Of a stretch of 64,000 nucleotides of DNA, positions 1 through 64,000 are shown in pieces. Within the stretch, counting starts at the first letter, position 1. The number at the start of each line of letters is the position of its first letter. The stretch is from a virus. Lineage: Duplodnaviria; Heunggongvirae; Uroviricota; Caudoviricetes. Below the pieces are notes generated by a model, which was not told the origin of the DNA, did not search any database, and worked only from the letters and a program-made list of their open reading frames with translations. The translations under genes were made by a program, and so were the position numbers. The stretch covers positions 1 through 64,000 of the IMG/VR virus record IMGVR_UViG_3300026549_000060, one strand, 5' to 3'.

Positions 1-1926
1 TCCAATTACCCCAAAGAACATCTCCGCCATTGGTAAATCTAACAATAGGATTCAGCTCATCATCTTTAAATTGGTCTCTATAACCACCCTGTAAGAGATA
101 TCTATACTGCTGAATACTTGTAGACACTGCGCCTCTACGTAAACCAGCAAATGCCCAGAATATATCATAATCTCTGGCTGTTCTGACCATTAAATCAGTA
201 ACATGATATATAGGAGTCATCCAAATATTCTTACCAGTATAGGCATCGTAGATCTTAGTATAAGGCTCATATAATGCAGCTCTATAATTACTCCAGTTAT
301 GATCAGTTAATCTCTTAGTAATAGCGTCCTTAGCATTTTTATTACCACTTTCAGTATAGATACCATTATCAAGAATACCAAAGCAGGTATCTCTCTTATT
401 GCACAATTCTATAATAGCATCTTTAACTGCAGTTGGATAACCTGCATCAAACACTACGCTGATATCAAAGTCCTCAGTATCAGTAATGAATCCATTTGAT
501 AAAGCTTCCTCAGAACTTACATCTACTTCAGGATTAGTAAGCACACCTGTGTAAGCCTTAATCATAGGACCCGTCATTTTATTCCAGTCTAAAGCACCTG
601 ATTTAGTATAGATAGCACCATCAGAACCACCAGATAAATATTCAATATCAGCCATAGCTAATTCATCATAGCTATTAGAAACTACTGTAATATTACCATC
701 AGCATCCTCTTCTTCTGTATCTTCACTAATCATTATATTATCATTAACTTTGCATCTAAGATACTCAGAATATCTATCAAGAACATCTTCAATAAATAAA
801 GAAGCACCAGAAGAATCTGTGGCATTTCTATCAAAAGAAACAATAAATGATTCAACTAATGAAGGATAAGCTGAATCTTTACTCTTAGTATAGATATCAA
901 GAACAAAAGCGCCATCATAAGACTTTCTAGCCTTAGTAATCTTATAACCAATATTATTATAGTATTCTCCTCTACCATAAGGATAAAGAACCATATCAAC
1001 AGTCCCATTACTAAGTGGATAGTCCATTTCGGCAACTGAATGGAACTCACTTAACTCTGAATCAACAAAGCTATAATTATTAGTAGTTTCTGTAGTTTCA
1101 ACAATAGTTATAGCTTTAGCTTCAGAATCATCAATAGAAGTTTCAGGATCAGTTGAATCATATTCAATTACATCAAAATTAGCTGTAGATGAATATGCCT
1201 GAGAAAGATCTTCAAAAACTGAATTACTAACCTGAATAACCTCAGTATTAACAAAATTACCAGCAAAGGATTTACCAGTAAATTTAAATCCAACCATTTC
1301 AACACTGGATGAAGAAGGATTCATTGAAGTTACAACAGTTTCTCCGCCAGCTCTATCAGAACCAGTTGATTTTTCAGATTCAGATCTAGCTCCATATAAC
1401 TTAACTGTAGGATCAATAGTATAATTGATACTAACAGCTTCAGGAATAATTAATGAGCTACCTTCATTTTCAGAAATAATTTCATCTAAACTCTTTGAAG
1501 CTAAATCTTCCTGAGAAACTAACACACCCTTAGTAGTATCAACTTCCTTAATTTCAGTTTTATTACCAGCTTCATCAACTTCATATCTGGTAACAACTGT
1601 AGTAGGATTAGCTGAAAGCTTTAAAGCCTTAAATGCATAAGTTGCATCATCAGGAAGAACTCTCATAACATAAAGATTACTAAGAGTCTTTAAATACTGA
1701 AGGGCAACATATCCGCCTTGGCCAAATCTGGAGCTATCAGGGCTACCATAAGTTCTGATAAAATCAGATGCTGAAGTTGTTAATCTGGGGGTGTTATCAG
1801 GACCCTTTTCACTATTAATGCAAATAAAACCAATAAGATTACTTGATAATGCCTCTACATACTGAGAATTATCAACTATCTTAACTCTAACACCAGGCCA
1901 GCCACTACTTATACTAGAAGCCATGG
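1..1926 (-). CDS. Phage contractile tail sheath protein, partial. The C-terminus runs off the window start; the start codon is at 1926.
   Basis: Manual translation of the minus strand from the ATG at 1924-1926 gives MASSISSGWPGVRVKIVDNSQ..., at least 640 aa with no stop. The N-terminal PGV(Y/R)V..D motif and Ser/Thr/Asp-rich composition are typical of sheath proteins. An RBS (aaggagatgg) precedes the ATG. Confidence 0.55.
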
Positions 1927-1970
1927 TCTATACCATCTCCTTGTAAATAAATGTTTGCTGCTAAATATAA

Positions 1971-2016
1971 AAAAGTCTCTTCCACAACATGTAAAATATT
2001 AATGGAAGAGACTTTT
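1971..2016 (-). terminator. Rho-independent terminator for the upstream minus-strand gene: a 14-bp perfect inverted repeat with an 18-nt loop.
   Basis: aaaagtctcttcca...tggaagagactttt, followed on the minus strand by a T-rich tract. Confidence 0.5.
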
Positions 2017-2021
2017 TAAAC

Positions 2022-3050
2022 TTAAGTTAATAAAGCAATACCCCTTGCAGCTAACATTTGTAAATCTTCTACAGATTTCAACTTTTTATATTCATAAACA
2101 CCACATCCAAGAGTTACTGCTAATACTTCAGAGGTATTATATAATTCTGAAAAAGGAGGACATGGGTATTTATGTTTAACTCCTTCATCACTATCATCAA
2201 CCATTATACCCATATAAGGCGCAGTATGATAATATGCACTAGTTAAACTTCTTAAATTTAAACAATTAAAATCTTGAATATCCATAAAATGAGAATCATG
2301 TCTCAATACTAAAGTAGTATTATTTCTAAAGCATCTGTTAAAATCTTGTAAGAATTTGATATAGAATTTATCATAATATTCTAGCTCAAATTGGGATAAT
2401 CCTGATTCTGATAGTTTCATTTTAATTTGATCTTTCAATTGATTAAACATAAAGTCTAATTTCTTTTCTTGATCTTCACTAAAATGTAAACCTTTATTAG
2501 CTACTGCTTCATAGTATTGAAGTATGATTTGAAGATATGGCCTATAAAAAAGTTCTGCAAATTGTTTAGCTGTAACGGTATTAACTCTATTAGAAAAAAT
2601 ATTTTTATCTTTTGGATCTTTAAAAGTATAAAATAACATATAAAAGAATTGTTTATACCAATTTAAAGTAATTGGATTTTTAGCTAAGATACCTCTATTA
2701 TGAATATTATAAGAATGAATAGCATAATATAATAAGCCAGATAATATATCTGCATATTCTTTCTTAAATATAGATTTAAAGTTATCTTTTTCAGTATTAA
2801 AGATATTCATCTTTTTAACTATAGGAGTAGTTATGTCTATAAAACTATAATTAATATATATTTTATTATTCTCTTTATCATAAACTACCGGTAAGTTTCT
2901 TTTCATAAAGTTAAAATGCTTAACTTGAATACCTTTATCTAATTGAGCATTTATAGACTCACACAATACTGGTACTAAAAAATCAAATTCTCCAAACTTA
3001 GTAACTATATCTTCTATATGCTTATACGCATCAAATAAAAACTTGATCAT
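2022..3050 (-). CDS. hypothetical protein (342 aa)
   Basis: Long ORF in the AT-rich coding context. No recognisable motifs. Confidence 0.5.
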   Translation of the reverse strand: MIKFLFDAYKHIEDIVTKFGEFDFLVPVLCESINAQLDKGIQVKHFNFMKRNLPVVYDKENNKIYINYSFIDITTPIVKKMNIFNTEKDNFKSIFKKEYADILSGLLYYAIHSYNIHNRGILAKNPITLNWYKQFFYMLFYTFKDPKDKNIFSNRVNTVTAKQFAELFYRPYLQIILQYYEAVANKGLHFSEDQEKKLDFMFNQLKDQIKMKLSESGLSQFELEYYDKFYIKFLQDFNRCFRNNTTLVLRHDSHFMDIQDFNCLNLRSLTSAYYHTAPYMGIMVDDSDEGVKHKYPCPPFSELYNTSEVLAVTLGCGVYEYKKLKSVEDLQMLAARGIALLT

Positions 3051-3327
3051 TAGTATATAATCTCCTCTCTATAATGTATAATATAGGGAGACTACTTTCT
3101 GTGTTAGTATACCCTAAGATTTGTTCAAAATTTTTTAAGAATTAGTTTTGTACCAAATACTAAAAATAATCCAGTCACTAGAATTAACTGTATTTATCTA
3201 ATAGGTTAAAATTTGTATGTATATAATACTATTCGGGAACAGATGGGTCTCAATTCACTATAAAGTGAATCTCCCACAGGAATTCCCAGGCCAAGTCCAT
3301 GGGGCCAGAAACATATCACTGGAGGTG

Positions 3328-3789
3328 ATGACCATGGAAGTGGAACGCAAGTTCCTCATTGAGGGAGCAGTGCCCTTCTCCCTCAATGTGATTAAGGAGT
3401 ACGAAATCCTACAGGGTTACGTGCTCCTAGAGGGCAAAAACGAAGCGCGGGTTCGCCGCCGCACTTCGAATGATGGTGAGGAATTCTTCCTTACCATCAA
3501 GGCTGGCACCGGCCTGTGTCGAGCGGAAGTCGAGGTGCCAATCACCTCCGCGCAATTTAAGGAGCTAATTAGTGTGGCTGGCGACCGCACCATCAGCAAA
3601 ACTCGCTACCTGACTGCCGAAGGGTATGAGGTAGACCTGTACCATGGTCGCCTCAACCACCTCAAAGTGGTCGAGGTAGAATTCGGCTCTGAGGCCGAGG
3701 CACAGAAGTTCGTGCCTCCGGCCTGGTTCGGGGCCGAGGTGACTGAGGACAAGCGGTATAAAAACCGAGCCCTGGCAATCCAGGGCTAA
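3328..3789 (+). CDS. CYTH-domain protein (triphosphate tunnel metalloenzyme, CyaB/ThTPase-like), in a GC-rich islet
   Basis: The N-terminal EVERKFLIEG matches the CYTH ExExK signature. An RBS (ggaggtg) sits directly upstream of the ATG at 3328. Local GC is about 55%, versus about 30% in the surrounding genome. Confidence 0.65.
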   Translation: MTMEVERKFLIEGAVPFSLNVIKEYEILQGYVLLEGKNEARVRRRTSNDGEEFFLTIKAGTGLCRAEVEVPITSAQFKELISVAGDRTISKTRYLTAEGYEVDLYHGRLNHLKVVEVEFGSEAEAQKFVPPAWFGAEVTEDKRYKNRALAIQG

Positions 3790-3871
3790 CTCAGTCTAGT
3801 TTAATTCCCCTTCCTATGCTCGGGGAGGGGGATTGTTTTTACCCCCACTTAGGGGGAGAAAGGAGGCCATC

Positions 3872-4450
3872 ATGAAGATGGTCAAAATCGCCCTCACAGG
3901 TGGTCCTTGTGGGGGAAAGAGCAGTGCCATGGAGTACCTTCGGGATAGACTCCATGGCTGGACCGTAGTTGTCGCACCAGAGGCAGCCACGGAGGTTATC
4001 CTGGAAGGGAACTCTCCTGGAACGTTCTCATTCCAGAAGAAGGTGTTCCAGCGCCAGCTTCTGCTTGAGCACCGTGCAATAGAGGAGGCCGCACAGTATG
4101 ACCGTTCGGTTGTGCTGTGCGACCGCTCCCTCCTGGACCAGATGGCGTATGTTACGTCAGATGAGTTCCGGGAACTCCTTACGATGAGCAACCTTTCGAT
4201 GGATGAGGTTGTTCGTCGTTATAACGGTTTCATCCATCTAGTATCCGCAGCGGTTGGCACTAACTGTTACACTACCGCTAACAACCCTGCTAGGAAGGGT
4301 AATGCGGAAAATGCCATTCGACTGGAACACAAGACTCGAATGGCTTACCACGATGTGCCCGGTGTCATCGTGGTGGATAATTCCACCGGGTTTGAGGGCA
4401 AGCTGGCGCGAGTCCTCAAAGCTGTACAGGAGATTATCTCCCGCTCCTAG
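3872..4450 (+). CDS. P-loop nucleotide kinase/ATPase (AAA_28 / NadR-RNK-like), in the same GC-rich islet
   Basis: Walker A motif IALTGGPCGGKSS. An RBS (aaaggagg) precedes the MKMVK start. GC-rich. Confidence 0.55.
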   Translation: MKMVKIALTGGPCGGKSSAMEYLRDRLHGWTVVVAPEAATEVILEGNSPGTFSFQKKVFQRQLLLEHRAIEEAAQYDRSVVLCDRSLLDQMAYVTSDEFRELLTMSNLSMDEVVRRYNGFIHLVSAAVGTNCYTTANNPARKGNAENAIRLEHKTRMAYHDVPGVIVVDNSTGFEGKLARVLKAVQEIISRS

Positions 4451-4463
4451 TACAGCAAAGAAA

Positions 4464-4502
4464 AAAGAGTAACCCTCCATTATGGTTGCTCTTTTTCTTT
4501 TT
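4464..4502 (+). terminator. Rho-independent terminator ending the GC-rich islet
   Basis: Hairpin gagtaacc/ggttgctc followed by tttttcttttt. Confidence 0.55.
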
Positions 4503-4507
4503 GGTTC

Positions 4508-4535
4508 TTGACAGCATAAATCCCTATGCTATAAT
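4508..4535 (+). promoter_or_regulatory. Consensus sigma70-type promoter, TTGACA-N16-TATAAT
   Basis: ttgaca at 4508-4513 and tataat at 4530-4535. It precedes the small plus-strand genes. Confidence 0.55.
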
Positions 4536-4557
4536 CATTTCATACCTTAGGGAGGTG

Positions 4558-4764
4558 ATGCAAATGTTTTATGAACTTTGGTGTAATGATGGTGATTATT
4601 ATCATCTTACTGAAAAGGCTAAACGTGAGCTTGATCAGTATTTAAAAGAAAATAATGTTGCATATAAAAATATCGGTATTGATGTATCTCCAGTTAAACT
4701 TTTCGATCACATTCCAAACATTATCGATTTCTATATTGAGGAATATAAAAATGCGAGAAGATGA
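4558..4764 (+). CDS. hypothetical small protein (68 aa)
   Basis: RBS gggaggtg followed by an ATG at 4558. Confidence 0.4.
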   Translation: MQMFYELWCNDGDYYHLTEKAKRELDQYLKENNVAYKNIGIDVSPVKLFDHIPNIIDFYIEEYKNARR

Positions 4765-4948
4765 CTACATAGAAAAAGGAGTTCAGGTTAAATTTTTATG
4801 GTACGATGGTACTAAATATATACCAATGAAAGATCTTGCATGGATGCATTTCAGCAAGGATCTAAATTGTAATGTATACCATACCATGGCATTCGGATGG
4901 CTTACCGAAAATGAAGTTATTTCTTGGAAAGAAATAGAAACCTCTTGA
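4750..4948 (+). CDS. hypothetical small protein
   Basis: ORF overlapping the stop of the previous gene. Starts MREDDY. Confidence 0.35.
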
Positions 4949-5005
4949 CCAACTGAAAATGACGTGGTAAAATATTAGCTAATGATGGAAGGAGGTAGAC
5001 TTCGT

Positions 5006-5368
5006 ATGAAAACTACTAAAACAGTATCTGTAGTTACTACTATTGAAGATGAATACAAATTTTCTCTTTGTAATTTAGCCGTTGGATTTAAGCAATTGTT
5101 TTTTATTGATACCACCGGTTATATTGCAGACAAAGAATATTTTAATTCAATGTATGAGCAACTTAATGAGACTAATAAAGATGTTCTAATATCTACAATT
5201 TGTACAATTTTTGATAACTTCTACCATAAGGTAGATATTGACAATTATACTGCTCAAACAGATTATATAGTAGGCCAAGCAATCAAGATTGTGTGTATTT
5301 CTCCAGATATGGTATCTATGCCTGTTATTCACATAACTATAAAAACATATACTACTGAGGAAAAATAG
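5006..5368 (+). CDS. hypothetical protein
   Basis: RBS ggaggtag 8 nt upstream of an ATG. Confidence 0.4.
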   Translation: MKTTKTVSVVTTIEDEYKFSLCNLAVGFKQLFFIDTTGYIADKEYFNSMYEQLNETNKDVLISTICTIFDNFYHKVDIDNYTAQTDYIVGQAIKIVCISPDMVSMPVIHITIKTYTTEEK

Positions 5369-5512
5369 ATGGACTATTTAAGTATGTTTTTAAAGTTTTT
5401 TATTAGCTCTTTTGGGATAGTATTAGGTGGTTTATGCGCAACTATCCTAGTTTTAAAATGCGTAGATTGGTTTTGTCTATATTTAAACTATCGGGATAAG
5501 AGGTAAGCTACA

Positions 5513-5818
5513 ATGAAATCTAATCAGATGAATTTCTTTTTATTCACTCTATTGGAAGATATTGACGGTATCAATCCTATGCCAGAATATTATAAAAATA
5601 TGTGGAATGAGTTCAAACAGCTTTTAACTCAAGAAGAACTGGAAAAGGTATATCTATTTATAAGTACTGCTCCTCTGCATGATTTTCATAATTTTGATTT
5701 TAGTAAAATGACTTTACAAGTAAAACTTTATACTGTAAGAGTATCTACATATGATGTTTTGGAACACGTAACTTTTAGTTATATTCTTCATGAAGAAGAA
5801 TCAGAACAATATGCTTAA
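5513..5818 (+). CDS. hypothetical protein
   Basis: ORF in a co-directional cassette. Confidence 0.4.
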   Translation: MKSNQMNFFLFTLLEDIDGINPMPEYYKNMWNEFKQLLTQEELEKVYLFISTAPLHDFHNFDFSKMTLQVKLYTVRVSTYDVLEHVTFSYILHEEESEQYA

Positions 5819-5829
5819 GGAGGAAAAAA

Positions 5830-6119
5830 TGATGTCATGGTTTATTAATGGATTTGGACTAGTGTTTGGTATATGCCTTGCAGTATTTGTGTTTTTATGG
5901 TTGATGTGTTTTATCAAGTATTTTAGTGAAAAGAAAGCTGAAAAGGAAAATAAAGATTCTAATGTGATTATTAGTGATGATGTGTTTGTTACAAAAGTTA
6001 ATGATTGCAGTATCATTAACGTTGGGAAGAATACTATTGTAATAGATCGCACTGGCGGTATAACTATTAATAACAAACCGTTTAAGCCTGAGGAAGAAAA
6101 ACATGACCTGGTTTGTTAA
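5830..6119 (+). CDS. small single-pass membrane protein, paralogue A
   Basis: N-terminal TM (SWFINGFGLVFGICLAVFVFLWLM) and a C-terminal ...IDRTGGITINNKPFKPEEEK. RBS aaggagg. Confidence 0.5.
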
Positions 6120-6393
6120 TGGCCTTGAGTTAGTGCTTGGGATTGGTTTTGGCATATTTATAATATTATTTTTAATGGCAGTTATTGTTCAATTTGGAGA
6201 AGAACGAGAATTAAAAAAGTTAGGAACTAAAGTGTATAGTGATGACCATAGTATTTACATTAATCAAGATGTTTGTGTAAAGAATTTAAAAGGTTGTACA
6301 TTTATTAAAGTTAAAAATAACTCTATTGTAGTTGATTCAAATGGTAATATTAGTATTAACAATAAACCTATTAATATTGAGGAGGAAAAGTAA
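6103..6393 (+). CDS. small single-pass membrane protein, paralogue B. A tandem duplicate of 5830..6119.
   Basis: TWFVNGLELVLGIGFGIFIILFLM ... VDSNGNISINNKPINIEEEK. Same architecture as its neighbour. Confidence 0.5.
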   Translation: MTWFVNGLELVLGIGFGIFIILFLMAVIVQFGEERELKKLGTKVYSDDHSIYINQDVCVKNLKGCTFIKVKNNSIVVDSNGNISINNKPINIEEEK

Positions 6394-6394
6394 T

Positions 6395-6742
6395 ATGTTT
6401 AACTATGATCCTGAGTCGATGAAGATTAAGATTTGCAAGGAGTGTAAGGGTACTGGTAAGAGTGAAGGTGGAGAAGTTTGTGCTAACTGCAAAGGTACTG
6501 GTAGAATTGTAGTTAGAACTAATGCTTCTGAATATCAGATTAGTGATATTGTAAATAATGTTGTTGATTTTGATAAAGATATTATGAAAGTTAAACTGTG
6601 TAAGAGTTGTAAGGGACTTGGATTTATGTTTGATAATACTGGTAATAAAATCCCTTGTATTGATTGTGAAGGTACTGGTAGAATCATTAAGTGTGATCCT
6701 AAGACTGAACTACTGATGAGTGAAATTGAGGAGTTTAATTAA
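6395..6742 (+). CDS. DnaJ-type zinc-finger (CxxCxGxG repeat) protein
   Basis: Four CxxCxGxG motifs (CKECKGTGK, CANCKGTGR, CKSCKGLGF, CIDCEGTGR). RBS gaggagg. Confidence 0.55.
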   Translation: MFNYDPESMKIKICKECKGTGKSEGGEVCANCKGTGRIVVRTNASEYQISDIVNNVVDFDKDIMKVKLCKSCKGLGFMFDNTGNKIPCIDCEGTGRIIKCDPKTELLMSEIEEFN

Positions 6743-6745
6743 AAT

Positions 6746-7291
6746 ATGAATGACACTGAATCAACTGCATACTGGGTACCTCCTGCTGTAGGAGACTGTA
6801 CTTATGCAATACAAATTAATGATGAATATAAATCAGCGTTAAAAAAAGATTTTACCTGTAATGAAGAATTCAAAGCGTATAAAGAGTATGTTGATACTAG
6901 ATTAAGTAATCTAAAAGAGGCTATCAATAACCTTCGGTTTTCTAGTTCTAAAGATCATAATAAAGGAGAAATTCATATGATGAAAAAGATTAAACCTGTG
7001 TTGGTATATGGTTTTGCTATCTTTGGTCTGTTTACAGCTGTTAATAATGCAATTCTTATTCCATACAAAGATGATATTTCAAAAGCATATACTTATCTGT
7101 CTGAGTCATTTACAGTAAACTTCCTTGGTGTAAAATATCATTCTGAAAACTGGAATACGTATTCTCCTAAACTTAAGGCTAAGGTCTGGGAAAATCTTAA
7201 CACAGAGGATCGGATTAAGCTTACTGATAAACTTAATACTTATGCTCAGAAAAGCCACGAACTTAGCGATTTTGAAAAGACCTTTAAATAA
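6746..7291 (+). CDS. hypothetical membrane protein
   Basis: ORF with an internal hydrophobic segment. Confidence 0.4.
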   Translation: MNDTESTAYWVPPAVGDCTYAIQINDEYKSALKKDFTCNEEFKAYKEYVDTRLSNLKEAINNLRFSSSKDHNKGEIHMMKKIKPVLVYGFAIFGLFTAVNNAILIPYKDDISKAYTYLSESFTVNFLGVKYHSENWNTYSPKLKAKVWENLNTEDRIKLTDKLNTYAQKSHELSDFEKTFK

Positions 7292-7299
7292 CACACATT

Positions 7300-7360
7300 A
7301 AAAATAAAACTACCCTTTCCTAGATTTTATTCTAGGTTAGGGTAGTTTTATTTTATATTT
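7300..7360. terminator. Bidirectional rho-independent terminator between convergent gene blocks
   Basis: Perfect 11-bp stem aaaactaccct/agggtagtttt with an inner palindrome, flanked by A- and T-runs. Confidence 0.6.
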
Positions 7361-8381
7361 TATCAAATACAGTGTTTACATAAACATCCAAATCAACATC
7401 TTCTGAAAAACCTAAAAAGCTAGTATTAAACAAAGATCCAAGAGAAGTTTTAGCTCTATCAATATCTCTAGGGGTAGGTCTATAGTTCCATACTCTAGAT
7501 ACTGCATTTTTAGTATTAGCTAACAATGAGTCTAAAATGCCAGGTTTTTGAAGTTCTATAGTTTTTCCGTAGGCTACCTGTGTAACAGCAATACTTGTTG
7601 GATTTCTCATGCAAAAACAAACAAAAAAGCATAGTATTAGTACAAAAAATGAGAATATTGGATGCTTTTTTATACCTTTATAAACATCCTTAATTATATC
7701 ACCTACAAACTTAAATCCTTTCCTTATAGTTCTTCCAACAAATTCAAAAATACCACCAAATATACCTTCTGAAAGTAGCCCTAATTTCTGATTATATATT
7801 AAATGCTCTGTAAAATTATAAAAATCAACAACTAATTTATTCCCTCTATTTATATCTTCACTATACCTATCATAACTATCAAATTTATCTTCTTCATTAT
7901 CCCCGCCTAAAAGACCTTTAAAAACTTTATAAAATGCTATAAGAACTAATGCAGAAAGCAATCCGCAAGCAATAGCATTTCCATAGGTTATTCCAGTAAA
8001 TCCTGGTATACCACTCTCAAGTCCAGGAATTTTTCCAAGCATAGTACTTAACCACTTATATACAGATGCAATAATTCCACCAATTCCTTTTCCTATTTTA
8101 TTAAATATACCTCCCTCTTTAAATAGACTTTTAATCCATTTACAGAAGTTATCAAAAGTTAATTCTATATTTCCAAATATTCCTTCTTTAACAGCTTCTG
8201 TTGCAAATTTTGGATCTGTTTGACCCGTTTTTCCAGTAAAAGTTCCCATTATAAATCTGTATATAGGATCTATAATATTCTTAGTTAAATGAAATCCTTC
8301 TGGAGATGCAGCGCCAGAATTAGACGCTGCACTACTAAGTGCTCGAAATAATCCTACTCCTTCTTCCTTTAAATTTCTCAC
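7353..8381 (-). CDS. hypothetical Gly-rich protein with a hydrophobic segment
   Basis: 342-aa ORF. Confidence 0.45.
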   Translation of the reverse strand: MRNLKEEGVGLFRALSSAASNSGAASPEGFHLTKNIIDPIYRFIMGTFTGKTGQTDPKFATEAVKEGIFGNIELTFDNFCKWIKSLFKEGGIFNKIGKGIGGIIASVYKWLSTMLGKIPGLESGIPGFTGITYGNAIACGLLSALVLIAFYKVFKGLLGGDNEEDKFDSYDRYSEDINRGNKLVVDFYNFTEHLIYNQKLGLLSEGIFGGIFEFVGRTIRKGFKFVGDIIKDVYKGIKKHPIFSFFVLILCFFVCFCMRNPTSIAVTQVAYGKTIELQKPGILDSLLANTKNAVSRVWNYRPTPRDIDRAKTSLGSLFNTSFLGFSEDVDLDVYVNTVFDKI

Positions 8382-9763
8382 TTTATAATCACATCCACTC
8401 TATTAGGTTTATCACCATAAGTAGGATAAATACTGTTCATAGTTTTTCCTATAACAGAACCATTAACATTCATAGGATCAAACTGAGATATTACTTTAAA
8501 CATACCATCTTTACCAGCAATTAATAACCCACCATGCTCCAAATTATAACTAGAGTAATAAGGAACATTTTTAATCTGGCCTATAACTGCAACAGGAATC
8601 TTATGCTTTTCTTTAAACTCTTTTTCAAAATCAGTACTACCGCCTAATATATGAGCAGGATGATAAGATACACATCCTATGACTGAGGGGTCTCCTTCAT
8701 CTGAAGAAAACACTGCATTACCATTATGAATACAGATACACGTACCTTCTTCAGGCATTTCTTCAATAGAACTATCAGCTGTGAAGTATTCAGCAACATC
8801 AGCACACCAGAGAGCTCCAGTAATACCTCTGCTATTAATTTCTACTTTAGTACCAGATTGAGCTTCACTATTATAGGATTTAGAAGGATCCTGGCCGCCA
8901 ATAGAAATTCTAAATACATCTTTACTAACATCGATATATGCATAATTACTAGTAGCAGCCATAGTTAATCCACCCTTATTCTCAACTGAACCATCATCAT
9001 CAACAGTACAATCAGTTAATTTAAGATATGGATCTCCTTTTGCAATATCAATGTTCTCAATAACAGTTCCAAATAAAGAAGAATCGTTATTAGCATTCTT
9101 TCTGACAAAGTAATCATTATGTGCATCATGATGTTTATTATAAACAAGATCATCCACATAACCTTTATTAGTAATATCATTATCATCTACTGGATATGCA
9201 TCAATTTTAATATTAGAACTGGCAACATTTTTACCATCTAATCTTAAATAAGTAGTATTAGCCCAAGTAGGTGTATTTTCAACATCTCTTCTAAGATCTT
9301 CTAAATTACCATCTTCCCACCAATCATCTAATACACTTTGAGCTGGAGTTCCGGTCCAATTGTCAGTATTAAATTTATAAAGTCTTAACTGATTACTAGG
9401 AGTCCAGTTTTCAGCTCTGATTACTTTAATATAAGCAATTGGAACAGGCTGGATATTTCTATAAGTATACTCTAATACGATATAATATTCAGCAGCATTA
9501 GTAGGAGTTTCACAAAGTTCTAATACTGAATCAGCAGTCATTTCAATAACCATGTATTGAACGTATGCTGTACCAATAGATACTGTAGCTAAGATTTTAT
9601 GTAAAGATGCATCAGGTTTAATACTAATATCAAACCCATTAACATACATCTTAAAATTACCAAAAGTTTTAAGTAATTTATTATGGTTATCAGATGTAAC
9701 TGGAGAATGCGGATCTATATTACGTTCCTGGATTGCATCCCAATCAGTAGTAATTACTGCCAT
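8378..9763 (-). CDS. hypothetical protein, possibly virion structural (fibre/baseplate-like)
   Basis: 461-aa ORF with ATGA overlap to the downstream gene. No motifs recognised. Confidence 0.4.
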   Translation of the reverse strand: MAVITTDWDAIQERNIDPHSPVTSDNHNKLLKTFGNFKMYVNGFDISIKPDASLHKILATVSIGTAYVQYMVIEMTADSVLELCETPTNAAEYYIVLEYTYRNIQPVPIAYIKVIRAENWTPSNQLRLYKFNTDNWTGTPAQSVLDDWWEDGNLEDLRRDVENTPTWANTTYLRLDGKNVASSNIKIDAYPVDDNDITNKGYVDDLVYNKHHDAHNDYFVRKNANNDSSLFGTVIENIDIAKGDPYLKLTDCTVDDDGSVENKGGLTMAATSNYAYIDVSKDVFRISIGGQDPSKSYNSEAQSGTKVEINSRGITGALWCADVAEYFTADSSIEEMPEEGTCICIHNGNAVFSSDEGDPSVIGCVSYHPAHILGGSTDFEKEFKEKHKIPVAVIGQIKNVPYYSSYNLEHGGLLIAGKDGMFKVISQFDPMNVNGSVIGKTMNSIYPTYGDKPNRVDVIIK

Positions 9764-9777
9764 TATCTCACCTCTTT

Positions 9778-10368
9778 TTAAAACTTAAAGAACCATTCTA
9801 TAGAGACTTTCTGATAGATGCTCTTATAATAAGTAGGAAATGTTACATGTGAGAACATTACGAAATTAGTATTATCATATGATGTAGTTTCTCCAATAAA
9901 CATACCTGCTTCATTAACATATTTATCAGTTAAATCTTTATAGTCTAAAGTCATAGTTAATTTAGCTGTAAGATTAGAAGGAAATGATACTGAATCAATT
10001 AACTTAAATCTATTATCTACTGAGCAATACTGTCCGCCAGTATTACCAAATACTTCTGGATTAAATAAGTTATCATCAGTATCAGTAGGCCATATAGGAA
10101 TAAATGGTGCATCAACAGCACATCCCCCACTACCCATACTAAACCATCCTGGGGTCCAAGTATAAGAATTAATATCTTGAGTTAAAGGCATTCCAAACAT
10201 CTTCTGCATTAACCAAGATCTTCCATTAATAACTATATGATTATCTTTATCAACTATAACTTTTCCGGTATCTACTTCTTTCATAGTAAAATGTCCTTTT
10301 ATACCAAAAGAATCATTTACTTTAACATTATCTGTAAAAGATAATAGTTTCTTTTTATTAAAATTCAA
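9778..10368 (-). CDS. hypothetical protein
   Basis: ORF. Confidence 0.45.
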   Translation of the reverse strand: MNFNKKKLLSFTDNVKVNDSFGIKGHFTMKEVDTGKVIVDKDNHIVINGRSWLMQKMFGMPLTQDINSYTWTPGWFSMGSGGCAVDAPFIPIWPTDTDDNLFNPEVFGNTGGQYCSVDNRFKLIDSVSFPSNLTAKLTMTLDYKDLTDKYVNEAGMFIGETTSYDNTNFVMFSHVTFPTYYKSIYQKVSIEWFFKF

Positions 10369-10397
10369 AGGAAGCTTTCCCTCCTCTTTCTATTATA

Positions 10398-12179
10398 TTA
10401 TGTATAATGTTTTATCCTGCACTCATATGTAAATTTTGGCAAAACTGCTTTACAATGTGCAGGTAAGTATATTAATACTCTAATAAAATTATGGTATCCA
10501 TCTATTAAAGGTATTTCTTCTCTCGTAAGGTCCTGATTAGAATTTAACTTCTTCCAAATTGGATTCTGTGACATATCATTAACTGGAGGTTTATTCCCTC
10601 TAAATATATCATTAACCTTAGGTATCTTCATTCTAGTATATTTAATTACAGATACTTCTTCTGGATTAATAACATACTCACCTTCAAATCTTTCTCCAAT
10701 AACAGTATAGGTAAATTCTGAAGTAAATCCATGGTATATATCATCTAATAAAACTAACATCTTAGTTCTACTGATATTTTCATCAATATCCTGTTTAACA
10801 GTTTTAATATTAGTTAGTCTATACTGATCTTTAGAATTATATTGTTTAGTAATTAAAACTAAATCTCTATCTAATAGATTTTCTATAGTACCAGTTACAA
10901 AGTCATATGCTAAAGAATCATACTTGCTTAAAGTAGTATATAATATAGATGGATAAATTTCTACAGGAATATCATCCGTATTAATACCAACTTCTTGTTC
11001 TTGACTATCAACTATTACATTAAAATCTTCAAAGATATCTTTATCAAACTTATCAGTATACCAAAGTTTTTCATCAATTCTATGATTATATCTCCACTCA
11101 TCAATTAACTGATATGTAATTCCAGGATTGTCTTCATCATCTGGACTACCACCAAAATAAAAATCTTCAGTAATCTTTTTCATTTGGTCATAGTTATTAG
11201 GTCTATAATCATAGGGATTATCAAAATTCCATTCATATACATCTGTATAGATTTGTTGAGTTAAATTATAGGTTAACTGATCTCCTACAGACATTGTATC
11301 AGATATATCAGAACCAAATCTAATAATTGGTGCCAAATCAATCATTCTAGCATGATATGGTTTAAGATAGTTTACTATTAACTTAGTATAACTACTGTAT
11401 AAATTAGTTAAAGTACCTAATAACTTTAATGGAAAGGTTTGCCTGGTATACTGATATAAAATTTGTTCAAATGATGTTAAGAAAGTTAAATAAAATTGAT
11501 TTGCCTGTATTATAACTGAATTTATATTTAATAATCCATCTTTATATGATTCATCCGCAGGTTCAGCATCATACATAGTAGCAACTGGTTTAGAATCAAA
11601 CAAATACTTTAACTTAGTTGGAACAGAAACATTCTTAGCTTCATTAGCAGCTAATTTAGCAAAGTTATCTATTTTACTTTTACAATAATTATAAAAATCT
11701 TGGTTTTCATTATATAAAAGTATACCTGATGATAAGTATTGGCCAAATGAATTAAGAGCATCCGTACCATCTAAGAAATAGTTATGATATTTTGTACCAT
11801 TTCTATAGAACATTTTCTTAAATACTTCAAATCTAGCATACTTATCTTTATAAGAAGCTGCTGTAGCACTTAAATGATCATATATTTTTAATGCTTTAGG
11901 AATATCTATGACAGGATTGGTGACAACTCTATTCCATCCAATAATACCATCGCCATATAAGATGTTCAAAGTGTAATTAAGATATTTAGGATATCCATAC
12001 CATGAACCAGCCTCTCCATAGATATTACAAAATGCATAAAGATACCCTAGTACCAAATCTCTGAAACTAACTCTCTCACCATATCCATCAATTGTGTATA
12101 ACTTCGTTTCTTCACCAAAAGCATTAAGCCTTTCAGAATATTGTCTTACTATGTCCATAGCTATAGCTATTTTGTTCAT
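10398..12179 (-). CDS. hypothetical protein (593 aa), possibly structural
   Basis: Long ORF. Confidence 0.45.
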   Translation of the reverse strand: MNKIAIAMDIVRQYSERLNAFGEETKLYTIDGYGERVSFRDLVLGYLYAFCNIYGEAGSWYGYPKYLNYTLNILYGDGIIGWNRVVTNPVIDIPKALKIYDHLSATAASYKDKYARFEVFKKMFYRNGTKYHNYFLDGTDALNSFGQYLSSGILLYNENQDFYNYCKSKIDNFAKLAANEAKNVSVPTKLKYLFDSKPVATMYDAEPADESYKDGLLNINSVIIQANQFYLTFLTSFEQILYQYTRQTFPLKLLGTLTNLYSSYTKLIVNYLKPYHARMIDLAPIIRFGSDISDTMSVGDQLTYNLTQQIYTDVYEWNFDNPYDYRPNNYDQMKKITEDFYFGGSPDDEDNPGITYQLIDEWRYNHRIDEKLWYTDKFDKDIFEDFNVIVDSQEQEVGINTDDIPVEIYPSILYTTLSKYDSLAYDFVTGTIENLLDRDLVLITKQYNSKDQYRLTNIKTVKQDIDENISRTKMLVLLDDIYHGFTSEFTYTVIGERFEGEYVINPEEVSVIKYTRMKIPKVNDIFRGNKPPVNDMSQNPIWKKLNSNQDLTREEIPLIDGYHNFIRVLIYLPAHCKAVLPKFTYECRIKHYT

Positions 12180-12515
12180 AGTATGCTTATCAGATAAAGA
12201 ACTTATTGTAAAATAAGATGTCTGTACTGGAAGTGAATTAAATATATTCTGTCACCTCCCCCTTTCAAAAGTCTATATTATTCTATAAATAAATGTGTAA
12301 ATACTGTGAGATCTGTTTAAACTTCTTATCTCCTAACTCTTTAAACTTCTCATTACACCATTTAATAGCATCTTTTGGCCCAGTAAATTCTTCTGGATCA
12401 GCATCAAATATTGCTTCATCAAGTCTTTTATTTTTTTGGATACTAGATGCCTGTGGAGTTATGTATGCAGAGGTTTCAGAATACTTTTTATTCTTAGGTA
12501 TAAGTTTATAGGTTC

Positions 12516-13271
12516 TCAAGGATTCTCATCCTCCTCAGGTGTAGTATCTTCTTCTTGAACTAAAGTTAATAATGACCTATTAAATATCCTTCTCAATTCT
12601 TCATCAGTAACTGTCCACAGAATATCATCTAAATCTTCTACTTTGATTGGGTATACATCTACAGTTTGACCAGATATTCCATGACTTCTATATGTTGTAT
12701 GTGGAGCTAATACAAATTCTCCATCCAAAGAGTTTAACTCATATTCATCTATCTGATATGAATTAAAGCCTATGTGTGATAATAGAATAGTAAGAAGTTC
12801 TGTAGTACCTTTTAATCTAATATTTCTATAGATATGTTGTGCTAATTCTATCTTAATTGGTGTTTCAAATATTCTATGAATTAAGAAACCATATGAATCT
12901 AAGAAATCATTAATAACTGAAGTTTCTTGTTGTGCAATATCAGTTATATAAAGTCTACCTTCTATAATTGTATCAAATATCGAAAATAAATCTATTAATA
13001 CATTTATAAGTTCTTCATATCTAGTATTATCTTCATCATCTGAAGTATATACTGACTGATATATAACTGATCTAAAATACGGTTCTATTTTATTTCTAGA
13101 TTCGAGATATCTAGATTTAATAACTGGATCATTAACTTTAGTAAAATCTAAATCTTTAGACGCAGTTATTAGTTCTTTAAATAGTTTTATAGGAACTCTT
13201 CTGCTTAAAAGCTTCTTTTCAACATTATGTAATGTTTCTTCACAAATATTTTCTCTGATATTGACACTCAT
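12516..13271 (-). CDS. hypothetical protein
   Basis: ORF, translationally coupled to its neighbour. Confidence 0.45.
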   Translation of the reverse strand: MSVNIRENICEETLHNVEKKLLSRRVPIKLFKELITASKDLDFTKVNDPVIKSRYLESRNKIEPYFRSVIYQSVYTSDDEDNTRYEELINVLIDLFSIFDTIIEGRLYITDIAQQETSVINDFLDSYGFLIHRIFETPIKIELAQHIYRNIRLKGTTELLTILLSHIGFNSYQIDEYELNSLDGEFVLAPHTTYRSHGISGQTVDVYPIKVEDLDDILWTVTDEELRRIFNRSLLTLVQEEDTTPEEDENP

Positions 13272-14512
13272 TCTAATACCACCTTATGATTCTCAATATC
13301 TAATAATTCTTTATTGATTTGACAATACTCTACCATAGCTTCAAATAGATTAGTAGCAAACATACTATCTGGATATACCATTGGGTTACTACTATAAGTA
13401 TATTCCGCAATTTCATCAGCTAAATTACAAATAGGACTATTCGGGTATTTATTTATTAAACTTACATTATAAGTATTATTCTTTTGACAATCTAATAAAA
13501 AGTTAGTAGCTGCATTAAATTCAGCAGTTTTTTTACCATAAAACATTGACCCTAACAATGTACCTGAACTACCAACTAAAGCTTCAGAATAACCATTCCA
13601 TAAATTTACCTTAGGATTTAAAACAGAATCTTTGGAAGTAGTACTTACTCTATTTAAAAACTTATGAGTATTATCAAACTGAGTTATCATAGCCCACAAT
13701 ATAAAAATACTGTTTAATGGTATTTTAACATCAAAACCTTCATTTAATAATATCTTTATTGGTGGTGAGATCTTATCATGAGTTGCAATTATAGTTTCTA
13801 ACTGTGGAAAAGCTATATTATTATAGAAGTGATACCCGATATTATCATGATAATTATCATCATTATTAAGATAATCAATAACCTTATTAAGCCTGGTTAT
13901 ATTTCTATTATAGTTTTCAGCATTAAAAGTACTATAGATTCTTTTAGTGAATTCATCGTATTGGTATTCTTGAGTAAGAACATTTTCTTTTTCAAAATTA
14001 TAATTAAACATTTCTTGTTTTAACTGACACTGATAATATGTTATATCAAAAGTACCTGATTTAGTTATATTAGTAACCACCCAAGTAGAATAGTCATTAG
14101 ATATTTTAAAGATAACTCTATCTCCAGGATGTGGATGTAATCCACAAACAGTATCAATAACAATACTGGTTTGTTGGTCCATATAGTTTAATCCTTTTTC
14201 AGAACTATTTAAAGCATGTGGTGTAGCATTTTGGGAGAACAATACTGCTAGATTATGTATCTTAGAATACTTTAAACCTGTTAACTTACCATCAGGTCTA
14301 TATGTTGACATATAATTTTGATCATACACTGATTCATCTTTATCTAAATGGTAATACGTACAATCTATAACAACATGCTCTTTAGCATACTGTTCATAAG
14401 TTAACTTTTTATATTCTTCAACATAATCTCTTCGTCTAATAATAGTCTGGTGTAATGATGATATGGTATTGTCACCTCCGTTAAATATATAAAAATATAG
14501 AGAGCCAGTCAC
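13268..14512 (-). CDS. hypothetical protein
   Basis: ORF. Confidence 0.45.
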   Translation of the reverse strand: MTGSLYFYIFNGGDNTISSLHQTIIRRRDYVEEYKKLTYEQYAKEHVVIDCTYYHLDKDESVYDQNYMSTYRPDGKLTGLKYSKIHNLAVLFSQNATPHALNSSEKGLNYMDQQTSIVIDTVCGLHPHPGDRVIFKISNDYSTWVVTNITKSGTFDITYYQCQLKQEMFNYNFEKENVLTQEYQYDEFTKRIYSTFNAENYNRNITRLNKVIDYLNNDDNYHDNIGYHFYNNIAFPQLETIIATHDKISPPIKILLNEGFDVKIPLNSIFILWAMITQFDNTHKFLNRVSTTSKDSVLNPKVNLWNGYSEALVGSSGTLLGSMFYGKKTAEFNAATNFLLDCQKNNTYNVSLINKYPNSPICNLADEIAEYTYSSNPMVYPDSMFATNLFEAMVEYCQINKELLDIENHKVVLE

Positions 14513-14629
14513 CCTGTAATTTTAGTGTGAATGACCCTCTATATTTGTTCAAGAAAAATTACTATTCTTTACTAGATACAATAATTGAACACAATAGGAA
14601 TCCAAAAACTGCACCAGCAATAAATTTAA

Positions 14630-15556
14630 TCATTTTACTGAAAAGAATACTAGATAAATGATATAACCAATTGCACCAATAGTTGTTCCAATGAAGAAAC
14701 TCATCCAAGATTTAAACTGTTTAAGCTTATTTTCACAAGTTTTAAGTTCTTCTTTTCTGCATTCATACGCTGTTCTAAGTTCATCATAAGTAATCTTATA
14801 ATTGCAAAGCTCATTCTGAACTGTAAGATACTTAGTATTTGATTTTTCTTTTTCATATGCCTTAACTTCTTTAAGAGTTTTAAGTTCAGTTTCAAGCAGA
14901 TCATTCTTATACACAACTCGCTCATAATCATTTTTAACTGCATTAAAACAATTATATTTCCTAAATATCTCATTAAATGCAATCAATTCATCAGTACCAA
15001 TATTCTCATCAAAGGGAATTTCAAAAGTTTTAAGAACTTGTTTTATAATCTCTTTCTTATCTTCCTTAACATAATTTTTAATATCAAATTTCTTATTAAT
15101 ATAGTTTTTCAACCATTCAAAAGTACATCTATCATCAATAGTAAGCTCTTCATCTTTTACTTTAAAGATAAGTGGAAGTACTTCTCTATAAATATCTGTA
15201 GTTAATCTATCCGCATCCACATAATCATCATAATTACCTGGACTCCAATAGAAATTATTTCTTAAATAATAAAAACTATCTAAAAACTTTGAGAATACAT
15301 CTGAGACAGATAGATCCAATTTACAATTATGTACTGTAACTTCATTAGTATCCGGTATATCCGACAAATCCAACATAACCGAAAGTTCAAGTAAAGCTGA
15401 TTCAAATTTCTTAAAGTCTTCAGTTTCTATTTCTTCTTTTGGAACATCTATTTCAAAGCCACCATACTTATCAAGATACTTATAGTACTTACTAGCTACA
15501 ATAGTATGCCAATTCAGCTCAAACTCATCAATTTTTTCTTTGTCTAAAGTATTCAT
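14630..15556 (-). CDS. hypothetical coiled-coil protein with a C-terminal TM anchor
   Basis: C-terminal FFIGTTIGAIGYIIYLVFF. Confidence 0.45.
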   Translation of the reverse strand: MNTLDKEKIDEFELNWHTIVASKYYKYLDKYGGFEIDVPKEEIETEDFKKFESALLELSVMLDLSDIPDTNEVTVHNCKLDLSVSDVFSKFLDSFYYLRNNFYWSPGNYDDYVDADRLTTDIYREVLPLIFKVKDEELTIDDRCTFEWLKNYINKKFDIKNYVKEDKKEIIKQVLKTFEIPFDENIGTDELIAFNEIFRKYNCFNAVKNDYERVVYKNDLLETELKTLKEVKAYEKEKSNTKYLTVQNELCNYKITYDELRTAYECRKEELKTCENKLKQFKSWMSFFIGTTIGAIGYIIYLVFFSVK

Positions 15557-15560
15557 AATA

Positions 15561-15980
15561 TTAATCCTCCTCAGGATAATATACGTTAATATTTACTTTA
15601 AATCCATTCTTCTCAAACTCTTCTTTTGAAAAAGCACACATAATGTACTCCTCAATATCTCGAAGTTTATTAATCAATGTACACTTAATAAGCACTGATT
15701 CAGGAACATACTCGGCAAATATATCAGCGACATAATATTCAGCATCCCATAGTTTAGATATGGGTTTTTCTTCCCAATAAACTGGGATTAAAACCAATTC
15801 ATCTGAAGTTTCATCTACAATTCCTCTGTGATATAAATCCCTATCTACACAATAATCATATAAAGCATCATATTGAACATTCTCTTCTACATTACAATTA
15901 ATAGATGTGATCCCTAAGTTCTTAAGAAGATCAAAATAAAACTTCTTCTCTCTAAATATTTGAGACAATTCTAACACCAA
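15561..15980 (-). CDS. hypothetical protein
   Basis: ORF. Confidence 0.4.
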   Translation of the reverse strand: MVLELSQIFREKKFYFDLLKNLGITSINCNVEENVQYDALYDYCVDRDLYHRGIVDETSDELVLIPVYWEEKPISKLWDAEYYVADIFAEYVPESVLIKCTLINKLRDIEEYIMCAFSKEEFEKNGFKVNINVYYPEED

Positions 15981-16695
15981 GCCTTTCTAATTGATTTTTA
16001 GTAAGGGCCATTTCATATTTCAAGGTTGCTGTTGTTCCATCACCTGTTTGATCCCAGAACTTAAAGTATGCAATATTAGTATCCTTAAAATACGTAAAAG
16101 AAACCATACTAGCAAAGTCTTTAGACGCATCATAGCACATAGTTTCTAATCTAAGGTTTGCTTGCATACTCCATTCTCTAAGGTGAACATCATTACAATA
16201 ATCATGACCACCATAAAACCTATAGCCACAATTATACTTATCATTAAGCTCAATCATAGTTAAACTCGTATTTTTAATATAGATCTTAAATCTTTCTGTA
16301 TCAGTTGCATCAGGAGGGCATTTTTGTTGACCAGGAAGAGTTAAGTCCACATCTATCTTAAGATGGCTTTGACTAGGTTCAAAGTGGTTCTCAATAAATC
16401 TTTTAGTCAAAGCATATAGAAGTTTTTCTTCGGGGTCTAGATTAGTTTTACAATAGATATATACTACTTCATCTTTAAGGTCATATTCAAATCTAAGATC
16501 CTTCATATACTCATCATCAGTATCTTCTTCACCAGTCTTTGCATCAAATAACTTATCCTGAATATGATACACATCTGAAGTAACTTTATCATAGCATATT
16601 CGTGGCGGATTATATGTATTCTCAATATGAAACTTAATTGTTCTATCTGAAATACCACAATTAGTTAATACATAGTAAACTTGTTCTTTATCCAT
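15952..16695 (-). CDS. hypothetical protein
   Basis: ORF. Confidence 0.4.
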   Translation of the reverse strand: MDKEQVYYVLTNCGISDRTIKFHIENTYNPPRICYDKVTSDVYHIQDKLFDAKTGEEDTDDEYMKDLRFEYDLKDEVVYIYCKTNLDPEEKLLYALTKRFIENHFEPSQSHLKIDVDLTLPGQQKCPPDATDTERFKIYIKNTSLTMIELNDKYNCGYRFYGGHDYCNDVHLREWSMQANLRLETMCYDASKDFASMVSFTYFKDTNIAYFKFWDQTGDGTTATLKYEMALTKNQLERLGVRIVSNI

Positions 16696-16700
16696 TTTAT

Positions 16701-17153
16701 TTAGTCCTTATAAGCAAACATCACACTAACACCATGGTACTTCTCAAGATCAAATTTGTTAACACAGCCTAAGTACATATAATGATCATCATTATCATTA
16801 GTGCTAAACCATACATGAATTAGATTATAATCTTCATCGTATTTAACACCAACTTTGCCAACAAATTTGTCTTCTCTATGAAGTTTATCCCCTTTATTAA
16901 CCACTGTAAAATGCTTACAATGAATCAATGGATTATCTTTACAAGATTCCTTTACTTCATAATCTTCAATAGTATAAACATCTTCTGGGTGAAGTTTAAG
17001 ATGCTCATTATAATCAAATACCTTAGTGCTAATATTATCCATAAAAGCCTCTGACCAAGCAGACTCATCTTTGAAATGCTGTTTAAATACAATTACACCA
17101 TGAGTAGGCTGAGTAACAACTGCAAGAAGCTTAATGCATGCAAACTTATTCAT
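16701..17153 (-). CDS. hypothetical protein
   Basis: ORF. Confidence 0.4.
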   Translation of the reverse strand: MNKFACIKLLAVVTQPTHGVIVFKQHFKDESAWSEAFMDNISTKVFDYNEHLKLHPEDVYTIEDYEVKESCKDNPLIHCKHFTVVNKGDKLHREDKFVGKVGVKYDEDYNLIHVWFSTNDNDDHYMYLGCVNKFDLEKYHGVSVMFAYKD

Positions 17154-17158
17154 ATAAA

Positions 17159-17356
17159 TTAATCCCCCTTAGTTGCTTGATTCCAAAATTTAATTGCTTC
17201 TTCAATGGTATCACATCTAGGTCCGGTAGCTAAACAATAAGGATTATCACAAACTACAAAATATTTACCTTTTTCTTTAGCTACTCCTTCAGCACAACTT
17301 TTACAAAAAGGGCAAGTGTTTAGCCCTTCATTACCGTTTACAAATTCATAATCCAC
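17159..17356 (-). CDS. Lar-family-like restriction alleviation zinc-ribbon protein
   Basis: 65 aa with CPFC...C..C pairs and a C-terminal EEAIKFWNQ, resembling the Lar family motif (...CPFCGG...eaWN.R). Confidence 0.45.
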   Translation of the reverse strand: MDYEFVNGNEGLNTCPFCKSCAEGVAKEKGKYFVVCDNPYCLATGPRCDTIEEAIKFWNQATKGD

Positions 17357-17366
17357 AGTATATCAC

Positions 17367-18146
17367 CTAATAAATAAACTCATCTTGATATTTAATTAAC
17401 AGTTCCATTCCTTCTTTAATAATCTTTTTATCTTGGTTTGGCATATTATATTCATCACAAAAATACTTTTCTTTAAGTTCTAATGCTTTGATCATCTTAC
17501 CCAGAATAGTTCCCCATTCTCTTCTAGATTCTTCTTTAGGTTTTTCCTCATATCCAGTCCAGATATATGATTCACTTCCAAGACTTTCAATTTTTTTAAT
17601 AAACTCTCCATTCTCATCTTTCTTACGACTAATATCATACGGACAAGTTTTATCTAAACAAGCTGAACAGGATTTCATATGTTTAAGACCACTAATAAGA
17701 TATTGTCTAATATTATGACTAAAATCTAGTAATCCTTCAAAGCTTTTATCATCATATTCAAATCTAGCAGCTTTTCTATATCTTTCATCAACTTTCTTGA
17801 GATCTTTATTTAAACTTTCGAGTTCAGCTTCAATTTTTTGTTTATACTCTTTATGTGATTTTTTAGCTTGCCAGAGTCTCCAAGTTAAAATCTTAATCTT
17901 CTTTTCTTCAGGAGTATCTTCTGGAGTAGGTATAAGATTCTCTTTCTCATACCAGTTAAACTTATTATCTTTAAGTCTGTCCAATTCTTCTCTAAGCATC
18001 TTATTCTCATTAATTAAAGATAAACCCCATCCTAATACTGTTTTAATTACATTAATGGGCTCTTCTTTTTTTAACTCCTCAAGATTCAATTCTTTAACTG
18101 GCATCTCGTGCTTCCTCCCTGAAATTAATCTTAATAATAAACCCAT
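17367..18146 (-). CDS. hypothetical coiled-coil protein
   Basis: ORF. Confidence 0.4.
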   Translation of the reverse strand: MGLLLRLISGRKHEMPVKELNLEELKKEEPINVIKTVLGWGLSLINENKMLREELDRLKDNKFNWYEKENLIPTPEDTPEEKKIKILTWRLWQAKKSHKEYKQKIEAELESLNKDLKKVDERYRKAARFEYDDKSFEGLLDFSHNIRQYLISGLKHMKSCSACLDKTCPYDISRKKDENGEFIKKIESLGSESYIWTGYEEKPKEESRREWGTILGKMIKALELKEKYFCDEYNMPNQDKKIIKEGMELLIKYQDEFIY

Positions 18147-18585
18147 ACTTACTCAATTCATCTAACTTAAAAATAGCTAAAAGCCTATATGCGGGATAAT
18201 CGATCAAATGCTCTGTTGCATATAAATCTAATGAAGAATCTTCATTATGATATCCTAAAAATATGATAAGTAAATTATCAACATCACAGGCCGCAATCAT
18301 ATTATCTAAATACTTTTCCGTAGTATTACTATTGGTATCAAGTTTAGTTAAATCACTATATCTATAAAATGGAGCATCATCCGTTTCATAAAGATCATAA
18401 ATATCGCCACTTAAATACTTATCCCAATGATACTCATTAGCATTTAAGCTTTTATAAATATTAGGATTAAACTCTAAAGTAGTTTTACCAATTTCTTTTA
18501 AGAATCTAATTAGATCATCTTTATTCATTTCCAAACCTCTTAACACACTGATTTGGATAAATTCTCCAACAGTAGAAAGTTTCAT
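18094..18585 (-). CDS. hypothetical protein
   Basis: ORF. Confidence 0.4.
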   Translation of the reverse strand: MKLSTVGEFIQISVLRGLEMNKDDLIRFLKEIGKTTLEFNPNIYKSLNANEYHWDKYLSGDIYDLYETDDAPFYRYSDLTKLDTNSNTTEKYLDNMIAACDVDNLLIIFLGYHNEDSSLDLYATEHLIDYPAYRLLAIFKLDELSKYGFIIKINFREEARDAS

Positions 18586-18852
18586 CTCTTACTGTAATCA
18601 TCTTAGGCCCAATACTATAAACTACTGCCTTAACTAAAGTAGGCCTATATACCCCAAGCCTTTCATCATAAACTTTTTGAATAGCCATAACCTTATCACC
18701 AATAGTAAGTTCAAATCCAGAAGAATCCTTAGTATAGATCATAGTATTATTACTCCTTCCAAAAAAACTTGATTAGACAATACAAAGTCGCTACGAGCAG
18801 AATATAAAATATTATAAAGATATAATCAACATCTCCATAAGGAGTCATGATA

Positions 18853-19380
18853 TCAAATGTTTGTCTCCCCACTGTCAATGGTTTCATCTTCCTTTACCTC
18901 CTCAGTATCTTCTACATTCTCTTTGGTAGCCTCTTCATCAGTAGTAACTGTAAACACAGGTTTTTCAGTCCAAGCCATAACATACTTATCATTAATAATA
19001 TCTTCAAGCATCTTAACAAACTCATTCAGCATATTTGAAAGCTTGTCTTTAACTGCTTTACTATAATTGTCCTCATTATCAACACTAATATTACAAGCAA
19101 AATTAACTCGCCTAAACAGCTGGAAAATACCTGAAGTAATCAAAAATGAATTTACCCATTTCTTACTACAAATATAATCAATATCTTCTTCTTTATATGA
19201 AGTAACCATAAAATTAATATTAACTACTGGTACTTTTTCTTTATCCTTAAAAGTTTCTTCATCCGGAATAATAGAAACGGACATAATGTCTGTCATCTCA
19301 TCAGGATTTTCATTATTTCTACCAGTAATGCCAATCTTTACAGAAAAAATATCAATCTTCATTCTTATTTTCCTCCTCAA
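18853..19380 (-). CDS. hypothetical protein with an acidic C-terminus
   Basis: ORF. Confidence 0.4.
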   Translation of the reverse strand: MRRKIRMKIDIFSVKIGITGRNNENPDEMTDIMSVSIIPDEETFKDKEKVPVVNINFMVTSYKEEDIDYICSKKWVNSFLITSGIFQLFRRVNFACNISVDNEDNYSKAVKDKLSNMLNEFVKMLEDIINDKYVMAWTEKPVFTVTTDEEATKENVEDTEEVKEDETIDSGETNI

Positions 19381-19759
19381 TAACTTTGCCCAAAGGGTCT
19401 TTAGTGTATTCAGAATGTACTGTAAGTACTTTTATATCTGGAAATAGATTTACATTAGAGCCAAAAGCTTGGAGTAATAGATCCGGAGTTGTTTTATCTT
19501 TTAGCTCATAAGTGATTGTAATGGTTCTAAATCTACTTAAATGATTAACAGGAACTTCTTCTCTATTTTTATTATTCTTATGCCAGGAAAATATATACTT
19601 CTCTATATAGGGATAATCTAAATACGTTCTTCTAAGTTTCTTATAAGCCTTTTCATCAAATTCTTTAAGCCATTTTCTATATTCTGGAGTATCTCGATAT
19701 GCTCTCCATTCATCAGCATCAAAATCTGTTAGTTTTTTCCACTCGTGGTCAGTATCCAA
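19352..19759 (-). CDS. hypothetical protein
   Basis: ORF. Confidence 0.4.
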   Translation of the reverse strand: MDTDHEWKKLTDFDADEWRAYRDTPEYRKWLKEFDEKAYKKLRRTYLDYPYIEKYIFSWHKNNKNREEVPVNHLSRFRTITITYELKDKTTPDLLLQAFGSNVNLFPDIKVLTVHSEYTKDPLGKVIEEENKNED

Positions 19760-19760
19760 A

Positions 19761-20534
19761 TTACTTAACCTCGTCTACTGGAATATTACCTACAATAGGA
19801 ATACTACCATTAACATTAAGAATCTTTGGCATATGACCATCCCACTTATCAACTGCTTTTTCCATAAGAACAAGTGGGCTAAGTGTTTTAGTCTTAATAG
19901 CCTGAGCTTCACTTTCAAGAATATTCTTCTGCTTAATATACTGCGCAGTAAGAGCTTCTTGTTCAGCTACCTTCTTATTTTCAATAGCTTTGTTGTACTC
20001 ATCACTAAAATCATGATTAGTAATATAGAACTTCTTAACCACAATACCTGTTCCAGAAGTCTTTTCAATAATAGCAGTCAAAATCTTATGTGAAATCTCT
20101 TCTCTAGACTCAACAAATTTTTCAATAGGATAAGATGCACAAACACTATTAATAATCTCATACACTGTTGGTCTGATAACAATCTCTTCAACTTTATTCT
20201 TATATGACTTATAGATATCTCCAAGTTTATCCGGATCAAATGCAAATACTAGTGTAGATTCAATTACAATAGTCTGCATATCCTTAGAGCTAATCTCAAT
20301 CTTAGAATTAAAGTTCCTATCTCTAATACTTACTTTAGTCACTGAATCAATAAATGGGACTTTAAAGTTCAGTCCTTCGGTAATACTATACTGATACCTG
20401 CCAAATCTGAAGATCATTCCCATTTCTCCGCTATCAATAATAGTAAATCCACCCATTACAAGAAACAGAATAAACAGCCCAACCAAACCACCAATAGCAA
20501 ATGAAGATTTAAGTACAAAATTATTTTTAAACAT
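19761..20534 (-). CDS. SPFH/Band-7 (prohibitin/HflC-like) membrane protein
   Basis: N-terminal TM followed by GEMGMIFRFGRYQ...GLNFKVPFIDSV, typical of the SPFH domain. Confidence 0.6.
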   Translation of the reverse strand: MFKNNFVLKSSFAIGGLVGLFILFLVMGGFTIIDSGEMGMIFRFGRYQYSITEGLNFKVPFIDSVTKVSIRDRNFNSKIEISSKDMQTIVIESTLVFAFDPDKLGDIYKSYKNKVEEIVIRPTVYEIINSVCASYPIEKFVESREEISHKILTAIIEKTSGTGIVVKKFYITNHDFSDEYNKAIENKKVAEQEALTAQYIKQKNILESEAQAIKTKTLSPLVLMEKAVDKWDGHMPKILNVNGSIPIVGNIPVDEVK

Positions 20535-20575
20535 TGTAACTCTCCTCCTATATAGTATTTAAACTAAACATCGTT

Positions 20576-20893
20576 TTATGTAATAGATGGTCCAGGCGGA
20601 TAATCATTAGGACCTTCTGAGAATGGATAAGAATATCTTACAGGGAAACCAGGCTTATCTGGTCCTTCTGGAAACTGAGGATAATTAGACTTATTCCCAG
20701 AGTTCTTAACTGTGTTTTCTATAAATTGTAATCTAGAATCAATCCTATCAAGAACTTCACACAAATGATTTAACATTTCTGATAAGTTAAAATTGTCATA
20801 ATTACAAATTTTTCGTTCAGGAATCGGAGTTCTAAAAACCCCATCATGAATAAATACTCCATTACCTAAATCTTTAATAATTCCGTCATCCAT
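20576..20893 (-). CDS. hypothetical protein with a Pro-rich C-terminus
   Basis: ORF. Confidence 0.4.
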   Translation of the reverse strand: MDDGIIKDLGNGVFIHDGVFRTPIPERKICNYDNFNLSEMLNHLCEVLDRIDSRLQFIENTVKNSGNKSNYPQFPEGPDKPGFPVRYSYPFSEGPNDYPPGPSIT

Positions 20894-21031
20894 TACTTAA
20901 CTCACCTCCATCAATCTTCATACCATCTAGGCTTGTCAGTATTCTTCTGCAATTTATCAACAAGCTCTTCCAAAAGCCGTCTAATAGCAGTTAGTTCTCT
21001 TAAAATATCCATAGTCTGAGCATCAAACATT

Positions 21032-21583
21032 TTAAATAAACATCTCCTTCTTAATTCGATCTAAACTAATAGGATAATAATGTGTATTCTCAACGCTTAC
21101 ATTATAATACCTATTACCATCCGCCCAACTTCCACCATTACCATATCTTAGATTATGTGTATGACCGTGTATATTAAGATAAGGACATTCTGAAGGCATA
21201 TAGGTAATTGGTTCATGACTTAGCCACAATCCATTATACATAATTGGATATCTTGAAAACTCTACACCAACATACCTGCCATTACCTAATAGATAATTCC
21301 TATCATGATTCCCCTTAACCACAATCATCTCTATCCATAACTCTTCATCAATTAATCTATCGAGTATCTTATATAAATACTCTTCATTACCAAAATCACC
21401 CAATATAAAAAATTTAATAGGATTAGCTTGTGTAGGATAATAATCAGTTTTACATGTTTTAAATTTTTCAACAATATTATCTATAAGTTTCTGATTCATT
21501 TCATCTACATCTTTAAAAGGCCTATGGTAATACTTAATTATATTCTCATCATCAAAATGAAGGTCTGCAATAAAGAATTCCAT
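21032..21583 (-). CDS. calcineurin-like metallophosphoesterase
   Basis: Motifs ADLHF, GDFG, GNHD and GHTH. Confidence 0.65.
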   Translation of the reverse strand: MEFFIADLHFDDENIIKYYHRPFKDVDEMNQKLIDNIVEKFKTCKTDYYPTQANPIKFFILGDFGNEEYLYKILDRLIDEELWIEMIVVKGNHDRNYLLGNGRYVGVEFSRYPIMYNGLWLSHEPITYMPSECPYLNIHGHTHNLRYGNGGSWADGNRYYNVSVENTHYYPISLDRIKKEMFI

Positions 21584-21745
21584 CTTAATTAAACCCTACT
21601 TTCTGTTTCTTATTCGATTCAAGTTTTTGCTTCGTGATCGAACCAAAACTAACTATATCTGCTATAATACTAAACACTATATACTGTAATATCCAATATA
21701 ACCCAGTGATAACTATAAAGAAAACCAAATAATAAATAATATCAA

Positions 21746-22282
21746 TCATTGCTTATCAATTACACTAATTGTGCATCCAGTATAAACTGTTTTATATGTT
21801 GGCAACACTTCTGGAAAGCTGCTTCCCTTTTTGAATATTTGGATAAATGTATTTGGGGCTGTCCCACTAAAAATAACTATCATCGAAGGAAATGGGGCTG
21901 AGTTTTTGCTATTACCAAACTTAAGCCTACCCTTAATAAAAATGATATCTCCCTTTACACAGTACTTATGAAACCATTTAGTGTCAGTTCTAGCTGGGAG
22001 AAGAAGTACTCCTACATTATCATCATGCTTATATGCTTCATTATAAGCTTTTTCTACCCATTTACCAATATCCCTTCCATAAGGAGGGTTCATCCAAAAA
22101 ACCCCATCCCAATCTTGTTTAAGTCCATCCATTTCTTTTGTAAAATACTTTTCACATTTATGATTAGTTTCATCGGCACATACATCCAAAGTAAAATGAT
22201 AAATACTGTTAAAATAATCAAACAAATCCTGTGGAGTTGCCCATTCATCTGTTTTACTGCTAAACATAACATCTGTATTCAT
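21746..22282 (-). CDS. dam: phage Dam-family DNA N6-adenine methyltransferase
   Basis: DEWATPQDLFD...FTLDVCA...WMNPPYG (DPPY-type motif IV). Architecture matches phage T1-like Dam (PF05869). Confidence 0.75.
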   Translation of the reverse strand: MNTDVMFSSKTDEWATPQDLFDYFNSIYHFTLDVCADETNHKCEKYFTKEMDGLKQDWDGVFWMNPPYGRDIGKWVEKAYNEAYKHDDNVGVLLLPARTDTKWFHKYCVKGDIIFIKGRLKFGNSKNSAPFPSMIVIFSGTAPNTFIQIFKKGSSFPEVLPTYKTVYTGCTISVIDKQ

Positions 22283-22313
22283 TAATGAATACCTCCCTAA
22301 TCTTTATAAGAAG

Positions 22314-22342
22314 ATATTACCAGAAAGTAAAATAGTTGTCAA
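22314..22342 (-). promoter_or_regulatory. sigma70-type promoter for dam (TTGACA-N17-TAATAT on the minus strand)
   Basis: Minus-strand read: tacTTGACAactattttactttctggTAATAT. A member of the recurrent TACTTGACAA promoter family. Confidence 0.5.
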
Positions 22343-22420
22343 GTAGAAATGTGATGAACTTTGCATATATATTTTATTACTGTGTCATTCTTATTATAAA
22401 TCTTAAAGGAGCGTGTTATT

Positions 22421-22774
22421 ATGACAATTGTTAATCTCACCCCTCACGAAATCAACATCAAAACTAGTAACGGCATGATTAGTATTCCACCATCTAATCT
22501 GCCTCCTGTAAGATTGGTGGAAAAAACTGAAACAAGAAAAACTATCGAAACATCTGAAGGAGAAATTACTGTTAGTGCCAAATACTTTGGGGAAGTAAAG
22601 AATCTTCCTTCTTCAGAAGAAGGCAAAGTGTTTGTTGTATCAGCAATCGCAGGAACTGCAATATGGGAGCTTCTTCCAGAAAGAAGAAAAGATGTATTCA
22701 TTACTGGAGAAGCAATCAGAGATAGCGCTGGGAAGCACATTGGATGTAACGGCCTTTGCTGCTATCCTAAATAA
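22421..22774 (+). CDS. hypothetical protein
   Basis: Strong RBS aaaggagcg. Followed by a perfect terminator hairpin. Confidence 0.5.
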   Translation: MTIVNLTPHEINIKTSNGMISIPPSNLPPVRLVEKTETRKTIETSEGEITVSAKYFGEVKNLPSSEEGKVFVVSAIAGTAIWELLPERRKDVFITGEAIRDSAGKHIGCNGLCCYPK

Positions 22775-22810
22775 AACTAGGGGACTATTGATAGTCCCCT
22801 AGTTTTATTA
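22772..22810 (+). terminator. Rho-independent terminator
   Basis: aaactaggggact attgat agtcccctagttt, followed by a T-run. Confidence 0.6.
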
Positions 22811-22839
22811 ACATATTTTTATATGTATATTATATTAGC

Positions 22840-23122
22840 GCTGTTTCAGTTTTAGGGGCAGCGTATTACGGTAAACTCAAGCCGTAAAGTTGAGTAAGGT
22901 GAAAGTCTCTCTTACCTAAAGCAGAGAGTCTAGGTCCAACGTAACACGTAACTCAGGGACCGAAAGCACTAGCTGCAAGTGTGCCTACCAGCATGGGCAA
23001 AGCAGCGTTGGAAAGATATTCACAGCACCCTAAGGGCGACTTTCCAAACTATTTAATCTTAGGGGTCCAGACTGAAAGGAGGAAAGGGTGTAGTCTGGAT
23101 TATTCACCAAGGAGGTGAAAGA
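22840..23122 (+). ncRNA. GC-rich structured leader or cis-regulatory RNA (unclassified) upstream of a small ORF
   Basis: About 280 nt at about 50% GC in a 30% GC genome. Several local stems (actcaa/ttgagt, ccagact/agtctgg). No match to riboswitch consensus sequences I can recall. Confidence 0.3.
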
Positions 23123-23344
23123 ATGAACGAAGTGAAGTTTATCGTCATCGCGGTCATCGACCGTGAAGACGAAAGCTTCTACTGGGACGTTCGCACATCC
23201 AACCCCGCCGAAGCGGAGCTGGAGGTGCGCGTCGTTCTCGCTCAGAAGCCCAGCAGAAAATTGCAGGGCCGATGGATCGAGGACGAAACCGGTCGCGTCC
23301 TTCTGTGGTTCAATCCCAAGAGCCACAGATGGGAGCGCTGGTAG
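23123..23344 (+). CDS. hypothetical GC-rich small protein (73 aa)
   Basis: Strong RBS aaggaggtg 8 nt upstream. Followed by a hairpin and T-run terminator at about 23360-23395. Foreign base composition. Confidence 0.4.
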   Translation: MNEVKFIVIAVIDREDESFYWDVRTSNPAEAELEVRVVLAQKPSRKLQGRWIEDETGRVLLWFNPKSHRWERW

Positions 23345-23359
23345 CGTCTCCGTAGAGGC

Positions 23360-23395
23360 GAAAAGAGACCCTGACTGGAAGGGGTTTCTTTTTGC
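23360..23395 (+). terminator. Rho-independent terminator closing the GC-rich islet
   Basis: aaaagagaccc...ggggtttcttttt. Confidence 0.45.
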
Positions 23396-23406
23396 TTACT
23401 CTTGAA

Positions 23407-23850
23407 TTAGTTTTGAACAGTAATCTGTATTGATGGCAAATACTCATTACTCCATTCATCAGTAATCAAAACATTTCCACCATTATTTAGTTTTGCATAC
23501 ATATTCAATATAAATACAGACTTATCTTGGATAAATGTACAAGGTAAATTATCCCGATTATTCAATTGAGCTTTAATAAGATTTGCAATTTGACTTTTAA
23601 TATCTTCATAAACATTGATGTGGCTTTCTTCAGAATAAACGTTTAAATGAGTATCGTCCAGCACATTTATCATAAGTCTGCAATACATAGTATTTAAATC
23701 GATACTAAACTCAGTACAGATTTTTTCTGCAATCCACGGAACCACATCATATAAATTATTTGATTCAACAACATATTCATCACTTTTCCAGCGGCTAATT
23801 TCAATACTTTTATACCCACAATACCTAGTAACTGTTGCAGTAATTTTCAT
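23407..23850 (-). CDS. hypothetical protein
   Basis: ORF. Confidence 0.45.
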   Translation of the reverse strand: MKITATVTRYCGYKSIEISRWKSDEYVVESNNLYDVVPWIAEKICTEFSIDLNTMYCRLMINVLDDTHLNVYSEESHINVYEDIKSQIANLIKAQLNNRDNLPCTFIQDKSVFILNMYAKLNNGGNVLITDEWSNEYLPSIQITVQN

Positions 23851-23869
23851 AATCTACTCCTCCTATTGT

Positions 23870-25561
23870 TTAAATATCAGTATCTTCAAGTCTTTCTTCA
23901 AACTTACTAACATTTTCATACTTATCCACAGAGATATCTACATTATTAATAACTTTAGGGTTAACTACTTCGTTAGGATAGTTCAGCATTCTGTAAGTAG
24001 GATAGTCAATATATACTGGGAATTTAACATTATCCTGGCCCATTCTGTTTTTATCAATAATACAATAGACAGGTTCAATAGTATCTAAAGTGTTCTTAAA
24101 CTGATCATGTTCATCATAGAAGTCTTTATCAATTTTTTCTTCAGAGAATTCTTCTTGAACACTCAGATCAGTTTCTTCTTTAGACTTAAAGTTAAAGATA
24201 GCGAAAAAGTCAACATTTTCTCTTTTTCTAATTGACCCAGCAATATTTCCACCATTCATATTAAATTCAGAACTATTACCTTTACCCTTATTCTTATAAG
24301 TATCTCTGTTAAGCTGAGTAACCGTTACAATAGGAATATTAAGGCTAATAGATAGGGATTTAAGTTCATCTACAATATAGCCTAAATCCCTCCATTCTTG
24401 ATCTGATTTAGAAGCATTTACAGCAGACATTTTATCTGCATAATCTACAAACAGAATATCTACTTTAGTACCAGTACTTCTTTCAATATCGGTAATAATG
24501 GTTTGGATATCATAGATATCAATACTTTTAGCAGGTCTATAAGTAATATTAATTCTAGTATTATCTGGATTAAAGACTTCTTTAATCTGATAATCATACT
24601 CTTCTTTAGTAAGAACTTTATTATTAAAGTTGTTCTCAATTTCAACAATAGATTGACCTAAAGCACAACATACAAATCTATCACCAGTCTCTTTAGTACT
24701 ATTTTCAAGAGATACATAAAGTACTGTATGCTTATTAGAATCCTCTTTATATTTTTCATCAAGAAACAACTTAGCTCTATAAGCAAAATTAACTAGTACT
24801 AGAGATTTTCCTCCACCTGAAATTCCACCAAACATATAAATTCTTTGATTCTGGAATCCACCCTGAAGGATCTTATCAAACATCTTATAACCAGTACTAA
24901 TCTTAGTTACTTCATTGTTATTAGTAATAAGGTCTGTAATAGTTACTGTAGACAAATCTAATGAATTAGCGGCATCATAAGTGTAAGACTGAACATCAAG
25001 TAAAGCATTTCCTAAAATAGTATGGAGTTTAGTAACAAGTTCATTCCAAGAATTACATTCAAGATATCCATTATTAATAAATTTCTTCAATAGCTCAATT
25101 TGCCCCAAAGCATTGAACATACATTTCTTATTAGAAAAACTTGTTTGAATTTCATTAACTACATCAAGAATAAGTTCTTCTTGTTTAGCAATAGATAACG
25201 CTTTATTTTTATCTTCAATAGATAGTTCAACATCATTATCAATAAAAGCCTTATACTTCTCTAAAGCAATATCTCCATCAATTACTTTATTATTTAGTGT
25301 AAATGATTTAGAGATGTAGGTAAGCATCTTCTGTTGAAGTTTATCCAAAGAAATAAATTCAACATATTGCTGAGATTGCTTATTTTTTACCTTATCAATA
25401 AAGGTCTTAAATTCTTTACACAGATATGATGCAGATTTAATTACTAGAGGATCATTCTTTTTACCAAAAACTAATCTGGAATATACCGAAAGAAACTCTT
25501 CACCCATAAATTCCTTATCTTTATCCAAAATCTCCCTAAGTTGTACTAACATACTATCCAT
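23870..25561 (-). CDS. DnaB-like replicative DNA helicase
   Basis: ISTGYKMFDKILQGGFQNQRIYMFGGISGGGKSLVLVNFA (Walker A) followed by VLYVSLENS (the SLEM-like motif). Confidence 0.65.
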   Translation of the reverse strand: MDSMLVQLREILDKDKEFMGEEFLSVYSRLVFGKKNDPLVIKSASYLCKEFKTFIDKVKNKQSQQYVEFISLDKLQQKMLTYISKSFTLNNKVIDGDIALEKYKAFIDNDVELSIEDKNKALSIAKQEELILDVVNEIQTSFSNKKCMFNALGQIELLKKFINNGYLECNSWNELVTKLHTILGNALLDVQSYTYDAANSLDLSTVTITDLITNNNEVTKISTGYKMFDKILQGGFQNQRIYMFGGISGGGKSLVLVNFAYRAKLFLDEKYKEDSNKHTVLYVSLENSTKETGDRFVCCALGQSIVEIENNFNNKVLTKEEYDYQIKEVFNPDNTRINITYRPAKSIDIYDIQTIITDIERSTGTKVDILFVDYADKMSAVNASKSDQEWRDLGYIVDELKSLSISLNIPIVTVTQLNRDTYKNKGKGNSSEFNMNGGNIAGSIRKRENVDFFAIFNFKSKEETDLSVQEEFSEEKIDKDFYDEHDQFKNTLDTIEPVYCIIDKNRMGQDNVKFPVYIDYPTYRMLNYPNEVVNPKVINNVDISVDKYENVSKFEERLEDTDI

Positions 25562-25646
25562 TTAAACTAACCCTCCTTATATAAAAAAGAAGTGGTACAC
25601 CTCTCTATATGAGAAGTATACCACTTCGAATGTTTTATGTCAAGCC

Positions 25647-26084
25647 TTAAAGGTCAACATCCTTAATCACATCACCAACAGGTGCTTCCAGCTTATCCTC
25701 AGAAGTATATGATGTGCTAGGATTATCACGCTTAGGGGAATCCAGGAATTTGAAATCATCTGCCATAACCACTGTAATAGTGTTCTTCTTTTCAGGGTTA
25801 TTTTCATCTTCCCACATTCGAGTTTCAATATGGCCAATAATCATAACATTTCTACCCTTTTTAAGGTATTTAGCCATTCTTTCAGCATTCTTGCCCCAGC
25901 ACTGAACAAGAGGTGCATCAGTAGCTTCCTTACGTTCAAGCTCTCCACTTTCACCCTTAGTGTAATAGCTTCTATTCACAAAGAGCCTAAAAGAGGTGAA
26001 ATAACGACCTGATTCATAAACCTTATAAAAAGGATCTGCACCAAGATTTCCACAAAGAATAACCTGATTAAACTGAGCTGCCAT
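25647..26084 (-). CDS. ssb: single-stranded DNA-binding protein
   Basis: N-terminal NQVILCGNLGADP OB-fold signature. Acidic C-terminal tail. Confidence 0.75.
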   Translation of the reverse strand: MAAQFNQVILCGNLGADPFYKVYESGRYFTSFRLFVNRSYYTKGESGELERKEATDAPLVQCWGKNAERMAKYLKKGRNVMIIGHIETRMWEDENNPEKKNTITVVMADDFKFLDSPKRDNPSTSYTSEDKLEAPVGDVIKDVDL

Positions 26085-26107
26085 TATACATCAATTCCTT
26101 TCAATTA

Positions 26108-26791
26108 TTAATTATTGTCTTCAGAAGGAGCTTCTTCAGTTCCATTGTCTTCATCAATTTCAATATCAGCAGCTTCAAGATCATTCCAATCCTGAGCATC
26201 AAGATACTGAGAAATATCACTGTCGGGGTCAGTTGGATCATAACCCATATTCACCGCATAAACAATTTCATTATTGATAGTCATCTTCTCTGTAGCTACT
26301 GAGAAACCTTCATTAAGTCTGCTAAGAATTCCAGTTCTAAAATCATTCATCATCATACTAATGTCTGAGAAGATTTCTCCAATAAATCTAGCCCTAACTC
26401 TATAATACTTAGCAAGAAGTTTTGCTTTAGCTACTTCTTTACCAAACTCTTCATTCCAAGTATCATTAGTTTCTGGATTACACTTTGCTACTGCAAAAAA
26501 CTTATCTGGAAACTCTTCAAGGAGTTTCTTATCGATAAGGTCAGCAACAAAATTACAATCACCATTCCTATGAACTGCTGTGCAATTATAAACAAAATTA
26601 ACAAAATCACGATTGCAATTTGTCATAAATGCACACACTACACCTTTGTCCTTATTAATACGATACTCAATCATAGTTTCTGCTCCTTCTTTGTCTGTTA
26701 TTTTTGCCCTTATTAGGGTCTGCTCGTTTTGACGTATTCTTGTGATAACCCTTATCCTTTTTCTTTTTGGTGTAATCCCAAGAATCCTCAT
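26108..26791 (-). CDS. hypothetical protein with an acidic C-terminal tail
   Basis: ORF adjacent to ssb. Acidic DIEIDEDNGTEEAPSEDNN tail. Confidence 0.4.
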   Translation of the reverse strand: MRILGITPKRKRIRVITRIRQNEQTLIRAKITDKEGAETMIEYRINKDKGVVCAFMTNCNRDFVNFVYNCTAVHRNGDCNFVADLIDKKLLEEFPDKFFAVAKCNPETNDTWNEEFGKEVAKAKLLAKYYRVRARFIGEIFSDISMMMNDFRTGILSRLNEGFSVATEKMTINNEIVYAVNMGYDPTDPDSDISQYLDAQDWNDLEAADIEIDEDNGTEEAPSEDNN

Positions 26792-26864
26792 CCAGCTTAA
26801 ACTTCTTAAGTTCTTTTCCCATACCTAATTGAATCTACTTCGCTCCTTTTTATAAGATTATTTA

Positions 26865-27860
26865 CTACCAACCTATATCATTAGGATCATCAACTTTAAT
26901 CCCAAAGATATCACAAAAATTAGAAATACGATCATCAACTGCAAATTCTTGCATTTTATTATAATTAATTCTAAACTTAGTTAAATCTAATGTACCATTA
27001 GTAGGAATAGTAATACAATCTAACTTACCTTCTTTACCCATTGTACCAGATCGAACTAAATCTGTCAAGCGTCTTTGTGTATCTGAATCAAATTGACCTA
27101 TATCAATTTCTTCCAAGTCAAATCTATAGCCTCTATCCATTACTCTAAAGGTACTTCCATAAATTGCATTATATACCAACATAGATTTAACTGATCTTGG
27201 CAGTCTATCTTGGGCATAGTTTTCTTTATTCCAAGAACTTGGAATAGCACAATAAACTGTACCTGTTTTTAACTGCTCAACATATCTACCTCTATAATCA
27301 TCAATCTTAGTGGTAAGCTCTTCTTTACTGATTCCTTTCTTAAGGATATGCTCAATAAAATCATTTAACATATCTCTGCTAAATTGAGGATAATCAGATC
27401 TTACAACTTCTATACCACTAATACTGATTTTATCCAAAGGCTTTCCTTCTTTGGAAACTAACCAAATAGCATACTTCTTTTTGATTTCCAGAAACAAAGC
27501 TCTTCTAATAACAAGTTCCTGTTTAAAATTAAAGTTAAACTTTTTAGCCGAAGATTCTGTAGGAGATGTATTATGCATATTAAGAAGTTCATGAATCATT
27601 ACATTATTAATATACTGTGCTACAGATTCATTCAATTCAATAACTTTATCTATCTTTTCCTTGTCAGAAATTTCATCATAATCTTTTCCATAAATTGCTT
27701 TCAATGCATCGCCATATTTAGTAAAAATTGAATCTGTATTATGAACTAATATGTCATTTGCAAAAAAACAATGATCATCATCTGGCATTTCAATATCATA
27801 TACATCAATAGGTTCTTCTGGAGTAATCACTTCTATTGATTTAACACTCTCTATCTTCAT
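26865..27860 (-). CDS. Family-B DNA polymerase C-terminal fragment, beginning with a C-terminal split-intein half (IntC about 41 aa; 27738..27860)
   Basis: MKIESVKSIEVITPEEPIDVYDIEMPDDDHCFFANDILVHN is an intein block F/G ending in HN. It is followed by TDSIFTKYGD..., the C-extein that continues pol motif C (YGD|TDS). Confidence 0.8.
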   Translation of the reverse strand: MKIESVKSIEVITPEEPIDVYDIEMPDDDHCFFANDILVHNTDSIFTKYGDALKAIYGKDYDEISDKEKIDKVIELNESVAQYINNVMIHELLNMHNTSPTESSAKKFNFNFKQELVIRRALFLEIKKKYAIWLVSKEGKPLDKISISGIEVVRSDYPQFSRDMLNDFIEHILKKGISKEELTTKIDDYRGRYVEQLKTGTVYCAIPSSWNKENYAQDRLPRSVKSMLVYNAIYGSTFRVMDRGYRFDLEEIDIGQFDSDTQRRLTDLVRSGTMGKEGKLDCITIPTNGTLDLTKFRINYNKMQEFAVDDRISNFCDIFGIKVDDPNDIGW

Positions 27861-27914
27861 TTTCCTTCACCACCCATATAATGATTCTATCAGACTCGGC
27901 ATACTTTGTCAATA

Positions 27915-28540
27915 ATTACACAATATTCTTATTTGTAGGTCCTGTATAGTATGGGCAATACAATACTAATCAGGTATCAATTATACGATATTCTTATTTG
28001 TAAGTCCACATGGTAAAACAATTCCACTACTCCAAAAGCTCATAGTTATACGATACCCTTATTTATAAGTAACGTATAGTGAGTATACCAGAACTGAAAG
28101 AGCACGTCAAGTTATACGATACTCTTTATTTGTAAGTGTCGTATAGTGCTAAAATACTCATGTTTAAAATGTCTGTTATACGATACCCTTATTTGTAAGT
28201 ACCGTATAGTAACATCATTAAATTTCATTTTTACATCACTGTTATACGATACCCTTATTTGTAAGTACCGTATAGTATGTGATGGACCATGCAGGAAGAA
28301 GATAGCGTTATACGATACCCTTATTTGTAAGTACCGTATAGTGATGATGAGGTAATAGCAGTAATAGTTAGAGTTATACGATACCCTTATTTGTAAGTAC
28401 CGTATAGTCACCCAAATCAGCATACTCTTTAATATCATGTTATACGATACCCTTATTTGTAAGTACCGTATAGTTCTTTTTTATCGTCTGTTGTATCTTC
28501 TTTTGTTATACGATACCCTTATTTGTAAGTACCGTATAGT
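27915..28540 (-). CRISPR. CRISPR array with eight conserved 36-bp repeats plus two degenerate terminal repeats
   Basis: Repeat gttatacgatacccttatttgtaagtaccgtatagt at 28045, 28111, 28175, 28241, 28307, 28373, 28439 and 28505. Spacers are 27-30 bp. Degenerate copies lie at 27915-27950 and 27980-28015. The degenerate repeats are distal to the nuclease gene, so I infer transcription on the minus strand from 28541-28750. Confidence 0.85.
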
Positions 28541-28543
28541 ATC

Positions 28544-28640
28544 CTATACGCAAACTCTTACAAATACTGAGTTTATTCAATATTCAGTTGTAAAAAACAG
28601 CATTTTCCATACGTAAAAACAAATAAAAAGTATCGTATCC
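28544..28640 (-). ncRNA. putative tracrRNA-like / leader region carrying two anti-repeat segments
   Basis: ctatacg-caaactc-ttacaaata (28544-28566) is the reverse complement of the repeat's 3' half (tatttgtaag..cgtatag). gtatcgtat (28630-28638) is the reverse complement of the repeat's 5' part (atacgatac). The region lies between the nuclease gene and the array. Confidence 0.35.
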
Positions 28641-28751
28641 GAATAAATCCGGAGGCAGTTAATTTTCATTAACTTTATTTAAATTCACATCGCTGATTCT
28701 GATGATCTTATTTAAATGGGTTTGCCAAACTTACCCAAATACATCCCCTGT

Positions 28752-30236
28752 TTATTTAGGGAATTTAGAATACTTTAGACCTTCAATTACGTCTTTAACT
28801 CTCATCCTAACTGGATGAAATGGATGGTATCCAACCCAACTAAAATCTGGAATTGCTTTTCTCATAATACCCATAGCGCCATTTACATCAGCATTCACCA
28901 ACTTTCCAACCCCAGAAGAAAACAATCCTCTGTGAATTCTTTTACCAAAGTTAGCCTCATCTCTAGTTTCAGGGTCTTCTTTAGTAGCCAAGGGAGCATT
29001 TCTAAGATGATCTGTTTTACTAGTATAAGACTCTTCAACAATCTCGAAGCTTATGCCCCTCATTTTACACTTATATTCGAGTTTGTCAAGTAGTTTTTTA
29101 AAAGGAAAGTTAACAATAATTTGATTATTTTTATGCCCAGTATTGATCTTCTGCTTCATATCTTTATTCCAACCGCAAATAACTCTACAAATATTATAAT
29201 GGAGGCAATATCTAACAATATACTTAGTATATGCATCAACGATATAATTTATACGATTAATATGATTCTTTGTCATTGCTTCAATTCTCTTAGTAGTATA
29301 CTGCTTAGGTCTTTTCTTCCCATTTTCATCAGTAATAACTTCAATCTTATGTTTAAGTTTATCTACCATTAAATGATAAAATCTAATTTTAGATTTCAAA
29401 GCATTACCATCAAGGATAACTGGATTAAGTTTATCATCACTAGTAATTATAGTACAAAAATTTCTAATACCCAAATCAATACTAAGATATCGTTTATTAT
29501 CAAGTTTAGGAACCGATTCATTATACGTATAAATTATTTCAATCTTAAAATATCCTTTTTTAGGAATTATCCTAACTTGGTCAATTCTTTTTCCTTTTAC
29601 ATACTCCGAATTATGTGGCAATTTTTGAAGTGGGATATAAATGCTTTTATTATATCCATCCGTTCCCCTCGGCTTAGGAAACACAAGACTTCTAGTTTTT
29701 GAGTTAATTTTAATAGAAGTACCAGAAAAGTATAATGGGCACAGATCTCCTTTTTTATAAAAACCGGGCTTTCTTGGCATTCCTTTATATTTTTCCGGGT
29801 GCCTACTCCAATCCCCAAGGGATCTTCCATATGATTTTAAATTTTTAGATAGTAATGTTCTAATTACCTCTGTAGTTGCATCTCTACCTACAAGATTTTT
29901 AAGTAGTTCCCAATTACTTTTACCCTCAAGATTTTTAGTATAATACTCACCGTTCTCATCTTGTTCACTGGCATATCTCCTCAAACTCATTACTTTAAAA
30001 AAATCATCGACAGGTTTTTCAAAACCAACGTATTCGTCTGGAAACCAAGGAAAAGACTTACCAGTTTCTTTTTTATATTGTTCTCTAACCGGGTCATAAG
30101 CTTCTTTAAACTCATAAGCATAGTACAGTGTCTGATTATACAAATTCTTAGCAACAGTACATGCTTCTACAAGCCAATCATATACTTCTTCATTTCCAGG
30201 TCTTCTATAAAAGTTAAAACTAGCAGTAAGTTGCAT
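28752..30236 (-). CDS. TnpB/Cas12-like RuvC nuclease (494 aa), the CRISPR-associated effector candidate
   Basis: RuvC-I LSIDLGIRNFCTI, RuvC-II ISFEIVEESYTSKT and RuvC-III NADVNGAMGIMRKA, with a TnpB-like WED region (KGKRIDQVRIIPKKGYFKIEI). No cysteines between RuvC-II and RuvC-III. RBS gaggggg. Confidence 0.8.
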   Translation of the reverse strand: MQLTASFNFYRRPGNEEVYDWLVEACTVAKNLYNQTLYYAYEFKEAYDPVREQYKKETGKSFPWFPDEYVGFEKPVDDFFKVMSLRRYASEQDENGEYYTKNLEGKSNWELLKNLVGRDATTEVIRTLLSKNLKSYGRSLGDWSRHPEKYKGMPRKPGFYKKGDLCPLYFSGTSIKINSKTRSLVFPKPRGTDGYNKSIYIPLQKLPHNSEYVKGKRIDQVRIIPKKGYFKIEIIYTYNESVPKLDNKRYLSIDLGIRNFCTIITSDDKLNPVILDGNALKSKIRFYHLMVDKLKHKIEVITDENGKKRPKQYTTKRIEAMTKNHINRINYIVDAYTKYIVRYCLHYNICRVICGWNKDMKQKINTGHKNNQIIVNFPFKKLLDKLEYKCKMRGISFEIVEESYTSKTDHLRNAPLATKEDPETRDEANFGKRIHRGLFSSGVGKLVNADVNGAMGIMRKAIPDFSWVGYHPFHPVRMRVKDVIEGLKYSKFPK

Positions 30237-30298
30237 TGCCTTGGTTTCCCCCTCAATTGTCTTTTGTTATAACATAACTATACTATATAAAACATTTA

Positions 30299-31408
30299 TC
30301 AAGAGGCTTTATTAAAAACCTTATATCCATTACGAGCTGTCTTATCTTCACATAAGATAATAAATTTAGGATAGCTATTACTATTAAAATAAGTTGCTCT
30401 CTTACAGTGCTTACACGATAAGCACTGAATCATCACTGGTGCCTTTTTCCTTATATGGTAGTCCTGAAATTGTGGGCAAAAATTAACGTTTGATGTAACA
30501 ATCGACCTTGGAAATTCGTTTCTAAAAAATGTCCACTGTCTTGTTAGATCTAATCCATTAAAATTTTTATTTTCTAATATATTCTTAAACTTCTTTTGTT
30601 CCATATATTCTATAATGTCAGTCTCTTTTAAAGCATCTAATCCCTCATCAGTTAGATTGTCATAAAACCTATCTACATACCATTTAACTCCGTTTGTAAC
30701 TCGAAAAGCGTATTCATAAGATCTATCACAAACTAGGTCGCTCTCACCACTTCTATGAATCCAATTGCATGGAATACTGCCGCTTAAGTATGCCTGTTTT
30801 AATTCGTCATATGTAGATTCTCTATTTACTTTAGATAAGTCATACTCTACAACATAAAAATTATTAGTATCTATAGATTTAATTAAATCTAGTTTTACAT
30901 CATCTACTCCATGGGTTACTGTTACTTCAAGATACACGCTACATGGAGAGCTATTAAATCCAAACATTTCCTCATAACTAACATCATAGCATGTCAAATC
31001 GGGTCTAATATATTTCCCATTAGCACAATTTAAATTTTTTTCAAGATAACCCTTATTAAATTTATAAAAATTTGATTCTTTAATCCTAATATATGATGTG
31101 CCCATACTAAGCGTATTAGGATTTATAATATTACCATTCCAATCAATATCTAATTCAGGCATCCTACATAGGCCTGTTTCCATAATAATCTTTTTCATGC
31201 CTAAATGTAAATTAGTCTCTCCATGAACATAAACTGAAGCTGGACATTTACTATTCGGTAAATGTGAAAAATGATGACCAACAATATTACCTTTTTTAGC
31301 TACTAAAGGCTCCCCGCATATAGGGCAGATATAATTATGCAACCCAGACACTACTTCAGAAATATTCTTAATGCTACCGTCTATCAAACAATATTCTAAC
31401 TGAGCCAC
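30299..31408 (-). CDS. CoiA-like protein (competence-protein-CoiA family; nuclease-related)
   Basis: N-terminal YICPICGEPLVAKKGNIVGHHFSH matches the CoiA CPxCx..GxxxxxHFAH motif. Confidence 0.45.
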   Translation of the reverse strand: MAQLEYCLIDGSIKNISEVVSGLHNYICPICGEPLVAKKGNIVGHHFSHLPNSKCPASVYVHGETNLHLGMKKIIMETGLCRMPELDIDWNGNIINPNTLSMGTSYIRIKESNFYKFNKGYLEKNLNCANGKYIRPDLTCYDVSYEEMFGFNSSPCSVYLEVTVTHGVDDVKLDLIKSIDTNNFYVVEYDLSKVNRESTYDELKQAYLSGSIPCNWIHRSGESDLVCDRSYEYAFRVTNGVKWYVDRFYDNLTDEGLDALKETDIIEYMEQKKFKNILENKNFNGLDLTRQWTFFRNEFPRSIVTSNVNFCPQFQDYHIRKKAPVMIQCLSCKHCKRATYFNSNSYPKFIILCEDKTARNGYKVFNKAS

Positions 31409-31460
31409 AGCATATACCCTCTTTTCATTTATAAACTCTAGTTTATAATATATCTAATTA

Positions 31461-32171
31461 TTAAATTTTCTCCTTAGGGCAATCCTTAGTCCTATGCTTT
31501 TCAGTGCATTTTCCAAACCAGCACTTAGGACCACAACCAATAATCAACAAAGGAAACTGATTCTGGAAGATAATATAGATCCTATCAGCCAATTCTCTAA
31601 TACCACTTTGAGCTCTCATACACATTCGCAATTCCATAAAGTGCCTAAGCTCTCTTAGATTCATAGTCATAACCAAAGAAGTCTGAGTAGCATTAGGAAG
31701 AATCTCTCTAGCATCTTCTTTAGGAATTCCATCTTCAATATATGCATTATACAAATCAAATGTATCCTTAAGATGCTGTTCAAACAAAGCCTGTGCATGA
31801 GGATTATTTTTAATTGATTCTGGGATAGTAAACTCTTCAGGTCGCATCGTAGTATATCTTTGACTTCTCTGAGAATAAGAAGCAATCCTATGACGAACAA
31901 GCTGATGGCTAACACTTCTACTAATACCTTCAATAAAAAAGGTAAAATTAGCATGTTCAAGTGGAGATTCATGACCATTTTCCAGAAGCATTTTTACCAT
32001 CTTGTCTTGATACTCTTTATTTAAACACTTCTCTTTCAATTTGTCAAGAGTCAAATCTGAATAACATGTGGCAGCAGCTAAAGTAATTACAAATTCAGGA
32101 TCCTCAGTATTACTAATCAAAGTTACATTCATAATCGTCATCATCCCTTCTGATATCATATTTAAAGTCAT
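31461..32171 (-). CDS. thyX: flavin-dependent thymidylate synthase ThyX
   Basis: ThyX signature RHRIASYSQRS (RHR-X7-S) together with the overall ThyX-like sequence. Confidence 0.8.
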   Translation of the reverse strand: MTLNMISEGMMTIMNVTLISNTEDPEFVITLAAATCYSDLTLDKLKEKCLNKEYQDKMVKMLLENGHESPLEHANFTFFIEGISRSVSHQLVRHRIASYSQRSQRYTTMRPEEFTIPESIKNNPHAQALFEQHLKDTFDLYNAYIEDGIPKEDAREILPNATQTSLVMTMNLRELRHFMELRMCMRAQSGIRELADRIYIIFQNQFPLLIIGCGPKCWFGKCTEKHRTKDCPKEKI

Positions 32172-32544
32172 TACCTAGGTAATCACCATAACTATCATCA
32201 AATTCATCAGTTTCTAGCAAAAACTTATCTGATCTAAAATAAACTTCATCTTTAATGCGTTCTTGTTTATCTTCAATAAAAGAGCACAAATATGGGTCAT
32301 CATCATTAAAATGTCTTACAATTGATTCTAGGATATAATATTGTTTTCTTTGTGAATCATTCATACAATCAATACAAACATCTTCTTCAAAATCTTTTCC
32401 AATATCAGATTCATATAATTTAGTAGCCAGTTCAGCAATACTTTCTACAGTTTTCTTATTAAGATCTGTATGTTTTTGAAGTGCATTATCATCAAACTTA
32501 GCATATTCATTAAGAACATCTTTTTTAGAAATCATCATTATCAC
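32113..32544 (-). CDS. hypothetical acidic protein
   Basis: ORF. Confidence 0.4.
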   Translation of the reverse strand: MIMMISKKDVLNEYAKFDDNALQKHTDLNKKTVESIAELATKLYESDIGKDFEEDVCIDCMNDSQRKQYYILESIVRHFNDDDPYLCSFIEDKQERIKDEVYFRSDKFLLETDEFDDSYGDYLGNDFKYDIRRDDDDYECNFD

Positions 32545-33205
32545 CTCTGCTCATTTGTGAAAAAACATCAGCCATCCCATCATCATAATGACCTTCCAAA
32601 AGGTCAATAGCTCTATCAACAGCTTTTTGATCTTTAATATCTCTACTAACTTCAGTTAATACTGCACAAGCTTTTTGAATTATTTCATCATCATATTGAT
32701 GAGAAGTTATTTCGTGGAAATATTTATTTGATCTACTAACAAATTTAATCAGTGTATTCTCATTAAACTTTTTAGATTTAATTTTAGTAACTGGATCAAT
32801 AAGGCTTTTATAAACTTTAATAAAAAATTCTTTATCAATAGGGCCTTCTACAATAGGTTCTATAGGTTTATTAAAAGTACCATCTTTCTTTTTCTGCTCA
32901 ATAATCTGCTCTTCAGTATGATTCTCTAGAATATACTGAATTCTAGCTTCAAGTCTTTTTCTAAGAGTAGGATCTTTAGGAACATTTTCCTGAATAGCTC
33001 TAAGAATACAAATCTCTTTAATTTGCTTAGGTAAGTACTTTTTATCTTCAGGCATATTTGGAAGTGTTTCTGGATTCTGAAGATATTCATTTCCTTTAGC
33101 AGTCATAGCTCTAATAACTGGTCCTTGGAGTTTAGTAGAGGTTACCTGGGCAATCTGATTAAATTTTCTATAGTGTGACAATACATTACCTTGTGTTACT
33201 TGCAT
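32525..33205 (-). CDS. hypothetical protein
   Basis: ORF. Confidence 0.4.
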   Translation of the reverse strand: MQVTQGNVLSHYRKFNQIAQVTSTKLQGPVIRAMTAKGNEYLQNPETLPNMPEDKKYLPKQIKEICILRAIQENVPKDPTLRKRLEARIQYILENHTEEQIIEQKKKDGTFNKPIEPIVEGPIDKEFFIKVYKSLIDPVTKIKSKKFNENTLIKFVSRSNKYFHEITSHQYDDEIIQKACAVLTEVSRDIKDQKAVDRAIDLLEGHYDDGMADVFSQMSRGDNDDF

Positions 33206-33531
33206 TCACATTCCCTGCCTTTTAAAATGATAGACATATTGTCATAAGCAGAATCCAGAATTAATCCCAAATCATGTATATATGCAGCTATACATTCTTC
33301 AAAAGCTTTATAGATACTAACTTCTTTTTTACGTTGATCAGATAATTTAAAAAAATTATCCAGTTCAGTTTGATCAAGATTTTTAGGATTCTCAAGAAAT
33401 CTATTAGCATAATCCACAATATCTTGTATCAATTCTTTTGGGAGATGATCTCTAGTAGTTATAGAAGATTCATTATCTGAATCATAATTACAATATACCC
33501 ATTCATCAATAACGTCATCTCTGGTTATCAA
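33196..33531 (-). CDS. hypothetical protein
   Basis: ORF. Confidence 0.4.
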   Translation of the reverse strand: MITRDDVIDEWVYCNYDSDNESSITTRDHLPKELIQDIVDYANRFLENPKNLDQTELDNFFKLSDQRKKEVSIYKAFEECIAAYIHDLGLILDSAYDNMSIILKGRECECK

Positions 33532-33694
33532 TATAAGTATCTCCTTCTAATATCCTCATTTACCCAATTCTTTCTAAACCAAGTATCATCATCTAAATGA
33601 ACCTTATCATATTCACACAGCTTATTCCAAATAGATTGGATAATCAACAGCTCTTTCTCAGTCTTACATGGCATAAAATCAAATAGTAATTGTG

Positions 33695-34075
33695 TCATCG
33701 TTCTGTAAGGGGTCGTTCTGTATAAAAGTTAGAAGTATTTTCTGATTTAATAACTCTAACTGCATCATCATAAGTTTTATCTTTAAAGTATTTCTTATAT
33801 TTTTCCATTTTCTGTTCAAGTTCACCAGGTCTAAGTCTAACTTCTTTTTGATTAACAAATACCTTAGGCTTAAGAGTAGCTCTATCAACTACAATAATAT
33901 ATGATGGAATTTTATCGCTAGGAAGTTTCTGAATAGCTTCTTTCAAAGCTTCATAATGTGCTTTTACTCCAAATTCAGAATATGGTTTATAGATATCCTC
34001 AGCAATTCTGCTGTCCATTCCAAAATACATAACATCAAAATGACCTGCACCAGTAACTACTTTTGTTTCAGACAT
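33695..34075 (-). CDS. hypothetical protein
   Basis: ORF. Confidence 0.4.
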   Translation of the reverse strand: MSETKVVTGAGHFDVMYFGMDSRIAEDIYKPYSEFGVKAHYEALKEAIQKLPSDKIPSYIIVVDRATLKPKVFVNQKEVRLRPGELEQKMEKYKKYFKDKTYDDAVRVIKSENTSNFYTERPLTER

Positions 34076-34154
34076 TTAATCATTGCTCCTTTCAATTTTA
34101 TATAAGGAGTATATCAGAAAATCAAAGCCATGTCAATATAAAAAATCTCTGAGA

Positions 34155-34781
34155 TCAAGAGACCTCAGAGATTTGTTTATTTTCATTAGCATCTTCTTTT
34201 TTAGTGGTTGCTTTTTTTCTTTTAGCCTTTGTTACAGGAGCTGCTAATGGTTCTGGTGCTGATTTCATTTTCATTGCTAATTCTTCCATAGTAGGTAATG
34301 GCTTTTTAGGCATCTTAGGCTTCTTAGGAGCTTGTCTATCTAAGGCAGCCATTTCAGCTTCCAATTGTTTAACTTGTTCGTCAATACCTACTACCTCAGG
34401 AAACATTTCTTCACTAGATTTAGTTCTAGAGATTCCCTTTGGAAGTTTTTCTTCTTCTTTTTTAATAGCATCTTTTTGAGATGTCCAGGTAGGATCGAAA
34501 GGATTACTATTCTTAGAAGTAATAGCTCTGACACCAGAAGTAAGTTTTTCTACTGGCTTAGGTGACTCCTCCTCAATACTAAATGATGAGAAATCTTCTA
34601 CTGGTTCATCCTTAACACTAAGTGTATTAAAATCTAATGGAGATGTAGTAGTAGCTTCAGCTAAAAACTGTTTAAACCTTTTATTCATCAGATCAACTTT
34701 TTTAGCCAATTTCATCTGATTAGTAGCTATTACTTTCATAAGCTCCATTATATTTTTTGACACTGAGTTCATCAAAATCAC
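34155..34781 (-). CDS. hypothetical Lys-rich protein
   Basis: ORF. Confidence 0.4.
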   Translation of the reverse strand: MILMNSVSKNIMELMKVIATNQMKLAKKVDLMNKRFKQFLAEATTTSPLDFNTLSVKDEPVEDFSSFSIEEESPKPVEKLTSGVRAITSKNSNPFDPTWTSQKDAIKKEEEKLPKGISRTKSSEEMFPEVVGIDEQVKQLEAEMAALDRQAPKKPKMPKKPLPTMEELAMKMKSAPEPLAAPVTKAKRKKATTKKEDANENKQISEVS

Positions 34782-35113
34782 TCAGCTTTCTTTTTCTTAG
34801 GAGGTCTACCTCTTTTTCTCTTAACTGGAGCAGGAGGAGTAACCTCTTCCTTAACTTCTTCAACAACAGGTTTTTCAACAGGTTTTTCAACAGGCTTTTC
34901 AGCAGGTTGTTCTTTGACCTCTTCAGTCTTAGTCTGCTTACTAGCAGCCTCTGCTTCAAAATCCTCTTTTGTTTTAATTGGAAACTTGTAAATATGTCCT
35001 TTATCATTAGTTCCAATCAAAACACTATCATTACTAAGCGGAGCTTCAGCCAAACCCATTCTTCTGCAAATTTCCAAAGCTTCAGCTCTGGTATATTTTT
35101 TCAAATTAGCCAA
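34778..35113 (-). CDS. AT-hook DNA-binding protein with PVEK tandem repeats
   Basis: C-terminal KRKRGRPPKKKK (GRP AT-hook core). PVEKPVEKPVEKP is encoded by a 15-bp triple repeat at about 34864-34905. Confidence 0.45.
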   Translation of the reverse strand: MANLKKYTRAEALEICRRMGLAEAPLSNDSVLIGTNDKGHIYKFPIKTKEDFEAEAASKQTKTEEVKEQPAEKPVEKPVEKPVVEEVKEEVTPPAPVKRKRGRPPKKKKAE

Positions 35114-35143
35114 TTAGATCTTCCTTTCTATTATAGTTTATTT

Positions 35144-35683
35144 TTATAAAGTCCAACTCTTTAAAGTATTGGCAAACCAAACTTCACCATTTGGAGTAAA
35201 CATGTCCACGATATCAACACTATTATTACCAGAAGTACCTGGCTCAATACCATTCATCCAAACAACTGAATCAGGCCAAGTAATCCCTTTAGAAGGATTC
35301 TTAATAATCACTTTGATATGCCTTGCTAAAGTACTTCTGTTATTAGTAATTGATGCATCTGTAGGCACATCCAAAATAGATATTGTAACCGAACCAGCTA
35401 ATACTAAATAAAACATATCATAATTGTTAGTATTCAACTGGATAGAACCCATAGCGTTCTCATCTATAGAACACATTCTAAAGCCAGCAAGTCTATTAAT
35501 ATCTGCTAAGGTAGTAGGTCTGGCATCATTACTAACAGTTAAATTAGCCAATTCATGTGTATGATTTCTAAACTGACTAGCAGACACTTTCTCATTAAGT
35601 TCCTGAGTAATCTTTGTCTCCAATTGATTATGGTATCTCTGTAGGTTTTCAAAAGTTACTAAATTATCACTCATAATAATCAT
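35144..35683 (-). CDS. hypothetical protein
   Basis: ORF. Confidence 0.4.
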   Translation of the reverse strand: MIIMSDNLVTFENLQRYHNQLETKITQELNEKVSASQFRNHTHELANLTVSNDARPTTLADINRLAGFRMCSIDENAMGSIQLNTNNYDMFYLVLAGSVTISILDVPTDASITNNRSTLARHIKVIIKNPSKGITWPDSVVWMNGIEPGTSGNNSVDIVDMFTPNGEVWFANTLKSWTL

Positions 35684-35693
35684 TCTCCTTTCC

Positions 35694-38273
35694 TTATAAG
35701 GTGATTAGTTGGTCTGTTACAACTAATTCTGTTGGTTTAATTATAGTTTTAACATTATTTCTCATTACTACCAAACTATGATCTTCAGTTACAGTGACTG
35801 TTTTTCCAGATTCAGTAGTAATCTTATACAGTTTCTTATTAGTTTTATGCTTCATCAGATACCTTGGGAAATAAAGTCTGTCATCATATCCAAGTACGCA
35901 TTTATTAGGATTCTGAATATAATTTTTTCCGAGATAATGCCACACTTTATTATCCGAAGCACACATATCCCAAAGTTCTTTAATAGTTATATTACCTTTA
36001 CCAGTTCTGATTAAAGAATCTCCAGTAACTGAATCTCCATAAATTACATTTGGTAGAGCTTGTTCTGATTGGTAATCCCAATCAAAAGGAATATCTACAT
36101 GGTCAAATTTATTAGATTTATTTTGAATCATTTGATTAATGCAATTATTAGCAACTACTGCGGCGATTTTAGCAATTTCTCTACCAGTAGAAGTAATACT
36201 TCTGGCAACCTCATAATCATACAATCTGAATCTAATATTGGACTGACCACCATAAAGAGAATTAGTAATGATCTTAACTGTTTTCTGCATAGTATCATAT
36301 CTGTCAACTAGCATTTGGTCTTTACCAATATTATCCTTCATAAGATCTTTATACTCTTTTCTCTTTTTAATGAGCATATCTACAATATCATAAAGAACTG
36401 ACTGCTTATCTTCATGCTTCTTAAAGATAGTGCCAATCTGGGTAATAATATACCCATTCTTAAGCATTCTTTCATGAAAACTTTTAGCAGACAATTTATA
36501 CAATCTCTCAATACCTTGAACTTTCAAATACAAACTTACATCTGTATTGGAATTAACAAATTCTTCTTTATTAAAGATATATTGTCTAGCAGTATCTGTA
36601 TCAACTTTTCCTACATAGGTATCTGCACTAATGTTATATCTTGCCATAATGTATGGATAAAGAGAAGTAAGATCCAAATCACCCAACCAATCATGTACAC
36701 CGCTAATTGGTTCTCTAACATAAGCACCCGCAAACTTTTTCTTCTCAATTCCAGCTTTAACAATTTTGGCTACTTTATCTCTATCCATAAGATACTCATA
36801 AAGAATCCCATCACAAATATGTAGAGTAGTATAAATACTATCCCATGAGATATTAGCCAACTGGACTATACTAAAATTAAGGTCAATATACTTCAACTTT
36901 TCATCCAATTTTCTTACAAGATGAACGTCGTTAATATTGTATGCAATAAACCTTTCAGGTTCTTCCCTAAAGATTTTATCCATGCCATCTTCAGTATCAA
37001 GTTTAGTAATACCCAACTCAATTTTAGAAATAGTTCCAAGCTTATAATTCTCTTTTTTACCAAGAGTTCTTTCCTTATAGCATCTTTGATAATCAAGTGC
37101 TACAGAATAACCAATATGAGGAATACAATAAGTAACTTCCTCTTCATGTTTATTCATAACTGTTTTATATTCAATTTCAAAAGTTTTATTATGAGCCAGT
37201 TTAGGATGTTCAATTCCTAAAAATTCTGCTCTATACTTAATATAAGGTAAATCAAATTCATCACTATTCCACCCAGATACTAGATCTGGATCAAATTCTT
37301 TCAATAAACTGAAGAACTTAAGGAACATATCACTTTCTTTATCAAAGATTTCTACATTGAAAATACACTCATCTTTGTAATCAAGATATTCCTTAATTTG
37401 TTCAGTATTAATTTTAGCTTTGTTTAAATTATAGACCAAAGTATAATATTTGTCAGTATAATTATCATACAAAGTAATCAAGTTAACGGGAATAACTCTA
37501 GCTGACTTCTTAATATCAGCAAAGTCAATAATACCATATCCTTCTTGATACAACTCAATATCAACATAATTTACTCTAAGTTTATAATGACCAAGATTAT
37601 CTTTGTTTTCTTTTTTCCAAAGATAATTCTTATGAATAGCCAAATTAAAATCTACATTATAAATAGCTTTATAAGAAGATTCTGACTGAATTTGTTCAAT
37701 AATGTATTTTCTTTTACCATAATGTACCAGTTCACCTTTTAATCCTGCAATATCATGAACATCTAAATAATCATCTTTACCGGTATACATCATAACCATA
37801 TCATCAGTCTGAGTAATATATCTTTTATCACCAACTCTAATAACATATGCAAATTCCTTATTCACATAGTCTGAATAGAAGTTAAACAGCATAGGCTTAG
37901 AATACCCATCAGTTGGCTTAGAATCTTCTTTCTCTTTAGAGCTATACAATTTATATTTACTCTTTTTATTAATAACTACATCAGTTTCTTTCTTTTTAGG
38001 TTTTTCTTCAATTTTGGGAAACACGGGTTTAACAGGAATATAATTAAACTTATAAATAGTGTTATACTTCTTATGTACTTTAGCAATATCTTCAATAGAA
38101 TACTTATACGCATAAGGATTATTGAAAAGCTGATTCAATACAATAGATGTTTCAAAATCTTCTTCAGCTAAACTTAAAATAGAGGAAATCTTAAGAGACT
38201 TACATTCCTCTGGAAATGGCACATTTCCTTCAGTAGCTAACCATCTTATATATGTAGTTAGTGGTGAAGCCAT
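35694..38273 (-). CDS. Family-B DNA polymerase N-terminal fragment (3'-5' exonuclease and polymerase motifs A, B and the YGD of C), ending in an N-terminal split-intein half (IntN about 112 aa; 35697..36032)
   Basis: Motifs YVDIE, YNINDVHL, GAYVREP, DLTSLYPY (motif A) and KIITNSLYG (motif B), then ...NVIYGD|SVTGDSLIRTGKG (intein block A) ... TVTEDHSLVV (block B TxxH) and a stop. Confidence 0.85.
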   Translation of the reverse strand: MASPLTTYIRWLATEGNVPFPEECKSLKISSILSLAEEDFETSIVLNQLFNNPYAYKYSIEDIAKVHKKYNTIYKFNYIPVKPVFPKIEEKPKKKETDVVINKKSKYKLYSSKEKEDSKPTDGYSKPMLFNFYSDYVNKEFAYVIRVGDKRYITQTDDMVMMYTGKDDYLDVHDIAGLKGELVHYGKRKYIIEQIQSESSYKAIYNVDFNLAIHKNYLWKKENKDNLGHYKLRVNYVDIELYQEGYGIIDFADIKKSARVIPVNLITLYDNYTDKYYTLVYNLNKAKINTEQIKEYLDYKDECIFNVEIFDKESDMFLKFFSLLKEFDPDLVSGWNSDEFDLPYIKYRAEFLGIEHPKLAHNKTFEIEYKTVMNKHEEEVTYCIPHIGYSVALDYQRCYKERTLGKKENYKLGTISKIELGITKLDTEDGMDKIFREEPERFIAYNINDVHLVRKLDEKLKYIDLNFSIVQLANISWDSIYTTLHICDGILYEYLMDRDKVAKIVKAGIEKKKFAGAYVREPISGVHDWLGDLDLTSLYPYIMARYNISADTYVGKVDTDTARQYIFNKEEFVNSNTDVSLYLKVQGIERLYKLSAKSFHERMLKNGYIITQIGTIFKKHEDKQSVLYDIVDMLIKKRKEYKDLMKDNIGKDQMLVDRYDTMQKTVKIITNSLYGGQSNIRFRLYDYEVARSITSTGREIAKIAAVVANNCINQMIQNKSNKFDHVDIPFDWDYQSEQALPNVIYGDSVTGDSLIRTGKGNITIKELWDMCASDNKVWHYLGKNYIQNPNKCVLGYDDRLYFPRYLMKHKTNKKLYKITTESGKTVTVTEDHSLVVMRNNVKTIIKPTELVVTDQLITL

Positions 38274-38293
38274 CTTAGATTTCCTCCCTTGGA

Positions 38294-39676
38294 TTATTTA
38301 TTACAAAACTTAATCAATTTATCTACATCATCAATACAGTTCAATTGAACTTGCATACACCCATCAATACTATGGTCATTAATTTCACCATAATACTTTT
38401 GTCGTATCTTTCTCATATCAACTGTTTTTTGATAAGAAGAATTCACAATATCGATAAGCATAACTTTCTTATTAGGTTCTTTATTGTAAACTCTTGCAAC
38501 TCTGCCAATAGCCTGAATAAGACCATTCTTAGCAGTCAATGGAGTAGCAAAAATTAAAGTATTAAGTCTTGGAACATCCATACCTACTTTGAACATTCCT
38601 AAAGTAGCTAGGATACATCTTTTATCATAATCTTTATTTTTAACTGTACCATGGACTATGCTAATCTCTTCAGGATATTTGGAGAATTGTGCAATGCTAT
38701 ACAATATATTGATTTGGCTTGAAAGAACTAATGGTTCTCTTCCCTGCTCTAAGCATTTATCTACTATAACCGCAATAGACCGCAAGTACTCTTCTTTTTT
38801 AGATAGAAACTTAGCATATTTAGCACTCCAAGCGGAAGCACTACCATACTCTAAATATCTACCATATCCACCCATCTTAATTGGGATATCTAAAAGACCT
38901 GCATAAATTGGAAGTACAAACCATTGCCCATCATCATAAATAGTTTTGCCCATATTCCAAATAAGGATTGGCGCTAAGCTATCCCTTCTAATTAGTGTTG
39001 CACTCAGACCATACATTCTTTTACTGAATACTGTTTTAGTAGATTCACTAAATTCAGCAGAGGATGCAGTGATATGACATTCATCATAAAAGGTGACTCC
39101 AAAGTTTCCGTCATACATCATGTTGAAGAAGTCTTGGTCATCTCTTTTAACTCTAGACAATAATGTTTGAACTGTAGTAAGATAAATAGGTTTATCAATT
39201 ACTTTTGTCTTAGAATTGAGATACCCGATATCTTCTTCTTTAAGATCAGTGTATCTCAATATGGAGTTTTTCCACTGATCCATGAGGCCGTCTTCTGTAG
39301 ATACATGAACTACAATAAGAGTACGCTTCTTAATCTTAGTAATACTATTCACAGCCACATAAGTTTTTCCAAATCCGACTCTGGCAGAAACTAATCCATG
39401 AACATTTTCTACTATAGCATTAATCGCATTCTCTTGTTGCTCATTCAAAGGTTTAAACTCAGGCTTAAGATTAATTTCAATATCCTCACCATCAGTACTG
39501 AGGTCTTCAACATCTTTGACTTGCTTGAAGTAACGTGGAATCCGATAATATTTTTTACCGGATACTTCAATCTCATCAAAACACTTGATGTCTCCTTCAT
39601 CAGTAGCTATAGTGAGTGTATTTTTATCAAACTCAGTCAAGTCTTCTACATACATACGACCTTTAATAAATGCCAT
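38294..39676 (-). CDS. SF2 DEAD/DEAH-box-like helicase
   Basis: Walker A GFGKT, DExH (YDECH) and SAT-like LSAT. Confidence 0.65.
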   Translation of the reverse strand: MAFIKGRMYVEDLTEFDKNTLTIATDEGDIKCFDEIEVSGKKYYRIPRYFKQVKDVEDLSTDGEDIEINLKPEFKPLNEQQENAINAIVENVHGLVSARVGFGKTYVAVNSITKIKKRTLIVVHVSTEDGLMDQWKNSILRYTDLKEEDIGYLNSKTKVIDKPIYLTTVQTLLSRVKRDDQDFFNMMYDGNFGVTFYDECHITASSAEFSESTKTVFSKRMYGLSATLIRRDSLAPILIWNMGKTIYDDGQWFVLPIYAGLLDIPIKMGGYGRYLEYGSASAWSAKYAKFLSKKEEYLRSIAVIVDKCLEQGREPLVLSSQINILYSIAQFSKYPEEISIVHGTVKNKDYDKRCILATLGMFKVGMDVPRLNTLIFATPLTAKNGLIQAIGRVARVYNKEPNKKVMLIDIVNSSYQKTVDMRKIRQKYYGEINDHSIDGCMQVQLNCIDDVDKLIKFCNK

Positions 39677-39709
39677 ACCACTGCCCCTCCTATCAGATCT
39701 GATATAAAG

Positions 39710-39737
39710 AGTATAGCAGACTAAAAAGAATTTGTCA
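39710..39737 (-). promoter_or_regulatory. sigma70-type promoter (TTGACA-N16-TATACT) for the helicase/pol operon
   Basis: Minus strand: aTTGACAaattctttttagtctgcTATACT. Confidence 0.5.
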
Positions 39738-39745
39738 ATATATTC

Positions 39746-40054
39746 TCATAGAATATAATAATCGTCTTTTTGAATCTCTGGGACTGTTCCATACTTCTTT
39801 AAATAGAACTCATAGGTATCCTTAGACAACCTAGTCTCAAACCCATAGAATGTTGGGGTTCTAAAAAACTTTATTCCCTTTAAAGCAGTTGCACTATCTT
39901 CCAAATATTCAGTACCAAAGGCATCATATACTTTATTTTTACTTAAAGATAACTCTTCTACTCTTTGACCTAATTCATTTACATAATTTACTAATTCAGT
40001 TAAGTCTAATTCTTGTACTTCTTGAGTAGTATCATCCATAATAGCTAAAACCAA
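39746..40054 (-). CDS. hypothetical protein
   Basis: ORF. Confidence 0.4.
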   Translation of the reverse strand: MVLAIMDDTTQEVQELDLTELVNYVNELGQRVEELSLSKNKVYDAFGTEYLEDSATALKGIKFFRTPTFYGFETRLSKDTYEFYLKKYGTVPEIQKDDYYIL

Positions 40055-40559
40055 GATAAATCAGGATACATACAAGAATAATCCCAATAGTCCACATAGT
40101 AATACTATAGATATAATCACTCAGTTTAAAATCACCGTATTCATCTTCTGAGCTACTATCAAAGGCTTCAGCATTATCCAAAATAACAGTCTTAACATAA
40201 TCATATCTTTGATCTCTTAATCTGGATTCTGCATAATCCTCCTGAATATCATTAGGATCACCATAATACTTAGACAATTTCTTCATAATAAACTGCCTAA
40301 ACTTTTTACTATAGATAGTGTTCTTTACACCAATTACAAGATCTTTATAAAGATGCTCCATATCTTCTTTAGTAAAAGTATCTTTAATCTTAGCAATTTT
40401 ACTCATAAGTGCTGTAGTAGATCTTTCTACACCAGTATAATCTTTCATTTCATTAGAAATCTCTTTCCAAGATTTCTCATCTTTAATAATATAATAGAAC
40501 TTAAGTAGAGTTACTTCTTCTTCAGTCCACAGCTGGTTCTGATTCTTTTCCATACGCAT
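40032..40559 (-). CDS. hypothetical protein with a C-terminal TM
   Basis: ORF. Confidence 0.4.
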   Translation of the reverse strand: MRMEKNQNQLWTEEEVTLLKFYYIIKDEKSWKEISNEMKDYTGVERSTTALMSKIAKIKDTFTKEDMEHLYKDLVIGVKNTIYSKKFRQFIMKKLSKYYGDPNDIQEDYAESRLRDQRYDYVKTVILDNAEAFDSSSEDEYGDFKLSDYIYSITMWTIGIILVCILIYLGFSYYG

Positions 40560-40968
40560 TCAACTCCTCCAAAAGATTTTGGTAAATCAATAATGCCGAA
40601 AAAGTAGATAATTTATCTTCTTCGCTTTCATAATCATAACTACTATCAAAGTTATTAATAGTGTTATTCCATCTAATTTTTAAATCATTATCCCAAAATC
40701 TTTCATAAAGTTCTTTCCCAAGTTCTTTAGCAATTAATAATACAAAGAACTTTTTCAGATTATTAAACTCAAGATTGTTTTCTTTAAGATATCTAGTAAA
40801 GTACGGATTGACATTTAAAGTATTTCCAACAAGTTTAATTTGGGTATTCTTCATTGGCTTAATAAATACTTTGATATAACTTAAATCCCAACCATACTCT
40901 TTTTTAGCGACTTTAACTACACTATTAAAAGAGCTATAGATTAATCCAGAAGACTTATAATTGATCAT
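40522..40968 (-). CDS. hypothetical protein
   Basis: ORF. Confidence 0.4.
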   Translation of the reverse strand: MINYKSSGLIYSSFNSVVKVAKKEYGWDLSYIKVFIKPMKNTQIKLVGNTLNVNPYFTRYLKENNLEFNNLKKFFVLLIAKELGKELYERFWDNDLKIRWNNTINNFDSSYDYESEEDKLSTFSALLIYQNLLEELNAYGKESEPAVD

Positions 40969-42490
40969 TAGATAACCATCTCGAATCTACTTTAACTTTA
41001 TCAGTAGAAGGATCATAAGTTACATCTAAGATAAATCCACCTACTGCAGGTACATACGCTCTTCTAATAGTGTATTCATTTGGTTTAACAAAACAACCTG
41101 GAGCTACAGCATATTGAACATCACCATAATCATGAAGTTCCATTGCCTGATGAAGATGACCCATAATAAAGATATGACACTTATTATAAGTAGTATCAAT
41201 TAAACCTTTAAGTTTAGTCATAGGTTCTCCAGAATAATTAGAACCATCACAGTGAACTACTCTAATAATAACACCGTGCTTATTAAAATCTGTATAGTAA
41301 TCTCCACTATACTTAATATCAAACCTAACTTTAGCCAATTCAATGATAGGATGAATATTATGTTTTTTCATAATATTAACATCATGATTACCAGCTACTA
41401 TATAAGTAGAGATACCTTCATATTTAGGGTAATTCTTTACAATCCAATTGAACTGCTCCCTATATCCAACTAGATTCTGATCTTTTTCTTGATATGAATA
41501 TGTAGTACTTCCATCAAAAAGATCTCCAGCATGAATTATTCTGGTAACACCTTCATCCCTACACTTCTTATAAAATCCTTTTAAAGCATCAGCATCAAAC
41601 CATTTACTACCAATATGTGTATCCGAAATAATACCTAACTTAAAATGAACAATTTCTGTAGTAGAATTACTTACAGGTTCTTTATCAAGAGTAGTTTCGG
41701 GGACTGCCTCTTCAATCCAATCTTTAAGCTTAGATTGATCAGGTATATTTTCTGTAGTAGGAGTATTATCTTGTTCATTCTCGTCATGCTCCTTATCATA
41801 TAAAGAGATGTACTCATCAGATACTCCTAATTTTTTCTTAATCCTTTTAATAGACTTCTTAATAGATTTCTTTCTATTTTTACTGGTCTCCGGATTATTC
41901 AATTCATATCTAAGTTCATTCAACCTATTAAATAGAATATCCTCAGATTCAGCTTTTTCTTTCTTCTCTTTTTTAGTCTTAGGAACAGGGTCAATAACTT
42001 CAATAATCTTAGGCTCAGTTGTAGTCTTATCAAGGATATTCATTTGCTCTTCAAAAAATTCTTTAGCATGAATAACCTTTACTGGTGTAGATTCAGTATT
42101 ACCTTCAACCAAATCTAAAACAGCTCTTACTGAAAAACAAGAAGTCTTTTGATCATAGAAAGAGATATGATGTTTAAATTCAATGGCTTTAACAATTTTT
42201 TCAGCAATATCTACTGGAACATTAAATAAAATAGCTATATCATTGATACTAACAACAGACCTTGGAGTACTCTTAAGATATTCCATAAATCTACTGTCAA
42301 TATCTGTATGTGTTACTGAATTCATTTTATGCCTGATAGAATCAGGGCTTCTACTTGGAAAATTTGGATAACTAATTGACCAAATAGAACTAATATACTT
42401 AGGGGTTAGTGCATCCTCTTTTGATACCAGATCATTAAAAGATGCTAATACAGAAATTACTTCTACTTCCCATTCAGACCATTTTGTCAT
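40955..42490 (-). CDS. protein with a C-terminal calcineurin-like metallophosphoesterase domain (SbcD/Mre11-like fold) and a Lys-rich linker
   Basis: GIISDTHIG, HAGDLFDG, VAGNHDV and MGHLHQ. Confidence 0.55.
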   Translation of the reverse strand: MTKWSEWEVEVISVLASFNDLVSKEDALTPKYISSIWSISYPNFPSRSPDSIRHKMNSVTHTDIDSRFMEYLKSTPRSVVSINDIAILFNVPVDIAEKIVKAIEFKHHISFYDQKTSCFSVRAVLDLVEGNTESTPVKVIHAKEFFEEQMNILDKTTTEPKIIEVIDPVPKTKKEKKEKAESEDILFNRLNELRYELNNPETSKNRKKSIKKSIKRIKKKLGVSDEYISLYDKEHDENEQDNTPTTENIPDQSKLKDWIEEAVPETTLDKEPVSNSTTEIVHFKLGIISDTHIGSKWFDADALKGFYKKCRDEGVTRIIHAGDLFDGSTTYSYQEKDQNLVGYREQFNWIVKNYPKYEGISTYIVAGNHDVNIMKKHNIHPIIELAKVRFDIKYSGDYYTDFNKHGVIIRVVHCDGSNYSGEPMTKLKGLIDTTYNKCHIFIMGHLHQAMELHDYGDVQYAVAPGCFVKPNEYTIRRAYVPAVGGFILDVTYDPSTDKVKVDSRWLSNDQL

Positions 42491-42511
42491 TAATTATCAA
42501 ACCCTTCCAAA

Positions 42512-43084
42512 TTATTTCATAAAGTAATTAATATAAATACCAATAGATATATAGCCAAGAATTACACAACTCATTACTAATGTACCAATTTTCCACAAAG
42601 TAAGACTATCTTCCAAATGTCTAATCTGATGATGAAGCTTTGCAATGGTATCTTCCAGATGATCAGTTTTTCTCTTAATCTCAACTGGTGGCTCGATATC
42701 TTTATCCTTACCATCATTCATAACCTTTCTAATAGTTTCTGCCATCCAACGAAGTTCTTTTTCTTCTTCAGGAGTAGTAACTGTAATAGGAATTTTTTCA
42801 CCCAAATGATTCATAGCAGTATCTTCAGCATCATCATTCTTTTTCCTAAAATTCTTACCCTCCACTTCATCCCAAATCCATGATTTCTTATCCTTAATTT
42901 TATCATCAAGTCTTTTAAGCTCAATAGGGCCAGTCGAAGTCGAATCTGGGTTTGCTTTAATATCCAAATGAACCTTTGTAACTGGGGGATGATTATTATC
43001 AACAATAAACCCATTAGTTACAGTAGCTGTAACTAAGCTATCATCATAAACTTCTTTATAATTATATTGTTCAATACTAGACAT
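42512..43084 (-). CDS. hypothetical protein with a C-terminal TM
   Basis: ORF. Confidence 0.4.
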   Translation of the reverse strand: MSSIEQYNYKEVYDDSLVTATVTNGFIVDNNHPPVTKVHLDIKANPDSTSTGPIELKRLDDKIKDKKSWIWDEVEGKNFRKKNDDAEDTAMNHLGEKIPITVTTPEEEKELRWMAETIRKVMNDGKDKDIEPPVEIKRKTDHLEDTIAKLHHQIRHLEDSLTLWKIGTLVMSCVILGYISIGIYINYFMK

Positions 43085-43640
43085 AAAAATCCTCCTTAGA
43101 TATTTAATCTATAGGAGGATTCTAGCACATCTGTAAGTTCTTGTCAATACTGTTTATGCAGATCTTTATATAATCTTTATAATATCTGTGGTTGTACCAC
43201 TAAATATAAAATACATAATATCTGTTCCTTCAATGTATGTTACCCCATAGCCAATTTCAACATCTCTATACCCCAGGCTATTATGCATAGCTCTCAATCT
43301 TCTTAAATCTTTAATATATACATCATATGCTTCATGAAATGTTTGATAAAATACTGGACATACCGATTCAAAATACAATTTGTCTTTGCCTGATGCAGTA
43401 AACTTAATTATATTCATTTTATACTCCTTTTATTTAGAAAATGTATTACATCAACGCTCCAACTATATCCATCACGAGTCAACTCTAAAATACATCCTTT
43501 CATAGAATCATCCTCAATAGTTAAAACGCAACTAGGATATTCCTCAAAGGAGTTAACGTATTCAATAGCCTCATAAAGAACCTTCAGACTATCACCTTGC
43601 GCATAATACTTATCTGAATTTACTACACCTTTAATTGTAA

Positions 43641-44126
43641 TCATTTCAATCCTAAGCTCCTACAAATCATATTAGCAAAATACTCACAACAAGTTTCCTC
43701 ATTAATAACACTACCTGCACTTCCATTAAGACTATCTAAATAAAGACTATGAAAAGATTTATCATTATTAGCCTTATTATAGATATTTGCCTTGTCTTTC
43801 TCTTTCCAATGATTCTTATACAATTCTTTGGCTACCTGATATCCAATAATAAAGGTAAACCATTTCTCTGGAGGCATATCTAAACCAAAGTAATTAAGTA
43901 CTTCAGTATAATTAGGATTAATATATATTATACCATTTTCCCCCCAAGAAGATGCCCATATCTGGTCCTTTTTCTGAACTGGTTTTCCATTAGTATAATG
44001 TGCATTAGAATCTACTACAGGTTTCATATAAGATACATTATACCCAAACTTATTAACTGCATTTATAACATTATTAAAACAATCATTAACTAAAGTATAT
44101 ACATCCTTCATAATATATCCCTCCAA
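43641..44126 (-). CDS. hypothetical protein
   Basis: ORF in a run of small co-directional ORFs (43166-45468). Confidence 0.35.
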   Translation of the reverse strand: MEGYIMKDVYTLVNDCFNNVINAVNKFGYNVSYMKPVVDSNAHYTNGKPVQKKDQIWASSWGENGIIYINPNYTEVLNYFGLDMPPEKWFTFIIGYQVAKELYKNHWKEKDKANIYNKANNDKSFHSLYLDSLNGSAGSVINEETCCEYFANMICRSLGLK

Positions 44127-44607
44127 ATATTTAAATTATATCGATCTTTATAGATGTTAAAAAATTTAATGTCAATTGATAATTATCATACCTATAGACA
44201 TAATCTGGCCACGGTGAAGGATAAATTTTAGATATCTTCCGTAATATAATTGATTCATAAAATTTATATTCAAAATTGTTTTGAGCTAAATGCATAGTTG
44301 CTAATTGATATGACTCGAATAAGCTGCATATAACCAAATTCACGAAAATTTGACTCCTTTTAAACAAAATTAATCTCTAATCTACTAACTAAATCAGTAG
44401 GCAATTCAAAAACATTAATCATACCGTTTTTTATATGCTGATTTAAAATCTCTTCGGTAGTATAGCCTTTACTAAAACCTATAGATTCATAACCAAACTC
44501 ATTCGATACTTTTTTATACAGTTTTTTTAATTTTAAAGGATAGGTGCTTTTTCCGGAATCATATACTTCTAAACCCGAGTCATATCTTGTAAAGGTATCC
44601 CACATGT

Positions 44608-44952
44608 TTATACCACCTTTATAAAGTCTTTTCTTACATCTTTCTTAATGACATAATCTCTTTCAATAGTCCAGCATTTTCTTTTTTTAAAATACTTATA
44701 GCATTTAAATCCTCTAATCATAATACCTATGTCTTTAGTAATGAGACCTTCTCTATGATACAAGTTTCTCCAATCAGTTATCTTCAAATTATAATCGTTA
44801 TATAATTCATAAACTGAATCAAAATTACTTATAAAGTTCTTAATGCCAAGAAATATAATACTTGTATCATACCTATTATGCCAATGAATACTACCAGGTT
44901 CTTCAGTAACATCATATAAACTAACTTTAATAACAGTGTAATTATCAATCAT
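44608..44952 (-). CDS. hypothetical protein, member of the YIKVI paralogue family
   Basis: C-terminal ...KDFIKVV, similar to the ends of 45470..45754 and 45756..46094. Confidence 0.4.
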   Translation of the reverse strand: MIDNYTVIKVSLYDVTEEPGSIHWHNRYDTSIIFLGIKNFISNFDSVYELYNDYNLKITDWRNLYHREGLITKDIGIMIRGFKCYKYFKKRKCWTIERDYVIKKDVRKDFIKVV

Positions 44953-45469
44953 ATTAATTCATCAACCCTTCTTATCATATAACAGCTATAATTTCATCAT
45001 TAGTTTGTTTTACAGCTGTAATAAATAAAATCATAGATGTTGTTTTCATTGTGCTATACATCAATGTAATACTAAATGACTTATTAATAGAGTCCTCATA
45101 TAGAAGCTGTTTAAATACATCTGAAATTACTGTATTATAAAACATATCATTCTTAAACATCCCATTATCTACTGCATTACAAATAGATTTTAGATTTTTC
45201 AATTTAGTCCTAATATATCTAGTCTTATAAATAGCATTTCTATTACTAAACTCAGATATTGTTATGTTAATAGAATACATTACTATATAACCTCTATCAT
45301 TATATTTGGAACATCTCCTACAATCATATACTCCCACAGTCCTAGCATTATTTTATTATTAAGGCTAATCCAATAATGCTTACTCTCAACTCTATCATCT
45401 GGAATCCAGGTATATGACTTATATATCACAGTTTCATTGTATTTAACCTGCCATTCATTAATAAGCATA

Positions 45470-45754
45470 TCAAATCACCTTGATATAATCCTTAGACTCT
45501 TTAAAATCAATTTTTTCAGCATATACTTTTAACTGCCATTTAGGACTTGTATTACTAACCACCTTGCTAAGTTCAATATAACTCTTTCCACGAGTCTGGT
45601 AAGCTAATGGAAAATTCTTATATATCATCATATATGGATATGTTATAGTTTCTACTGAAGAATTCTTAGTTCTTTTAAAAAATAAAGCATTATTATAATA
45701 CGGACTAATTTTTTCATAATATAAACATGTAGAAATCAAATAATACCTTTTCAT
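45470..45754 (-). CDS. hypothetical protein, paralogue family (FFKRT...YIKVI)
   Basis: Shares MKRYY, FFKRT and YIKVI with its neighbour. Confidence 0.45.
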   Translation of the reverse strand: MKRYYLISTCLYYEKISPYYNNALFFKRTKNSSVETITYPYMMIYKNFPLAYQTRGKSYIELSKVVSNTSPKWQLKVYAEKIDFKESKDYIKVI

Positions 45755-45755
45755 A

Positions 45756-46094
45756 TCAAATCACCTTAATATAAAATTTAGACCCTGATAAATCTATTTT
45801 TGCAGAATATAAAATCAGCTCTAATTTTGGAATAGCATTATTAATAATCATACAATAACTATCATACATAGTACCATGATTTTGATAAGATGATGGATAA
45901 CAGCTATAAATAGTCAAATATGGATGAGTTATATCGCCTAATGAAGAACCTCTAGTCCTTTTAAAAAAGAACTCACTGTTATAATAACTTATATTATTAT
46001 CATCTTCATATACAGTTAATACCACATTATAATACCTTTTCATATACCAATCACCACCCATACAAATATTACCATAAAAAAATAAGAGAGTCAA
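45756..46094 (-). CDS. hypothetical protein, paralogue family (FFKRT...YIKVI)
   Basis: Tandem paralogue of 45470..45754. Confidence 0.45.
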   Translation of the reverse strand: MTLLFFYGNICMGGDWYMKRYYNVVLTVYEDDNNISYYNSEFFFKRTRGSSLGDITHPYLTIYSCYPSSYQNHGTMYDSYCMIINNAIPKLELILYSAKIDLSGSKFYIKVI

Positions 46095-46157
46095 GAGGGA
46101 TTTTGCTCCACTCCTTAGACTCTCTGTTTATACTAAAATATTTACTTTAAATTCTAA

Positions 46158-46235
46158 TGGTCGGGTATGGAGGATTTGAACCTCCGACCCTCTGCTCCCA
46201 AAGCAGATACGCTAACCAGACTGCGCTAATACCCG
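46158..46235 (-). tRNA. tRNA-Pro (anticodon TGG), CCA encoded
   Basis: Manual fold: acceptor cgggtat/atacccg, anticodon stem tctgc/gcaga, loop tttggga, T-arm ggagg-ttcaaat-cctcc. Confidence 0.75.
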
Positions 46236-46240
46236 TTTAG

Positions 46241-46777
46241 TTACTCTTTAAAATACAAATCCCCAGTTTTATCTCCATCAATCTTATGCAGAAATACCCA
46301 ATCTAAAAACTCACAAGCAGTAGATCTTTCTTCTTCAGAACAATCACTACCATTAATATACTCATCAAACCATTTATAAAACAGTTTCTTTCTATTGAAA
46401 GTTGCATTAATACAACTACTAAGCATATCCAAGTCAATATCTTTAAGATCTGTTTTACCGGCGTTTTTCATTACAGCTTCAATAGTTTCCCTGATAGCCT
46501 TAACATTTTCTGGCTGATAATAACGTTCGGCATTATTAGTCACATTTTCACATTTATTTATAGTCATATTCATATTTGTTATCCCACTTTCTTTATATTG
46601 GTAATAATGATTGGGATACTTAAAGACCAAAACTCTAGCTTTATAGGGAGAGGTTTGATCTCTATCCCAATAAACTAGTTCCATTTCTAAAAGCTTTCTA
46701 GCTTCAAATGGAGTAATCTTGACACTATCTTTTTTAAACTCTGAATCAAATAACTTAATTGTTTTCTCCATACTCAT
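46241..46777 (-). CDS. hypothetical protein
   Basis: ORF. Confidence 0.45.
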   Translation of the reverse strand: MSMEKTIKLFDSEFKKDSVKITPFEARKLLEMELVYWDRDQTSPYKARVLVFKYPNHYYQYKESGITNMNMTINKCENVTNNAERYYQPENVKAIRETIEAVMKNAGKTDLKDIDLDMLSSCINATFNRKKLFYKWFDEYINGSDCSEEERSTACEFLDWVFLHKIDGDKTGDLYFKE

Positions 46778-47078
46778 TATGGGTAGTCTCCTTTATATAA
46801 GGGTGATTGTCTCTGCTTTTTTAATCAAGAAAAAACAGGTCAAAAAGAAAAGGTTTGAGGGGAATTTCACCCCTCTGAGAGGTATTAAATTTTAAACTAA
46901 AAAGCCATAGGAATATACGCAGCTTTATAAGTCTGTTGCTTAGTTGATCAGTATCTAAGCTATCTGGAAGATGCGAAGACCTATGGTTAATTCTTTAAAA
47001 GGCTATAGGAATATCAGTACTCAAATGATCAGTTTAAGTAGTCTATCTGATAGACCTATAGTCAATGCTTATCTATTA

Positions 47079-47687
47079 TTAGGGCCACTCACCAAGAGGC
47101 TGTCCAAGAAGACCCTGCTGAGGAACCCCTTCAAGAATCTCCTTGAATTCAATCTTATCGTAATTGGAATACACACTGATAAGAACAACCCTGTTAGGAT
47201 TACCCTTAGTCATAGCCTCAGGAGAAAGCACCATCTCTGTTTCACCAGCAAAGACGTACTTCACACCATTGACAACCTGTGTACCAATAAGTGCAAAAAC
47301 TGAAACATTACTACCAACAAATCCAGCAAGATTATCCTCAAGAACCTTCATGGCCTCTTCAGGAATATCAGTAGTAGGATTAATCTGAACCCCACCCATC
47401 TTACCAGAGTCAGACAGGACATTGGTAATCTCCACAATACTGAACTTATCATCCTTCTCATTAAGAACAATAAGAACCACATTATGAACATCATTTCCAG
47501 TAATCATGGTCTGTGTAGCAAGAATAGCATGATTAACTCCAGAAACAACCTTACTACCAAGGTATGCAATCACATTATACTCAGCACCAACCATATTACC
47601 AAAAATCTCTGTAAATGCGGAAGCAACCTTCTGAGGAAGCTTACCGGGAACAACATGAATCTCATAACTACCCAACATAAATATCAT
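47079..47687 (-). CDS. hypothetical protein with two internal repeats of an approximately 85-aa domain, in a GC-elevated (about 42%) region
   Basis: Repeated ...AFTEIFGNMVGAEYNVIAYLGSKVVSGVNHA... / ...EDNLAGFVGSNVSVFALIGTQVVNGVKYV... Confidence 0.45.
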   Translation of the reverse strand: MIFMLGSYEIHVVPGKLPQKVASAFTEIFGNMVGAEYNVIAYLGSKVVSGVNHAILATQTMITGNDVHNVVLIVLNEKDDKFSIVEITNVLSDSGKMGGVQINPTTDIPEEAMKVLEDNLAGFVGSNVSVFALIGTQVVNGVKYVFAGETEMVLSPEAMTKGNPNRVVLISVYSNYDKIEFKEILEGVPQQGLLGQPLGEWP

Positions 47688-48207
47688 ATCCTTTCTTATT
47701 TATTTTTATCAAAAATAAAAGCTTTTATCAACATTACAATTATAAAAATTATAACTACGTATTGTATATATGGCAATAACTTTATTGAACTATCAAATAC
47801 TCCTGATAACCAGGAAAAGAATACATCAAACATACAATGTATGCACTACCAAGTTATGTTTAGTAGTATCTACTTTCTGTGGATAAGGATCTTCATTATT
47901 CTTAAATCTCTGATACTGAAGATCTTTATACTCCTTCTTCTTCACCATTGTTCTAGTACCTGTACTGTCTTCTGTAAAATACCATTCAGTCATGTTATAC
48001 ATCAATCCTTTCTTAAGGCATATCAACTTCGTCTACATAAAGAACAATTTCCTCATTACCATAGCTATCACCAGTTGCTGAAATACTTGATTCATCATAA
48101 AGTTGCTGAACTGAATCAAAATAGCTCTCAGAAACCTCAACTCTATGCCCTTCATCAGTTTTAAGATAGTATTTAGCAGACATATTAACTACACCCTTTC
48201 TTTTCTT

Positions 48208-49044
48208 TTATGTTACTGTAAATGTTTTTGAAATATCGTATTGTTCGTTCTGCCACCACGCATCCATTCCTACTCGAAAGTCTATACGGACTGTATGTTC
48301 ACCAACATCACTTACAGAGGCAGGGTCTGGAGCTGTCCAACTTCCAGAAGCAGTTAAACTATTATAAGTCTGAGAATATACCCGATTTTCATCATAGTAT
48401 AAAGTTATAGAATTAAGTTGATATCTAGTTTGTTGAACTGTATACGGAACAAAATCCCATTCAACATATGCACTTTCACCAACCGATATATTATTAACCC
48501 TTAACACCATACCCTTGTATCTGCCTTCACCTTCTCTATACGAAATATCAACGGTCCTTACGTTATCATTGTTGTCTTCTCTAACATAGGTGTTAAACAA
48601 ATCTATTATACGATTATAACAGCTATCTGCCGGTCTACTTGATAAATAAATACTATAAAATGAATCTTCACCATAATCATAATAGGTTAAAGTTTCTCCG
48701 TCATAATTAAATGTTTGATCGATATATGGAAAATAAATAGAAAAAGAGCCTAAATGGGCTATGTCAGGATCAGAGCAATATGCTCTTAGTTCAAACCATC
48801 CCATATCGGGAGGAGTATTATAATAAGGATCGTCTCCATTGCCATATGTACCGTAAGCTGACGCAGCTGGTTTACCAATTAAACGATCATTTATAACTAA
48901 AACAATTTTAAATTTTTCAGATTTATTTTTAATAACAAACCCAACACTAATAGTCGAATCATAAGTTTGTGCTTCCGCAAAGGTCATTCTGTATATCTTA
49001 TACTCATCTTTCCCCCCATTCAACAAAAGAGGTTTTGTAAACAT
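48208..49044 (-). CDS. hypothetical protein
   Basis: ORF. Confidence 0.45.
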   Translation of the reverse strand: MFTKPLLLNGGKDEYKIYRMTFAEAQTYDSTISVGFVIKNKSEKFKIVLVINDRLIGKPAASAYGTYGNGDDPYYNTPPDMGWFELRAYCSDPDIAHLGSFSIYFPYIDQTFNYDGETLTYYDYGEDSFYSIYLSSRPADSCYNRIIDLFNTYVREDNNDNVRTVDISYREGEGRYKGMVLRVNNISVGESAYVEWDFVPYTVQQTRYQLNSITLYYDENRVYSQTYNSLTASGSWTAPDPASVSDVGEHTVRIDFRVGMDAWWQNEQYDISKTFTVT

Positions 49045-49113
49045 TGATAAACACTCCTTTTATAAGTTTTATATTTGTAAGAACTAGGTAAACTAGTTTA
49101 AAAGTCAAAGGTA

Positions 49114-49189
49114 TGGTGGACTCGCTGGGGTATGATCCCAGAACCTGGCGATTATAAGTCGCCTACTCTACCAATTGAGCTACAAGTCC
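49114..49189 (-). tRNA. tRNA-Ile (anticodon TAT), CCA encoded, with a non-canonical T-loop
   Basis: Acceptor ggacttg/cgagtcc, anticodon stem ggcga/tcgcc, loop cttataa, T-stem ctggg/cccag with loop atcatac (A54/T58 covariation). Confidence 0.65.
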
Positions 49190-49198
49190 ATGTAATAA

Positions 49199-49285
49199 TG
49201 GTGCCCAGGGGGGGACTCGAACCCCCACGCCAGAGATGGCAAGGGATTTTAAGTCCCTTGTGTCTACCTATTCCACCACCTGGGC
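49199..49285 (-). tRNA. tRNA-Leu (anticodon TAA), class II long variable arm, CCA encoded
   Basis: Anticodon stem aggga/tccct, loop cttaaaa, variable arm gccatctctggcgt, T-loop ttcgagt. Confidence 0.7.
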
Positions 49286-49307
49286 ATTTAACTATTTTTA
49301 TATTTTA

Positions 49308-49384
49308 TGGAGCCCCTAGGAAAAGAGTTGAACTTCCATCACTTCTTTACAAGAGAAGTATAATAGCCGTTATACTATAGGGGC
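49308..49384 (-). tRNA. tRNA-like gene, possibly tRNA-Thr (TGT) or a pseudo-tRNA
   Basis: Acceptor gccccta/taggggc plus tCCA. Anticodon stem cttct/agaag with loop cttgtaa. The T-arm is irregular (ggaag-ttcaact-cttttcc, with G-U pairs or extra bases). Confidence 0.4.
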
Positions 49385-49553
49385 AAATAAATCTTATTTG
49401 TAGTCTACATCACTCAAAAGATTTAGGAAAGTTCTATACTATATTTTACTTCTGATTAACAGAGAGTGCTCCATCCTTAGCTATAGTATAGATAGATGGT
49501 TAAAAGGTGTAGATCTTTCAATAACTACTTACTGAAGACCTTTATCCAGGAAA

Positions 49554-49582
49554 ATTATATCAGCAGTATAGTTATTTGTCAA
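49554..49582 (-). promoter_or_regulatory. sigma70-type promoter (TTGACA-N17-TATAAT) driving the tRNA cluster
   Basis: Minus strand: tacTTGACAaataactatactgctgaTATAAT. Confidence 0.55.
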
Positions 49583-50043
49583 GTACAAAACTGACTCACT
49601 TATTTATATGATCTACATGACCCTAAGAATAGGTCATTTGTGTAGTACTTTCGATGACTTTAATGGGCGTAATATATGTACTACAATCCTTTTCCCCTTT
49701 CAATCAAAGGATGACAGTTTCTTACCACTTGCAGTAACCTGACAACTCTCCGGAATCCTCCACTCAACACTGCTCTAGCTTCTACTAAAGGTGGCTCAAC
49801 ATTAAGTTTCATAGGATAACTACTACCTCAAGTGTAGTAGGTTCTAACAGTTTTTATAAAGTCTATCCCTTAGCCAAGGTAATTTTTATTGAGGGTTACA
49901 TTCCCTAATAGACTTCTATCCTACTTATGCCAAATGAAGACATTACAATCTTCTAAGTAGATCAGCCTTTATTTACTGTTATTTCCCAAGCACTGATTTG
50001 GGTGAAAGGATTTTAATTGTAACTCATTTTAGGTTACAATTTA

Positions 50044-50117
50044 ATTTTTAATGGCTCCTCCTGGTGGTTACGCTCCACCGTATACGGTTTAACAGACCGC
50101 CACTCTACTATTGAGTT
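50044..50117 (-). tRNA. tRNA-Asn (anticodon GTT), CCA encoded, with a non-canonical T-loop
   Basis: Acceptor tcctcct/aggagga, D-arm actc/gagt, anticodon stem gcggt/accgt with loop ctgttaa, T-stem ggtgg/ccacc with loop agcgtaa (A54/T58). Confidence 0.55.
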
Positions 50118-50133
50118 AAGGAGGAATTAGAAC

Positions 50134-50228
50134 TGGCTCTGGAGCCCCGATTCGAACGAGGATGAGAAAGGAGGTCCCTTTACTTACTGATCCAAAGTCA
50201 GCTGTTTTTCCAATTAAACTACTCCAGA
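50134..50228 (-). tRNA. tRNA-like gene with a Gln anticodon (TTG) and an unusually long (about 24-nt) variable region, CCA encoded
   Basis: Acceptor tctggag/ctccaga + g + cca. D-arm gttt/aaac. Anticodon stem gctga/tcagt with loop ctttgga. T-arm cctcg-ttcgaat-cgggg. The 95-nt length is atypical. Confidence 0.45.
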
Positions 50229-50372
50229 GTTAAATTATCAAGGGTTCACTTAAGACTCGCACTTAAGATCTTCAGCTTTCACATTTTCCTAATTATGCTC
50301 TAGAAGCATACATAGAAAACACTACTCAGTGAGATTTTGCTATTTAAACTATGAACCATGTCCAACAAAGAT

Positions 50373-50401
50373 ATTAAAGCATACTGACAAGAATTTGTCA
50401 A
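50373..50401 (-). promoter_or_regulatory. sigma70-type promoter (TTGACA-N17-TTTAAT) upstream of the Gln-like and Asn tRNAs
   Basis: Minus strand: cTTGACAaattcttgtcagtatgcTTTAAT. Confidence 0.4.
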
Positions 50402-51093
50402 GAGGTGATTTTAAAAATTTTATGGCAGGTCCACTACCGCTTGCAGATAGTTCTGAAGTTTTGGAGACTCCTGTTTTACTACATAAACTATGGACCCATC
50501 AATATTTGTTCAAAAAATTTTAGGTGTGGAGAGAAGTAATGAGGTACTCCTCCCCACTTCAAAGGAGAACGATCATGAGCGGAAAAATATATAGATACTT
50601 GATAGCTGTGAGGTATGTTCAGACTCAGACTCTGTTTAAATAGTACAGACCTTTATTCACAGATTTACATAATAATTACCAGCTACTTACTATTAGCGAA
50701 CGAGTTTACGTTATATTAAAGCTAATGTGATTTCACTAAGTAAATCTTAAGTGAGGTTCGACCAAGCCTCTTCATAGGGTCTAACTACTAAATCAACAAT
50801 ACTAACTACTCCCTACTCAGTAAAGTCTTACTCAATCCAAGATAAAATAGTCATCAATCAAAGACTATTATTTGAAATTAGATGTAAGGCTTTCTAGTCT
50901 CAGGAAAATTGAGAGAAAAGCATTGTTATTATATCGTCACATTTCAGGTGTGAAAATATAATTAGATAACTTTGCGGTCATCTAAATATTAGGAGAGTAT
51001 CTTTCTTATTTTTACATGAATAAGATACTCAGAAAATCATGAAACAGAGTATTTAGAACTTTCACCAAGTATCAAATCTTTAAGTACTAAAAC

Positions 51094-51762
51094 TTAGTAC
51101 TCAATTTCAATAGTGGTAGTTGCGTTAGAAACCTGAAGTGCTGAATCAACATTGAGTTCAAACTGATCAATCTCAATACTAAGAGCGTTAATCTTCTTAT
51201 TAATATCAATAGGATCAATAAGAACTGGCTGATTCTCCATATTGTACTTTTTCTTAAAGGCCATGATAGCATCTGTATTGATATTGGTTTTATCCTTATT
51301 ACCATACAGGGTCTCAATGGTTTTTTCAAGTCTCTGTTCAGCTTTTTTAGTATCCTCTTCAAGCTGACTCTGTGCAAACTGAAGCTGAGTCTGAAGAGTA
51401 TTAAGAAGCATTTTCTTAGTCTTAAGCCCATACTTCATCTGATAAATTGCTTCAGCAACAGTCATTTCCTTACCACCAACATTAATGATGGTTTCAGCAT
51501 TAGACTTACTGATAGCAGCTTTAATAGCATCAACTCTTCTAATCAGATCAGTAACTGCCTGATAATTACTGCTTACCTTAGAACTAAAATCCTGAATTGA
51601 CATTCCATCAATTCTAAAATTATCATTAGTAGGATTATTATTTACAGCCACATACCTATTGCTAAAACTAGTGTACTGCATAATTTTCTTATCTGCAAGT
51701 TTGACCTCACAAAGCGCCTTATGAATAGTCATCTTCTCAGTAGTCATTGCTTCAACCTCCAA
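51094..51762 (-). CDS. hypothetical coiled-coil protein
   Basis: ORF. Confidence 0.45.
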   Translation of the reverse strand: MEVEAMTTEKMTIHKALCEVKLADKKIMQYTSFSNRYVAVNNNPTNDNFRIDGMSIQDFSSKVSSNYQAVTDLIRRVDAIKAAISKSNAETIINVGGKEMTVAEAIYQMKYGLKTKKMLLNTLQTQLQFAQSQLEEDTKKAEQRLEKTIETLYGNKDKTNINTDAIMAFKKKYNMENQPVLIDPIDINKKINALSIEIDQFELNVDSALQVSNATTTIEIEY

Positions 51763-51770
51763 ATAATAGT

Positions 51771-51912
51771 TTTTACTTAACTCTCTTAAAATAAACTACA
51801 ACACCAGCAATAATAACAAGCAAAGCTACAAGAACTGCACTGGAAGTAATAGGATTAGCAGCTACAGTATTCTTAGCAGCGGTAAGCCAAGTAAACGCAT
51901 AATTCAACATGT
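51771..51912 (-). CDS. small hydrophobic (TM) protein, about 43 aa, not in the supplied ORF track
   Basis: RBS aggagg followed by an ATG. MLNYAFTWLTAAKNTVAANPITSSAVLVALLVIIAGVVVYFKRVK. Confidence 0.4.
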
Positions 51913-51971
51913 TTAAATTCCTCCTCATAATAAATACTAAGTCTATAAACTCTTACTAATACTACTTTAGT

Positions 51972-52058
51972 AAGTTTAGGACAGAGGGCAGGAGACTCGA
52001 ACTCCCAATACCTTTTCAGGTATGCCTGTTTTCAAGACAGGTTCCTTAACCAATTTGG
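51972..52058 (-). tRNA. tRNA-Ser (anticodon TGA), class II; CCA not encoded
   Basis: Acceptor agagggt/gccctct, anticodon stem cctgt/acagg with loop cttgaaa, variable arm atacc/ggtat, T-loop ttcgagt. Confidence 0.7.
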
Positions 52059-52164
52059 ATAACCCTCTATATTAGGGGGAGTAGAATGTAACCAAGACCT
52101 CCCCATTTTAGGAGATTACATTTTTAAATATTATACTTCTCCCACCAGTCACATTCTAATAATG

Positions 52165-52192
52165 ATTATACACAAGATTTATTTCTTGTCAA
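52165..52192 (-). promoter_or_regulatory. sigma70-type promoter with an extended -10 (TTGACA-N16-tgtgTATAAT) upstream of tRNA-Ser
   Basis: Minus strand: tacTTGACAagaaataaatcttgtgTATAAT. Confidence 0.55.
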
Positions 52193-52367
52193 GTACTTCT
52201 TTTTCAAAGTCTTTAAAGGTTCTCATCTTAGGATAAACTTGAATTACTGTAGGCCTCTTACTATTGATTTCAATTTTCCTAAACAACTTCTTAAAACCAT
52301 TATCCATAACCATATCCTCCTAAGTAAGATTCATTGCAATTAGTACTTTAGCATAAGCAAATTATTT

Positions 52368-52531
52368 TGTCAATGGGTTAATTTCAAACTTTTCCAAGAT
52401 CTTTTTTGCAATATCAATAGCACATTCTTTATTGGTAGAAGTGTATCCAATATCGTCTTCCCATCTAAAGATCTTATCCTCAATAATTCTAATAAGTTTA
52501 ACCTTATTCTTTAATTCAGGAGACATCATAA
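52368..52531 (-). CDS. hypothetical small protein (about 54 aa)
   Basis: RBS agaggtga. Translation MMSPELKNKVKLIRIIEDKIF... Confidence 0.35.
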
Positions 52532-52642
52532 TCACCTCTAAATATTAAAAAAGGAAGAAGTAGAAAGAGGTAAAGATCTTCTTCCTATATTTATGAAGGA
52601 GGGCTATGAAAGATCGAAAGGACTGTCCTCTTTCTAAATATG

Positions 52643-52670
52643 ATTATACACAAGTAAAATTTTTTGTCAA
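52643..52670 (-). promoter_or_regulatory. sigma70-type promoter, a near-identical duplicate of the 52165 promoter
   Basis: Minus strand: tacTTGACAaaaaattttacttgtgTATAAT. Confidence 0.55.
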
Positions 52671-52872
52671 GTACCTATCACAAGAAATTTTTCAATTTAT
52701 TGATAAGAAGATCATTAGTAGCAAGAACCACTCCAAACACACACCACCAATAAATATCATAGAAGAGATTAGTGATAAATGCATTATTGGTAATAAACGC
52801 TAAAACAAAAAGAACTGCTGGAGTGAAGATAAAGAATTCAGGGATATATGATACAACTTTTTTAAACATAGT

Positions 52873-53214
52873 CTAAGTCTCCTTTGCAATATCTAAATAA
52901 TAAGGTGAAGATCCTAATAGACAAATACTTAAATACATGTACACATCATAATTAATAGGATTCAGATCAAACCCAGATATAGCTAAAAGTAAAAGTGTTA
53001 TCAAATACATCTGAATTTGATCCATATAATCTCTTTTCTTTAGAATAAGTGATCTACCCATTTTAAAGAATAAGATTCCCATAAGAGTTGCACTAGTAAA
53101 AAGTAATGCTTCAAATATAATGCTACTAATCTTGATCACCTTCTTCTTCTTCAAATAAACCATTAGTATTTGGATTGATATATTCAAGATATCTAGAATC
53201 ACCAAATAAAACAT
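52873..53214 (-). CDS. hypothetical multi-TM membrane protein
   Basis: Hydrophobic ORF. Confidence 0.4.
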   Translation of the reverse strand: MFYLVILDILNISIQILMVYLKKKKVIKISSIIFEALLFTSATLMGILFFKMGRSLILKKRDYMDQIQMYLITLLLLAISGFDLNPINYDVYMYLSICLLGSSPYYLDIAKET

Positions 53215-53341
53215 ATGCTATTGCTAAAGCTAAAATTGGAGATAACAGTACTATAAAAAATACTGAAAATAGTCCAAAGATTACCTTATAGATATGCATA
53301 CCAATAAAGTTTTTAACGATTGTCATATGGGAAAACCTCAA
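53126..53341 (-). CDS. hypothetical small TM protein
   Basis: Hydrophobic ORF. Confidence 0.35.
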   Translation of the reverse strand: MRFSHMTIVKNFIGMHIYKVIFGLFSVFFIVLLSPILALAIAYVLFGDSRYLEYINPNTNGLFEEEEGDQD

Positions 53342-54746
53342 CTAACTTACTCCTAAGAGCTAAATATTTTTCATTATCTAATAAGGCATTATTTTTGATA
53401 CCTTTTACTTTAAGCTTATCTAATTCAGTTTGATTATTAAATCTAATAGGCATATTCTCTAATGTGAAACCTAACTTAGCAAATCTAGTATACAGCTCTT
53501 TACATTCATCACATTCACCACAAAGAGTATAATTGCCAAACGTATCTCTATGAAAGTGCTCACATTTAGATTTAAACTTCATAAAGGGTATATTCAAATA
53601 TAACCCTAATAGCAATATCTCTTCAGATTGAAGATTCTTAAATACTGGGGTATAGGTAGAACCTTTATTAAATCTGGTTAAATGAGTATATAAATCAATC
53701 TCATCTAAATCGTTAGTATAGTCAATATAGTTTACTTTAAACTGATGAAAAAGAGGGTTTAATAAGTGCTCTTTTAATAATGGTGCATTTACAATATTAA
53801 AAGTATCTATATTGAATGATTCCGTTAATAATGTAAATTCATCTTCACCTATACAATTATAGTCATTGATATTAATCTTGATCGGATGATAAAGTTCATT
53901 AACTAAATATGGTAAAATAAAAGATTCTATACTGCCATCATAATTACAAGTTAAAACATACTTATTATTAATACTAATTGGATCATCAATATAGATTTGT
54001 TTAAAAGCAAATCTACCATCGATCTTAATAGTATAAACTGTCCTGTTTTCAATATTAGAAGAGCTATTTAATTGATACTCTGTAGATGGTATATTATCGG
54101 AACTAATGAATATAGATTGGTCATCTATATGAACATAACTAGTTCTATTACTGTTAAATAGATAAATGTTATTGGCAGGTGCTTCATATAAAACTATTGA
54201 AAAGTTACCAGTAGTATTCTTCAGTACTTCTTCTAAGCCCATTAAAATATTATTTCTATGAGCTTGAATGTACATATCCAATTGATCTAATAAAGTTTTT
54301 ATATCAACTTCTTTAAATTGATCAGAATTTCTATGAGCCTGAATGTACATATCTAATTGATCTAAAGACTTTATATCAACTTCTTCAAATCGATCAGAGG
54401 CAATTTTTTGTTTAGGAATGCCACTTACTAATAGATATAAAATATTATCTTTATTAACTAAATTGGATTCGTTAGTATTATTAGCTCCAATTAAAACGGT
54501 ATTCCTAAAGAAACTGTTATTCGATGATCTGTTAATAAGATTATACATATCACCTTTAATCTTGATAATATCATTACCTAATTTGTTTAAGCTATTAACA
54601 ACCAGATTAACGTTATTACCAGTATTAACTATTGAACTAAATAAAGTTTTAAAAGTAGATTTATTAGAACTAAGATCTGTATTGAATAAATGTACTAATA
54701 AAAAACTGGATCTTTTAGTATCCATCACTGTAATCCTCCATAACAT
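53313..54746 (-). CDS. hypothetical protein (477 aa) with an in-frame 75-bp tandem duplication and a C-terminal Cys/His zinc-ribbon-like motif
   Basis: EVDIKSLDQLDMYIQAHRN repeated (DNA about 54253-54397). C-terminal CEHFHRD...CGECDECKELY. Confidence 0.45.
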   Translation of the reverse strand: MLWRITVMDTKRSSFLLVHLFNTDLSSNKSTFKTLFSSIVNTGNNVNLVVNSLNKLGNDIIKIKGDMYNLINRSSNNSFFRNTVLIGANNTNESNLVNKDNILYLLVSGIPKQKIASDRFEEVDIKSLDQLDMYIQAHRNSDQFKEVDIKTLLDQLDMYIQAHRNNILMGLEEVLKNTTGNFSIVLYEAPANNIYLFNSNRTSYVHIDDQSIFISSDNIPSTEYQLNSSSNIENRTVYTIKIDGRFAFKQIYIDDPISINNKYVLTCNYDGSIESFILPYLVNELYHPIKININDYNCIGEDEFTLLTESFNIDTFNIVNAPLLKEHLLNPLFHQFKVNYIDYTNDLDEIDLYTHLTRFNKGSTYTPVFKNLQSEEILLLGLYLNIPFMKFKSKCEHFHRDTFGNYTLCGECDECKELYTRFAKLGFTLENMPIRFNNQTELDKLKVKGIKNNALLDNEKYLALRSKLVEVFPYDNR

Positions 54747-54969
54747 CTAAATTACAGTTTTCATGTAATTCATAAATCTTATCTAAAAGATTACTTAACT
54801 TATTTATATCTGGATTATATGGGTCATATACACTGTATAAATCAATTAATGACTGTAAATTTGATTTTATCCTACAGTATAAAGTATCAGGGTCCTTTAT
54901 ATTAAGCTGACTTAAATCTGTATCAAATAAGTTTATATTATTATAAGCAGGAAGGCTTTCAATATTCAT

Positions 54970-55326
54970 TTAATGCGCAACTAATAACCCAGATTTGGTA
55001 GCTGCGGAGGATGTAGCTACTGTTAAACCTGTGGTAGCTTGGATATACTCATTTAAGATACCCTGATCAATATCTTTTTCATCTATAGACCAGCCAATTT
55101 GATTTTTATAAATTTTAACTGGTGCATCTGTACTACTCAATGCGCTGCTTAACATAAACGGGACAATTGCAGCTGCTAACCCTTGAGGTGTAGGCTGTTT
55201 CATAAATGTCTTCAGCTTTTTCATAATATAAAATTCTGAAGTTTCATCTATGACCGTGCCTAAATGCTCATCTGTCCCTTGGGCATAACCGAATAAAAGC
55301 TTGTATTCTTGCATGTGTAAATACAC
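54970..55326 (-). CDS. hypothetical protein
   Basis: ORF. The promoter family member at 55361-55389 lies upstream. Confidence 0.45.
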   Translation of the reverse strand: MYLHMQEYKLLFGYAQGTDEHLGTVIDETSEFYIMKKLKTFMKQPTPQGLAAAIVPFMLSSALSSTDAPVKIYKNQIGWSIDEKDIDQGILNEYIQATTGLTVATSSAATKSGLLVAH

Positions 55327-55588
55327 ACTCCTTATTTTTAAAATCTTAGTTTCTGGTTATATTAAAGCATAACTAAAATATTTTGTCAAGTATAAAATTA
55401 ATTTTTCGAAGAAAATTATAAGAATTAAATTTTTTCAGCTGGGTCAATTCAGTGGGTTTACCCCCAAATCAGATTTTTGACCTTTTGAATAAAATTTTAT
55501 ATTTGATTTTAAAAGTCTTTGCTGAAGCTTGTTCTTTTATCAGAATTTAATTTTGTTTTGCTTAATAAAAATTTAGCTTTCAGTAATC

Positions 55589-55616
55589 ATTTTACATAAC
55601 TCTTTCATTTTGTCAA
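55589..55616 (-). promoter_or_regulatory. sigma70-type promoter (TTGACA-N16-TAAAAT) reading leftward from the origin region
   Basis: Minus strand: cTTGACAaaatgaaagagttatgTAAAAT. Confidence 0.4.
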
Positions 55617-55784
55617 GAGGGTAAAATTTAAGTCCTTGGTAATTATTTATTAGGTTTTAACTTGAAAAAAAAAAAATAATAGTTTAACTTTCAGTAAGAG
55701 AGTAAGGAGTCGTCGTCTTGAAAAGACGACTCCTTACTCTCTATTATTATATATTTTTTTATAGTAGTAGGGAAATGGTAAAAC

Positions 55785-56175
55785 GGTGGATAACTCTCTT
55801 TTGAAAGTTATGTGCTACGATGGTTGCGTTTTTGTTACTAAACATAAACGGTGGATAACTCTGTGGATAACTCTGTGGATAACCTATTTTTAGGTTGCAT
55901 GGGTCATAAAATATAATATTTTATATCATATACTATAAAACATGGCTTAAGCCATTGAGAATACTGAGGTAGCGTAATATTGCCTGAATATTCTGTGAAT
56001 GCAGCGTTATAGTTTACATTGTGGATAACTTTTGACTGAATTGTATGCATCTGTAATTTTTAGATTAAAACTAGTTTAAAGATATTAGTATACATTAAAT
56101 AAGTTTAAATTATAGATAGTTAAATATAAAAACTGTTTGAGGCGGTTGTGGATATGTGGATAAGTATGTGGATAA
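55785..56175 (+). promoter_or_regulatory. Cluster of eight co-oriented DnaA boxes (TGTGGATAA and 1-mismatch variants): a candidate oriC-like replication origin at the strand-switch point
   Basis: Boxes at 55785, 55850, 55862, 55874, 56020, 56147, 56155 and 56167. Flanked by AT-rich DNA and by an 18-bp hairpin at 55699-55744. Gene orientation diverges on either side. Confidence 0.65.
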
Positions 56176-56303
56176 CTTGAGATGAAATTTGCATATATAT
56201 TATATAAGAGTCCTTTGTCTTTTATTAAAGACAGGGTTATTAAAATAACCTACTATTGTAGGATGATTTTATAAATATTCTTTCATACAAGGGAGTAGAT
56301 ATA

Positions 56304-56651
56304 ATGGATATGACAAAACTTAAAAAATTTTTGAAAAAAATGTTCCTTGCTTCCGATAGCATTATTCTTGACGGTGAAGAGTTCAAGGGTCATGAGCTGC
56401 TTCAGATGATGCAGCAGTTGTTTAAAATCGAAGGGTACTACGAGTTTCAGAATGGTAATTTGGGCCTCGTTGTGCTTAACGATTTTGACCGGGGGCATGG
56501 CATGCCTGTTCGAGCTATGCTTCAGTGGGCGGAGGGAGGAGTACTTCTTCCTGAGGAGGGGGAAAAGTACCTGAAAGAGTGGGAAGCGGAGAGGATTCGG
56601 AGGGCTTCGGGTGATGAGCCAATCACCTTGAAGGATTTTTTGAATAAGTAG
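56304..56651 (+). CDS. hypothetical protein (GC-elevated)
   Basis: RBS aagggag. About 45% GC. The overlapping minus-strand ORF 56283..56969 is judged spurious. Confidence 0.5.
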   Translation: MDMTKLKKFLKKMFLASDSIILDGEEFKGHELLQMMQQLFKIEGYYEFQNGNLGLVVLNDFDRGHGMPVRAMLQWAEGGVLLPEEGEKYLKEWEAERIRRASGDEPITLKDFLNK

Positions 56652-56663
56652 GAGGTAATATAC

Positions 56664-56990
56664 ATGATTAAAAGCGTGAAAGTGGTATTTGCAAATGGTA
56701 TTCGTCGTTTTGAGAAGGTTCTCTCTTTTGAGGGAACCAACGAAGTGGCGATTGCTGGATTTCGGTTTACAGTTAGTCACAATTTCGAAAGTGGTAACAC
56801 CGTTTTGAAGGTGTACAATCCGAATGGGTTGTATAAGGCCTTTCTCATTGAGTTCGATGGAAGGGAAAACACCGAACGTGATTTTTCCCTGTTGCTTGAT
56901 GAGCTCAAGCTGAATGGTGTTGAGGTTGCTATCGACACTATTCAGCTTGATAGCGGTAAGCGGTGGCATTGGCTGGATGGCTGGAATTAA
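56664..56990 (+). CDS. hypothetical protein (GC-elevated)
   Basis: RBS aggaggt. Confidence 0.5.
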   Translation: MIKSVKVVFANGIRRFEKVLSFEGTNEVAIAGFRFTVSHNFESGNTVLKVYNPNGLYKAFLIEFDGRENTERDFSLLLDELKLNGVEVAIDTIQLDSGKRWHWLDGWN

Positions 56991-57014
56991 ACAGTCCTAA
57001 AGGGAGGCATTGGT

Positions 57015-57254
57015 ATGAAGAAAATGGCAGTAGTGTATTACAAGAACGGTGAGCTGCGTCGGTTCACCGTTCTCGCGACTTCACCCCTTGAGGCTGCTCA
57101 GCGAGTTTCCTACCTGATGTTTGTGGGGAATCCGGATTGGGATCGTACTTGTAAAGTGCTTGACGGCTCTCAGGTGAAGATTTTTCAGGTATGCGGTCCG
57201 TATCCTGAGAATGTGTTTGAGGGGCTCCCGTGGTACGAGCTTGAGGACGAGTAA
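57015..57254 (+). CDS. hypothetical protein (GC-elevated)
   Basis: RBS agggagg. Confidence 0.5.
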   Translation: MKKMAVVYYKNGELRRFTVLATSPLEAAQRVSYLMFVGNPDWDRTCKVLDGSQVKIFQVCGPYPENVFEGLPWYELEDE

Positions 57255-57319
57255 AATGTAAGGCTTAAATGCCTATACCTTGTAAATTCATCAGGGTGTA
57301 GGTTTCTTTTAGTTCAGTC

Positions 57320-57348
57320 TTGACACTTTTCTTTTTGTCTGGTATACT
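57320..57348 (+). promoter_or_regulatory. Consensus sigma70-type promoter, TTGACA-N17-TATACT
   Basis: cTTGACActtttctttttgtctggTATACT upstream of the 57371 gene. Confidence 0.55.
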
Positions 57349-57370
57349 CCCACTTAAAGGAGGGATAAAA

Positions 57371-59293
57371 ATGTTTGAATGGCATGACATTGAAGAAGGA
57401 AAACTTACATTAAATTTTAGTGGAGTTACATCCAGATTAAACATACAGATAGGAATATATGCTAAGTATAATGATACTACACATTATCTTGAAGATGTGT
57501 ATCCTATGGTATCTATTTCAGATAATAAGAATTATTCGATGTCTTTAAATCCCAGTAATGCCCTTATGTTTTCAAGTATAATGTCAGTATACACAGAAGA
57601 GGGTACTATTAAGGAGTATTTCAATAAAACTGATATAAGTGATGGCTGGTATGTAACTACAAAGTACGTAGATAAGGTTATTTTTAAAAAGGTTTTAACT
57701 GATAAGATTACATTGAAGATTAAACCAGTTACAGATGAAAGAAGGATACCATTATATCAGTTTAACTTTATTAAGGATAAGAATAGTATTAGTATTGATT
57801 TAACTAAAGCAGAGATTAAGTCATTGATTCTATTTTTTTCTAATTTTGCATCAAATGCCTCAGTATATAGTTTTATGTTTAGGTCTAAGAATCAATACAA
57901 AGTTATTGAAGACACTATTGATAAGATTAGTAAGAATAATCTGTTACTTGAATCAATTTTAAGATATTTAGAAAAACCGAGTATTAAATCAGATATAGAG
58001 TATCATCCTGATGATACCATGTGTGTAGTTCCAGAGATTGATTTTAGTAATTTAAAGAAAGAAGTAAATAACAACAATATTGTTAAAAAAGTTAAAAAAG
58101 AAATTAAGAAAACAGATGTGGTTGATATTGATAGTATTGAAGTAGATAATACTAGTGAGATTGATGATAAGATTGTAGAAGTAGTTGAAAGTACTACTGG
58201 GGTTAAAGTAGGTAAGAAGGATAGTTTTGATAGCGTAGACATAAAGAAAATTTTAGCAAAGGAGGATATGGAAGTGGTAGAGCCATTGATGGAAGTTAGT
58301 AAATTTCATAATGCTGTTATAAGAAACTATAAAGAAACGTATATCAATGCAGATACTAAATTTGATCTACTTAATGTATTGGCTAAAACTGGTAAAGTTG
58401 ATAGAAGACTTAAAAATAAATCAATAGTGTATAATATTGCTAAGAAGGGAATTCTGGATCCTAAAGCAATTCCTACTCTGTTGGTTAATAAAGAAGCACT
58501 TTGTACACCAGCAACATCTTTGATTTATTCTGCATCTTTGTTTGCATCGGTATATGAGTATAATGAGAATCATCCTAATGAAGATTTTAATGATATTATT
58601 ACTATTGCTTATAAAGCATTACAGTTGAGTTCAGTAGAAGGACAAGATCTATTTGCTAATAATGTTGAACTAAAAGAGTATGGAAATACTTATATGAATA
58701 TTCTTACTAATATACTTCTGGGTAATAAGAATAAGCTAGGTATTGGAGGAATTAGGACTATTGATAAGTACCTTACTTTGAATCATACTTATGAAAAAGA
58801 TAATTCAGATGAAGTATATTTTAACTTTGCTTATTTCGATTTTTCAATATTGGATGATTTTGATCAGGATACACTTAATAAGAAAGCATCTTGCTTAGTT
58901 TCAGCACTTACTGATATTTATTTTGTACTGTGGTATGGAGAAAACAAGTATATTAAAGATGTAAAGCTGAGTAATACTACTGGGTATATGATGGAAGTTG
59001 TTAATAAGCCTATGTATGAACTAGCAAGAGCAATTCTTATTAATCTTGTAAACAGACTTCATCTGAAAGATATTATGCTTAAGGGTATCTTTGACTTTGA
59101 TAGCATGGTTAAGTATGCTGGTAGTTGGGATTACGAAACCTATAAAGATGCTCTTGTTGAGCTTATTTCATATAAGAGGGCTTCTTGTGATTATTGCCCT
59201 TATAATGAAGTACTTCCTTTGGGTTCTGTAGTTAAGAATGATATTAAGGTAGGTATGCCATGCTTCAATTACTCACAAGTTATCTCAGACTAA
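57371..59293 (+). CDS. hypothetical large protein (about 640 aa), the first gene right of the origin
   Basis: RBS aaaggaggg. No recognisable motifs. A replication-initiation role is possible from position only. Confidence 0.5.
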   Translation: MFEWHDIEEGKLTLNFSGVTSRLNIQIGIYAKYNDTTHYLEDVYPMVSISDNKNYSMSLNPSNALMFSSIMSVYTEEGTIKEYFNKTDISDGWYVTTKYVDKVIFKKVLTDKITLKIKPVTDERRIPLYQFNFIKDKNSISIDLTKAEIKSLILFFSNFASNASVYSFMFRSKNQYKVIEDTIDKISKNNLLLESILRYLEKPSIKSDIEYHPDDTMCVVPEIDFSNLKKEVNNNNIVKKVKKEIKKTDVVDIDSIEVDNTSEIDDKIVEVVESTTGVKVGKKDSFDSVDIKKILAKEDMEVVEPLMEVSKFHNAVIRNYKETYINADTKFDLLNVLAKTGKVDRRLKNKSIVYNIAKKGILDPKAIPTLLVNKEALCTPATSLIYSASLFASVYEYNENHPNEDFNDIITIAYKALQLSSVEGQDLFANNVELKEYGNTYMNILTNILLGNKNKLGIGGIRTIDKYLTLNHTYEKDNSDEVYFNFAYFDFSILDDFDQDTLNKKASCLVSALTDIYFVLWYGENKYIKDVKLSNTTGYMMEVVNKPMYELARAILINLVNRLHLKDIMLKGIFDFDSMVKYAGSWDYETYKDALVELISYKRASCDYCPYNEVLPLGSVVKNDIKVGMPCFNYSQVISD

Positions 59294-60123
59294 ATACTTT
59301 TAATGATGAGTTTACTCCAGATAGCTTAATTAAGTTCTTTGATACTGAGTTGGTGGATATGATTAAGTACCTTTATTCAGATCATAGGCTTAATTATGAT
59401 AGACTATATAAGCAAGAACAGATAAATAACATTTATAAAGTAAAGCAGGATAAAAAAGAAAACTATGAACAGCATATAATTAGCTATTGTAAAAAGAATT
59501 TTAATTTGAGTCATACACTGGTTACTTTAATTAGTAATAATGGAGATGCCTATGGTTATGGAGATATAGTTAGATACTCAAATTACATAGAGGAACATCT
59601 GAAAATTTGGAACAAATTATGGGATGAAAATATCTCTTTAGAGAATTTGAAAGAAGTATCTGAACTAAATCTGATTGTAGATAGTGTAAAGAATTACTAC
59701 TATGGAAGTATCTATGATTTGCTTTATGATCCTATATGGTCAATGATTAATTACTTTAGCGAAGAGTACTATTTGCATGAAGATGATATTAACAAAGCAT
59801 TTCAGTTTAAGTATGATTCTATTTATAACATTACTAAATTGACTAAAGTATTTAAACTAGTTATGATGGATGTCTTAAAATGCATTTATCAGTATAGTAA
59901 TAGTAGTACCTTAAGTCCAAAGATTGAGAAGATACTTAGAAAGAGTCTTAATAGTGAAGAAGAAGTATCTAAATGGATGTTTATAGTCTACGATATTATG
60001 ATTAATGGTAGATTAAAGGGAATACTGAAGAATACTGATAAAGAGATTAAAGTATTGGATACCTATTATAAACTCTATAGAGATAATGGAGTTAGGTTTA
60101 TATATGAGATTGGCGGTGTTTAA
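59260..60123 (+). CDS. hypothetical protein
   Basis: ORF. Confidence 0.45.
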   Translation: MLQLLTSYLRLNTFNDEFTPDSLIKFFDTELVDMIKYLYSDHRLNYDRLYKQEQINNIYKVKQDKKENYEQHIISYCKKNFNLSHTLVTLISNNGDAYGYGDIVRYSNYIEEHLKIWNKLWDENISLENLKEVSELNLIVDSVKNYYYGSIYDLLYDPIWSMINYFSEEYYLHEDDINKAFQFKYDSIYNITKLTKVFKLVMMDVLKCIYQYSNSSTLSPKIEKILRKSLNSEEEVSKWMFIVYDIMINGRLKGILKNTDKEIKVLDTYYKLYRDNGVRFIYEIGGV

Positions 60124-60129
60124 TATAAG

Positions 60130-60885
60130 ATGTATTTGGAAAAAGCATTTTGTGAATTTGTAAAACCAAAACAGGTAAATTATGTATTGGATGAAGTTTC
60201 TGATAAGAAAACCCTATTTGAAGCAGATGAAATAACAAAACGACTTCATAATAGTTATTTGAGATCTGAAATAGATAAAAGTACTTGGACTAAAAAGAGT
60301 ATAAGTGCTTATGACCTTACTGGTTGTATAAAGAAGCTATATTTTAGGTTAAGGGGTATTAGTCCATCTGATACTCCTAATTATCCATATTCAAATATAA
60401 TTTTTGGTATAGGCAATTCAGTACATCAAGCATTAGTGGATGCTATACAACCAGAAGAAGTTGAAGTTTCATTTAAGTCATATATTATTGGTTTTGAATT
60501 GAATATGAGATGTGATGCTATTTGCTATGGTAAGATATTGCATGAGTATAAAACTGTGGAAAAGATAGATGATGACACTGAATTAAAACCAGAGCATTTA
60601 CAACAAGCAGTTATTTATGCATACTTATTGAATAAAATACATCATAGAAATATACAGTATATTCAGATTATATATGTTTCTAGAGGTAAAGTTAGCGTTA
60701 AAGTATTTAATGTTGAAGTTAATGAAGATATAATGAATAAGGTTGGTAATAGATTGAACAAGCAATTGAGAGAACTTAAAGATTGCTTAGATCAATATAG
60801 AGTACCTTCTTTTGATAGTGAGTATTGTTCAAAAGATTGTAAGTTTTGTGAGTATGCAACTTTTTGTAGATGTTTAAGTAGTTAA
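60130..60885 (+). CDS. Cas4-like / RecB-family PD-(D/E)XK nuclease with a 4-Cys Fe-S cluster motif
   Basis: N-terminal Cys (LTGCIKK). D...EYK nuclease core (CDAICYGKILHEYK). QxxxY (QQAVIYAY). C-terminal C-x3-C-x2-C-x5-C (CSKDCKFCEYATFC). Confidence 0.6.
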   Translation: MYLEKAFCEFVKPKQVNYVLDEVSDKKTLFEADEITKRLHNSYLRSEIDKSTWTKKSISAYDLTGCIKKLYFRLRGISPSDTPNYPYSNIIFGIGNSVHQALVDAIQPEEVEVSFKSYIIGFELNMRCDAICYGKILHEYKTVEKIDDDTELKPEHLQQAVIYAYLLNKIHHRNIQYIQIIYVSRGKVSVKVFNVEVNEDIMNKVGNRLNKQLRELKDCLDQYRVPSFDSEYCSKDCKFCEYATFCRCLSS

Positions 60886-60911
60886 TATAATAAGAAGAAA
60901 GGGGTTAGTCT

Positions 60912-61529
60912 ATGTTTGGATTAACTTTTAAAGATTTAAGTAAATATTTTACAGTGTTAGATCCAGTTCAATTAGAAGATTTATATCCAATTAGAACTGA
61001 AAATGATATGACTGCTTGGAAGTTTTCATTTGATGATAATGTGATATGGCTTCCAGTTAGTAATATGCTGGATGTAACTGATTACGCAGCAGCTTTTAAA
61101 CTATTACTGAATGGTGGTCTTTATAATGTTTATAATGATTATGAAGTATACGGTGATGAGGTAGGATTAGTTAATAAGGCATTAGGTATTACAGACAGAA
61201 GTATTGTTAAAAGTGAGTATGATGAAAAGAATACTTGTATGAATTATAATTTATCTACAGTTAAATATAAGCATATAGATGATGCTGTTATTGAAAAGAA
61301 GAATCATGTTGGTATTTTCTTTAAAGATATCTTTGAAGCATTAAGAGAAGATAATCAGTATAATGAAATTGTAGTTATAGTTAAAGGTGAGATTACAGAA
61401 ATCGCGGCATATTTGTTTAGAGTTCAAATAGAACTTACTAATAAAGATAAGCAGATTTTGTGTAATCAGGTAATCCAATGTAATGATTTTGCATTACTTA
61501 AATTTAAAATTGTCCGAAAGGAGGAATAA
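60912..61529 (+). CDS. hypothetical protein
   Basis: RBS aaagggg. Confidence 0.45.
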   Translation: MFGLTFKDLSKYFTVLDPVQLEDLYPIRTENDMTAWKFSFDDNVIWLPVSNMLDVTDYAAAFKLLLNGGLYNVYNDYEVYGDEVGLVNKALGITDRSIVKSEYDEKNTCMNYNLSTVKYKHIDDAVIEKKNHVGIFFKDIFEALREDNQYNEIVVIVKGEITEIAAYLFRVQIELTNKDKQILCNQVIQCNDFALLKFKIVRKEE

Positions 61530-62094
61530 TATGTTAAAATTAGATTTAGATATGAAAGATTATAGTGATGTTGAGTTAGAAGTTTTCTTAGTTGAGCTTA
61601 CTAAAGCCTATGACCATATGATGTGTTTATCGGAGCCAACTGAAGAGTATTCTATGTTTGAACTTGATGTTACTAAGAATGCTATTTATAATGGCTATGT
61701 TGAGTCAACTAGAAAGTCTATTGAAAGACTTATGGAGACTATTAAAACTGAACAGACCTTAAGAGCTACACTTAAGGAAGAGATGATGAAGAAGTTAGAT
61801 AGTTATACTATTGCTGAACTTACCGATCTTCACTTTAATGTTCAGAATGAAATTGCACATCAGAGAGATATTCTTGAAAAGATTTCTGATTCTGATGGTA
61901 CTAATATTAAAAGAGATATTAAAGACTTTATTGAGAAACAGGAGAACTACCTTACTCTTCTTACTGATACAATCAAGAAGAGAGCTTCTGAAAGTAGCAG
62001 CCCTACTGAACCAACTACTGATGAAGGTGAAACTACAGACCCTGAACAAGGTGTGACTCCTTTAGGAATGACACTTGGTAGTTCGAGAGGTTAA
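61530..62094 (+). CDS. hypothetical protein
   Basis: RBS aaggagg. Confidence 0.45.
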
Positions 62095-62169
62095 TAATTG
62101 TTTAATTAGAGGTAAAGGTATTATATCCTTTGCCTCTTTTATTTTACCTGAAAGGAGTTCTATATATAA

Positions 62170-62819
62170 TGCCTTTTGCAGGTATTGAGGATAGATTAGT
62201 ATCATTAGAGAGTGCTAATTATGGTAAAGAATATTTCTGTTTTGTAGATCAAGATATCTTTGAAGATGATGAGAAAGCTAAAACTAAGTTTATAAGAAAT
62301 GTTGAAAAGACTGTAAGATCTTCTGCAGAATATAAGAAATGGCTAAATTTCTTGAAGAGCACTTTATCTATAGATTTACAATGTTATCATACTGGGAATC
62401 TTCCTGGGATGTGTTCTTTAGAAATACATCATCACCCGTATACCTTATTTCAATTGGTTGATATAAGTATGTATAATATGCAGGATCAATTGTATACTAT
62501 ATTTGATTTAGCAAAAAATGTGATGAAGTTACATTTTATGAATCTAGTAGGTTTTGTACCATTATGCATATCTTCACATGAAAATTATCATAACCAGATA
62601 TTGGATATCCCAATAGAAGTATGCGAGGGAAATTGGAAAGATTTGGAGTCAGTATTAAATATACCAGAATATATTGAATCAGATGTAAAAAGAAAAAGTG
62701 CTATTACCTTTGAGAATGCCAGAAGTAAAGATGAGTGGAAAGTACATGGTGGATTGTATAGGTTAGATAAAACGGTTGAACCAGAAATTAAACGTGTAGA
62801 CACTTCAGAATGGGAGTGA
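62170..62819 (+). CDS. hypothetical protein
   Basis: RBS gaaaggag. Confidence 0.45.
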
Positions 62820-62827
62820 GATAAAGA

Positions 62828-63238
62828 ATGTCTATTATTAACAAAGAAGAGCTTAAGGAAAAAGCTAAAGAAGTTGCTATTAATATTGGTAATGATTTAA
62901 AAGAAGCTAATTCTACTAGTAAGACTCTTATTATAGTTTTACTTATTTTATTTATTCTTTCATTTAGTACAGCATATAGGTTATATAGAACTGATGCTGA
63001 AATTAAGACATTGAAAACTGAGAATCTTATGATTAAAAATAGAATGAAGGATTTAGATAGAGAAGTTAAACAGAATAAAATGGAGTTTTTAGAAATAGCT
63101 AATAGAGTTGATAAGATTAATACTAATTTAGAAACTAAACTTAAGGAAGCAAAGGAGGTAGTAATTGATGAAGTTAAGACATCTAGTGACATCATTAGTG
63201 TGCTTGATGGTTTGTCTGACCTCACCACAGGCAAGTAA
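62828..63238 (+). CDS. hypothetical coiled-coil membrane protein
   Basis: TM LIIVLLILFILSF followed by a coiled coil. Confidence 0.45.
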   Translation: MSIINKEELKEKAKEVAINIGNDLKEANSTSKTLIIVLLILFILSFSTAYRLYRTDAEIKTLKTENLMIKNRMKDLDREVKQNKMEFLEIANRVDKINTNLETKLKEAKEVVIDEVKTSSDIISVLDGLSDLTTGK

Positions 63239-63644
63239 TGCAGGTATTGAAGTATTACAAGTAACCAGTGCTAAAGTTATAGCAGCTAATAAGTCTTATG
63301 ATTTTGATTCAGGGTGGTATGTAACTGATAAGAAGATGACTGCTATAGCTAATGGTGCTAAGAAATTACAGGCGCAGGTTAAGTCATTAACTATTGAAAG
63401 AGATGCTTATAAAGAAGCTTATGAAAAGTTAAGTACTGAACACGATAATCTTAAGATTACGTATAATAGACTTTATGAGACTCATGAACAGTATAAATTG
63501 GAAACTACTGCTTTAATTAAGAATTATGAAGATCAAATTAATTTTTATCAGAAGGAGAACTATAAACTCAAGAGAAATGCTACCACTTATAAATGGCTTT
63601 CAGGAGCTTTAGCAGTAGGTGGGATTATAGCATTATGCAAGTAA
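63165..63644 (+). CDS. hypothetical secreted or membrane coiled-coil protein with an N-terminal signal-like segment
   Basis: MMKLRHLVTSLVCLMVCLTSPQASNAG. RBS aaggagg. Confidence 0.45.
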   Translation: MMKLRHLVTSLVCLMVCLTSPQASNAGIEVLQVTSAKVIAANKSYDFDSGWYVTDKKMTAIANGAKKLQAQVKSLTIERDAYKEAYEKLSTEHDNLKITYNRLYETHEQYKLETTALIKNYEDQINFYQKENYKLKRNATTYKWLSGALAVGGIIALCK

Positions 63645-64000
63645 AATTATGGTATCCTGATGATGCTGTTATAGCAACAGAAGTACCTTTTTATGTTCCA
63701 GTAAAAGCTACTGTAACAGATACTGAAAGGGTGTTAAATGAAAAAGATTTAGAGTATGAATGGGAGATAAATAATAATTTATTATCAGAACCTATTCCAT
63801 ATTCAGCTTACGGTAGAAAGCATATTCTTTGTTTAGCATTTTCTTCAGTAGGATTAATTAGGGTTACTGTAACTGTTAAAGATACAGTAACTGGAGAAAC
63901 TGTTACAGATACAATTGATGTTTTCGGTCAGATTAAAGGTGCTGATGGTATTTATAGATGGGATGAAGAGCCTGTAGCAACTTATTATGATGATAGGTAT
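63635..64000 (+). CDS. hypothetical protein, partial (runs off the window end)
   Basis: Open frame from the ATG at 63635 to the window edge (MQVKLWYPDDAV...). Confidence 0.35.
   Translation, partial: MQVKLWYPDDAVIATEVPFYVPVKATVTDTERVLNEKDLEYEWEINNNLLSEPIPYSAYGRKHILCLAFSSVGLIRVTVTVKDTVTGETVTDTIDVFGQIKGADGIYRWDEEPVATYYDDRY

Follow-up and report, generated by a model that had tools for sequence, protein, structure and literature searches.

The gap between the TnpB-family nuclease gene and the CRISPR array at this locus probably encodes a tracrRNA that would pair with the array repeats and would be transcribed from the minus strand, like the nuclease and the array. It measures 211 nt from the nuclease stop codon to repeat 1, in agreement with the roughly 210 bp given in an earlier note on this DNA, and lies within a window, by which we mean the whole 64,000-nt stretch that was analysed. 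Read along the minus strand, the locus comprises the 494-aa nuclease, four hairpins (P1-P4), a near full-length anti-repeat (AR-A), a conserved linker, a partial second anti-repeat (AR-B), and an array of 36-nt repeats (Table 1). The gap contains repeat-complementary motifs and hairpins with compensatory changes, its anti-repeat co-varies with the repeat, spacers are gained with a polarity, and the nuclease combines a TnpB/Cas12f fold with intact catalytic residues. A structured gap RNA carrying an anti-repeat is predicted computationally between effector and array; in V-U and TranC systems, the array likewise lies downstream of the nuclease with the tracrRNA between them (PMC10691335; bioRxiv 10.64898/2026.03.27.714800).

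Table 1. Coordinates of the locus features in the window
Feature	Position	Strand	Description or basis
TnpB-family RNA-guided nuclease, 494 aa	28752..30236	-	Pfam, NCBIfam, AlphaFold/Foldseek
Whole gap	28541..28751	-	Candidate tracrRNA gene (stop-proximal two-thirds) and CRISPR leader (array-proximal third)
Hairpin P1 (GGGT...ACCC)	28718..28736	-	Arms vary, pairing kept across loci
Hairpin P2	28677..28717	-	Outer stem ATTTAAAT/ATTTAAAT, inner stem CATC/GATG
Hairpin P3 (GTTAAT GAAA ATTAAC)	28658..28673	-	Pairing kept in L003, L004, and L006
Hairpin P4 (CCGGA TTTA TTCGG)	28639..28652	-	Directly 5' of AR-A
AR-A, near full-length anti-repeat	28606..28640	-	RNAduplex, local alignments, cross matrix, trans cofold
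Conserved linker motif TTTTTACAAyTGAATAT	28579..28596	-	Between AR-A and AR-B; invariant A2 columns
AR-B, partial second anti-repeat	28544..28567	-	Adjoins repeat 1; unique pattern, cis hairpin
CRISPR array	27915..28540	-	36-nt repeat ACTATACGGTACTTACAAATAAGGGTATCGTATAAC, 30-nt spacers

Nuclease, array, and phage context

Our profile searches matched the nuclease to the Pfam families Cas12f1-like_TNB (1.3e-9) and OrfB_IS605 and to the NCBIfam model guided_TnpB (2e-32, above the model cut-off). Its RuvC residues D254, E401/E402, and D450 are invariant throughout the clade, and the TNB zinc-finger cysteines are missing. With the AlphaFold model (pLDDT 81.9) as query, the top Foldseek ranks were taken by AsCas12f, followed by ISFba1 and ISDra2 TnpB, with E-values of 1e-16 to 1e-13 for the Cas12f and TnpB matches, while LaTranC (9jfq) appeared at rank 44. 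The likeness to Cas12f is structural and architectural only; the NCBIfam model CRISPR_Cas12f2, which has a cut-off of 450, scored 37.4 bits, and the best single-sequence PDB match to a Cas12f reached E = 0.034. The closest sequence relatives are IS607-type TnpBs (36-40% identity), the nearest of which, P0006, overlaps a serine-recombinase (Resolvase) gene and is therefore of the IS607 type. No TnpA/transposase gene is present at the window locus, which points to a nuclease that descends from a transposon TnpB and has since left its transposon. Given its TnpB-family membership, its Cas12f/TnpB fold, and the invariant RuvC residues, the nuclease is expected to need a scaffold RNA.

The clade is rare, comprising five protein clusters among 5.8 billion, and a second protein search with P0005 as the query returned no additional members. 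Searches of IMG/VR by peptide patterns, by the conserved scaffold motif, and by a degenerate repeat pattern yielded no close relatives; the full-length matches in a JGI metagenome scan were only TnpBs at 39% identity or less, and no INPHARED phage carried a relative above approximately 37% identity. The locus is carried by a rumen phage with contigs of up to at least 288 kb, where it separates the two parts of a split-intein DNA polymerase B gene, with a CoiA_N-domain protein upstream and the C part of PolB downstream, and the synteny around it is conserved.

The array has a period of 66 nt, with six perfect repeats adjoining the gap and four progressively degenerate ones at the far end, and it begins approximately 200-235 nt after the stop codon in every clade locus with enough downstream sequence. 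The gap-proximal spacers differ between samples: L091 equals L003 plus one additional spacer at the gap end, and five gap-proximal spacers present in the window and in L140 are missing from L141, L142, and L144. Because new spacers arise at the gap end, the array-proximal part of the gap appears to double as a leader. No Pfam match to cas1 or cas2 was detected in the 58 ORFs of the window that reach 110 aa, a set that lies above the size of Cas2. Spacers turn over naturally although no adaptation genes sit nearby. No spacer targets were found in the window or the comparison loci at up to five mismatches, nor in IMG/VR with one seed search, and INPHARED gave none of note, the sole match (E = 0.4) belonging to a low-complexity spacer.

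Anti-repeats and hairpin scaffold across loci

AR-A is an inverted copy of the repeat of approximately 34 nt (ATACGATACTTTTTATTTGTTTTTA-CGTAT aligned to ATACGATAC-CCTTATTTGTAAGTACCGTAT) and the strongest repeat-pairing site in the gap, with a duplex beyond chance at -28.2 kcal/mol (RNAduplex) against -14.9 +/- 2.6 kcal/mol for shuffled sequences, none of 500 being as good. The earlier note had recognized only the 9-mer GTATCGTAT (28630-28638, + strand) as complementary to the repeat here; that motif is present, and rather than being a short segment, it forms the core of the near full-length AR-A. Outside the array and the gap, the 9-mer has one further copy (26658-26666, minus strand), where chance alone would give 0.21 over both strands of the 64 kb. 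The other motif put forward in that note, CTATACGCAAACTCTTACAAATA at 28544-28566 (+), is equally real, and the pattern CTATACG-N(2-8)-CTTACAAATA has a single + strand match in the window, the seven others being minus-strand array repeats (0.00 expected). The gap, described there as AT-rich, does not stand out in this genome, with 31% GC against 32% for the window. The assignment of the motifs to the 3' half and the 5' part of the repeat is valid on the + strand, and the halves swap on the minus strand, from which the array is most likely transcribed; in that orientation, the predicted partner of the 9-mer segment is the repeat part next to the guide, and that of the array-proximal segment is the other half. 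The claimed pairing with both repeat halves was borne out by the consensus fold, which gives two-segment pairing of 10 + 8 pairs, and the suggested co-folding with the repeat, run on four variants, paired AR-A in trans with the repeat of the crRNA every time (RNAcofold, ddG -7.5 to -17.1 kcal/mol).

Our comparison across the clade covered eight loci or groups of loci, which between them carry six variants of repeat and anti-repeat (the window with L001/L002/L140-144; L003, L091, L146, and L148; L005; L004; L006; and L145). The order of nuclease, four hairpins, anti-repeat, linker, and array is common to all of them, though the repeats differ. Duplexes of each gap with its own repeat reached -27.8 kcal/mol in L003, -32.2 kcal/mol in L004, and -28.4 kcal/mol in L006, with no shuffle of 500 as good in any of the three, and -27.8 kcal/mol in L005 (2/500), the shuffle means over loci being -14.9 to -16.3 kcal/mol (sd 2.4-2.8); in L145 the own-repeat duplex was modest, at -20.8 kcal/mol versus -19.0 kcal/mol with the L006 repeat. 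The best pairing site of each locus lies 0-5 nt past P4 and aligns with the reverse complement of its own repeat. When every gap was paired with every repeat, the own repeat was best in all rows and columns, with -12 to -27 kcal/mol for the repeats of other loci; the narrowest margin was 1.5 kcal/mol (L004 gap with the window repeat, -26.7, versus -28.2 for the window's own gap), and margins elsewhere extended to approximately 20 kcal/mol. L006 and L145 show one difference in the first 163 gap nucleotides, and their divergence begins at AR-A, together with changes at 6 of 28 repeat positions.

The four hairpins change in sequence from locus to locus while their arms remain complementary. The arms of P1 read TAGGCT/AGCCTA in L003, GGGTA/TACCC in L004, and GGCTAT/ATAGCC in L006; P2, which corresponds to alifold helices 4 and 5 and includes four pairs with compensatory changes, has GTGAATT/AATTCAC in L006; P3 has GTTAAC/GTTAAC in both L003 and L004 and GCTTACAC/GTGTAAGC in L006; and P4 has CCGTA/TACGG in L003, CCATA/TATGG in L004, and CCGGGT/ACCCGG in L006. 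The last locus, with 52% protein identity and an unrelated primary sequence, nevertheless keeps the same order of P1-P4 and anti-repeat. In the alignment of the window subclade (A2), 91.9% of cells were paired versus 36-43% with the partners slid, and 17 pairs were compensatory versus 1-5 when slid, a value reached by none of 500 shuffles, statistics limited by the small number of different gap sequences, approximately six, and by the use of one alignment both to derive the structure and to test it. The linker columns are invariant in A2 across the window, L001, L003, L004, and L005; the linker motif does not match the sigma-70 consensus and could serve the array as a promoter or as part of its leader. 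An 18-bp, G.U-rich helix that links the P1 region to the P4 region in the window-only minimum free energy (MFE) fold was rejected as part of the consensus, as it is not kept in L003, L004, or L006.

A covariance model of the scaffold with AR-A (R1), run against 62 sources, recovered only its own subclade, neither L006 nor any of approximately 55 TnpB loci, and homology of the scaffold to the omega-RNAs of the related TnpBs therefore could not be shown. Direct inspection of the 3' regions of the IS607 relatives revealed extremely AT-rich sequence with no obvious similarity to the scaffold. Taken at the level of sequence, the architecture, the covariation, and the tracking of the repeat by the anti-repeat favour the reading of the gap as a tracrRNA or an omega-RNA-derived scaffold.

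Proposed mechanism and competing readings

What follows on transcription, on the ends and processing of the RNA, on loading of the nuclease, and on the targeting of DNA is inference. The 5' part of the tracrRNA would be the P1-P4 scaffold, covering approximately 113 nt from the stop codon with AR-A directly after P4, and its start could possibly lie within the 3' end of the ORF. AR-A would base-pair with every 36-nt repeat in the pre-crRNA, its 5' part (AUACGAUAC) on the guide-adjacent 3' part of the repeat and its 3' part on the repeat 5' part, giving a long duplex that would likely be processed by host RNase III. Scaffold and repeat duplex would be bound by the TnpB-derived nuclease, and the 30-nt spacer 3' of the repeat would guide DNA cleavage by RuvC, as in Cas12f, TranC, and the unsplit TnpB omega/reRNA. 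The array-proximal third would act as the CRISPR leader, within which AR-B could fold back onto repeat 1. Known TnpB and Cas12f scaffolds measure approximately 100-200 nt and combine a guide-adjacent pseudoknot (R:AR-1) with a stem (R:AR-2) (PMC10097598). Counting against a tracrRNA are the palindromic repeats of the window subclade, for which an inverted copy looks like a direct one as well, a gap that matched no Rfam family at E <= 1, and the finding of no predicted sigma-70-like promoter or intrinsic terminator in the gap, the regional count being at or below chance. Palindromic repeats usually accompany tracrRNA-independent Cas12 enzymes (PMC10097598).

AR-B is the weaker of the two anti-repeats, and the most divergent branch has not kept it. 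It is predicted to pair in cis with the 5' half of repeat 1 across a GAUA loop, at -17.2 kcal/mol in the window versus -7.1 +/- 2.3 kcal/mol for shuffled leader (0/500 as good). The locus might be imagined as half-split between omega-RNA and tracrRNA, with two guide-making modes, a reading that we hold to be doubtful. In cis, a read-through single guide would combine the guide-proximal anti-repeat with the AR-B/GAUA/repeat 1 hairpin to rebuild an omega-RNA topology for the newest spacer; in trans, AR-A would serve as a conventional tracrRNA for all downstream repeats. If this were true, AR-B would favour, or else mask, the newest spacer.

It is unlikely that the gap belongs to a single reRNA-like cis guide, produced by read-through from the nuclease gene and serving mainly spacer 1, in which the 5' part of AR-A would sit on repeat 1 next to the guide and a terminal stem would be built from AR-B, GAUA, and the 5' half of repeat 1. 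This is the topology of TnpB omega-RNA and the two-segment model of the earlier note taken literally. The alifold cis consensus yields exactly its two helices, namely helix 9 between the AR-A 5' part and the repeat 3' part (97.8% paired, 10 pairs, 4 compensatory) and helix 12 between AR-B and the repeat 5' half (92.5%, 8 pairs, 3 compensatory). The AR-B/repeat 1 hairpin exceeds chance in the window and, more weakly, in L003 (4/500) and L004 (8/500), and ISDra2 omega-RNA joins its crRNA-like and tracrRNA-like parts by a natural tetraloop (PMC10097598). However, single-sequence MFE folds of the cis transcript put the full-length repeat 1 on AR-A and leave the AR-B region aside as a side branch, and the AR-B hairpin is absent in L006 (100/500). 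Furthermore, the AR-B region is still GGAAGA in L145 despite the altered repeat, the AR-B cross matrix did not give the own repeat as best for L004, and spacers 2 onward would go unserved, yet they are maintained and turned over.

We consider it improbable that the gap is a leader or promoter only and that a tracrRNA-independent nuclease reads the palindromic repeat hairpin, as do Cas12a, j, m, and lambda; the inverted copies would then survive from a repeat-spacer-repeat unit that had been flipped, with recombination holding them close to the repeat sequence. The repeats of the window subclade do fold on themselves at -12.1 to -15.1 kcal/mol, the AR-A to AR-B distance of 58-63 nt is near the array period and resembles an inverted mini-array of two units, spacers are added at the gap-proximal end, and no predicted promoter or terminator delimits a separate RNA. 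Nonetheless, this reading leaves unexplained the four compensatory hairpins upstream of AR-A, including those of L006 with its unrelated sequence, and in L006 the repeat is barely palindromic (-6.5 kcal/mol self-fold) but the anti-repeat is strong (-28.4 kcal/mol). The related proteins TnpB and Cas12f all require long scaffold RNAs, and the predicted duplex beats both self-folds by 7.5-17 kcal/mol.

A functional transcript on the + strand, in which the inverted copies would be the degenerate repeats of either a divergent mini-array or a regulatory crRNA-like RNA, is most improbable. In its favour, both copies are oriented like the nuclease-strand repeat, the + strand folds better than shuffles (z = -2.4), and for L006 the opposite strand gives a slightly stronger duplex. 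Against it, the mini-array 'spacers' would be the conserved linker and scaffold, the G.U pairs in P1-P4, such as that of the window P4, form on the minus strand only, three of the four variants fold and pair better on the minus strand, and the single direction of nuclease, tracrRNA, and array matches the published architecture. In the window, the minus strand gave -28.2 versus -20.4 kcal/mol for the duplex and -30.3 versus -21.2 kcal/mol for the fold, the folding-energy preference being clear only there.

Relation to known systems

The tracrRNA reading places the locus beside several described systems, and it is consistent with the class of TranC and type V-U systems already in the literature, as an uncharacterised instance. 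TranC (Jin et al., Cell 2025, doi 10.1016/j.cell.2025.09.004) includes the phage-borne CauTranC9 (PMC13565253, PMC13639567, bioRxiv 10.64898/2026.03.27.714800). As these citing papers describe them, TranC systems share with this locus a TnpB-sized RuvC nuclease of IS605/IS607 descent, a short adjoining array with no cas1/cas2/cas4 nearby, a tracrRNA (putative here) between effector and array that is consistent with a split omega/reRNA, repeats of similar length (32-38 bp in TranC, 36 nt here), and, for some members, residence in Caudoviricetes. This likeness is set by described features rather than by assignment to a numbered clade, LaTranC being a distant fold match. Unlike TranC so described, the locus combines one full-length anti-repeat with a partial second one abutting repeat 1, strongly palindromic repeats, and a position within a split-intein DNA polymerase B gene of a phage of at least 288 kb. 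Candidate type V-U* subtypes run from V-U6 to V-U45 (Altae-Tran et al. 2023, PMC10691335), and at the level of the class, rather than of a particular branch, the locus resembles them in its independent, recent TnpB-to-Cas12 transition, its downstream array with no adaptation genes, and a protein modestly enlarged by REC-region insertions.

Type V-F Cas12f (Un1Cas12f1 7C7L; AsCas12f 8J12, 8DZJ) provides the best fold match (Foldseek E = 1e-16, TM 0.55-0.67) and shares a multi-stem tracrRNA (predicted here), two repeat:anti-repeat contacts (the guide-adjacent R:AR-1 pseudoknot and the distal R:AR-2 stem), and an array downstream of the nuclease, whereas sequence identity is only approximately 15%, the TNB cysteines are lacking here, and the nearest sequence relatives are IS607-type TnpBs. 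TnpB omega/reRNA systems (ISDra2 8H1J, 8EXA; ISFba1 8IAZ) belong to the same protein family and fold, encode their RNA at the 3' end of the nuclease gene and beyond it, and carry the guide at the 3' terminus. In omega-RNA, a tetraloop-closed stem connects the tracr-like part to the crRNA-like part, and the hairpin of AR-B, GAUA, and repeat 1 imitates that stem. In contrast to a TnpB OMEGA element, the locus has neither TnpA nor IS ends, holds a fixed syntenic position in the phage, and bears a multi-spacer array with turnover instead of a single guide; in contrast to TnpB omega-RNA, its scaffold model found nothing beside the related TnpB genes.

For a 494-aa nuclease of a rare clade, the analysis specifies a candidate guide-RNA set that is ready for PAM-depletion and editing assays: the tracrRNA would measure approximately 150 nt, the repeat measures 36 nt, and the spacer 30 nt. 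Whether tracrRNA arises by omega-RNA splitting or by repeat-unit inversion is a question to which the paired anti-repeats and the palindromic repeats of this locus are relevant. Current understanding is not overturned; the locus is a well-resolved case of a recently described class, and it adds one more independent transition from TnpB (IS607) to CRISPR, borne by a very large rumen phage.

The nuclease, its array and its relatives

The 494-aa protein is a TnpB-family RNA-guided nuclease: it passed the cut-off of the NCBIfam guided_TnpB model (2e-32), lay far under that of NCBIfam Cas12f2, and matched both Cas12f1-like_TNB (1.3e-9) and OrfB_IS605 in Pfam. Its RuvC residues (D254, E401/E402, D450) showed no variation across the clade, and its AlphaFold model (pLDDT 81.9) retrieved AsCas12f as the top Foldseek match (E = 1e-16, TM 0.55-0.67), followed by ISFba1 and ISDra2 TnpB, with LaTranC only at rank 44. 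None of the four TNB zinc-finger cysteines was kept (residues ~403-440, YTSKTDHL...GKRIHRGLF), and they were likewise missing from the nearest related TnpB, P0006 (YTSKVDHL...GKRVRRGLF), which we assign to the IS607 type because its gene overlaps a serine-recombinase gene. The loss is therefore older than the CRISPR association, and the main difference between the two proteins is an insertion at residues ~40-100 of the window nuclease. Nuclease, gap and array follow one another in that order on a single strand, with six perfect repeats at the gap side of the array and four of rising degeneracy reaching to its distant end.

Features of the locus and its surroundings in the window
Feature	Position	Strand	Description
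Nuclease ORF	30236..28752	minus	494-aa protein
Gap	28751..28541	minus	211 nt, directly after nuclease ORF
CRISPR array	27915-28540	minus	after gap; 36-nt repeat ACTATACGGTACTTACAAATAAGGGTATCGTATAAC, 30-nt spacers
AR-A, near full-length anti-repeat	28606-28640		gap positions 112-146, from alignment of the gap to the repeat reverse complement
Motif GTATCGTAT	28630-28638	plus	0.21 copies expected in whole window
Array-side motif CTATACGCAAACTCTTACAAATA	28544-28566	plus	AR-B, a second, partial anti-repeat
Sigma-70-like promoter, strong match	27884-27912	minus	TTGACA, 17-nt spacer, TAGAAT, extended TG; 11/12 positions; between last degenerate repeat and start of PolB C-part gene
PolB N part	35694-38273	minus	859 aa, intein-splicing domain at end
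PolB C part	26865-27860	minus	331 aa, intein-splicing domain at start
CoiA_N-domain protein	30299-31408	minus	directly upstream of nuclease
12-nt tandem repeat CAACAGGTTTTT	34864-34912		4.1 copies, 89% matches; overlaps small ORFs on both strands
ORF with weak Cas4/PD-(D/E)XK match	within 38294-63644		E = 2e-5

The nuclease clade is very small, comprising five clusters among 5.8 billion clustered proteins (99, 85, 80, 77 and 52% identical to the window protein), beyond which identity fell to ~36-40% with ordinary TnpBs of ~410 aa. Searches for close relatives in IMG/VR, JGI metagenomes and INPHARED found none, and the clade contigs came from ENA and Logan assemblies (L001-L006 and L140-L148), with one locus (L091) from a rumen MAG. 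In all contigs with enough downstream sequence, the nuclease was followed by a gap of ~200-235 nt and then by an array, the repeats of which vary in sequence among loci.

Repeats, gap elements and upstream genes of related loci
Locus	Repeat	P4 stem	Own-repeat duplex, kcal/mol (shuffles as good)	AR-B hairpin, shuffled leaders as good	Gene directly upstream of nuclease
Window		CCGGA/TTCGG		0/500	CoiA_N-domain protein
L140-L143					CoiA_N-domain protein
L001					HNH_3 protein + two small ORFs (3498-4915)
L002					HNH_3 protein + two small ORFs
L003	CCTATACGATACCCTAAAATACAGGTATCGTAGGAC	CCGTA/TACGG	-27.8 (0/500)	4/500	unknown protein, 247 aa (3396-4139)
L004	CCTATACGATACCTTTAAATAAGAGGTACGTATAGC	CCATA/TATGG	-32.2 (0/500)	8/500	
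L005	CCTATACGATACCCTAAAATACAGGTATCGTAGGAC		-27.8 (2/500)		HNH_3 protein + two small ORFs (1726-3501)
L006	CATTCTTCCGTATACGTAGGGATGATCC	CCGGGT/ACCCGG	-28.4 (0/500)	100/500	
L091	CCTATACGATACCCTAAAATACAGGTATCGTAGGAC				
L145	CATTCTCCCGTGAGCGTGTGGATGATCC				unknown protein, 247 aa
L146, L147					unknown protein, 247 aa

A candidate tracrRNA in the gap

An earlier note on this sequence had proposed that the gap, described there as AT-rich, carries a tracrRNA- or omega-RNA-like scaffold with two anti-repeat segments. The gap is no more AT-rich than its surroundings (31% GC versus 32% for the window), and both motifs were found in place. The bipartite pattern of the array-side motif has its sole plus-strand instance here, with 0 expected by chance. 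The other motif, called as a 9-nt match, is indeed an anti-repeat, the extent of which had been underestimated, as it belongs to the near full-length AR-A. By RNAduplex, AR-A was the best repeat-pairing site of the gap, at -28.2 kcal/mol against -14.9 +/- 2.6 kcal/mol for 500 dinucleotide shuffles, none of which was as good.

Comparative evidence from the other loci supported the scaffold interpretation. Every gap variant contained four hairpins (P1-P4), and its own repeat recurred in inverted form starting 0-5 nt beyond the last of them; the stem sequences varied while pairing was retained, and the P1-P4-anti-repeat order was kept even in L006, the primary sequence of which is unrelated. When the window subclade was scored on its RNAalifold consensus, 91.9% of cells formed standard pairs compared with 36-43% when partners were slid, 17 pairs carried compensatory changes compared with 1-5, and none of 500 column shuffles reached the observed counts, which are supportive rather than decisive since structure and counts derive from the same five sequences. 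Own-repeat duplexes were more stable than chance would predict from shuffled controls, and in a gap-by-repeat cross matrix the own repeat ranked top in all rows and columns. RNAcofold runs of a crRNA (repeat and spacer) against the scaffold joined to AR-A, a check that the note had suggested, placed AR-A on the repeat in trans in 4/4 variants, the duplex exceeding the sum of the separate folds by 7.5-17.1 kcal/mol.

A comparison of two loci with proteins at least 90% identical, L006 (2815-3050) and L145 (2255-2490), revealed a single difference in the first 163 nt of their gaps. Divergence begins at the first base of AR-A and continues through linker and repeats, the latter differing at 6/28 positions, and the differences include one compensatory change from U-A to C-G. 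AR-A therefore moves and evolves with the array and not with the scaffold, and the pattern suggests that an anti-repeat-plus-array module was swapped by recombination.

Taken as sequence evidence, these observations make it likely that the gap encodes a tracrRNA. Such a minus-strand RNA, composed of P1-P4 and AR-A, would pair with every repeat in the array, so that the guide-adjacent part of the repeat meets the 5' part of AR-A and the distal part meets its 3' part, and the nuclease would bind this assembly with the 3' spacer as guide; we infer that the RNA is transcribed, where it ends, its processing by RNase III, its loading and the cleavage step. The proposed pairing mirrors the guide-pseudoknot-stem arrangement (R:AR-1, R:AR-2) common to TnpB omega-RNA and Cas12f tracrRNA:crRNA, and in the ISDra2 omega-RNA a natural tetraloop links both halves (PMC10097598).

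The partial anti-repeat and array polarity

With AR-A masked, the next-best pairing site at every locus was the stretch immediately 5' of repeat 1 (-19.4 to -21.6 kcal/mol). The window is predicted to form a hairpin of -17.2 kcal/mol in which AR-B (UAUUUGUAAG...GUAUAG) pairs across a GAUA loop with repeat 1 (5' half), compared with -7.1 +/- 2.3 kcal/mol for shuffled leaders, and the AR-B stem (helix 12 of the consensus cis fold) contains three compensatory pairs. In the AR-B cross matrix the own repeat was best in part only, and L145 retained GGAAGA at the AR-B position although its repeat had changed. AR-B is therefore real as far as the window subclade is concerned. Confidence in any role for it is lower than that for the tracrRNA: AR-B may be an element of the leader-repeat junction, may cap repeat 1 in cis or, in line with the consensus cis fold, may supply the distal stem in a single guide that resembles an omega-RNA. 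AR-A and AR-B lie 58-63 nt apart, near the array period of 66 nt, and the conserved TTTTTACAAyTGAATAT between them gave no match to the sigma-70 consensus.

The array varied among natural samples, with several of the spacer differences at the gap end. The L091 array equals that of L003 plus one additional gap-end spacer, and five gap-proximal spacers present in the window and L140 were absent from L141, L142 and L144, which have identical nuclease and gap, a comparison that assembler collapse of identical repeats may have affected. L001, with a 99% identical protein, carried four spacers absent from the window. Together with the far-end repeat degeneracy, the gap-end differences place the gap on the leader side, and transcription should therefore proceed from gap to array on the nuclease strand. 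Energies in the window clearly preferred this strand (duplex, -28.2 vs -20.4; fold, -30.3 vs -21.2 kcal/mol); the preference was weak in L003 and L004, and there was none for the L006 duplex. A domain search of the 58 window ORFs with 110 aa or more gave neither Cas1 nor Cas2, and adaptation would therefore rely on genes in the host or in another part of the phage genome.

Phage setting and relation to known systems

The family-B DNA polymerase (PolB) is encoded by two genes ~7.8 kb apart, and the intein-splicing domains at both facing ends probably constitute a trans-splicing split intein. Between the halves lie ThyX, the CoiA_N-domain protein, the nuclease and the array; the PolB C part also directly follows the array in L004, L006, L091 and L145. 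The gene directly upstream of the nuclease varies among otherwise syntenic phages, and ThyX in L005 bears a LAGLIDADG insertion (591 aa); this region has the look of a selfish-endonuclease hot spot. The exact nuclease protein occurred on contigs of up to 288 kb (P0217), the PolB N part was only 26-31% identical to its jumbo and T4-like phage counterparts, and the samples were rumen metagenomes (STEW19, RUG11211); the source is therefore probably an undescribed rumen jumbo phage.

TranC systems, as described in PMC13565253 and PMC13639567 (citing Jin et al. 2025), are CRISPR-associated TnpB descendants that arose repeatedly from IS605 and IS607 TnpBs and use a tracrRNA and a crRNA that originated when an reRNA was split. 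A 2026 preprint (bioRxiv 10.64898/2026.03.27.714800) places the tracrRNA between effector and array and includes one phage-borne member, and 40 V-U branches have an array downstream and no adaptation genes (Altae-Tran et al. 2023, PMC10691335). The window locus displays each defining feature of TranC/V-U open to test here, a likeness drawn at class level from these descriptions; the nuclease falls outside the Cas12f family models and the locus outside the OMEGA transposon definition. Less usual are the pairing of a full-length anti-repeat with a partial tandem copy, the strong palindromy of the repeats in what appears to be a tracrRNA-dependent system, and the position within a jumbo phage, where the locus is flanked by the two parts of a split-intein polymerase gene. 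While introducing no new principle, the locus is an instructive TnpB-to-CRISPR intermediate and provides a rare compact nuclease with a guide-RNA definition that is clean and testable.

What the first reader, a model, noticed from the sequence alone, without database searches (positions are those of the whole stretch)
28752..29120. The TnpB/Cas12-like nuclease lacks the canonical Zn-finger cysteines in the RuvC-II/RuvC-III insertion (TNB/Nuc region)
The segment between ...EIVEESYTSKT and ...NADVNGAMGIMRKA reads DHLRNAPLATKEDPETRDEANFGKRIHRGLFSSGVGKL. It has no cysteines, only two histidines. TnpB, Cas12f and most compact relatives carry a CxxC...CxxC zinc ribbon here. Loss of this element in a protein of TnpB size is unusual and may define a distinct lineage.
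Basis: seen in the sequence. Interest (0 to 1): 0.55.

Follow-up and report, generated by a model that had tools for sequence, protein, structure and literature searches.

The report
Zinc-free TnpB-derived phage CRISPR nuclease
A 494-residue RNA-guided nuclease gene next to a CRISPR array in a very large phage does lack the usual zinc-binding cysteines, but it inherited that from a large, already reported branch of zinc-free transposon nucleases, so the loss itself is ordinary.

Summary
Residues 409-446 of the ORF at 28752..30236 (-) contain no Cys and two His, and the whole protein has no CxxC motif.

The protein is intact. The RuvC triad D254/E402/D450 and R433 are invariant, and the TNB segment is under strong purifying selection (dN/dS about 0.08).

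Every parsable homologue also lacks the CxxC...CxxC motif: 110 of the 120 best hits, and 135 of the top 150 50%-identity cluster representatives. These include RefSeq TnpBs next to IS607-type serine transposases in Segatella copri, Clostridium botulinum (ISCbo10) and a Helicobacter phage, and one from Methanohalobium with no transposase alongside. A tree places this protein deep inside that zinc-free TnpB clade, so the loss predates this protein. Altae-Tran et al. (PNAS 2023) already reported that zinc fingers are lost in some large TnpB branches.

What sets this lineage apart is something else. It is a CRISPR-associated derivative carried by a phage with contigs over 200 kb. It has REC-lobe insertions, a 10-repeat array, an anti-repeat (candidate tracrRNA) that co-varies with the repeat in three diverged loci, and extra spacers at the leader end of the array.

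It is most likely a compact tracrRNA-dependent type V effector that matches no Cas12 model I scanned. Interest in the zinc finding is low. Interest in the locus is moderate.

The parts
28752..30236 (-). Gene for the 494-aa TnpB-derived, CRISPR-associated RuvC nuclease (Cas12-like)
   Evidence: ORF. NCBIfam guided_TnpB E 2e-32. Pfam PF07282 and PF01385. AF2 model pLDDT 84.2, pTM 0.78. Foldseek: AsCas12f E 2e-15, ISDra2 TnpB E 8e-13. GC 0.319 against 0.316 for the window.
28887..29027 (-). TNB (target nucleic-acid binding) insertion between RuvC-II and RuvC-III, residues 404-450, with no zinc ligands
   Evidence: No Cys. Column frequencies: R433, R436, G437 invariant; D409, L411, G431, L438, F439, S441, G444 at least 90%. 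Predicted strands 432-435, 438-440 and 446-448; mean pLDDT of the 10-residue blocks spanning it (401-450) is 59-88. dN/dS 0.076-0.078 at dS about 1.
28956..28976 (-). 7-residue insertion (D421-E427) in the TNB loop, present in all CRISPR-clade members and absent from about 111-113 of the 121 aligned sequences
   Evidence: Alignments A1 and A2. Predicted short helix 422-428 with low confidence. Some TnpB representatives (P0128, P0129, P0142, P0144) have TNB segments 6-13 residues longer than the common 34.
29475..29477 (-). RuvC-I catalytic Asp (D254)
   Evidence: Invariant in 121 sequences.
29031..29033 (-). RuvC-II catalytic Glu (E402)
   Evidence: Invariant in 121 sequences.
28887..28889 (-). 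RuvC-III catalytic Asp (D450) in the NADVNG motif
   Evidence: Invariant. NADXN is the signature of the 'derived TnpB' clade (PMC10691335).
28938..28940 (-). R433, invariant TNB arginine that aligns with the active-site arginine of AsCas12f
   Evidence: Invariant 121/121. The HMM alignment to 8j12 puts it opposite the Arg in GNRIG. Identifying that residue as AsCas12f R383 rests on my recollection of the published numbering.
29922..30119 (-). REC-lobe insertion (about residues 40-105) relative to the roughly 410-aa TnpB relatives
   Evidence: Alignment A1, columns 62-135. Partly low pLDDT: the block means for residues 61-80 are 55 and 50, and 68-75 is below 50.
28540..28751 (-). 212-nt gap between the stop codon and the first repeat: candidate tracrRNA and array leader
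   Evidence: Identical in the three loci of the 99%-identical protein P0001 apart from one base next to the first repeat (GGGTA versus GGATA). 79% identical in L013 over an alignment spanning the gene 3' end and most of the gap. Folds with z = -2.7. No Rfam match.
28606..28639 (-). Anti-repeat, complementary to almost the whole CRISPR repeat
   Evidence: Inverted repeat I1. RNAduplex -28.2 kcal/mol against -14.2 +/- 2.4 for shuffled repeats. The equivalent elements in L013 (-27.8) and L003 (-29.1) pair with their own, different repeats, whereas cross-pairings give -15 to -22.
27915..28539 (-). CRISPR array: 10 repeats of 35 nt (CTATACGGTACTTACAAATAAGGGTATCGTATAAC) and 9 spacers of about 30-31 nt. 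Six perfect repeats sit next to the gene; the degenerate repeats sit at the far end.
   Evidence: Contigs carrying the identical protein hold only spacers 6-9, so spacers 1-5 are extra units at the leader end. Loci of the 99%-identical protein carry entirely different spacers.

Best explanation
The gene encodes an intact, functional RNA-guided RuvC nuclease that descends from a large branch of TnpB proteins. That branch carries the NADxN RuvC-III motif, and several of its members sit beside IS607-type serine transposases. It had already lost all four zinc-binding cysteines of the TNB domain before this lineage became CRISPR-associated. So the zinc-free state is inherited, not a local event.

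The TNB mini-domain is retained as a zinc-independent beta-hairpin or small sheet. I infer that it is held together by a small hydrophobic and glycine framework (L411, L438, F439, G437, G444, S441). It still presents the invariant arginines R433 and R436 beside the RuvC site, and this is the part of the TNB domain that matters for loading and cleaving the DNA strand.

In this phage the nuclease has gained REC-lobe insertions, and its single transposon guide RNA has been replaced by a tracrRNA plus a CRISPR array. It most likely acts as a compact type V effector: the tracrRNA pairs with the repeat of each crRNA, the spacer directs the protein to complementary DNA, and the single RuvC site cuts it.

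Shown here: absence of ligands; clade-wide absence; nesting within zinc-free TnpBs; purifying selection; conserved array and co-varying anti-repeat; array differences at the leader end.

Inferred: zinc-independent folding, DNA cleavage, and the targets.
For: Absence of ligands: no CxxC in the protein; no conserved Cys or His column in the TNB of the CRISPR clade.

Clade-wide absence: of the 120 best homologues, the 110 that could be parsed have 0-2 Cys here and no CxxC pair among those listed. All 135 parsable sequences among the top 150 50%-identity cluster representatives have no CxxC. RefSeq examples: S. copri WP_006847935 (IS607 transposase adjacent), C. botulinum ISCbo10 WP_013720791, Nostoc 7120 WP_010999710, Methanohalobium WP_013195676 and the TnpB of a Helicobacter phage IS607-like element.

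Inheritance: in an NJ tree rooted on three zinc-finger TnpBs, the CRISPR clade is monophyletic in 100/100 bootstraps and nested at least 4 nodes deep in 99/100. Its sisters are P0006, P0007 and P0121. P0006 and the more distant zinc-free relative P0033 both lie next to resolvase genes.

Functional constraint: D254, E402, D450, R433, R436 and G437 are invariant. TNB dN/dS is 0.076-0.078 at dS about 1, and the TNB is 89% identical to P0005 where the whole protein is 52% identical.

Fold: AF2 pLDDT 84.2, with three TNB strands predicted. Foldseek gives AsCas12f and TnpB as top hits.

CRISPR function: an array lies downstream in three diverged lineages (window, L013, L003), each with its own repeat and a matching anti-repeat. 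Contigs with the identical protein lack spacers 1-5 at the gene-proximal end. Near-identical loci carry wholly different spacers.

Against: - No zinc-free TnpB that I could identify has been tested biochemically. The IS607-family TnpB shown to cut DNA (CboTnpB, bioRxiv 10.1101/2023.11.20.567912) comes from plasmid NC_015417.1. The three 376-377-aa TnpBs I translated there, one of them beside an ISCbo6 IS607-like transposase, all have normal CxxC...CxxC motifs. I did not locate CboTnpB itself, so its activity cannot be transferred to this clade.
- AF2 confidence in part of the TNB is only moderate (block mean pLDDT 59 for residues 421-430). I had no coordinates, so I could not inspect contacts.
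- No protospacer was found for any of five spacers, so the target type and PAM are unknown.
- I did not scan the window systematically for adaptation genes. Only selected ORFs were tested.
- Spacers 1-5 could have been lost by deletion between identical repeats rather than gained by acquisition.
Confidence: 0.78

Rival explanations
1. The gene is a decaying pseudogene, or a truncated or frameshifted TnpB whose zinc ribbon eroded after it lost function.
For: None found.
Against: The alignment is full length through RuvC-III and the C-terminal tail. The exact protein occurs on 18 contigs. dN/dS is 0.05-0.16 over the whole gene and about 0.08 over the TNB. The catalytic residues are invariant. 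The TNB is the best-conserved segment against the 52%-identical homologue.
Confidence: 0.01
2. A metal site persists but is built from non-cysteine ligands (H410, H435, D409, or acidic residues of the insertion).
For: Two His and several Asp/Glu lie in the segment. D409 is at least 90% conserved. In many TnpB relatives C408, E414 and H419 are fairly conserved (98, 108 and 98 of 121), which could be a remnant or alternative site in those proteins.
Against: In the CRISPR clade C408 is Thr, E414 is Ala and H419 is Lys. H435 is Lys in P0005 and in 96 of 121 sequences. H410 is Ala in 72 of 121. The broader set of representatives shows KASFLD, GTSFLD and QTSFLD variants with none of these residues. 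The second knuckle has only Ser and Gly, and is one residue shorter than in AsCas12f.
Confidence: 0.05
3. The zinc-finger loss is a recent event specific to this phage lineage and defines it.
For: Characterised miniature effectors keep the site: Cas12f and ISDra2 TnpB, Cas12n, Cas12m.
Against: Every parsable homologue down to about 30% identity lacks it. The clade is nested within zinc-free TnpBs. The loss is already reported for large TnpB branches.
Confidence: 0.02
4. The protein is an RNA-guided DNA binder or repressor rather than a cutter, like Cas12k, Cas12m or the TldR proteins, and the zinc-free TNB reflects relaxed need for strand loading.
For: No protospacers were found, so interference by cleavage is unproven. 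Phage-borne arrays often serve competition or regulation rather than classical immunity (general knowledge; review PMC11656645 listed, not read).
Against: D254, E402 and D450 and the TNB arginine R433 are all invariant and under purifying selection. Known binding-only relatives have altered or lost RuvC residues (PMC10442227; PMC10691335).
Confidence: 0.1
5. It is still an ordinary mobile TnpB (OMEGA element) that happens to lie beside an unrelated array.
For: Its best family match is TnpB, not any Cas12 model.
Against: No TnpA is adjacent. The upstream neighbour is a CoiA-like gene. The gene-gap-array-PolB order is conserved in lineages down to 52% identity, with different repeats and matching anti-repeats. 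The same genomic position is kept in all loci, next to IntC-PolB. GC content is the same as the phage.
Confidence: 0.03

Closest known systems
Zinc-free 'derived' (NADxN) TnpBs, several beside IS607-type serine transposases, e.g. Segatella copri WP_006847935, C. botulinum ISCbo10 WP_013720791, metagenomic P0006/P0121
   Same: 33-42% identity over nearly the full length. Same RuvC motifs (IDLG, EESYTS, NADVNG). Same cysteine-free TNB pattern YTSK-x-D-x-L...G-K/R-R-x-x-RGLF-x-S-x-x-G...NAD. The tree nests the query among them.
   Different: They are about 410 aa, lie next to a serine recombinase or stand alone, and have no array. The query has about 80 extra residues, mostly in the REC lobe, a 7-residue TNB insertion, no transposase, and a CRISPR array with an anti-repeat.
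Cas12f (type V-F), especially AsCas12f (PDB 8dzj, 8j12)
   Same: Best structural match (Foldseek E 2e-15, TMq 0.55) and a leading PDB profile match (E 1e-11). Miniature size, NADxN RuvC-III motif, and dependence on a tracrRNA (predicted here).
   Different: About 14% identity. Cas12f has a CCCC zinc finger in the TNB and a second zinc finger in the REC lobe (PMC10097598); the query has neither. NCBIfam Cas12f2 scores 37 bits against a cut-off of 450. PADLOC Cas12f models score 35-42 bits.
ISDra2 TnpB (PDB 8exa, 8h1j), the reference OMEGA nuclease
   Same: Same domain plan: WED-REC-RuvC with a TNB insertion (PMC10097598).
   Different: ISDra2 belongs to the 'typical' DRDxN clade and coordinates zinc through C331, C334, C351 and C354. 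It uses a single omega RNA, not a CRISPR array.
Phage-encoded compact type V effectors (Cas-lambda, Cas12j/CasPhi, Cas12p 'hacker', Cas12r)
   Same: Carried by large phages, next to short arrays and without nearby adaptation genes. The Cas-lambda2 paper describes its TNB domain as a three-stranded sheet plus two helices and never mentions zinc (PMC12141684).
   Different: No sequence relationship is detectable beyond the RuvC core: Foldseek E 2e-6 and 2e-10 for 8dc2 and 9jfs, and no PDB sequence hits. Those proteins are larger, and Cas-lambda and CasPhi need no tracrRNA (my knowledge).
Predicted V-U variants V-U6 to V-U45 (Altae-Tran et al., PNAS 2023)
   Same: Recent, independent TnpB-to-CRISPR recruitments with short arrays. 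Thirteen of the 40 lie in the derived clade.
   Different: I could not test whether this lineage is one of them. The supplementary tables are not held.

Membership tests
TnpB/Cas12 RuvC nuclease superfamily | Split RuvC with catalytic Asp (I), Glu (II) and Asp (III) | tested here: met
   D254, E402 and D450 are invariant in a 121-sequence alignment.
TnpB/Cas12 RuvC nuclease superfamily | Curated profile match above threshold | tested here: met
   NCBIfam NF040570 guided_TnpB 112.9 bits (cut-off 100). Pfam PF07282 38.5 bits (cut-off 26.3). PF01385 27.1 bits, below its cut-off of 30.5.
TnpB/Cas12 RuvC nuclease superfamily | WED-REC-RuvC-TNB fold | tested here: met
   AF2 pLDDT 84.2. Foldseek gives 71 PDB hits with E <= 1e-3; the listed top 50 are all Cas12, TnpB or Fanzor structures.
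TnpB/Cas12 RuvC nuclease superfamily | C4 (CxxC...CxxC) zinc finger between RuvC-II and RuvC-III (in the motif of Bao & Jurka 2013, PMC3627910) | tested here: not met
   No Cys in residues 404-450 and no CxxC in the protein. The feature is not universal, since it is lost in large TnpB branches (PMC10691335).
'Derived' TnpB clade (Altae-Tran et al. 2023) | NADXN motif in RuvC-III, as opposed to DRDXN in typical TnpBs | tested here: met
   NADVNG at 448-453; N448, D450 and N452 are invariant. Definition.
IS605/IS607 OMEGA transposon TnpB | Adjacent TnpA (Y1 or serine recombinase), or transposon ends with a single 3' omega RNA | tested here: not met
   The upstream gene is CoiA-like and an array lies downstream. 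The position is fixed in all related contigs. The nearest relatives do have an adjacent resolvase.
Type V CRISPR-Cas effector (Cas12) | Conserved adjacency to a CRISPR array | tested here: met
   Arrays lie downstream in the window, L013 and L003 (52-85% identical proteins, three different repeats) and in L007-L009 and L022-L026.
Type V CRISPR-Cas effector (Cas12) | Guide RNA components (crRNA with or without tracrRNA) matched to the array | tested here: met
   The anti-repeat co-varies with the repeat in three loci: own pairings are -28 to -29 kcal/mol, cross pairings -15 to -22. This is computational only; expression is untested.
Type V CRISPR-Cas effector (Cas12) | RNA-guided, PAM-dependent nucleic-acid targeting | not testable with these tools
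   No protospacer was found for five spacers in the viral or metagenome collections.
Type V CRISPR-Cas effector (Cas12) | Active spacer turnover | tested here: inconclusive
   There are five extra leader-end spacers relative to contigs with the identical protein, and wholly different spacers in 99%-identical loci. This is consistent with acquisition, but deletion or recombination is not excluded. No cas1 or cas2 was identified, and the window was not scanned exhaustively.
Cas12f (type V-F) | Family profile above threshold; zinc fingers in the TNB and in the REC lobe | tested here: not met
   NCBIfam Cas12f2 scores 37.4 bits against a cut-off of 450. PADLOC Cas12f models score at most 42.5 bits. 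No CxxC anywhere.

The most novel reading that the evidence does not exclude
The gene, candidate tracrRNA and array form a previously unclassified type V subtype. It would be a 460-495-aa, tracrRNA-dependent Cas12 with no CxxC zinc-binding motif that arose independently from a zinc-free TnpB of the kind often linked to IS607 transposases. It has so far been seen only in one group of phages with contigs over 200 kb, which appears to come from rumen samples. It sits between the two halves of a split-intein DNA polymerase gene and gains spacers without adaptation genes of its own. If active, it would be the first characterised miniature CRISPR nuclease whose TNB domain needs no zinc.
Probability: 0.4. 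Interest if true: 0.55.

Novelty: new member of a known kind. Interest (0 to 1): 0.3.

Why it matters
The missing zinc finger does not matter much by itself. It is an inherited trait of a large TnpB branch and has been reported before. The useful result is the correction: a C4 zinc ribbon is not a defining feature of TnpB-size nucleases, so its absence should not be read as decay or as a mark of a new lineage.

The locus has modest value on two counts.
- It is a clean, recent example of a TnpB becoming a CRISPR effector. The steps are visible: REC insertions, an omega RNA replaced by a tracrRNA plus array, and loss of the transposase.
- It offers a candidate 494-aa effector without a structural metal, which could interest groups engineering small genome editors.

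Both points depend on experiments that have not been done.

Tried and rejected
- DNA search of 20 kb of the window against GenBank phages: no match.
- Single-sequence PDB search: only a marginal hit. The profile search was needed.
- Protospacer searches with 22-nt seeds of five spacers: none found in IMG/VR or, for one of them, in JGI metagenomes.
- The search for related loci with the protein: no relatives in the metagenome or viral collections. The clade is known only from ENA, Logan and JGI contigs reached by exact look-up.
- Rfam scan of the gap and array: nothing.
- Nucleotide comparison of the gap with the regions downstream of zinc-free TnpBs (putative omega RNAs): similarity only inside the coding region, so descent of the tracrRNA from an omega RNA is not shown.
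- Attempt to tie an experimentally active IS607 TnpB (CboTnpB) to the zinc-free clade. The plasmid named in the paper carries one zinc-free TnpB (ISCbo10). The three 376-377-aa TnpBs I translated there, one of them next to an ISCbo6 IS607-like transposase, have normal zinc fingers. None of the TnpBs I read has Asp at position 189, so I did not identify CboTnpB. I therefore dropped the claim that a zinc-free TnpB has been shown to be active.
- Supplementary tables of the PNAS classification are not held, so assignment to a named branch or V-U number was not possible.
- The first tree script timed out and the second failed on a distance cap. One search is the valid run.
- I considered and rejected the CoiA-like neighbour as part of the system. 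It is replaced by an HNH gene and two small ORFs in 99%-identical loci.
Full report
**1. The observation**

The ORF at 28752..30236 on the minus strand encodes 494 residues. The quoted peptide is residues 409-446, at window 28899-29012. It has no Cys and two His. The whole protein has seven Cys and no CxxC motif.

The peptide lies between EESYTS (RuvC-II, E402) and NADVNG (RuvC-III, D450). This is where the Pfam TNB model (formerly Zn_ribbon) aligns over its full length. A profile alignment to AsCas12f places the first CxxC knuckle opposite D409..R412. The second knuckle falls opposite S440/S441..V443/G444 and is one residue shorter.

**2. The protein is not damaged**

- It passes the NCBIfam guided_TnpB threshold: 112.9 bits against a cut-off of 100.
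- It aligns end to end with its homologues.
- D254, E402, D450, R433, R436 and G437 are invariant across 121 sequences.
- The exact protein is found on 18 contigs, four of them between 0.2 and 1 Mb. Another member of the same 90% cluster lies on a 288-kb contig.
- Against homologues at 85% and 78% identity, the TNB codons show dN/dS of 0.076 and 0.078 at dS about 1.
- Against the 52%-identical homologue, the TNB is 89% identical, making it the best-conserved part of the protein.
- An AlphaFold2 model built on 121 sequences has pLDDT 84.2 and pTM 0.78. It predicts three short strands in the TNB (432-435, 438-440, 446-448) and a low-confidence helix in a 7-residue insertion.
- Foldseek returns AsCas12f (E 2e-15), ISFba1 TnpB and ISDra2 TnpB.

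The pseudogene reading is refuted.

**3. The loss is not specific to this protein**

The homologue search returned a tight group of five clusters at 52-99% identity (P0001-P0005). Below that it dropped straight to TnpBs of about 410 aa at 33-40% identity.

In all 110 of the 120 best hits where both RuvC motifs could be located, the segment between them has 0-2 Cys, and no CxxC pair appears among those listed. An exhaustive phmmer search of 1.84 billion 50%-identity representatives gave 3165 hits with E of 0.001 or better. All 135 parsable sequences among the top 150 have no CxxC in the segment.

Annotated members include:
- Segatella copri WP_006847935, next to an 'IS607 family transposase';
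- C. botulinum WP_013720791, next to an 'ISCbo10' IS607-like transposase;
- Nostoc PCC 7120 WP_010999710;
- the archaeal Methanohalobium WP_013195676;
- the TnpB of a resolvase-linked element in a Helicobacter pylori phage;
- a Staphylococcus Twort-like phage TnpB.

P0006, one of the query's three nearest relatives in the tree, and the more distant zinc-free TnpB P0033 both overlap a resolvase gene.

I built a neighbour-joining tree rooted on three zinc-finger TnpBs from the same C. botulinum plasmid. The CRISPR-associated clade is monophyletic in 100 of 100 bootstraps. It is nested at least four nodes inside the zinc-free TnpBs in 99 of 100. The cysteines were therefore lost before this lineage arose.

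**4. No replacement metal site**

H435 is Lys in P0005 and in 96 of 121 aligned sequences. H410 is Ala in 72 of 121. Many TnpB relatives keep C408, E414 and H419, but the CRISPR clade has Thr, Ala and Lys at those positions. More distant representatives have KASFLD, GTSFLD and similar variants.

What is conserved is G431, R433, R436, G437, L438, F439, S441, G444 and L411. That set is a structural framework plus two arginines.

R433 aligns with the arginine in GNRIG of AsCas12f. From my recollection of the published numbering, this is the active-site residue R383. My inference is that the TNB keeps its job of presenting basic residues beside the RuvC site to load the DNA strand, and that the metal was only scaffolding.

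**5. What is already known**

- Altae-Tran et al. (PMC10691335) define a 'derived' TnpB clade by NADXN in RuvC-III. [quoted passage not shown]
- Characterised miniature effectors keep the site: ISDra2 TnpB and Cas12f are CCCC, Cas12n is CCCC and Cas12m is HCCC.
- The Cas-lambda2 structure paper describes a TNB domain and never mentions zinc.

I could not find a zinc-free TnpB that has been tested. The active IS607-family CboTnpB comes from a plasmid on which the three 376-377-aa TnpBs I translated, one of them beside an ISCbo6 IS607-like transposase, carry normal zinc fingers. I did not identify CboTnpB itself.

**6. What distinguishes this lineage**

Directly downstream of the gene on the minus strand lies a 212-nt gap, then ten 35-nt repeats with nine spacers of about 30-31 nt. 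The six perfect repeats sit next to the gene and the degenerate ones at the far end.

The gap contains an anti-repeat at 28606-28639 that pairs with almost the whole repeat. The duplex energy is -28.2 kcal/mol, against -14.2 +/- 2.4 for shuffled repeats.

Two diverged loci have different repeats: L013 (85%-identical protein) and L003 (52%-identical protein). Each carries an anti-repeat that matches its own repeat (-27.8 and -29.1 kcal/mol). Cross-combinations give only -15 to -22.

Contigs encoding the identical protein carry only spacers 6-9, so the window has five extra units at the gene-proximal (leader) end. Loci of the 99%-identical protein have the same gap, apart from one base next to the first repeat, but entirely different spacers. 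This pattern fits polarised spacer acquisition, although deletion between repeats is not excluded.

Relative to the TnpBs, the protein has about 80 extra residues, mostly in the REC lobe, and a 7-residue TNB insertion. No transposase is adjacent. The gene's GC content equals the phage's.

Known Cas12 models match weakly: PADLOC Cas12u3 44 bits, Cas12f at most 42 bits, and NCBIfam Cas12f2 37 bits against a cut-off of 450.

The most likely reading is a compact, tracrRNA-dependent type V effector recruited independently from a zinc-free TnpB. I could not determine whether it is one of the predicted V-U variants.

**7. Context**

The locus lies between the two halves of a family-B DNA polymerase gene split by a split intein. 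The N-terminal half plus N-intein is at 35694..38273. The C-intein plus C-terminal half is at 26865..27860. The C-terminal half follows the array in every related locus.

One related contig is from 'RUG11211' and another from a 'STEW19' sample. I take these as rumen data sets from their naming. That is an inference.

**8. Verdict**

The zinc-free state is real and is not a defect, but it is inherited, widespread and already reported.
- The lineage is distinct for other reasons: its CRISPR association and its REC insertions.
- Interest in the finding as stated is low. The locus as a whole is a moderately interesting new member of the family of TnpB-derived type V systems.

Noticed in passing
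window 35694-38273 (-) and 26865-27860 (-): The family-B DNA polymerase is encoded in two pieces. The N-terminal exo and pol part ends in an N-intein (Pfam Intein_splicing at residues 760-857). The second ORF starts with a roughly 41-residue C-intein-like segment (...DILVHN|TDS) fused to the rest of motif C. About 7.8 kb with about nine genes and the CRISPR locus lies between them. The C-half follows the array in all related loci.
   Followed up: partly
L023, L024, L026 versus window 28210-28504: Contigs encoding the identical nuclease carry a shorter array with only spacers 6-9. The window and L022 have five more repeat-spacer units at the leader end. The 99%-identical loci L007-L009 have a completely different spacer set behind the same 212-nt gap, which differs at one base next to the first repeat.
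   Followed up: yes
L002 1726-3501; L007 4498-5088; window 30299-31408 (-): The region upstream of the nuclease gene varies between related phages. In L002 the ThyX gene is 591 aa with a faint LAGLIDADG hit (probably an intein). L007-L009 have an HNH_3 gene plus two small ORFs where the window has a CoiA-like gene. This looks like a hot spot for selfish elements.
   Followed up: no
alignment A2, columns of query residues 408, 414, 419: Most zinc-free TnpB relatives keep one Cys (98/121), one Glu (108/121) and one His (98/121) in the first half of the TNB domain. These are absent from the CRISPR clade and from more distant representatives. They may be a remnant of, or an alternative to, a small metal or hydrogen-bond site in that subgroup.
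   Followed up: partly
L018 1120-2532 (C. botulinum ISCbo10 TnpB, 470 aa): This transposon TnpB has a roughly 60-residue insertion at the same REC-lobe position as the insertion in the phage nuclease. REC expansion at this site therefore also occurs without CRISPR association.
   Followed up: no
window 28650-28665 (-) versus L013 about 2066-2081: A small hairpin in the candidate tracrRNA changes on both sides of its stem between loci: GTTAAT-GAAA-ATTAAC in the window and GTTAAC-GAAA-GTTAAC in L013. This is a compensatory change consistent with a structured RNA.
   Followed up: partly
window 27884-27912 (-): A near-consensus sigma-70-type promoter (TTGACA, 17 nt, TAGAAT, with an upstream TG) lies just beyond the last, degenerate repeat of the array, immediately upstream of the C-intein-PolB ORF. 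Promoter-like sites were not enriched over shuffled sequence.
   Followed up: no
window 28080-28110 versus L013 2290-2319: Window spacer 7 and L013 spacer 2 share the 11-mer TCTTTCAGTTC, then GG one base further on and TCA five bases after that. This may be chance or a common target. It was not tested.
   Followed up: no

Follow-up and report, generated by a model that had tools for sequence, protein, structure and literature searches.

The 977-bp intergenic region at positions 55327–56303 of the window (the whole 64-kb stretch of DNA that was analysed) is probably a bidirectional replication origin that would be fired by host DnaA and is built on the bacterial unwinding module (BUS). It contains no genes, has a G+C content of 27%, and lies between divergent ORFs. 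The source is an uncultivated jumbo phage of ~288 kb, and proteins of the window recur on contigs of up to 288,112 bp. An earlier note on this DNA had read the region as an oriC-like, DnaA-dependent origin. This reading is supported by DnaA-trios, overlooked in that note, which form a module with the DnaA boxes in the BUS orientation, and by an architecture that is conserved among related sequences, as described below. To our knowledge, how replication starts in huge phages is essentially unknown, and their origins have so far been inferred from skew or coverage only.

The region was compared with six related sequences, which represent four lineages: L143; L004, L010, and L011; L006; and L008. 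Five sequences (L004, L005, L006, L008, and L143) were found through homologues of two flanking proteins of 477 and 657 aa, with identities of 47–67%, and L010 and L011 were added by a metagenome scan with the core of the hairpin. At least one of these relatives comes from a sample labelled as a bovine metagenome. L001–L003 and L137 are comparatively uninformative because they are 100% identical across the region. Mean column identity in the intergenic alignment is 64%, and the same series of elements is common to all relatives: leftward TTGACA promoters, a GGTCA...TGACC repeat, TAATAG...CTTTCAG, the hairpin, an A/T tract, trios, a GC cluster, tandem boxes, and a second box cluster. The features of the window and the modules of four relatives are listed in Table 1.

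Table 1. Features in and beside the intergenic region, and unwinding modules of relatives.
Feature	Position	Strand	Basis or remark
First left-arm gene, 118 aa, no assigned function	54970–55326	−	ORF list
Weaker leftward promoter-like site, TTGACA-17 nt-TTTAAT	55361–55389	−	Sequence reading; putative function
Conserved inverted repeat, GGTCAA...TTGACC	55442–55482		Sequence comparison
Strong sigma-70-type leftward promoter-like site, TTGACA-16 nt-TAAAAT	55589–55616	−	Consensus scan, 11/12 matches
A12 run, left flank of the hairpin	55665–55676	+	
Conserved block TAATAG-N4-5-CTTTCAG, directly left of the hairpin	55677–55694	+	Invariant columns in the six-sequence alignment
Hairpin/cruciform, 18-bp stem, 10-nt loop	55697–55742		Directly abuts the A/T-only tract
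A/T-only tract, 22 bp, longest in the intergenic region	55742–55763		Proposed duplex-unwinding element
Three DnaA-trios, TAGTAGTAG (3′-GAT-5′ as read on the + strand)	55762–55770	+	5′ of the boxes
14-bp spacer: GGA, decayed trio-proximal box AATGGTAAA, AC	55771–55784	+	Alignment to relatives
Anchor DnaA box GGTGGATAA, extended GTGGATAAC	55785–55793	+	One mismatch
Distal cluster: GGTGGATAA, TGTGGATAA, TGTGGATAA at 12-bp spacing	55850–55882	+	~65 bp from the anchor box
Single perfect box	56020–56028	+	
Three boxes: TGTGGATAT, TGTGGATAA, TGTGGATAA in 8-bp and 12-bp register	56147–56175	+	No adjoining trios
First right-arm gene, 115 aa, no assigned function	56304–56651	+	
Module of L143			TAGTAGTAGTAG-GGGC-TGTGGATA-TGTGGATAAC
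Module of L008			TAGTAGTAG-GGGC-TGTGGATA-AGTGGATAAC
Module of L006			CAGTAGTAG-GGGC-GGTGGATA-AGTGGATAAC
Module of L010			CAGTAATAG-AGGC-TGTGGATA-AGTGGATAAC

Gene arrangement around the region

Both arms that flank the origin are replication modules. The minus-strand left arm (ORFs from 7353 to 55326) encodes a family-B DNA polymerase (PolB), two helicases, a DnaB-like helicase, SSB, and ThyA, together with a methyltransferase, a tail-fibre protein, and a virion protein. The polymerase is 24–31% identical to those of cultured phages. The DnaB-like helicase, whose presence had been claimed from the sequence, was confirmed at 23870–25561 by a match to phrog_19 (E = 2.4e-44). Seven or eight clustered tRNAs, including a suppressor with a CTA anticodon, were also observed in the left arm. 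The right arm consists of plus-strand ORFs from 56304 to the end of the window, among them a Cas4-like nuclease, and runs 9.2 kb further on an identical contig. This extension encodes a clamp-loader subunit, a 5′–3′ exonuclease, a metallophosphatase, a PD-(D/E)XK nuclease, and a RecA/UvsX-like protein.

The strands of the ORFs bear out the described change from ~48 kb of minus-strand genes to a plus-strand right arm, except that a short plus-strand block (3217–7291) breaks the left arm. The box array had also been placed at the exact point of the switch. This holds in the window but is lineage-specific, since the strand switch lies 0.6–4 kb off the array in L006, L008, and L143. One leftward gene (188/194 aa) separates the origin from the switch in L006 and L008, and two leftward genes (176 and 1072 aa, ~4 kb) do so in L143. 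The right flank of the origin differs among lineages. The linkage between the origin and the first left-arm gene is kept in all relatives, and homologues of the 118-aa ORF (106–116 aa) border the origin in L004, L006, L008, and L143. Analysis of GC skew, a check that the earlier note had proposed for the full genome, gave a cumulative G−C minimum at 55345 over 73 kb; this agrees with the origin but is confounded with the coding strand. Skew follows the coding strand in this sequence, being positive in the plus-strand block that interrupts the left arm, and the minimum is thus not an independent mark of the origin.

No dnaA gene is present in the window, as had been stated: a tblastn search of the window and close loci with E. 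coli DnaA gave a best E value of 2.6, and no DnaA Pfam match was obtained among the called genes of the 9-kb right extension. The conserved 477-aa neighbour was considered as an initiator and rejected, since it models as a two-domain enzyme of the AsnB/QueC-like (asparagine-synthetase) type (pLDDT 72). The model of the 657-aa neighbour is of low confidence (pLDDT 58) and yielded no significant fold match, and PDB sequence searches with the neighbouring proteins were empty. The vicinity of the origin yielded no recognisable initiator. The suggestion of a phage-plasmid lifestyle found no backing: among the larger ORFs of the window that were scanned, none was recognised as a gene for partition, a plasmid Rep, or an integrase, and no plasmid maintenance gene was recognised in the 9-kb extension either.

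Two leftward promoter-like sites and an inverted repeat lie on the left side of the region. The −35 sequence of the weaker site, cTTGACAa, is conserved in relatives, and an equivalent of the strong site, TTGACA-N17-TAAAAT, is readable in L004. The inner stem of the inverted repeat varies by lineage (TGGG/CCCA in the window, TTGGATG/CATCCAA in L004). This repeat probably lies outside the origin core and serves the left operon as a leader or operator element. An Rfam search of the region revealed no known RNA family and only sub-threshold hairpin matches.

DnaA boxes, unwinding module, and hairpin

Eight TGTGGATAA-type boxes, all on the plus strand, are located within 391 bp (55785–56175). The number and the span of ~400 bp agree with the earlier note, whose division into six perfect and two one-mismatch boxes is corrected here to five and three. 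The perfect boxes start at 55862, 55874, 56020, 56155, and 56167; the one-mismatch boxes are GGTGGATAA at 55785 and 55850 and TGTGGATAT at 56147. With up to one mismatch allowed, the 64-kb window would be expected to have 25 TGTGGATAA sites and has 52. The shifted 9-mer GTGGATAAC has six perfect copies, all on the plus strand and in the cluster, and none elsewhere in the 64 kb, where 0.36 would be expected; none of 100 shuffles reached six. The cluster is genuine and greatly exceeds chance expectation. In L004, L005, L006, and L008, for each of which 4–18 kb of sequence is available, all perfect boxes lie within the origin intergenic region.

The spacing of the array is largely retained in the relatives. 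The sequence GTGGATAACT at the anchor box is invariant across all lineages in the alignment, and every relative has a box cluster 53–78 bp, mostly 65–67 bp, from the anchor box. The single box at 56020 is preceded by a conserved element, CTGAATATTCTG...TGCAGC..TATAGT (55984–56013); the box is retained in L004-type relatives and absent from L006 and L008. A third cluster ~235 bp further on is found in the window and in L004-type relatives. The boxes had been described as co-oriented, which applies to the window and L143; L004, L010, L011, L006, and L008 mix orientations. Indeed, the right-hand boxes, corresponding to the part at 56147, are reversed in these five of the six relatives, with none in L143. 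The idea that the boxes belong to a repeated promoter element was rejected, as they show no consistent −35/−10 geometry and the array persists in sequences that have no adjoining rightward operon. L006, L008, and L143 keep the array and the BUS, always beside the first left-arm gene, and their right neighbour is transcribed toward the origin; thus, the array of these three is not an element of a rightward promoter.

Rightward from the hairpin, the plus strand contains the A/T-only tract, TAGTAGTAG, a 14-bp spacer, and GGTGGATAAC (55785–55794). According to the published rule, a BUS comprises a box with at most two mismatches from TTATCCACA and, separated from it by no more than 16 bp, three or more NAN trios; the trio consensus is 3′-GAT-5′, and a second, less conserved tandem box is often present (PMC8287927). 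Spacers are typically 10–13 bp long, and co-oriented tandem boxes beside the trios occur in 57% of predicted BUS. The region has five perfect and three one-mismatch boxes, the anchor box differing at one position. Its three trios are on the TGTGGATAA-reading strand, 5′ of the box, the spacer is 14 bp, and the 22-bp A/T-only run lies beyond the trios. Linkage to dnaA/dnaN, an ancestral but not universal trait, is absent, with no dnaA in the window and the adjacent 9 kb. In B. subtilis, the trio strand used in experiments reads 5′-TAGTAGAAGTAATAGTAG-GGCC-TGTGGATT-TGTGGATAA (PMC8287927 supplement; oligo oHM558, TAGTAG...), and in the cryo-EM structure, A17 belongs to trio 1 and G19/G20 come next in the direction of the duplex boxes (PMC10721633). 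Order and strand in the window are those of oHM558, and the orientation is consistent with G19/G20 after trio 1.

The canonical module of the relatives is (TAG)n-GGGC-TGTGGATA-(A/T)GTGGATAAC. Tandem boxes in 8-bp register, perfect or nearly so, are a feature of all six relatives (L143, L004, L010, L011, L006, and L008), and their 4-bp GC cluster, 8-bp box register, and 12-bp spacer match those of B. subtilis. L004 and L011 have two TAG repeats only, i.e., fewer than the three NAN trios of the published rule. An A/T tract of the ATTATTAT type is found at the equivalent place in all relatives. Where the relatives have GGGC-TGTGGATA, the window has the decayed box AATGGTAAA (55774–55782) with four mismatches, and the register is shifted by 2–3 bp. 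With this decayed proximal box, a spacer of 14 instead of 12 bp, and only three trios, the module of the window is the least canonical of all. Two other candidate modules were rejected: the tandem boxes at 56147 are not a second BUS because no trios precede them, and a loose BUS-like match at 47861–47886, in a region of small ORFs, is probably due to chance, since 4 of 300 shuffles gave at least one such match.

The 18-bp perfect hairpin reported earlier was confirmed, its arms (55697–55714 and 55725–55742) being 100% complementary; the A13 run described beside it is actually an A12 run. Folding of the hairpin as single-stranded DNA gave −20 and −19 kcal/mol for the two strands, with z of about −8. 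Its core, GGAGTCGTCGTCTT...AGACGACTCC, is unique within the window and invariant among the relatives, and the outer stem co-varies with five compensatory pairs. This combination of an invariant core and a co-varying outer stem suggests recognition of sequence besides structure. An intrinsic terminator would have a G+C-rich stem with a U-run immediately after it on the transcribed strand. In the window, the stem is strong, but T and A runs start 8–20 nt beyond it, and a terminator scan made no call; in L006, the stem is directly flanked by A6 and T7 runs and is clearly terminator-like.

Comparison with bacterial and other origins

The pattern TAG-N5-GTGGATAAGTGGATAA was found in at least 120 bacterial genomes from many phyla. 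A DnaA gene is present within the 8-kb locus in 59 of the 120 matches listed, mostly at a distance of 100–600 bp, and the string therefore marks real oriCs. The matches listed include Chloroflexota, Poribacteria, Lachnospiraceae, Veillonella, Bacillales, Listeria, Balneolales, and Bdellovibrionota, and nearly all of them have runs of TAG/TAA trios and an upstream AT-rich tract. Gut MAGs of Lachnospira and Roseburia (29–35% G+C) carry the exact TAGTAGTAGGGGCTGTGGATAAGTGGATAAC. In the 120 bacterial and four IMG/VR loci compared, similarity to the phage is confined to the 40–70-nt module. Since it stops at the edge of the module, likeness to particular oriCs does not assign a host.

One of the closest known counterparts is the BUS at incC of B. 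subtilis oriC, which consists of DnaA-box 6/7, a GC cluster, DnaA-trios, and an AT-rich 27-mer (Richardson 2016/2019, Pelliciari 2021/2023). The phage region resembles it in element order, strand, TAG trios, the adjoining AT-rich tract, and distal box clusters, and the relatives additionally share the 4-bp GC cluster and the 8-bp register of the tandem boxes. In contrast, the phage region has no adjacent dnaA/dnaN, and the proximal box of the window is lost, with a spacer of 14 bp. The phage further adds an invariant hairpin at the AT tract, as well as flanking phage promoters and replisome genes. The origins of P1 (oriR), pSC101, F, and R6K are opened by their own Rep/iteron systems, with DnaA boxes and DnaA as helpers, and we know of no trio module described for them. 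Both they and the phage region are parts of mobile replicons recruiting host DnaA through consensus boxes, as predicted here for the phage, but the phage region has no visible Rep/iteron system and instead contains a chromosomal unwinding module.

For large phages, two reports are comparable. In the cultivated megaphage G, a Firmicute phage, Ori-Finder 2022 predicted an oriC where the genome begins, with DnaA boxes, a spacer, and a DnaA trio (PMC12484599). That claim and the present one are alike in proposing, by computation, that a very large phage has an oriC-like origin equipped with boxes and trios. However, it is default software output that had no comparative support, whereas the module described here is conserved across diverged lineages and was checked against the B. 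subtilis scaffold and bacterial oriCs. Furthermore, ~30% of huge phages show GC skew of the bidirectional type (Al-Shayeb 2020, PMC7162821). The present phage is similar in its divergent arms and intergenic skew minimum; in that study, origins were derived from skew and coverage only, and no initiator-binding architecture was described. Phage origins are not mentioned in the BUS papers.

Proposed initiation and alternative explanations

Given the absence of a DnaA homolog from the window and the adjacent 9 kb and of an initiator among the neighbours, host DnaA is the simplest initiator. It would bind the anchor box (55785) together with the distal clusters 65, 235, and 360–380 bp to the right, the latter raising the local DnaA concentration. 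ATP-DnaA is predicted to oligomerise leftward from the anchor box onto the TAG trios of the plus strand and to melt the adjoining 22-bp A/T-only tract. The phage DnaB-like helicase, SSB, PolB, and clamp loader would then be loaded, and replication would proceed in both directions. For the hairpin that bounds the melted tract, two candidate roles may be proposed: a bidirectional terminator that insulates the tract from the leftward promoters, or a phage-specific loading or priming site.

Alternatively, the BUS could be fired independently of host DnaA by a phage DnaA homolog, or an initiator with a DnaA-like domain, encoded in the remaining ~215 kb. Consistent with this, the inspected sequence (the window plus 9 kb) covers 73 of ~288 kb, huge phages have large sets of replication genes, and no function could be recognised for several proteins beside the origin. 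Nevertheless, the 73 kb contain no DnaA-like sequence despite harbouring both replication modules, and the boxes and trios do not differ in sequence from those of ordinary bacterial oriCs, so that host DnaA would bind in any case; a phage-encoded initiator is accordingly rated as quite improbable. The region might also not be an origin at all but a DnaA-responsive control region or a DnaA sink, with replication starting elsewhere or by recombination. DnaA also acts as a transcription factor, and host DnaA could time or repress the early divergent operons. Titration is the other variant: E. coli datA and other DnaA-box clusters titrate or regulate DnaA and need no trios by an AT-rich tract, and the phage region shares with datA a dense cluster of consensus boxes outside the chromosomal oriC. 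Promoter-like sites in and beside the array and the conserved TATAGT element before the 56020 box fit such functions. The encoded UvsX-like recombinase points the same way, as T4-like replication sets with such a recombinase can depend largely on recombination-dependent initiation. However, boxes alone would suffice for control or titration, which leaves unexplained the conserved module of trios, GC cluster, and tandem boxes, placed in the unwinding orientation beside the A/T tract in seven sequences, and the array has been retained in lineages in which no adjacent rightward operon begins. Taken jointly, the control and sink variants appear unlikely.

The same repeats could, finally, be iterons of an unrelated phage Rep, in which case the likeness to DnaA boxes and the TAG repeats would be incidental and the hairpin a plain terminator. 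The three direct repeats GTGGATAACTCT at 12-bp spacing are iteron-like, and the A-run, hairpin, and T-rich flank resemble a terminator. Yet the core of the repeat equals the DnaA consensus in five of the eight copies, the relatives and bacterial oriCs agree base for base in the string of trios, GGGC, and tandem boxes, and none of the neighbouring genes was recognised as Rep-like. The invariant hairpin core with its co-varying outer stem also exceeds the constraint on a plain terminator, and this explanation is very improbable.

If the region is indeed a host-DnaA-fired origin, replication of the phage would be tied to the DnaA-ATP cycle, and hence to the growth state, of its host, and competition with the host oriC for DnaA is predicted. 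The module offers a short, defined scaffold suited to published strand-separation assays, and it could serve as a marker of host range because variants of the DnaA box are lineage-specific. More tentatively, the capture of a complete chromosomal unwinding module (DnaA-trios, GC cluster, and tandem boxes) by a family of rumen/gut jumbo phages and, separately, by several gut Microviridae might be a general, undescribed phage strategy. Host DnaA would melt the viral origin in each case, and lineage-specific additions would pass the bubble to the viral replication proteins, the addition of the jumbo phages being the invariant GTC-rich hairpin that borders the melted tract. Modules in gut microviruses would carry the idea over to ssDNA phages.

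Among viral sequences, the pattern is rare: 4 of 2.9 million IMG/VR contigs contain it, three of them high in GC. Searches of IMG/VR with the 657-aa protein or the hairpin pattern retrieved no relative. A nucleotide search of cultured phages with the region gave no match except a 35-nt box array in a microvirus, and the top-ranked literature matches included no paper joining DnaA boxes and Microviridae. Similar BUS modules were observed in gut Microviridae, and in one microvirus the boxes appear to be retuned to a TGTTGAAAA variant.

Conserved elements around the proposed origin and isolated boxes

Around the proposed DnaA-dependent origin, an inverted repeat, GGTCAA...TTGACC (window 55442–55482), is kept across lineages. 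Its inner stem changes in a compensatory manner: it is TGGG/CCCA in the window, whereas the related phage sequence L004 has TTGGATG/CATCCAA. Since the repeat is positioned between two leftward promoter-like sites (55361–55389 and 55589–55616, both on the minus strand), it may serve as an operator or fold into a leader RNA structure. A palindrome centred on TTCGAA (window 55405–55410) is also conserved, with TTCTTCGAAGAA in L004. It is located upstream of the promoter-proximal leftward promoter and may bind a dimeric regulator. The element CTGAATATTC(T/A)G-N4-TGCAGC-N2-TATAGT (window 55984–56013) is likewise conserved and immediately precedes the middle box, a single perfect DnaA box at 56020–56028 (+). 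This element forms a perfect 12-bp palindrome in the relatives L006 and L143, and it is kept even in sequences without the middle box.

Away from the origin, a lone TAGTAG-N11-TGTGGATAA is found within a small-ORF region at window 47861–47886 (+), and another isolated perfect box at 23922 (−); both are probably chance occurrences.

Positions of genes, tRNAs and box-containing modules in the window and in Microviridae
Sequence	Feature	Position	Strand	Remark
Window	Second PolB-like ORF and transposase-like ORF (phrog_506) region	26865–27860 and 28752–30236	−	
Window	Plus-strand gene block	3217–7291	+	Inside minus-strand arm
Window	Conserved 477-aa protein	53313–54746	−	Next to proposed origin
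Window	tRNA cluster	46158–52069	−	
L136 (KT264804.1)	TAGx5-GGGTGC-TGTGGAAA-TGTGGATAAC plus GTGGATAACTCTGTGGATAAC	1020–1160		
L142 (PQ006958.1)	TAAx5-GGTG-TGTGGATAAGTGGATAAC plus four further boxes	380–520		
L141 (KT264798.1)	TAGx5-GGGC, then many TGTTGAAAA repeats	2990–3230		
L140 (PQ006258.1)	Five perfect boxes in tandem	3000–3056		Immediately after Rep gene

Genes and tRNAs of the left arm

Pfam and PHROG searches gave no match for the 477-aa protein. Its model (pLDDT 72) is that of an enzyme combining an Ntn-glutaminase with a PP-loop ATPase and resembles asparagine synthetase, beta-lactam synthetase or QueC. The protein may modify nucleotides or DNA.

Within the tRNA cluster, a CTA-anticodon (amber suppressor) tRNA at 50242–50335 is directly adjoined by a tRNA-Gln(TTG) of similar length, an arrangement hinting that some part of the phage genome recodes TAG to Gln. 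TAG is still in use in the window, as the stop of 11 of the 80 long reading frames.

The second PolB-like ORF is distinct from the full-length PolB at 35694–38273; it is similar to the C-terminal part of family-B polymerase only, and the transposase-like ORF lies nearby. The plus-strand block, which includes a thymidylate-kinase-like ORF, shows raised G+C (0.375 overall; 0.45 at 3–5 kb) and a positive GC skew, and may have been inserted or inverted at a later stage.

Microviridae modules and RNA elements in the relatives

Modules resembling the bacterial oriC basal unwinding system (AT-rich tract, DnaA-trios, GC cluster and DnaA boxes) are present in the non-coding region of gut Microviridae, which are ssDNA phages of ~4.4–5.6 kb. 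The repeats of L141 may be a variant box, and trios are absent beside the tandem boxes of L140. None of the top-ranked papers in the literature treated DnaA boxes and Microviridae together.

Among the related phage sequences, a HEARO RNA in L004 (11780–12005) and a group I intron in L006 (15549–15792) each lie near the tRNA region, and L010 carries a G+C-rich, structured-looking stretch (5560–5900) just right of its origin.
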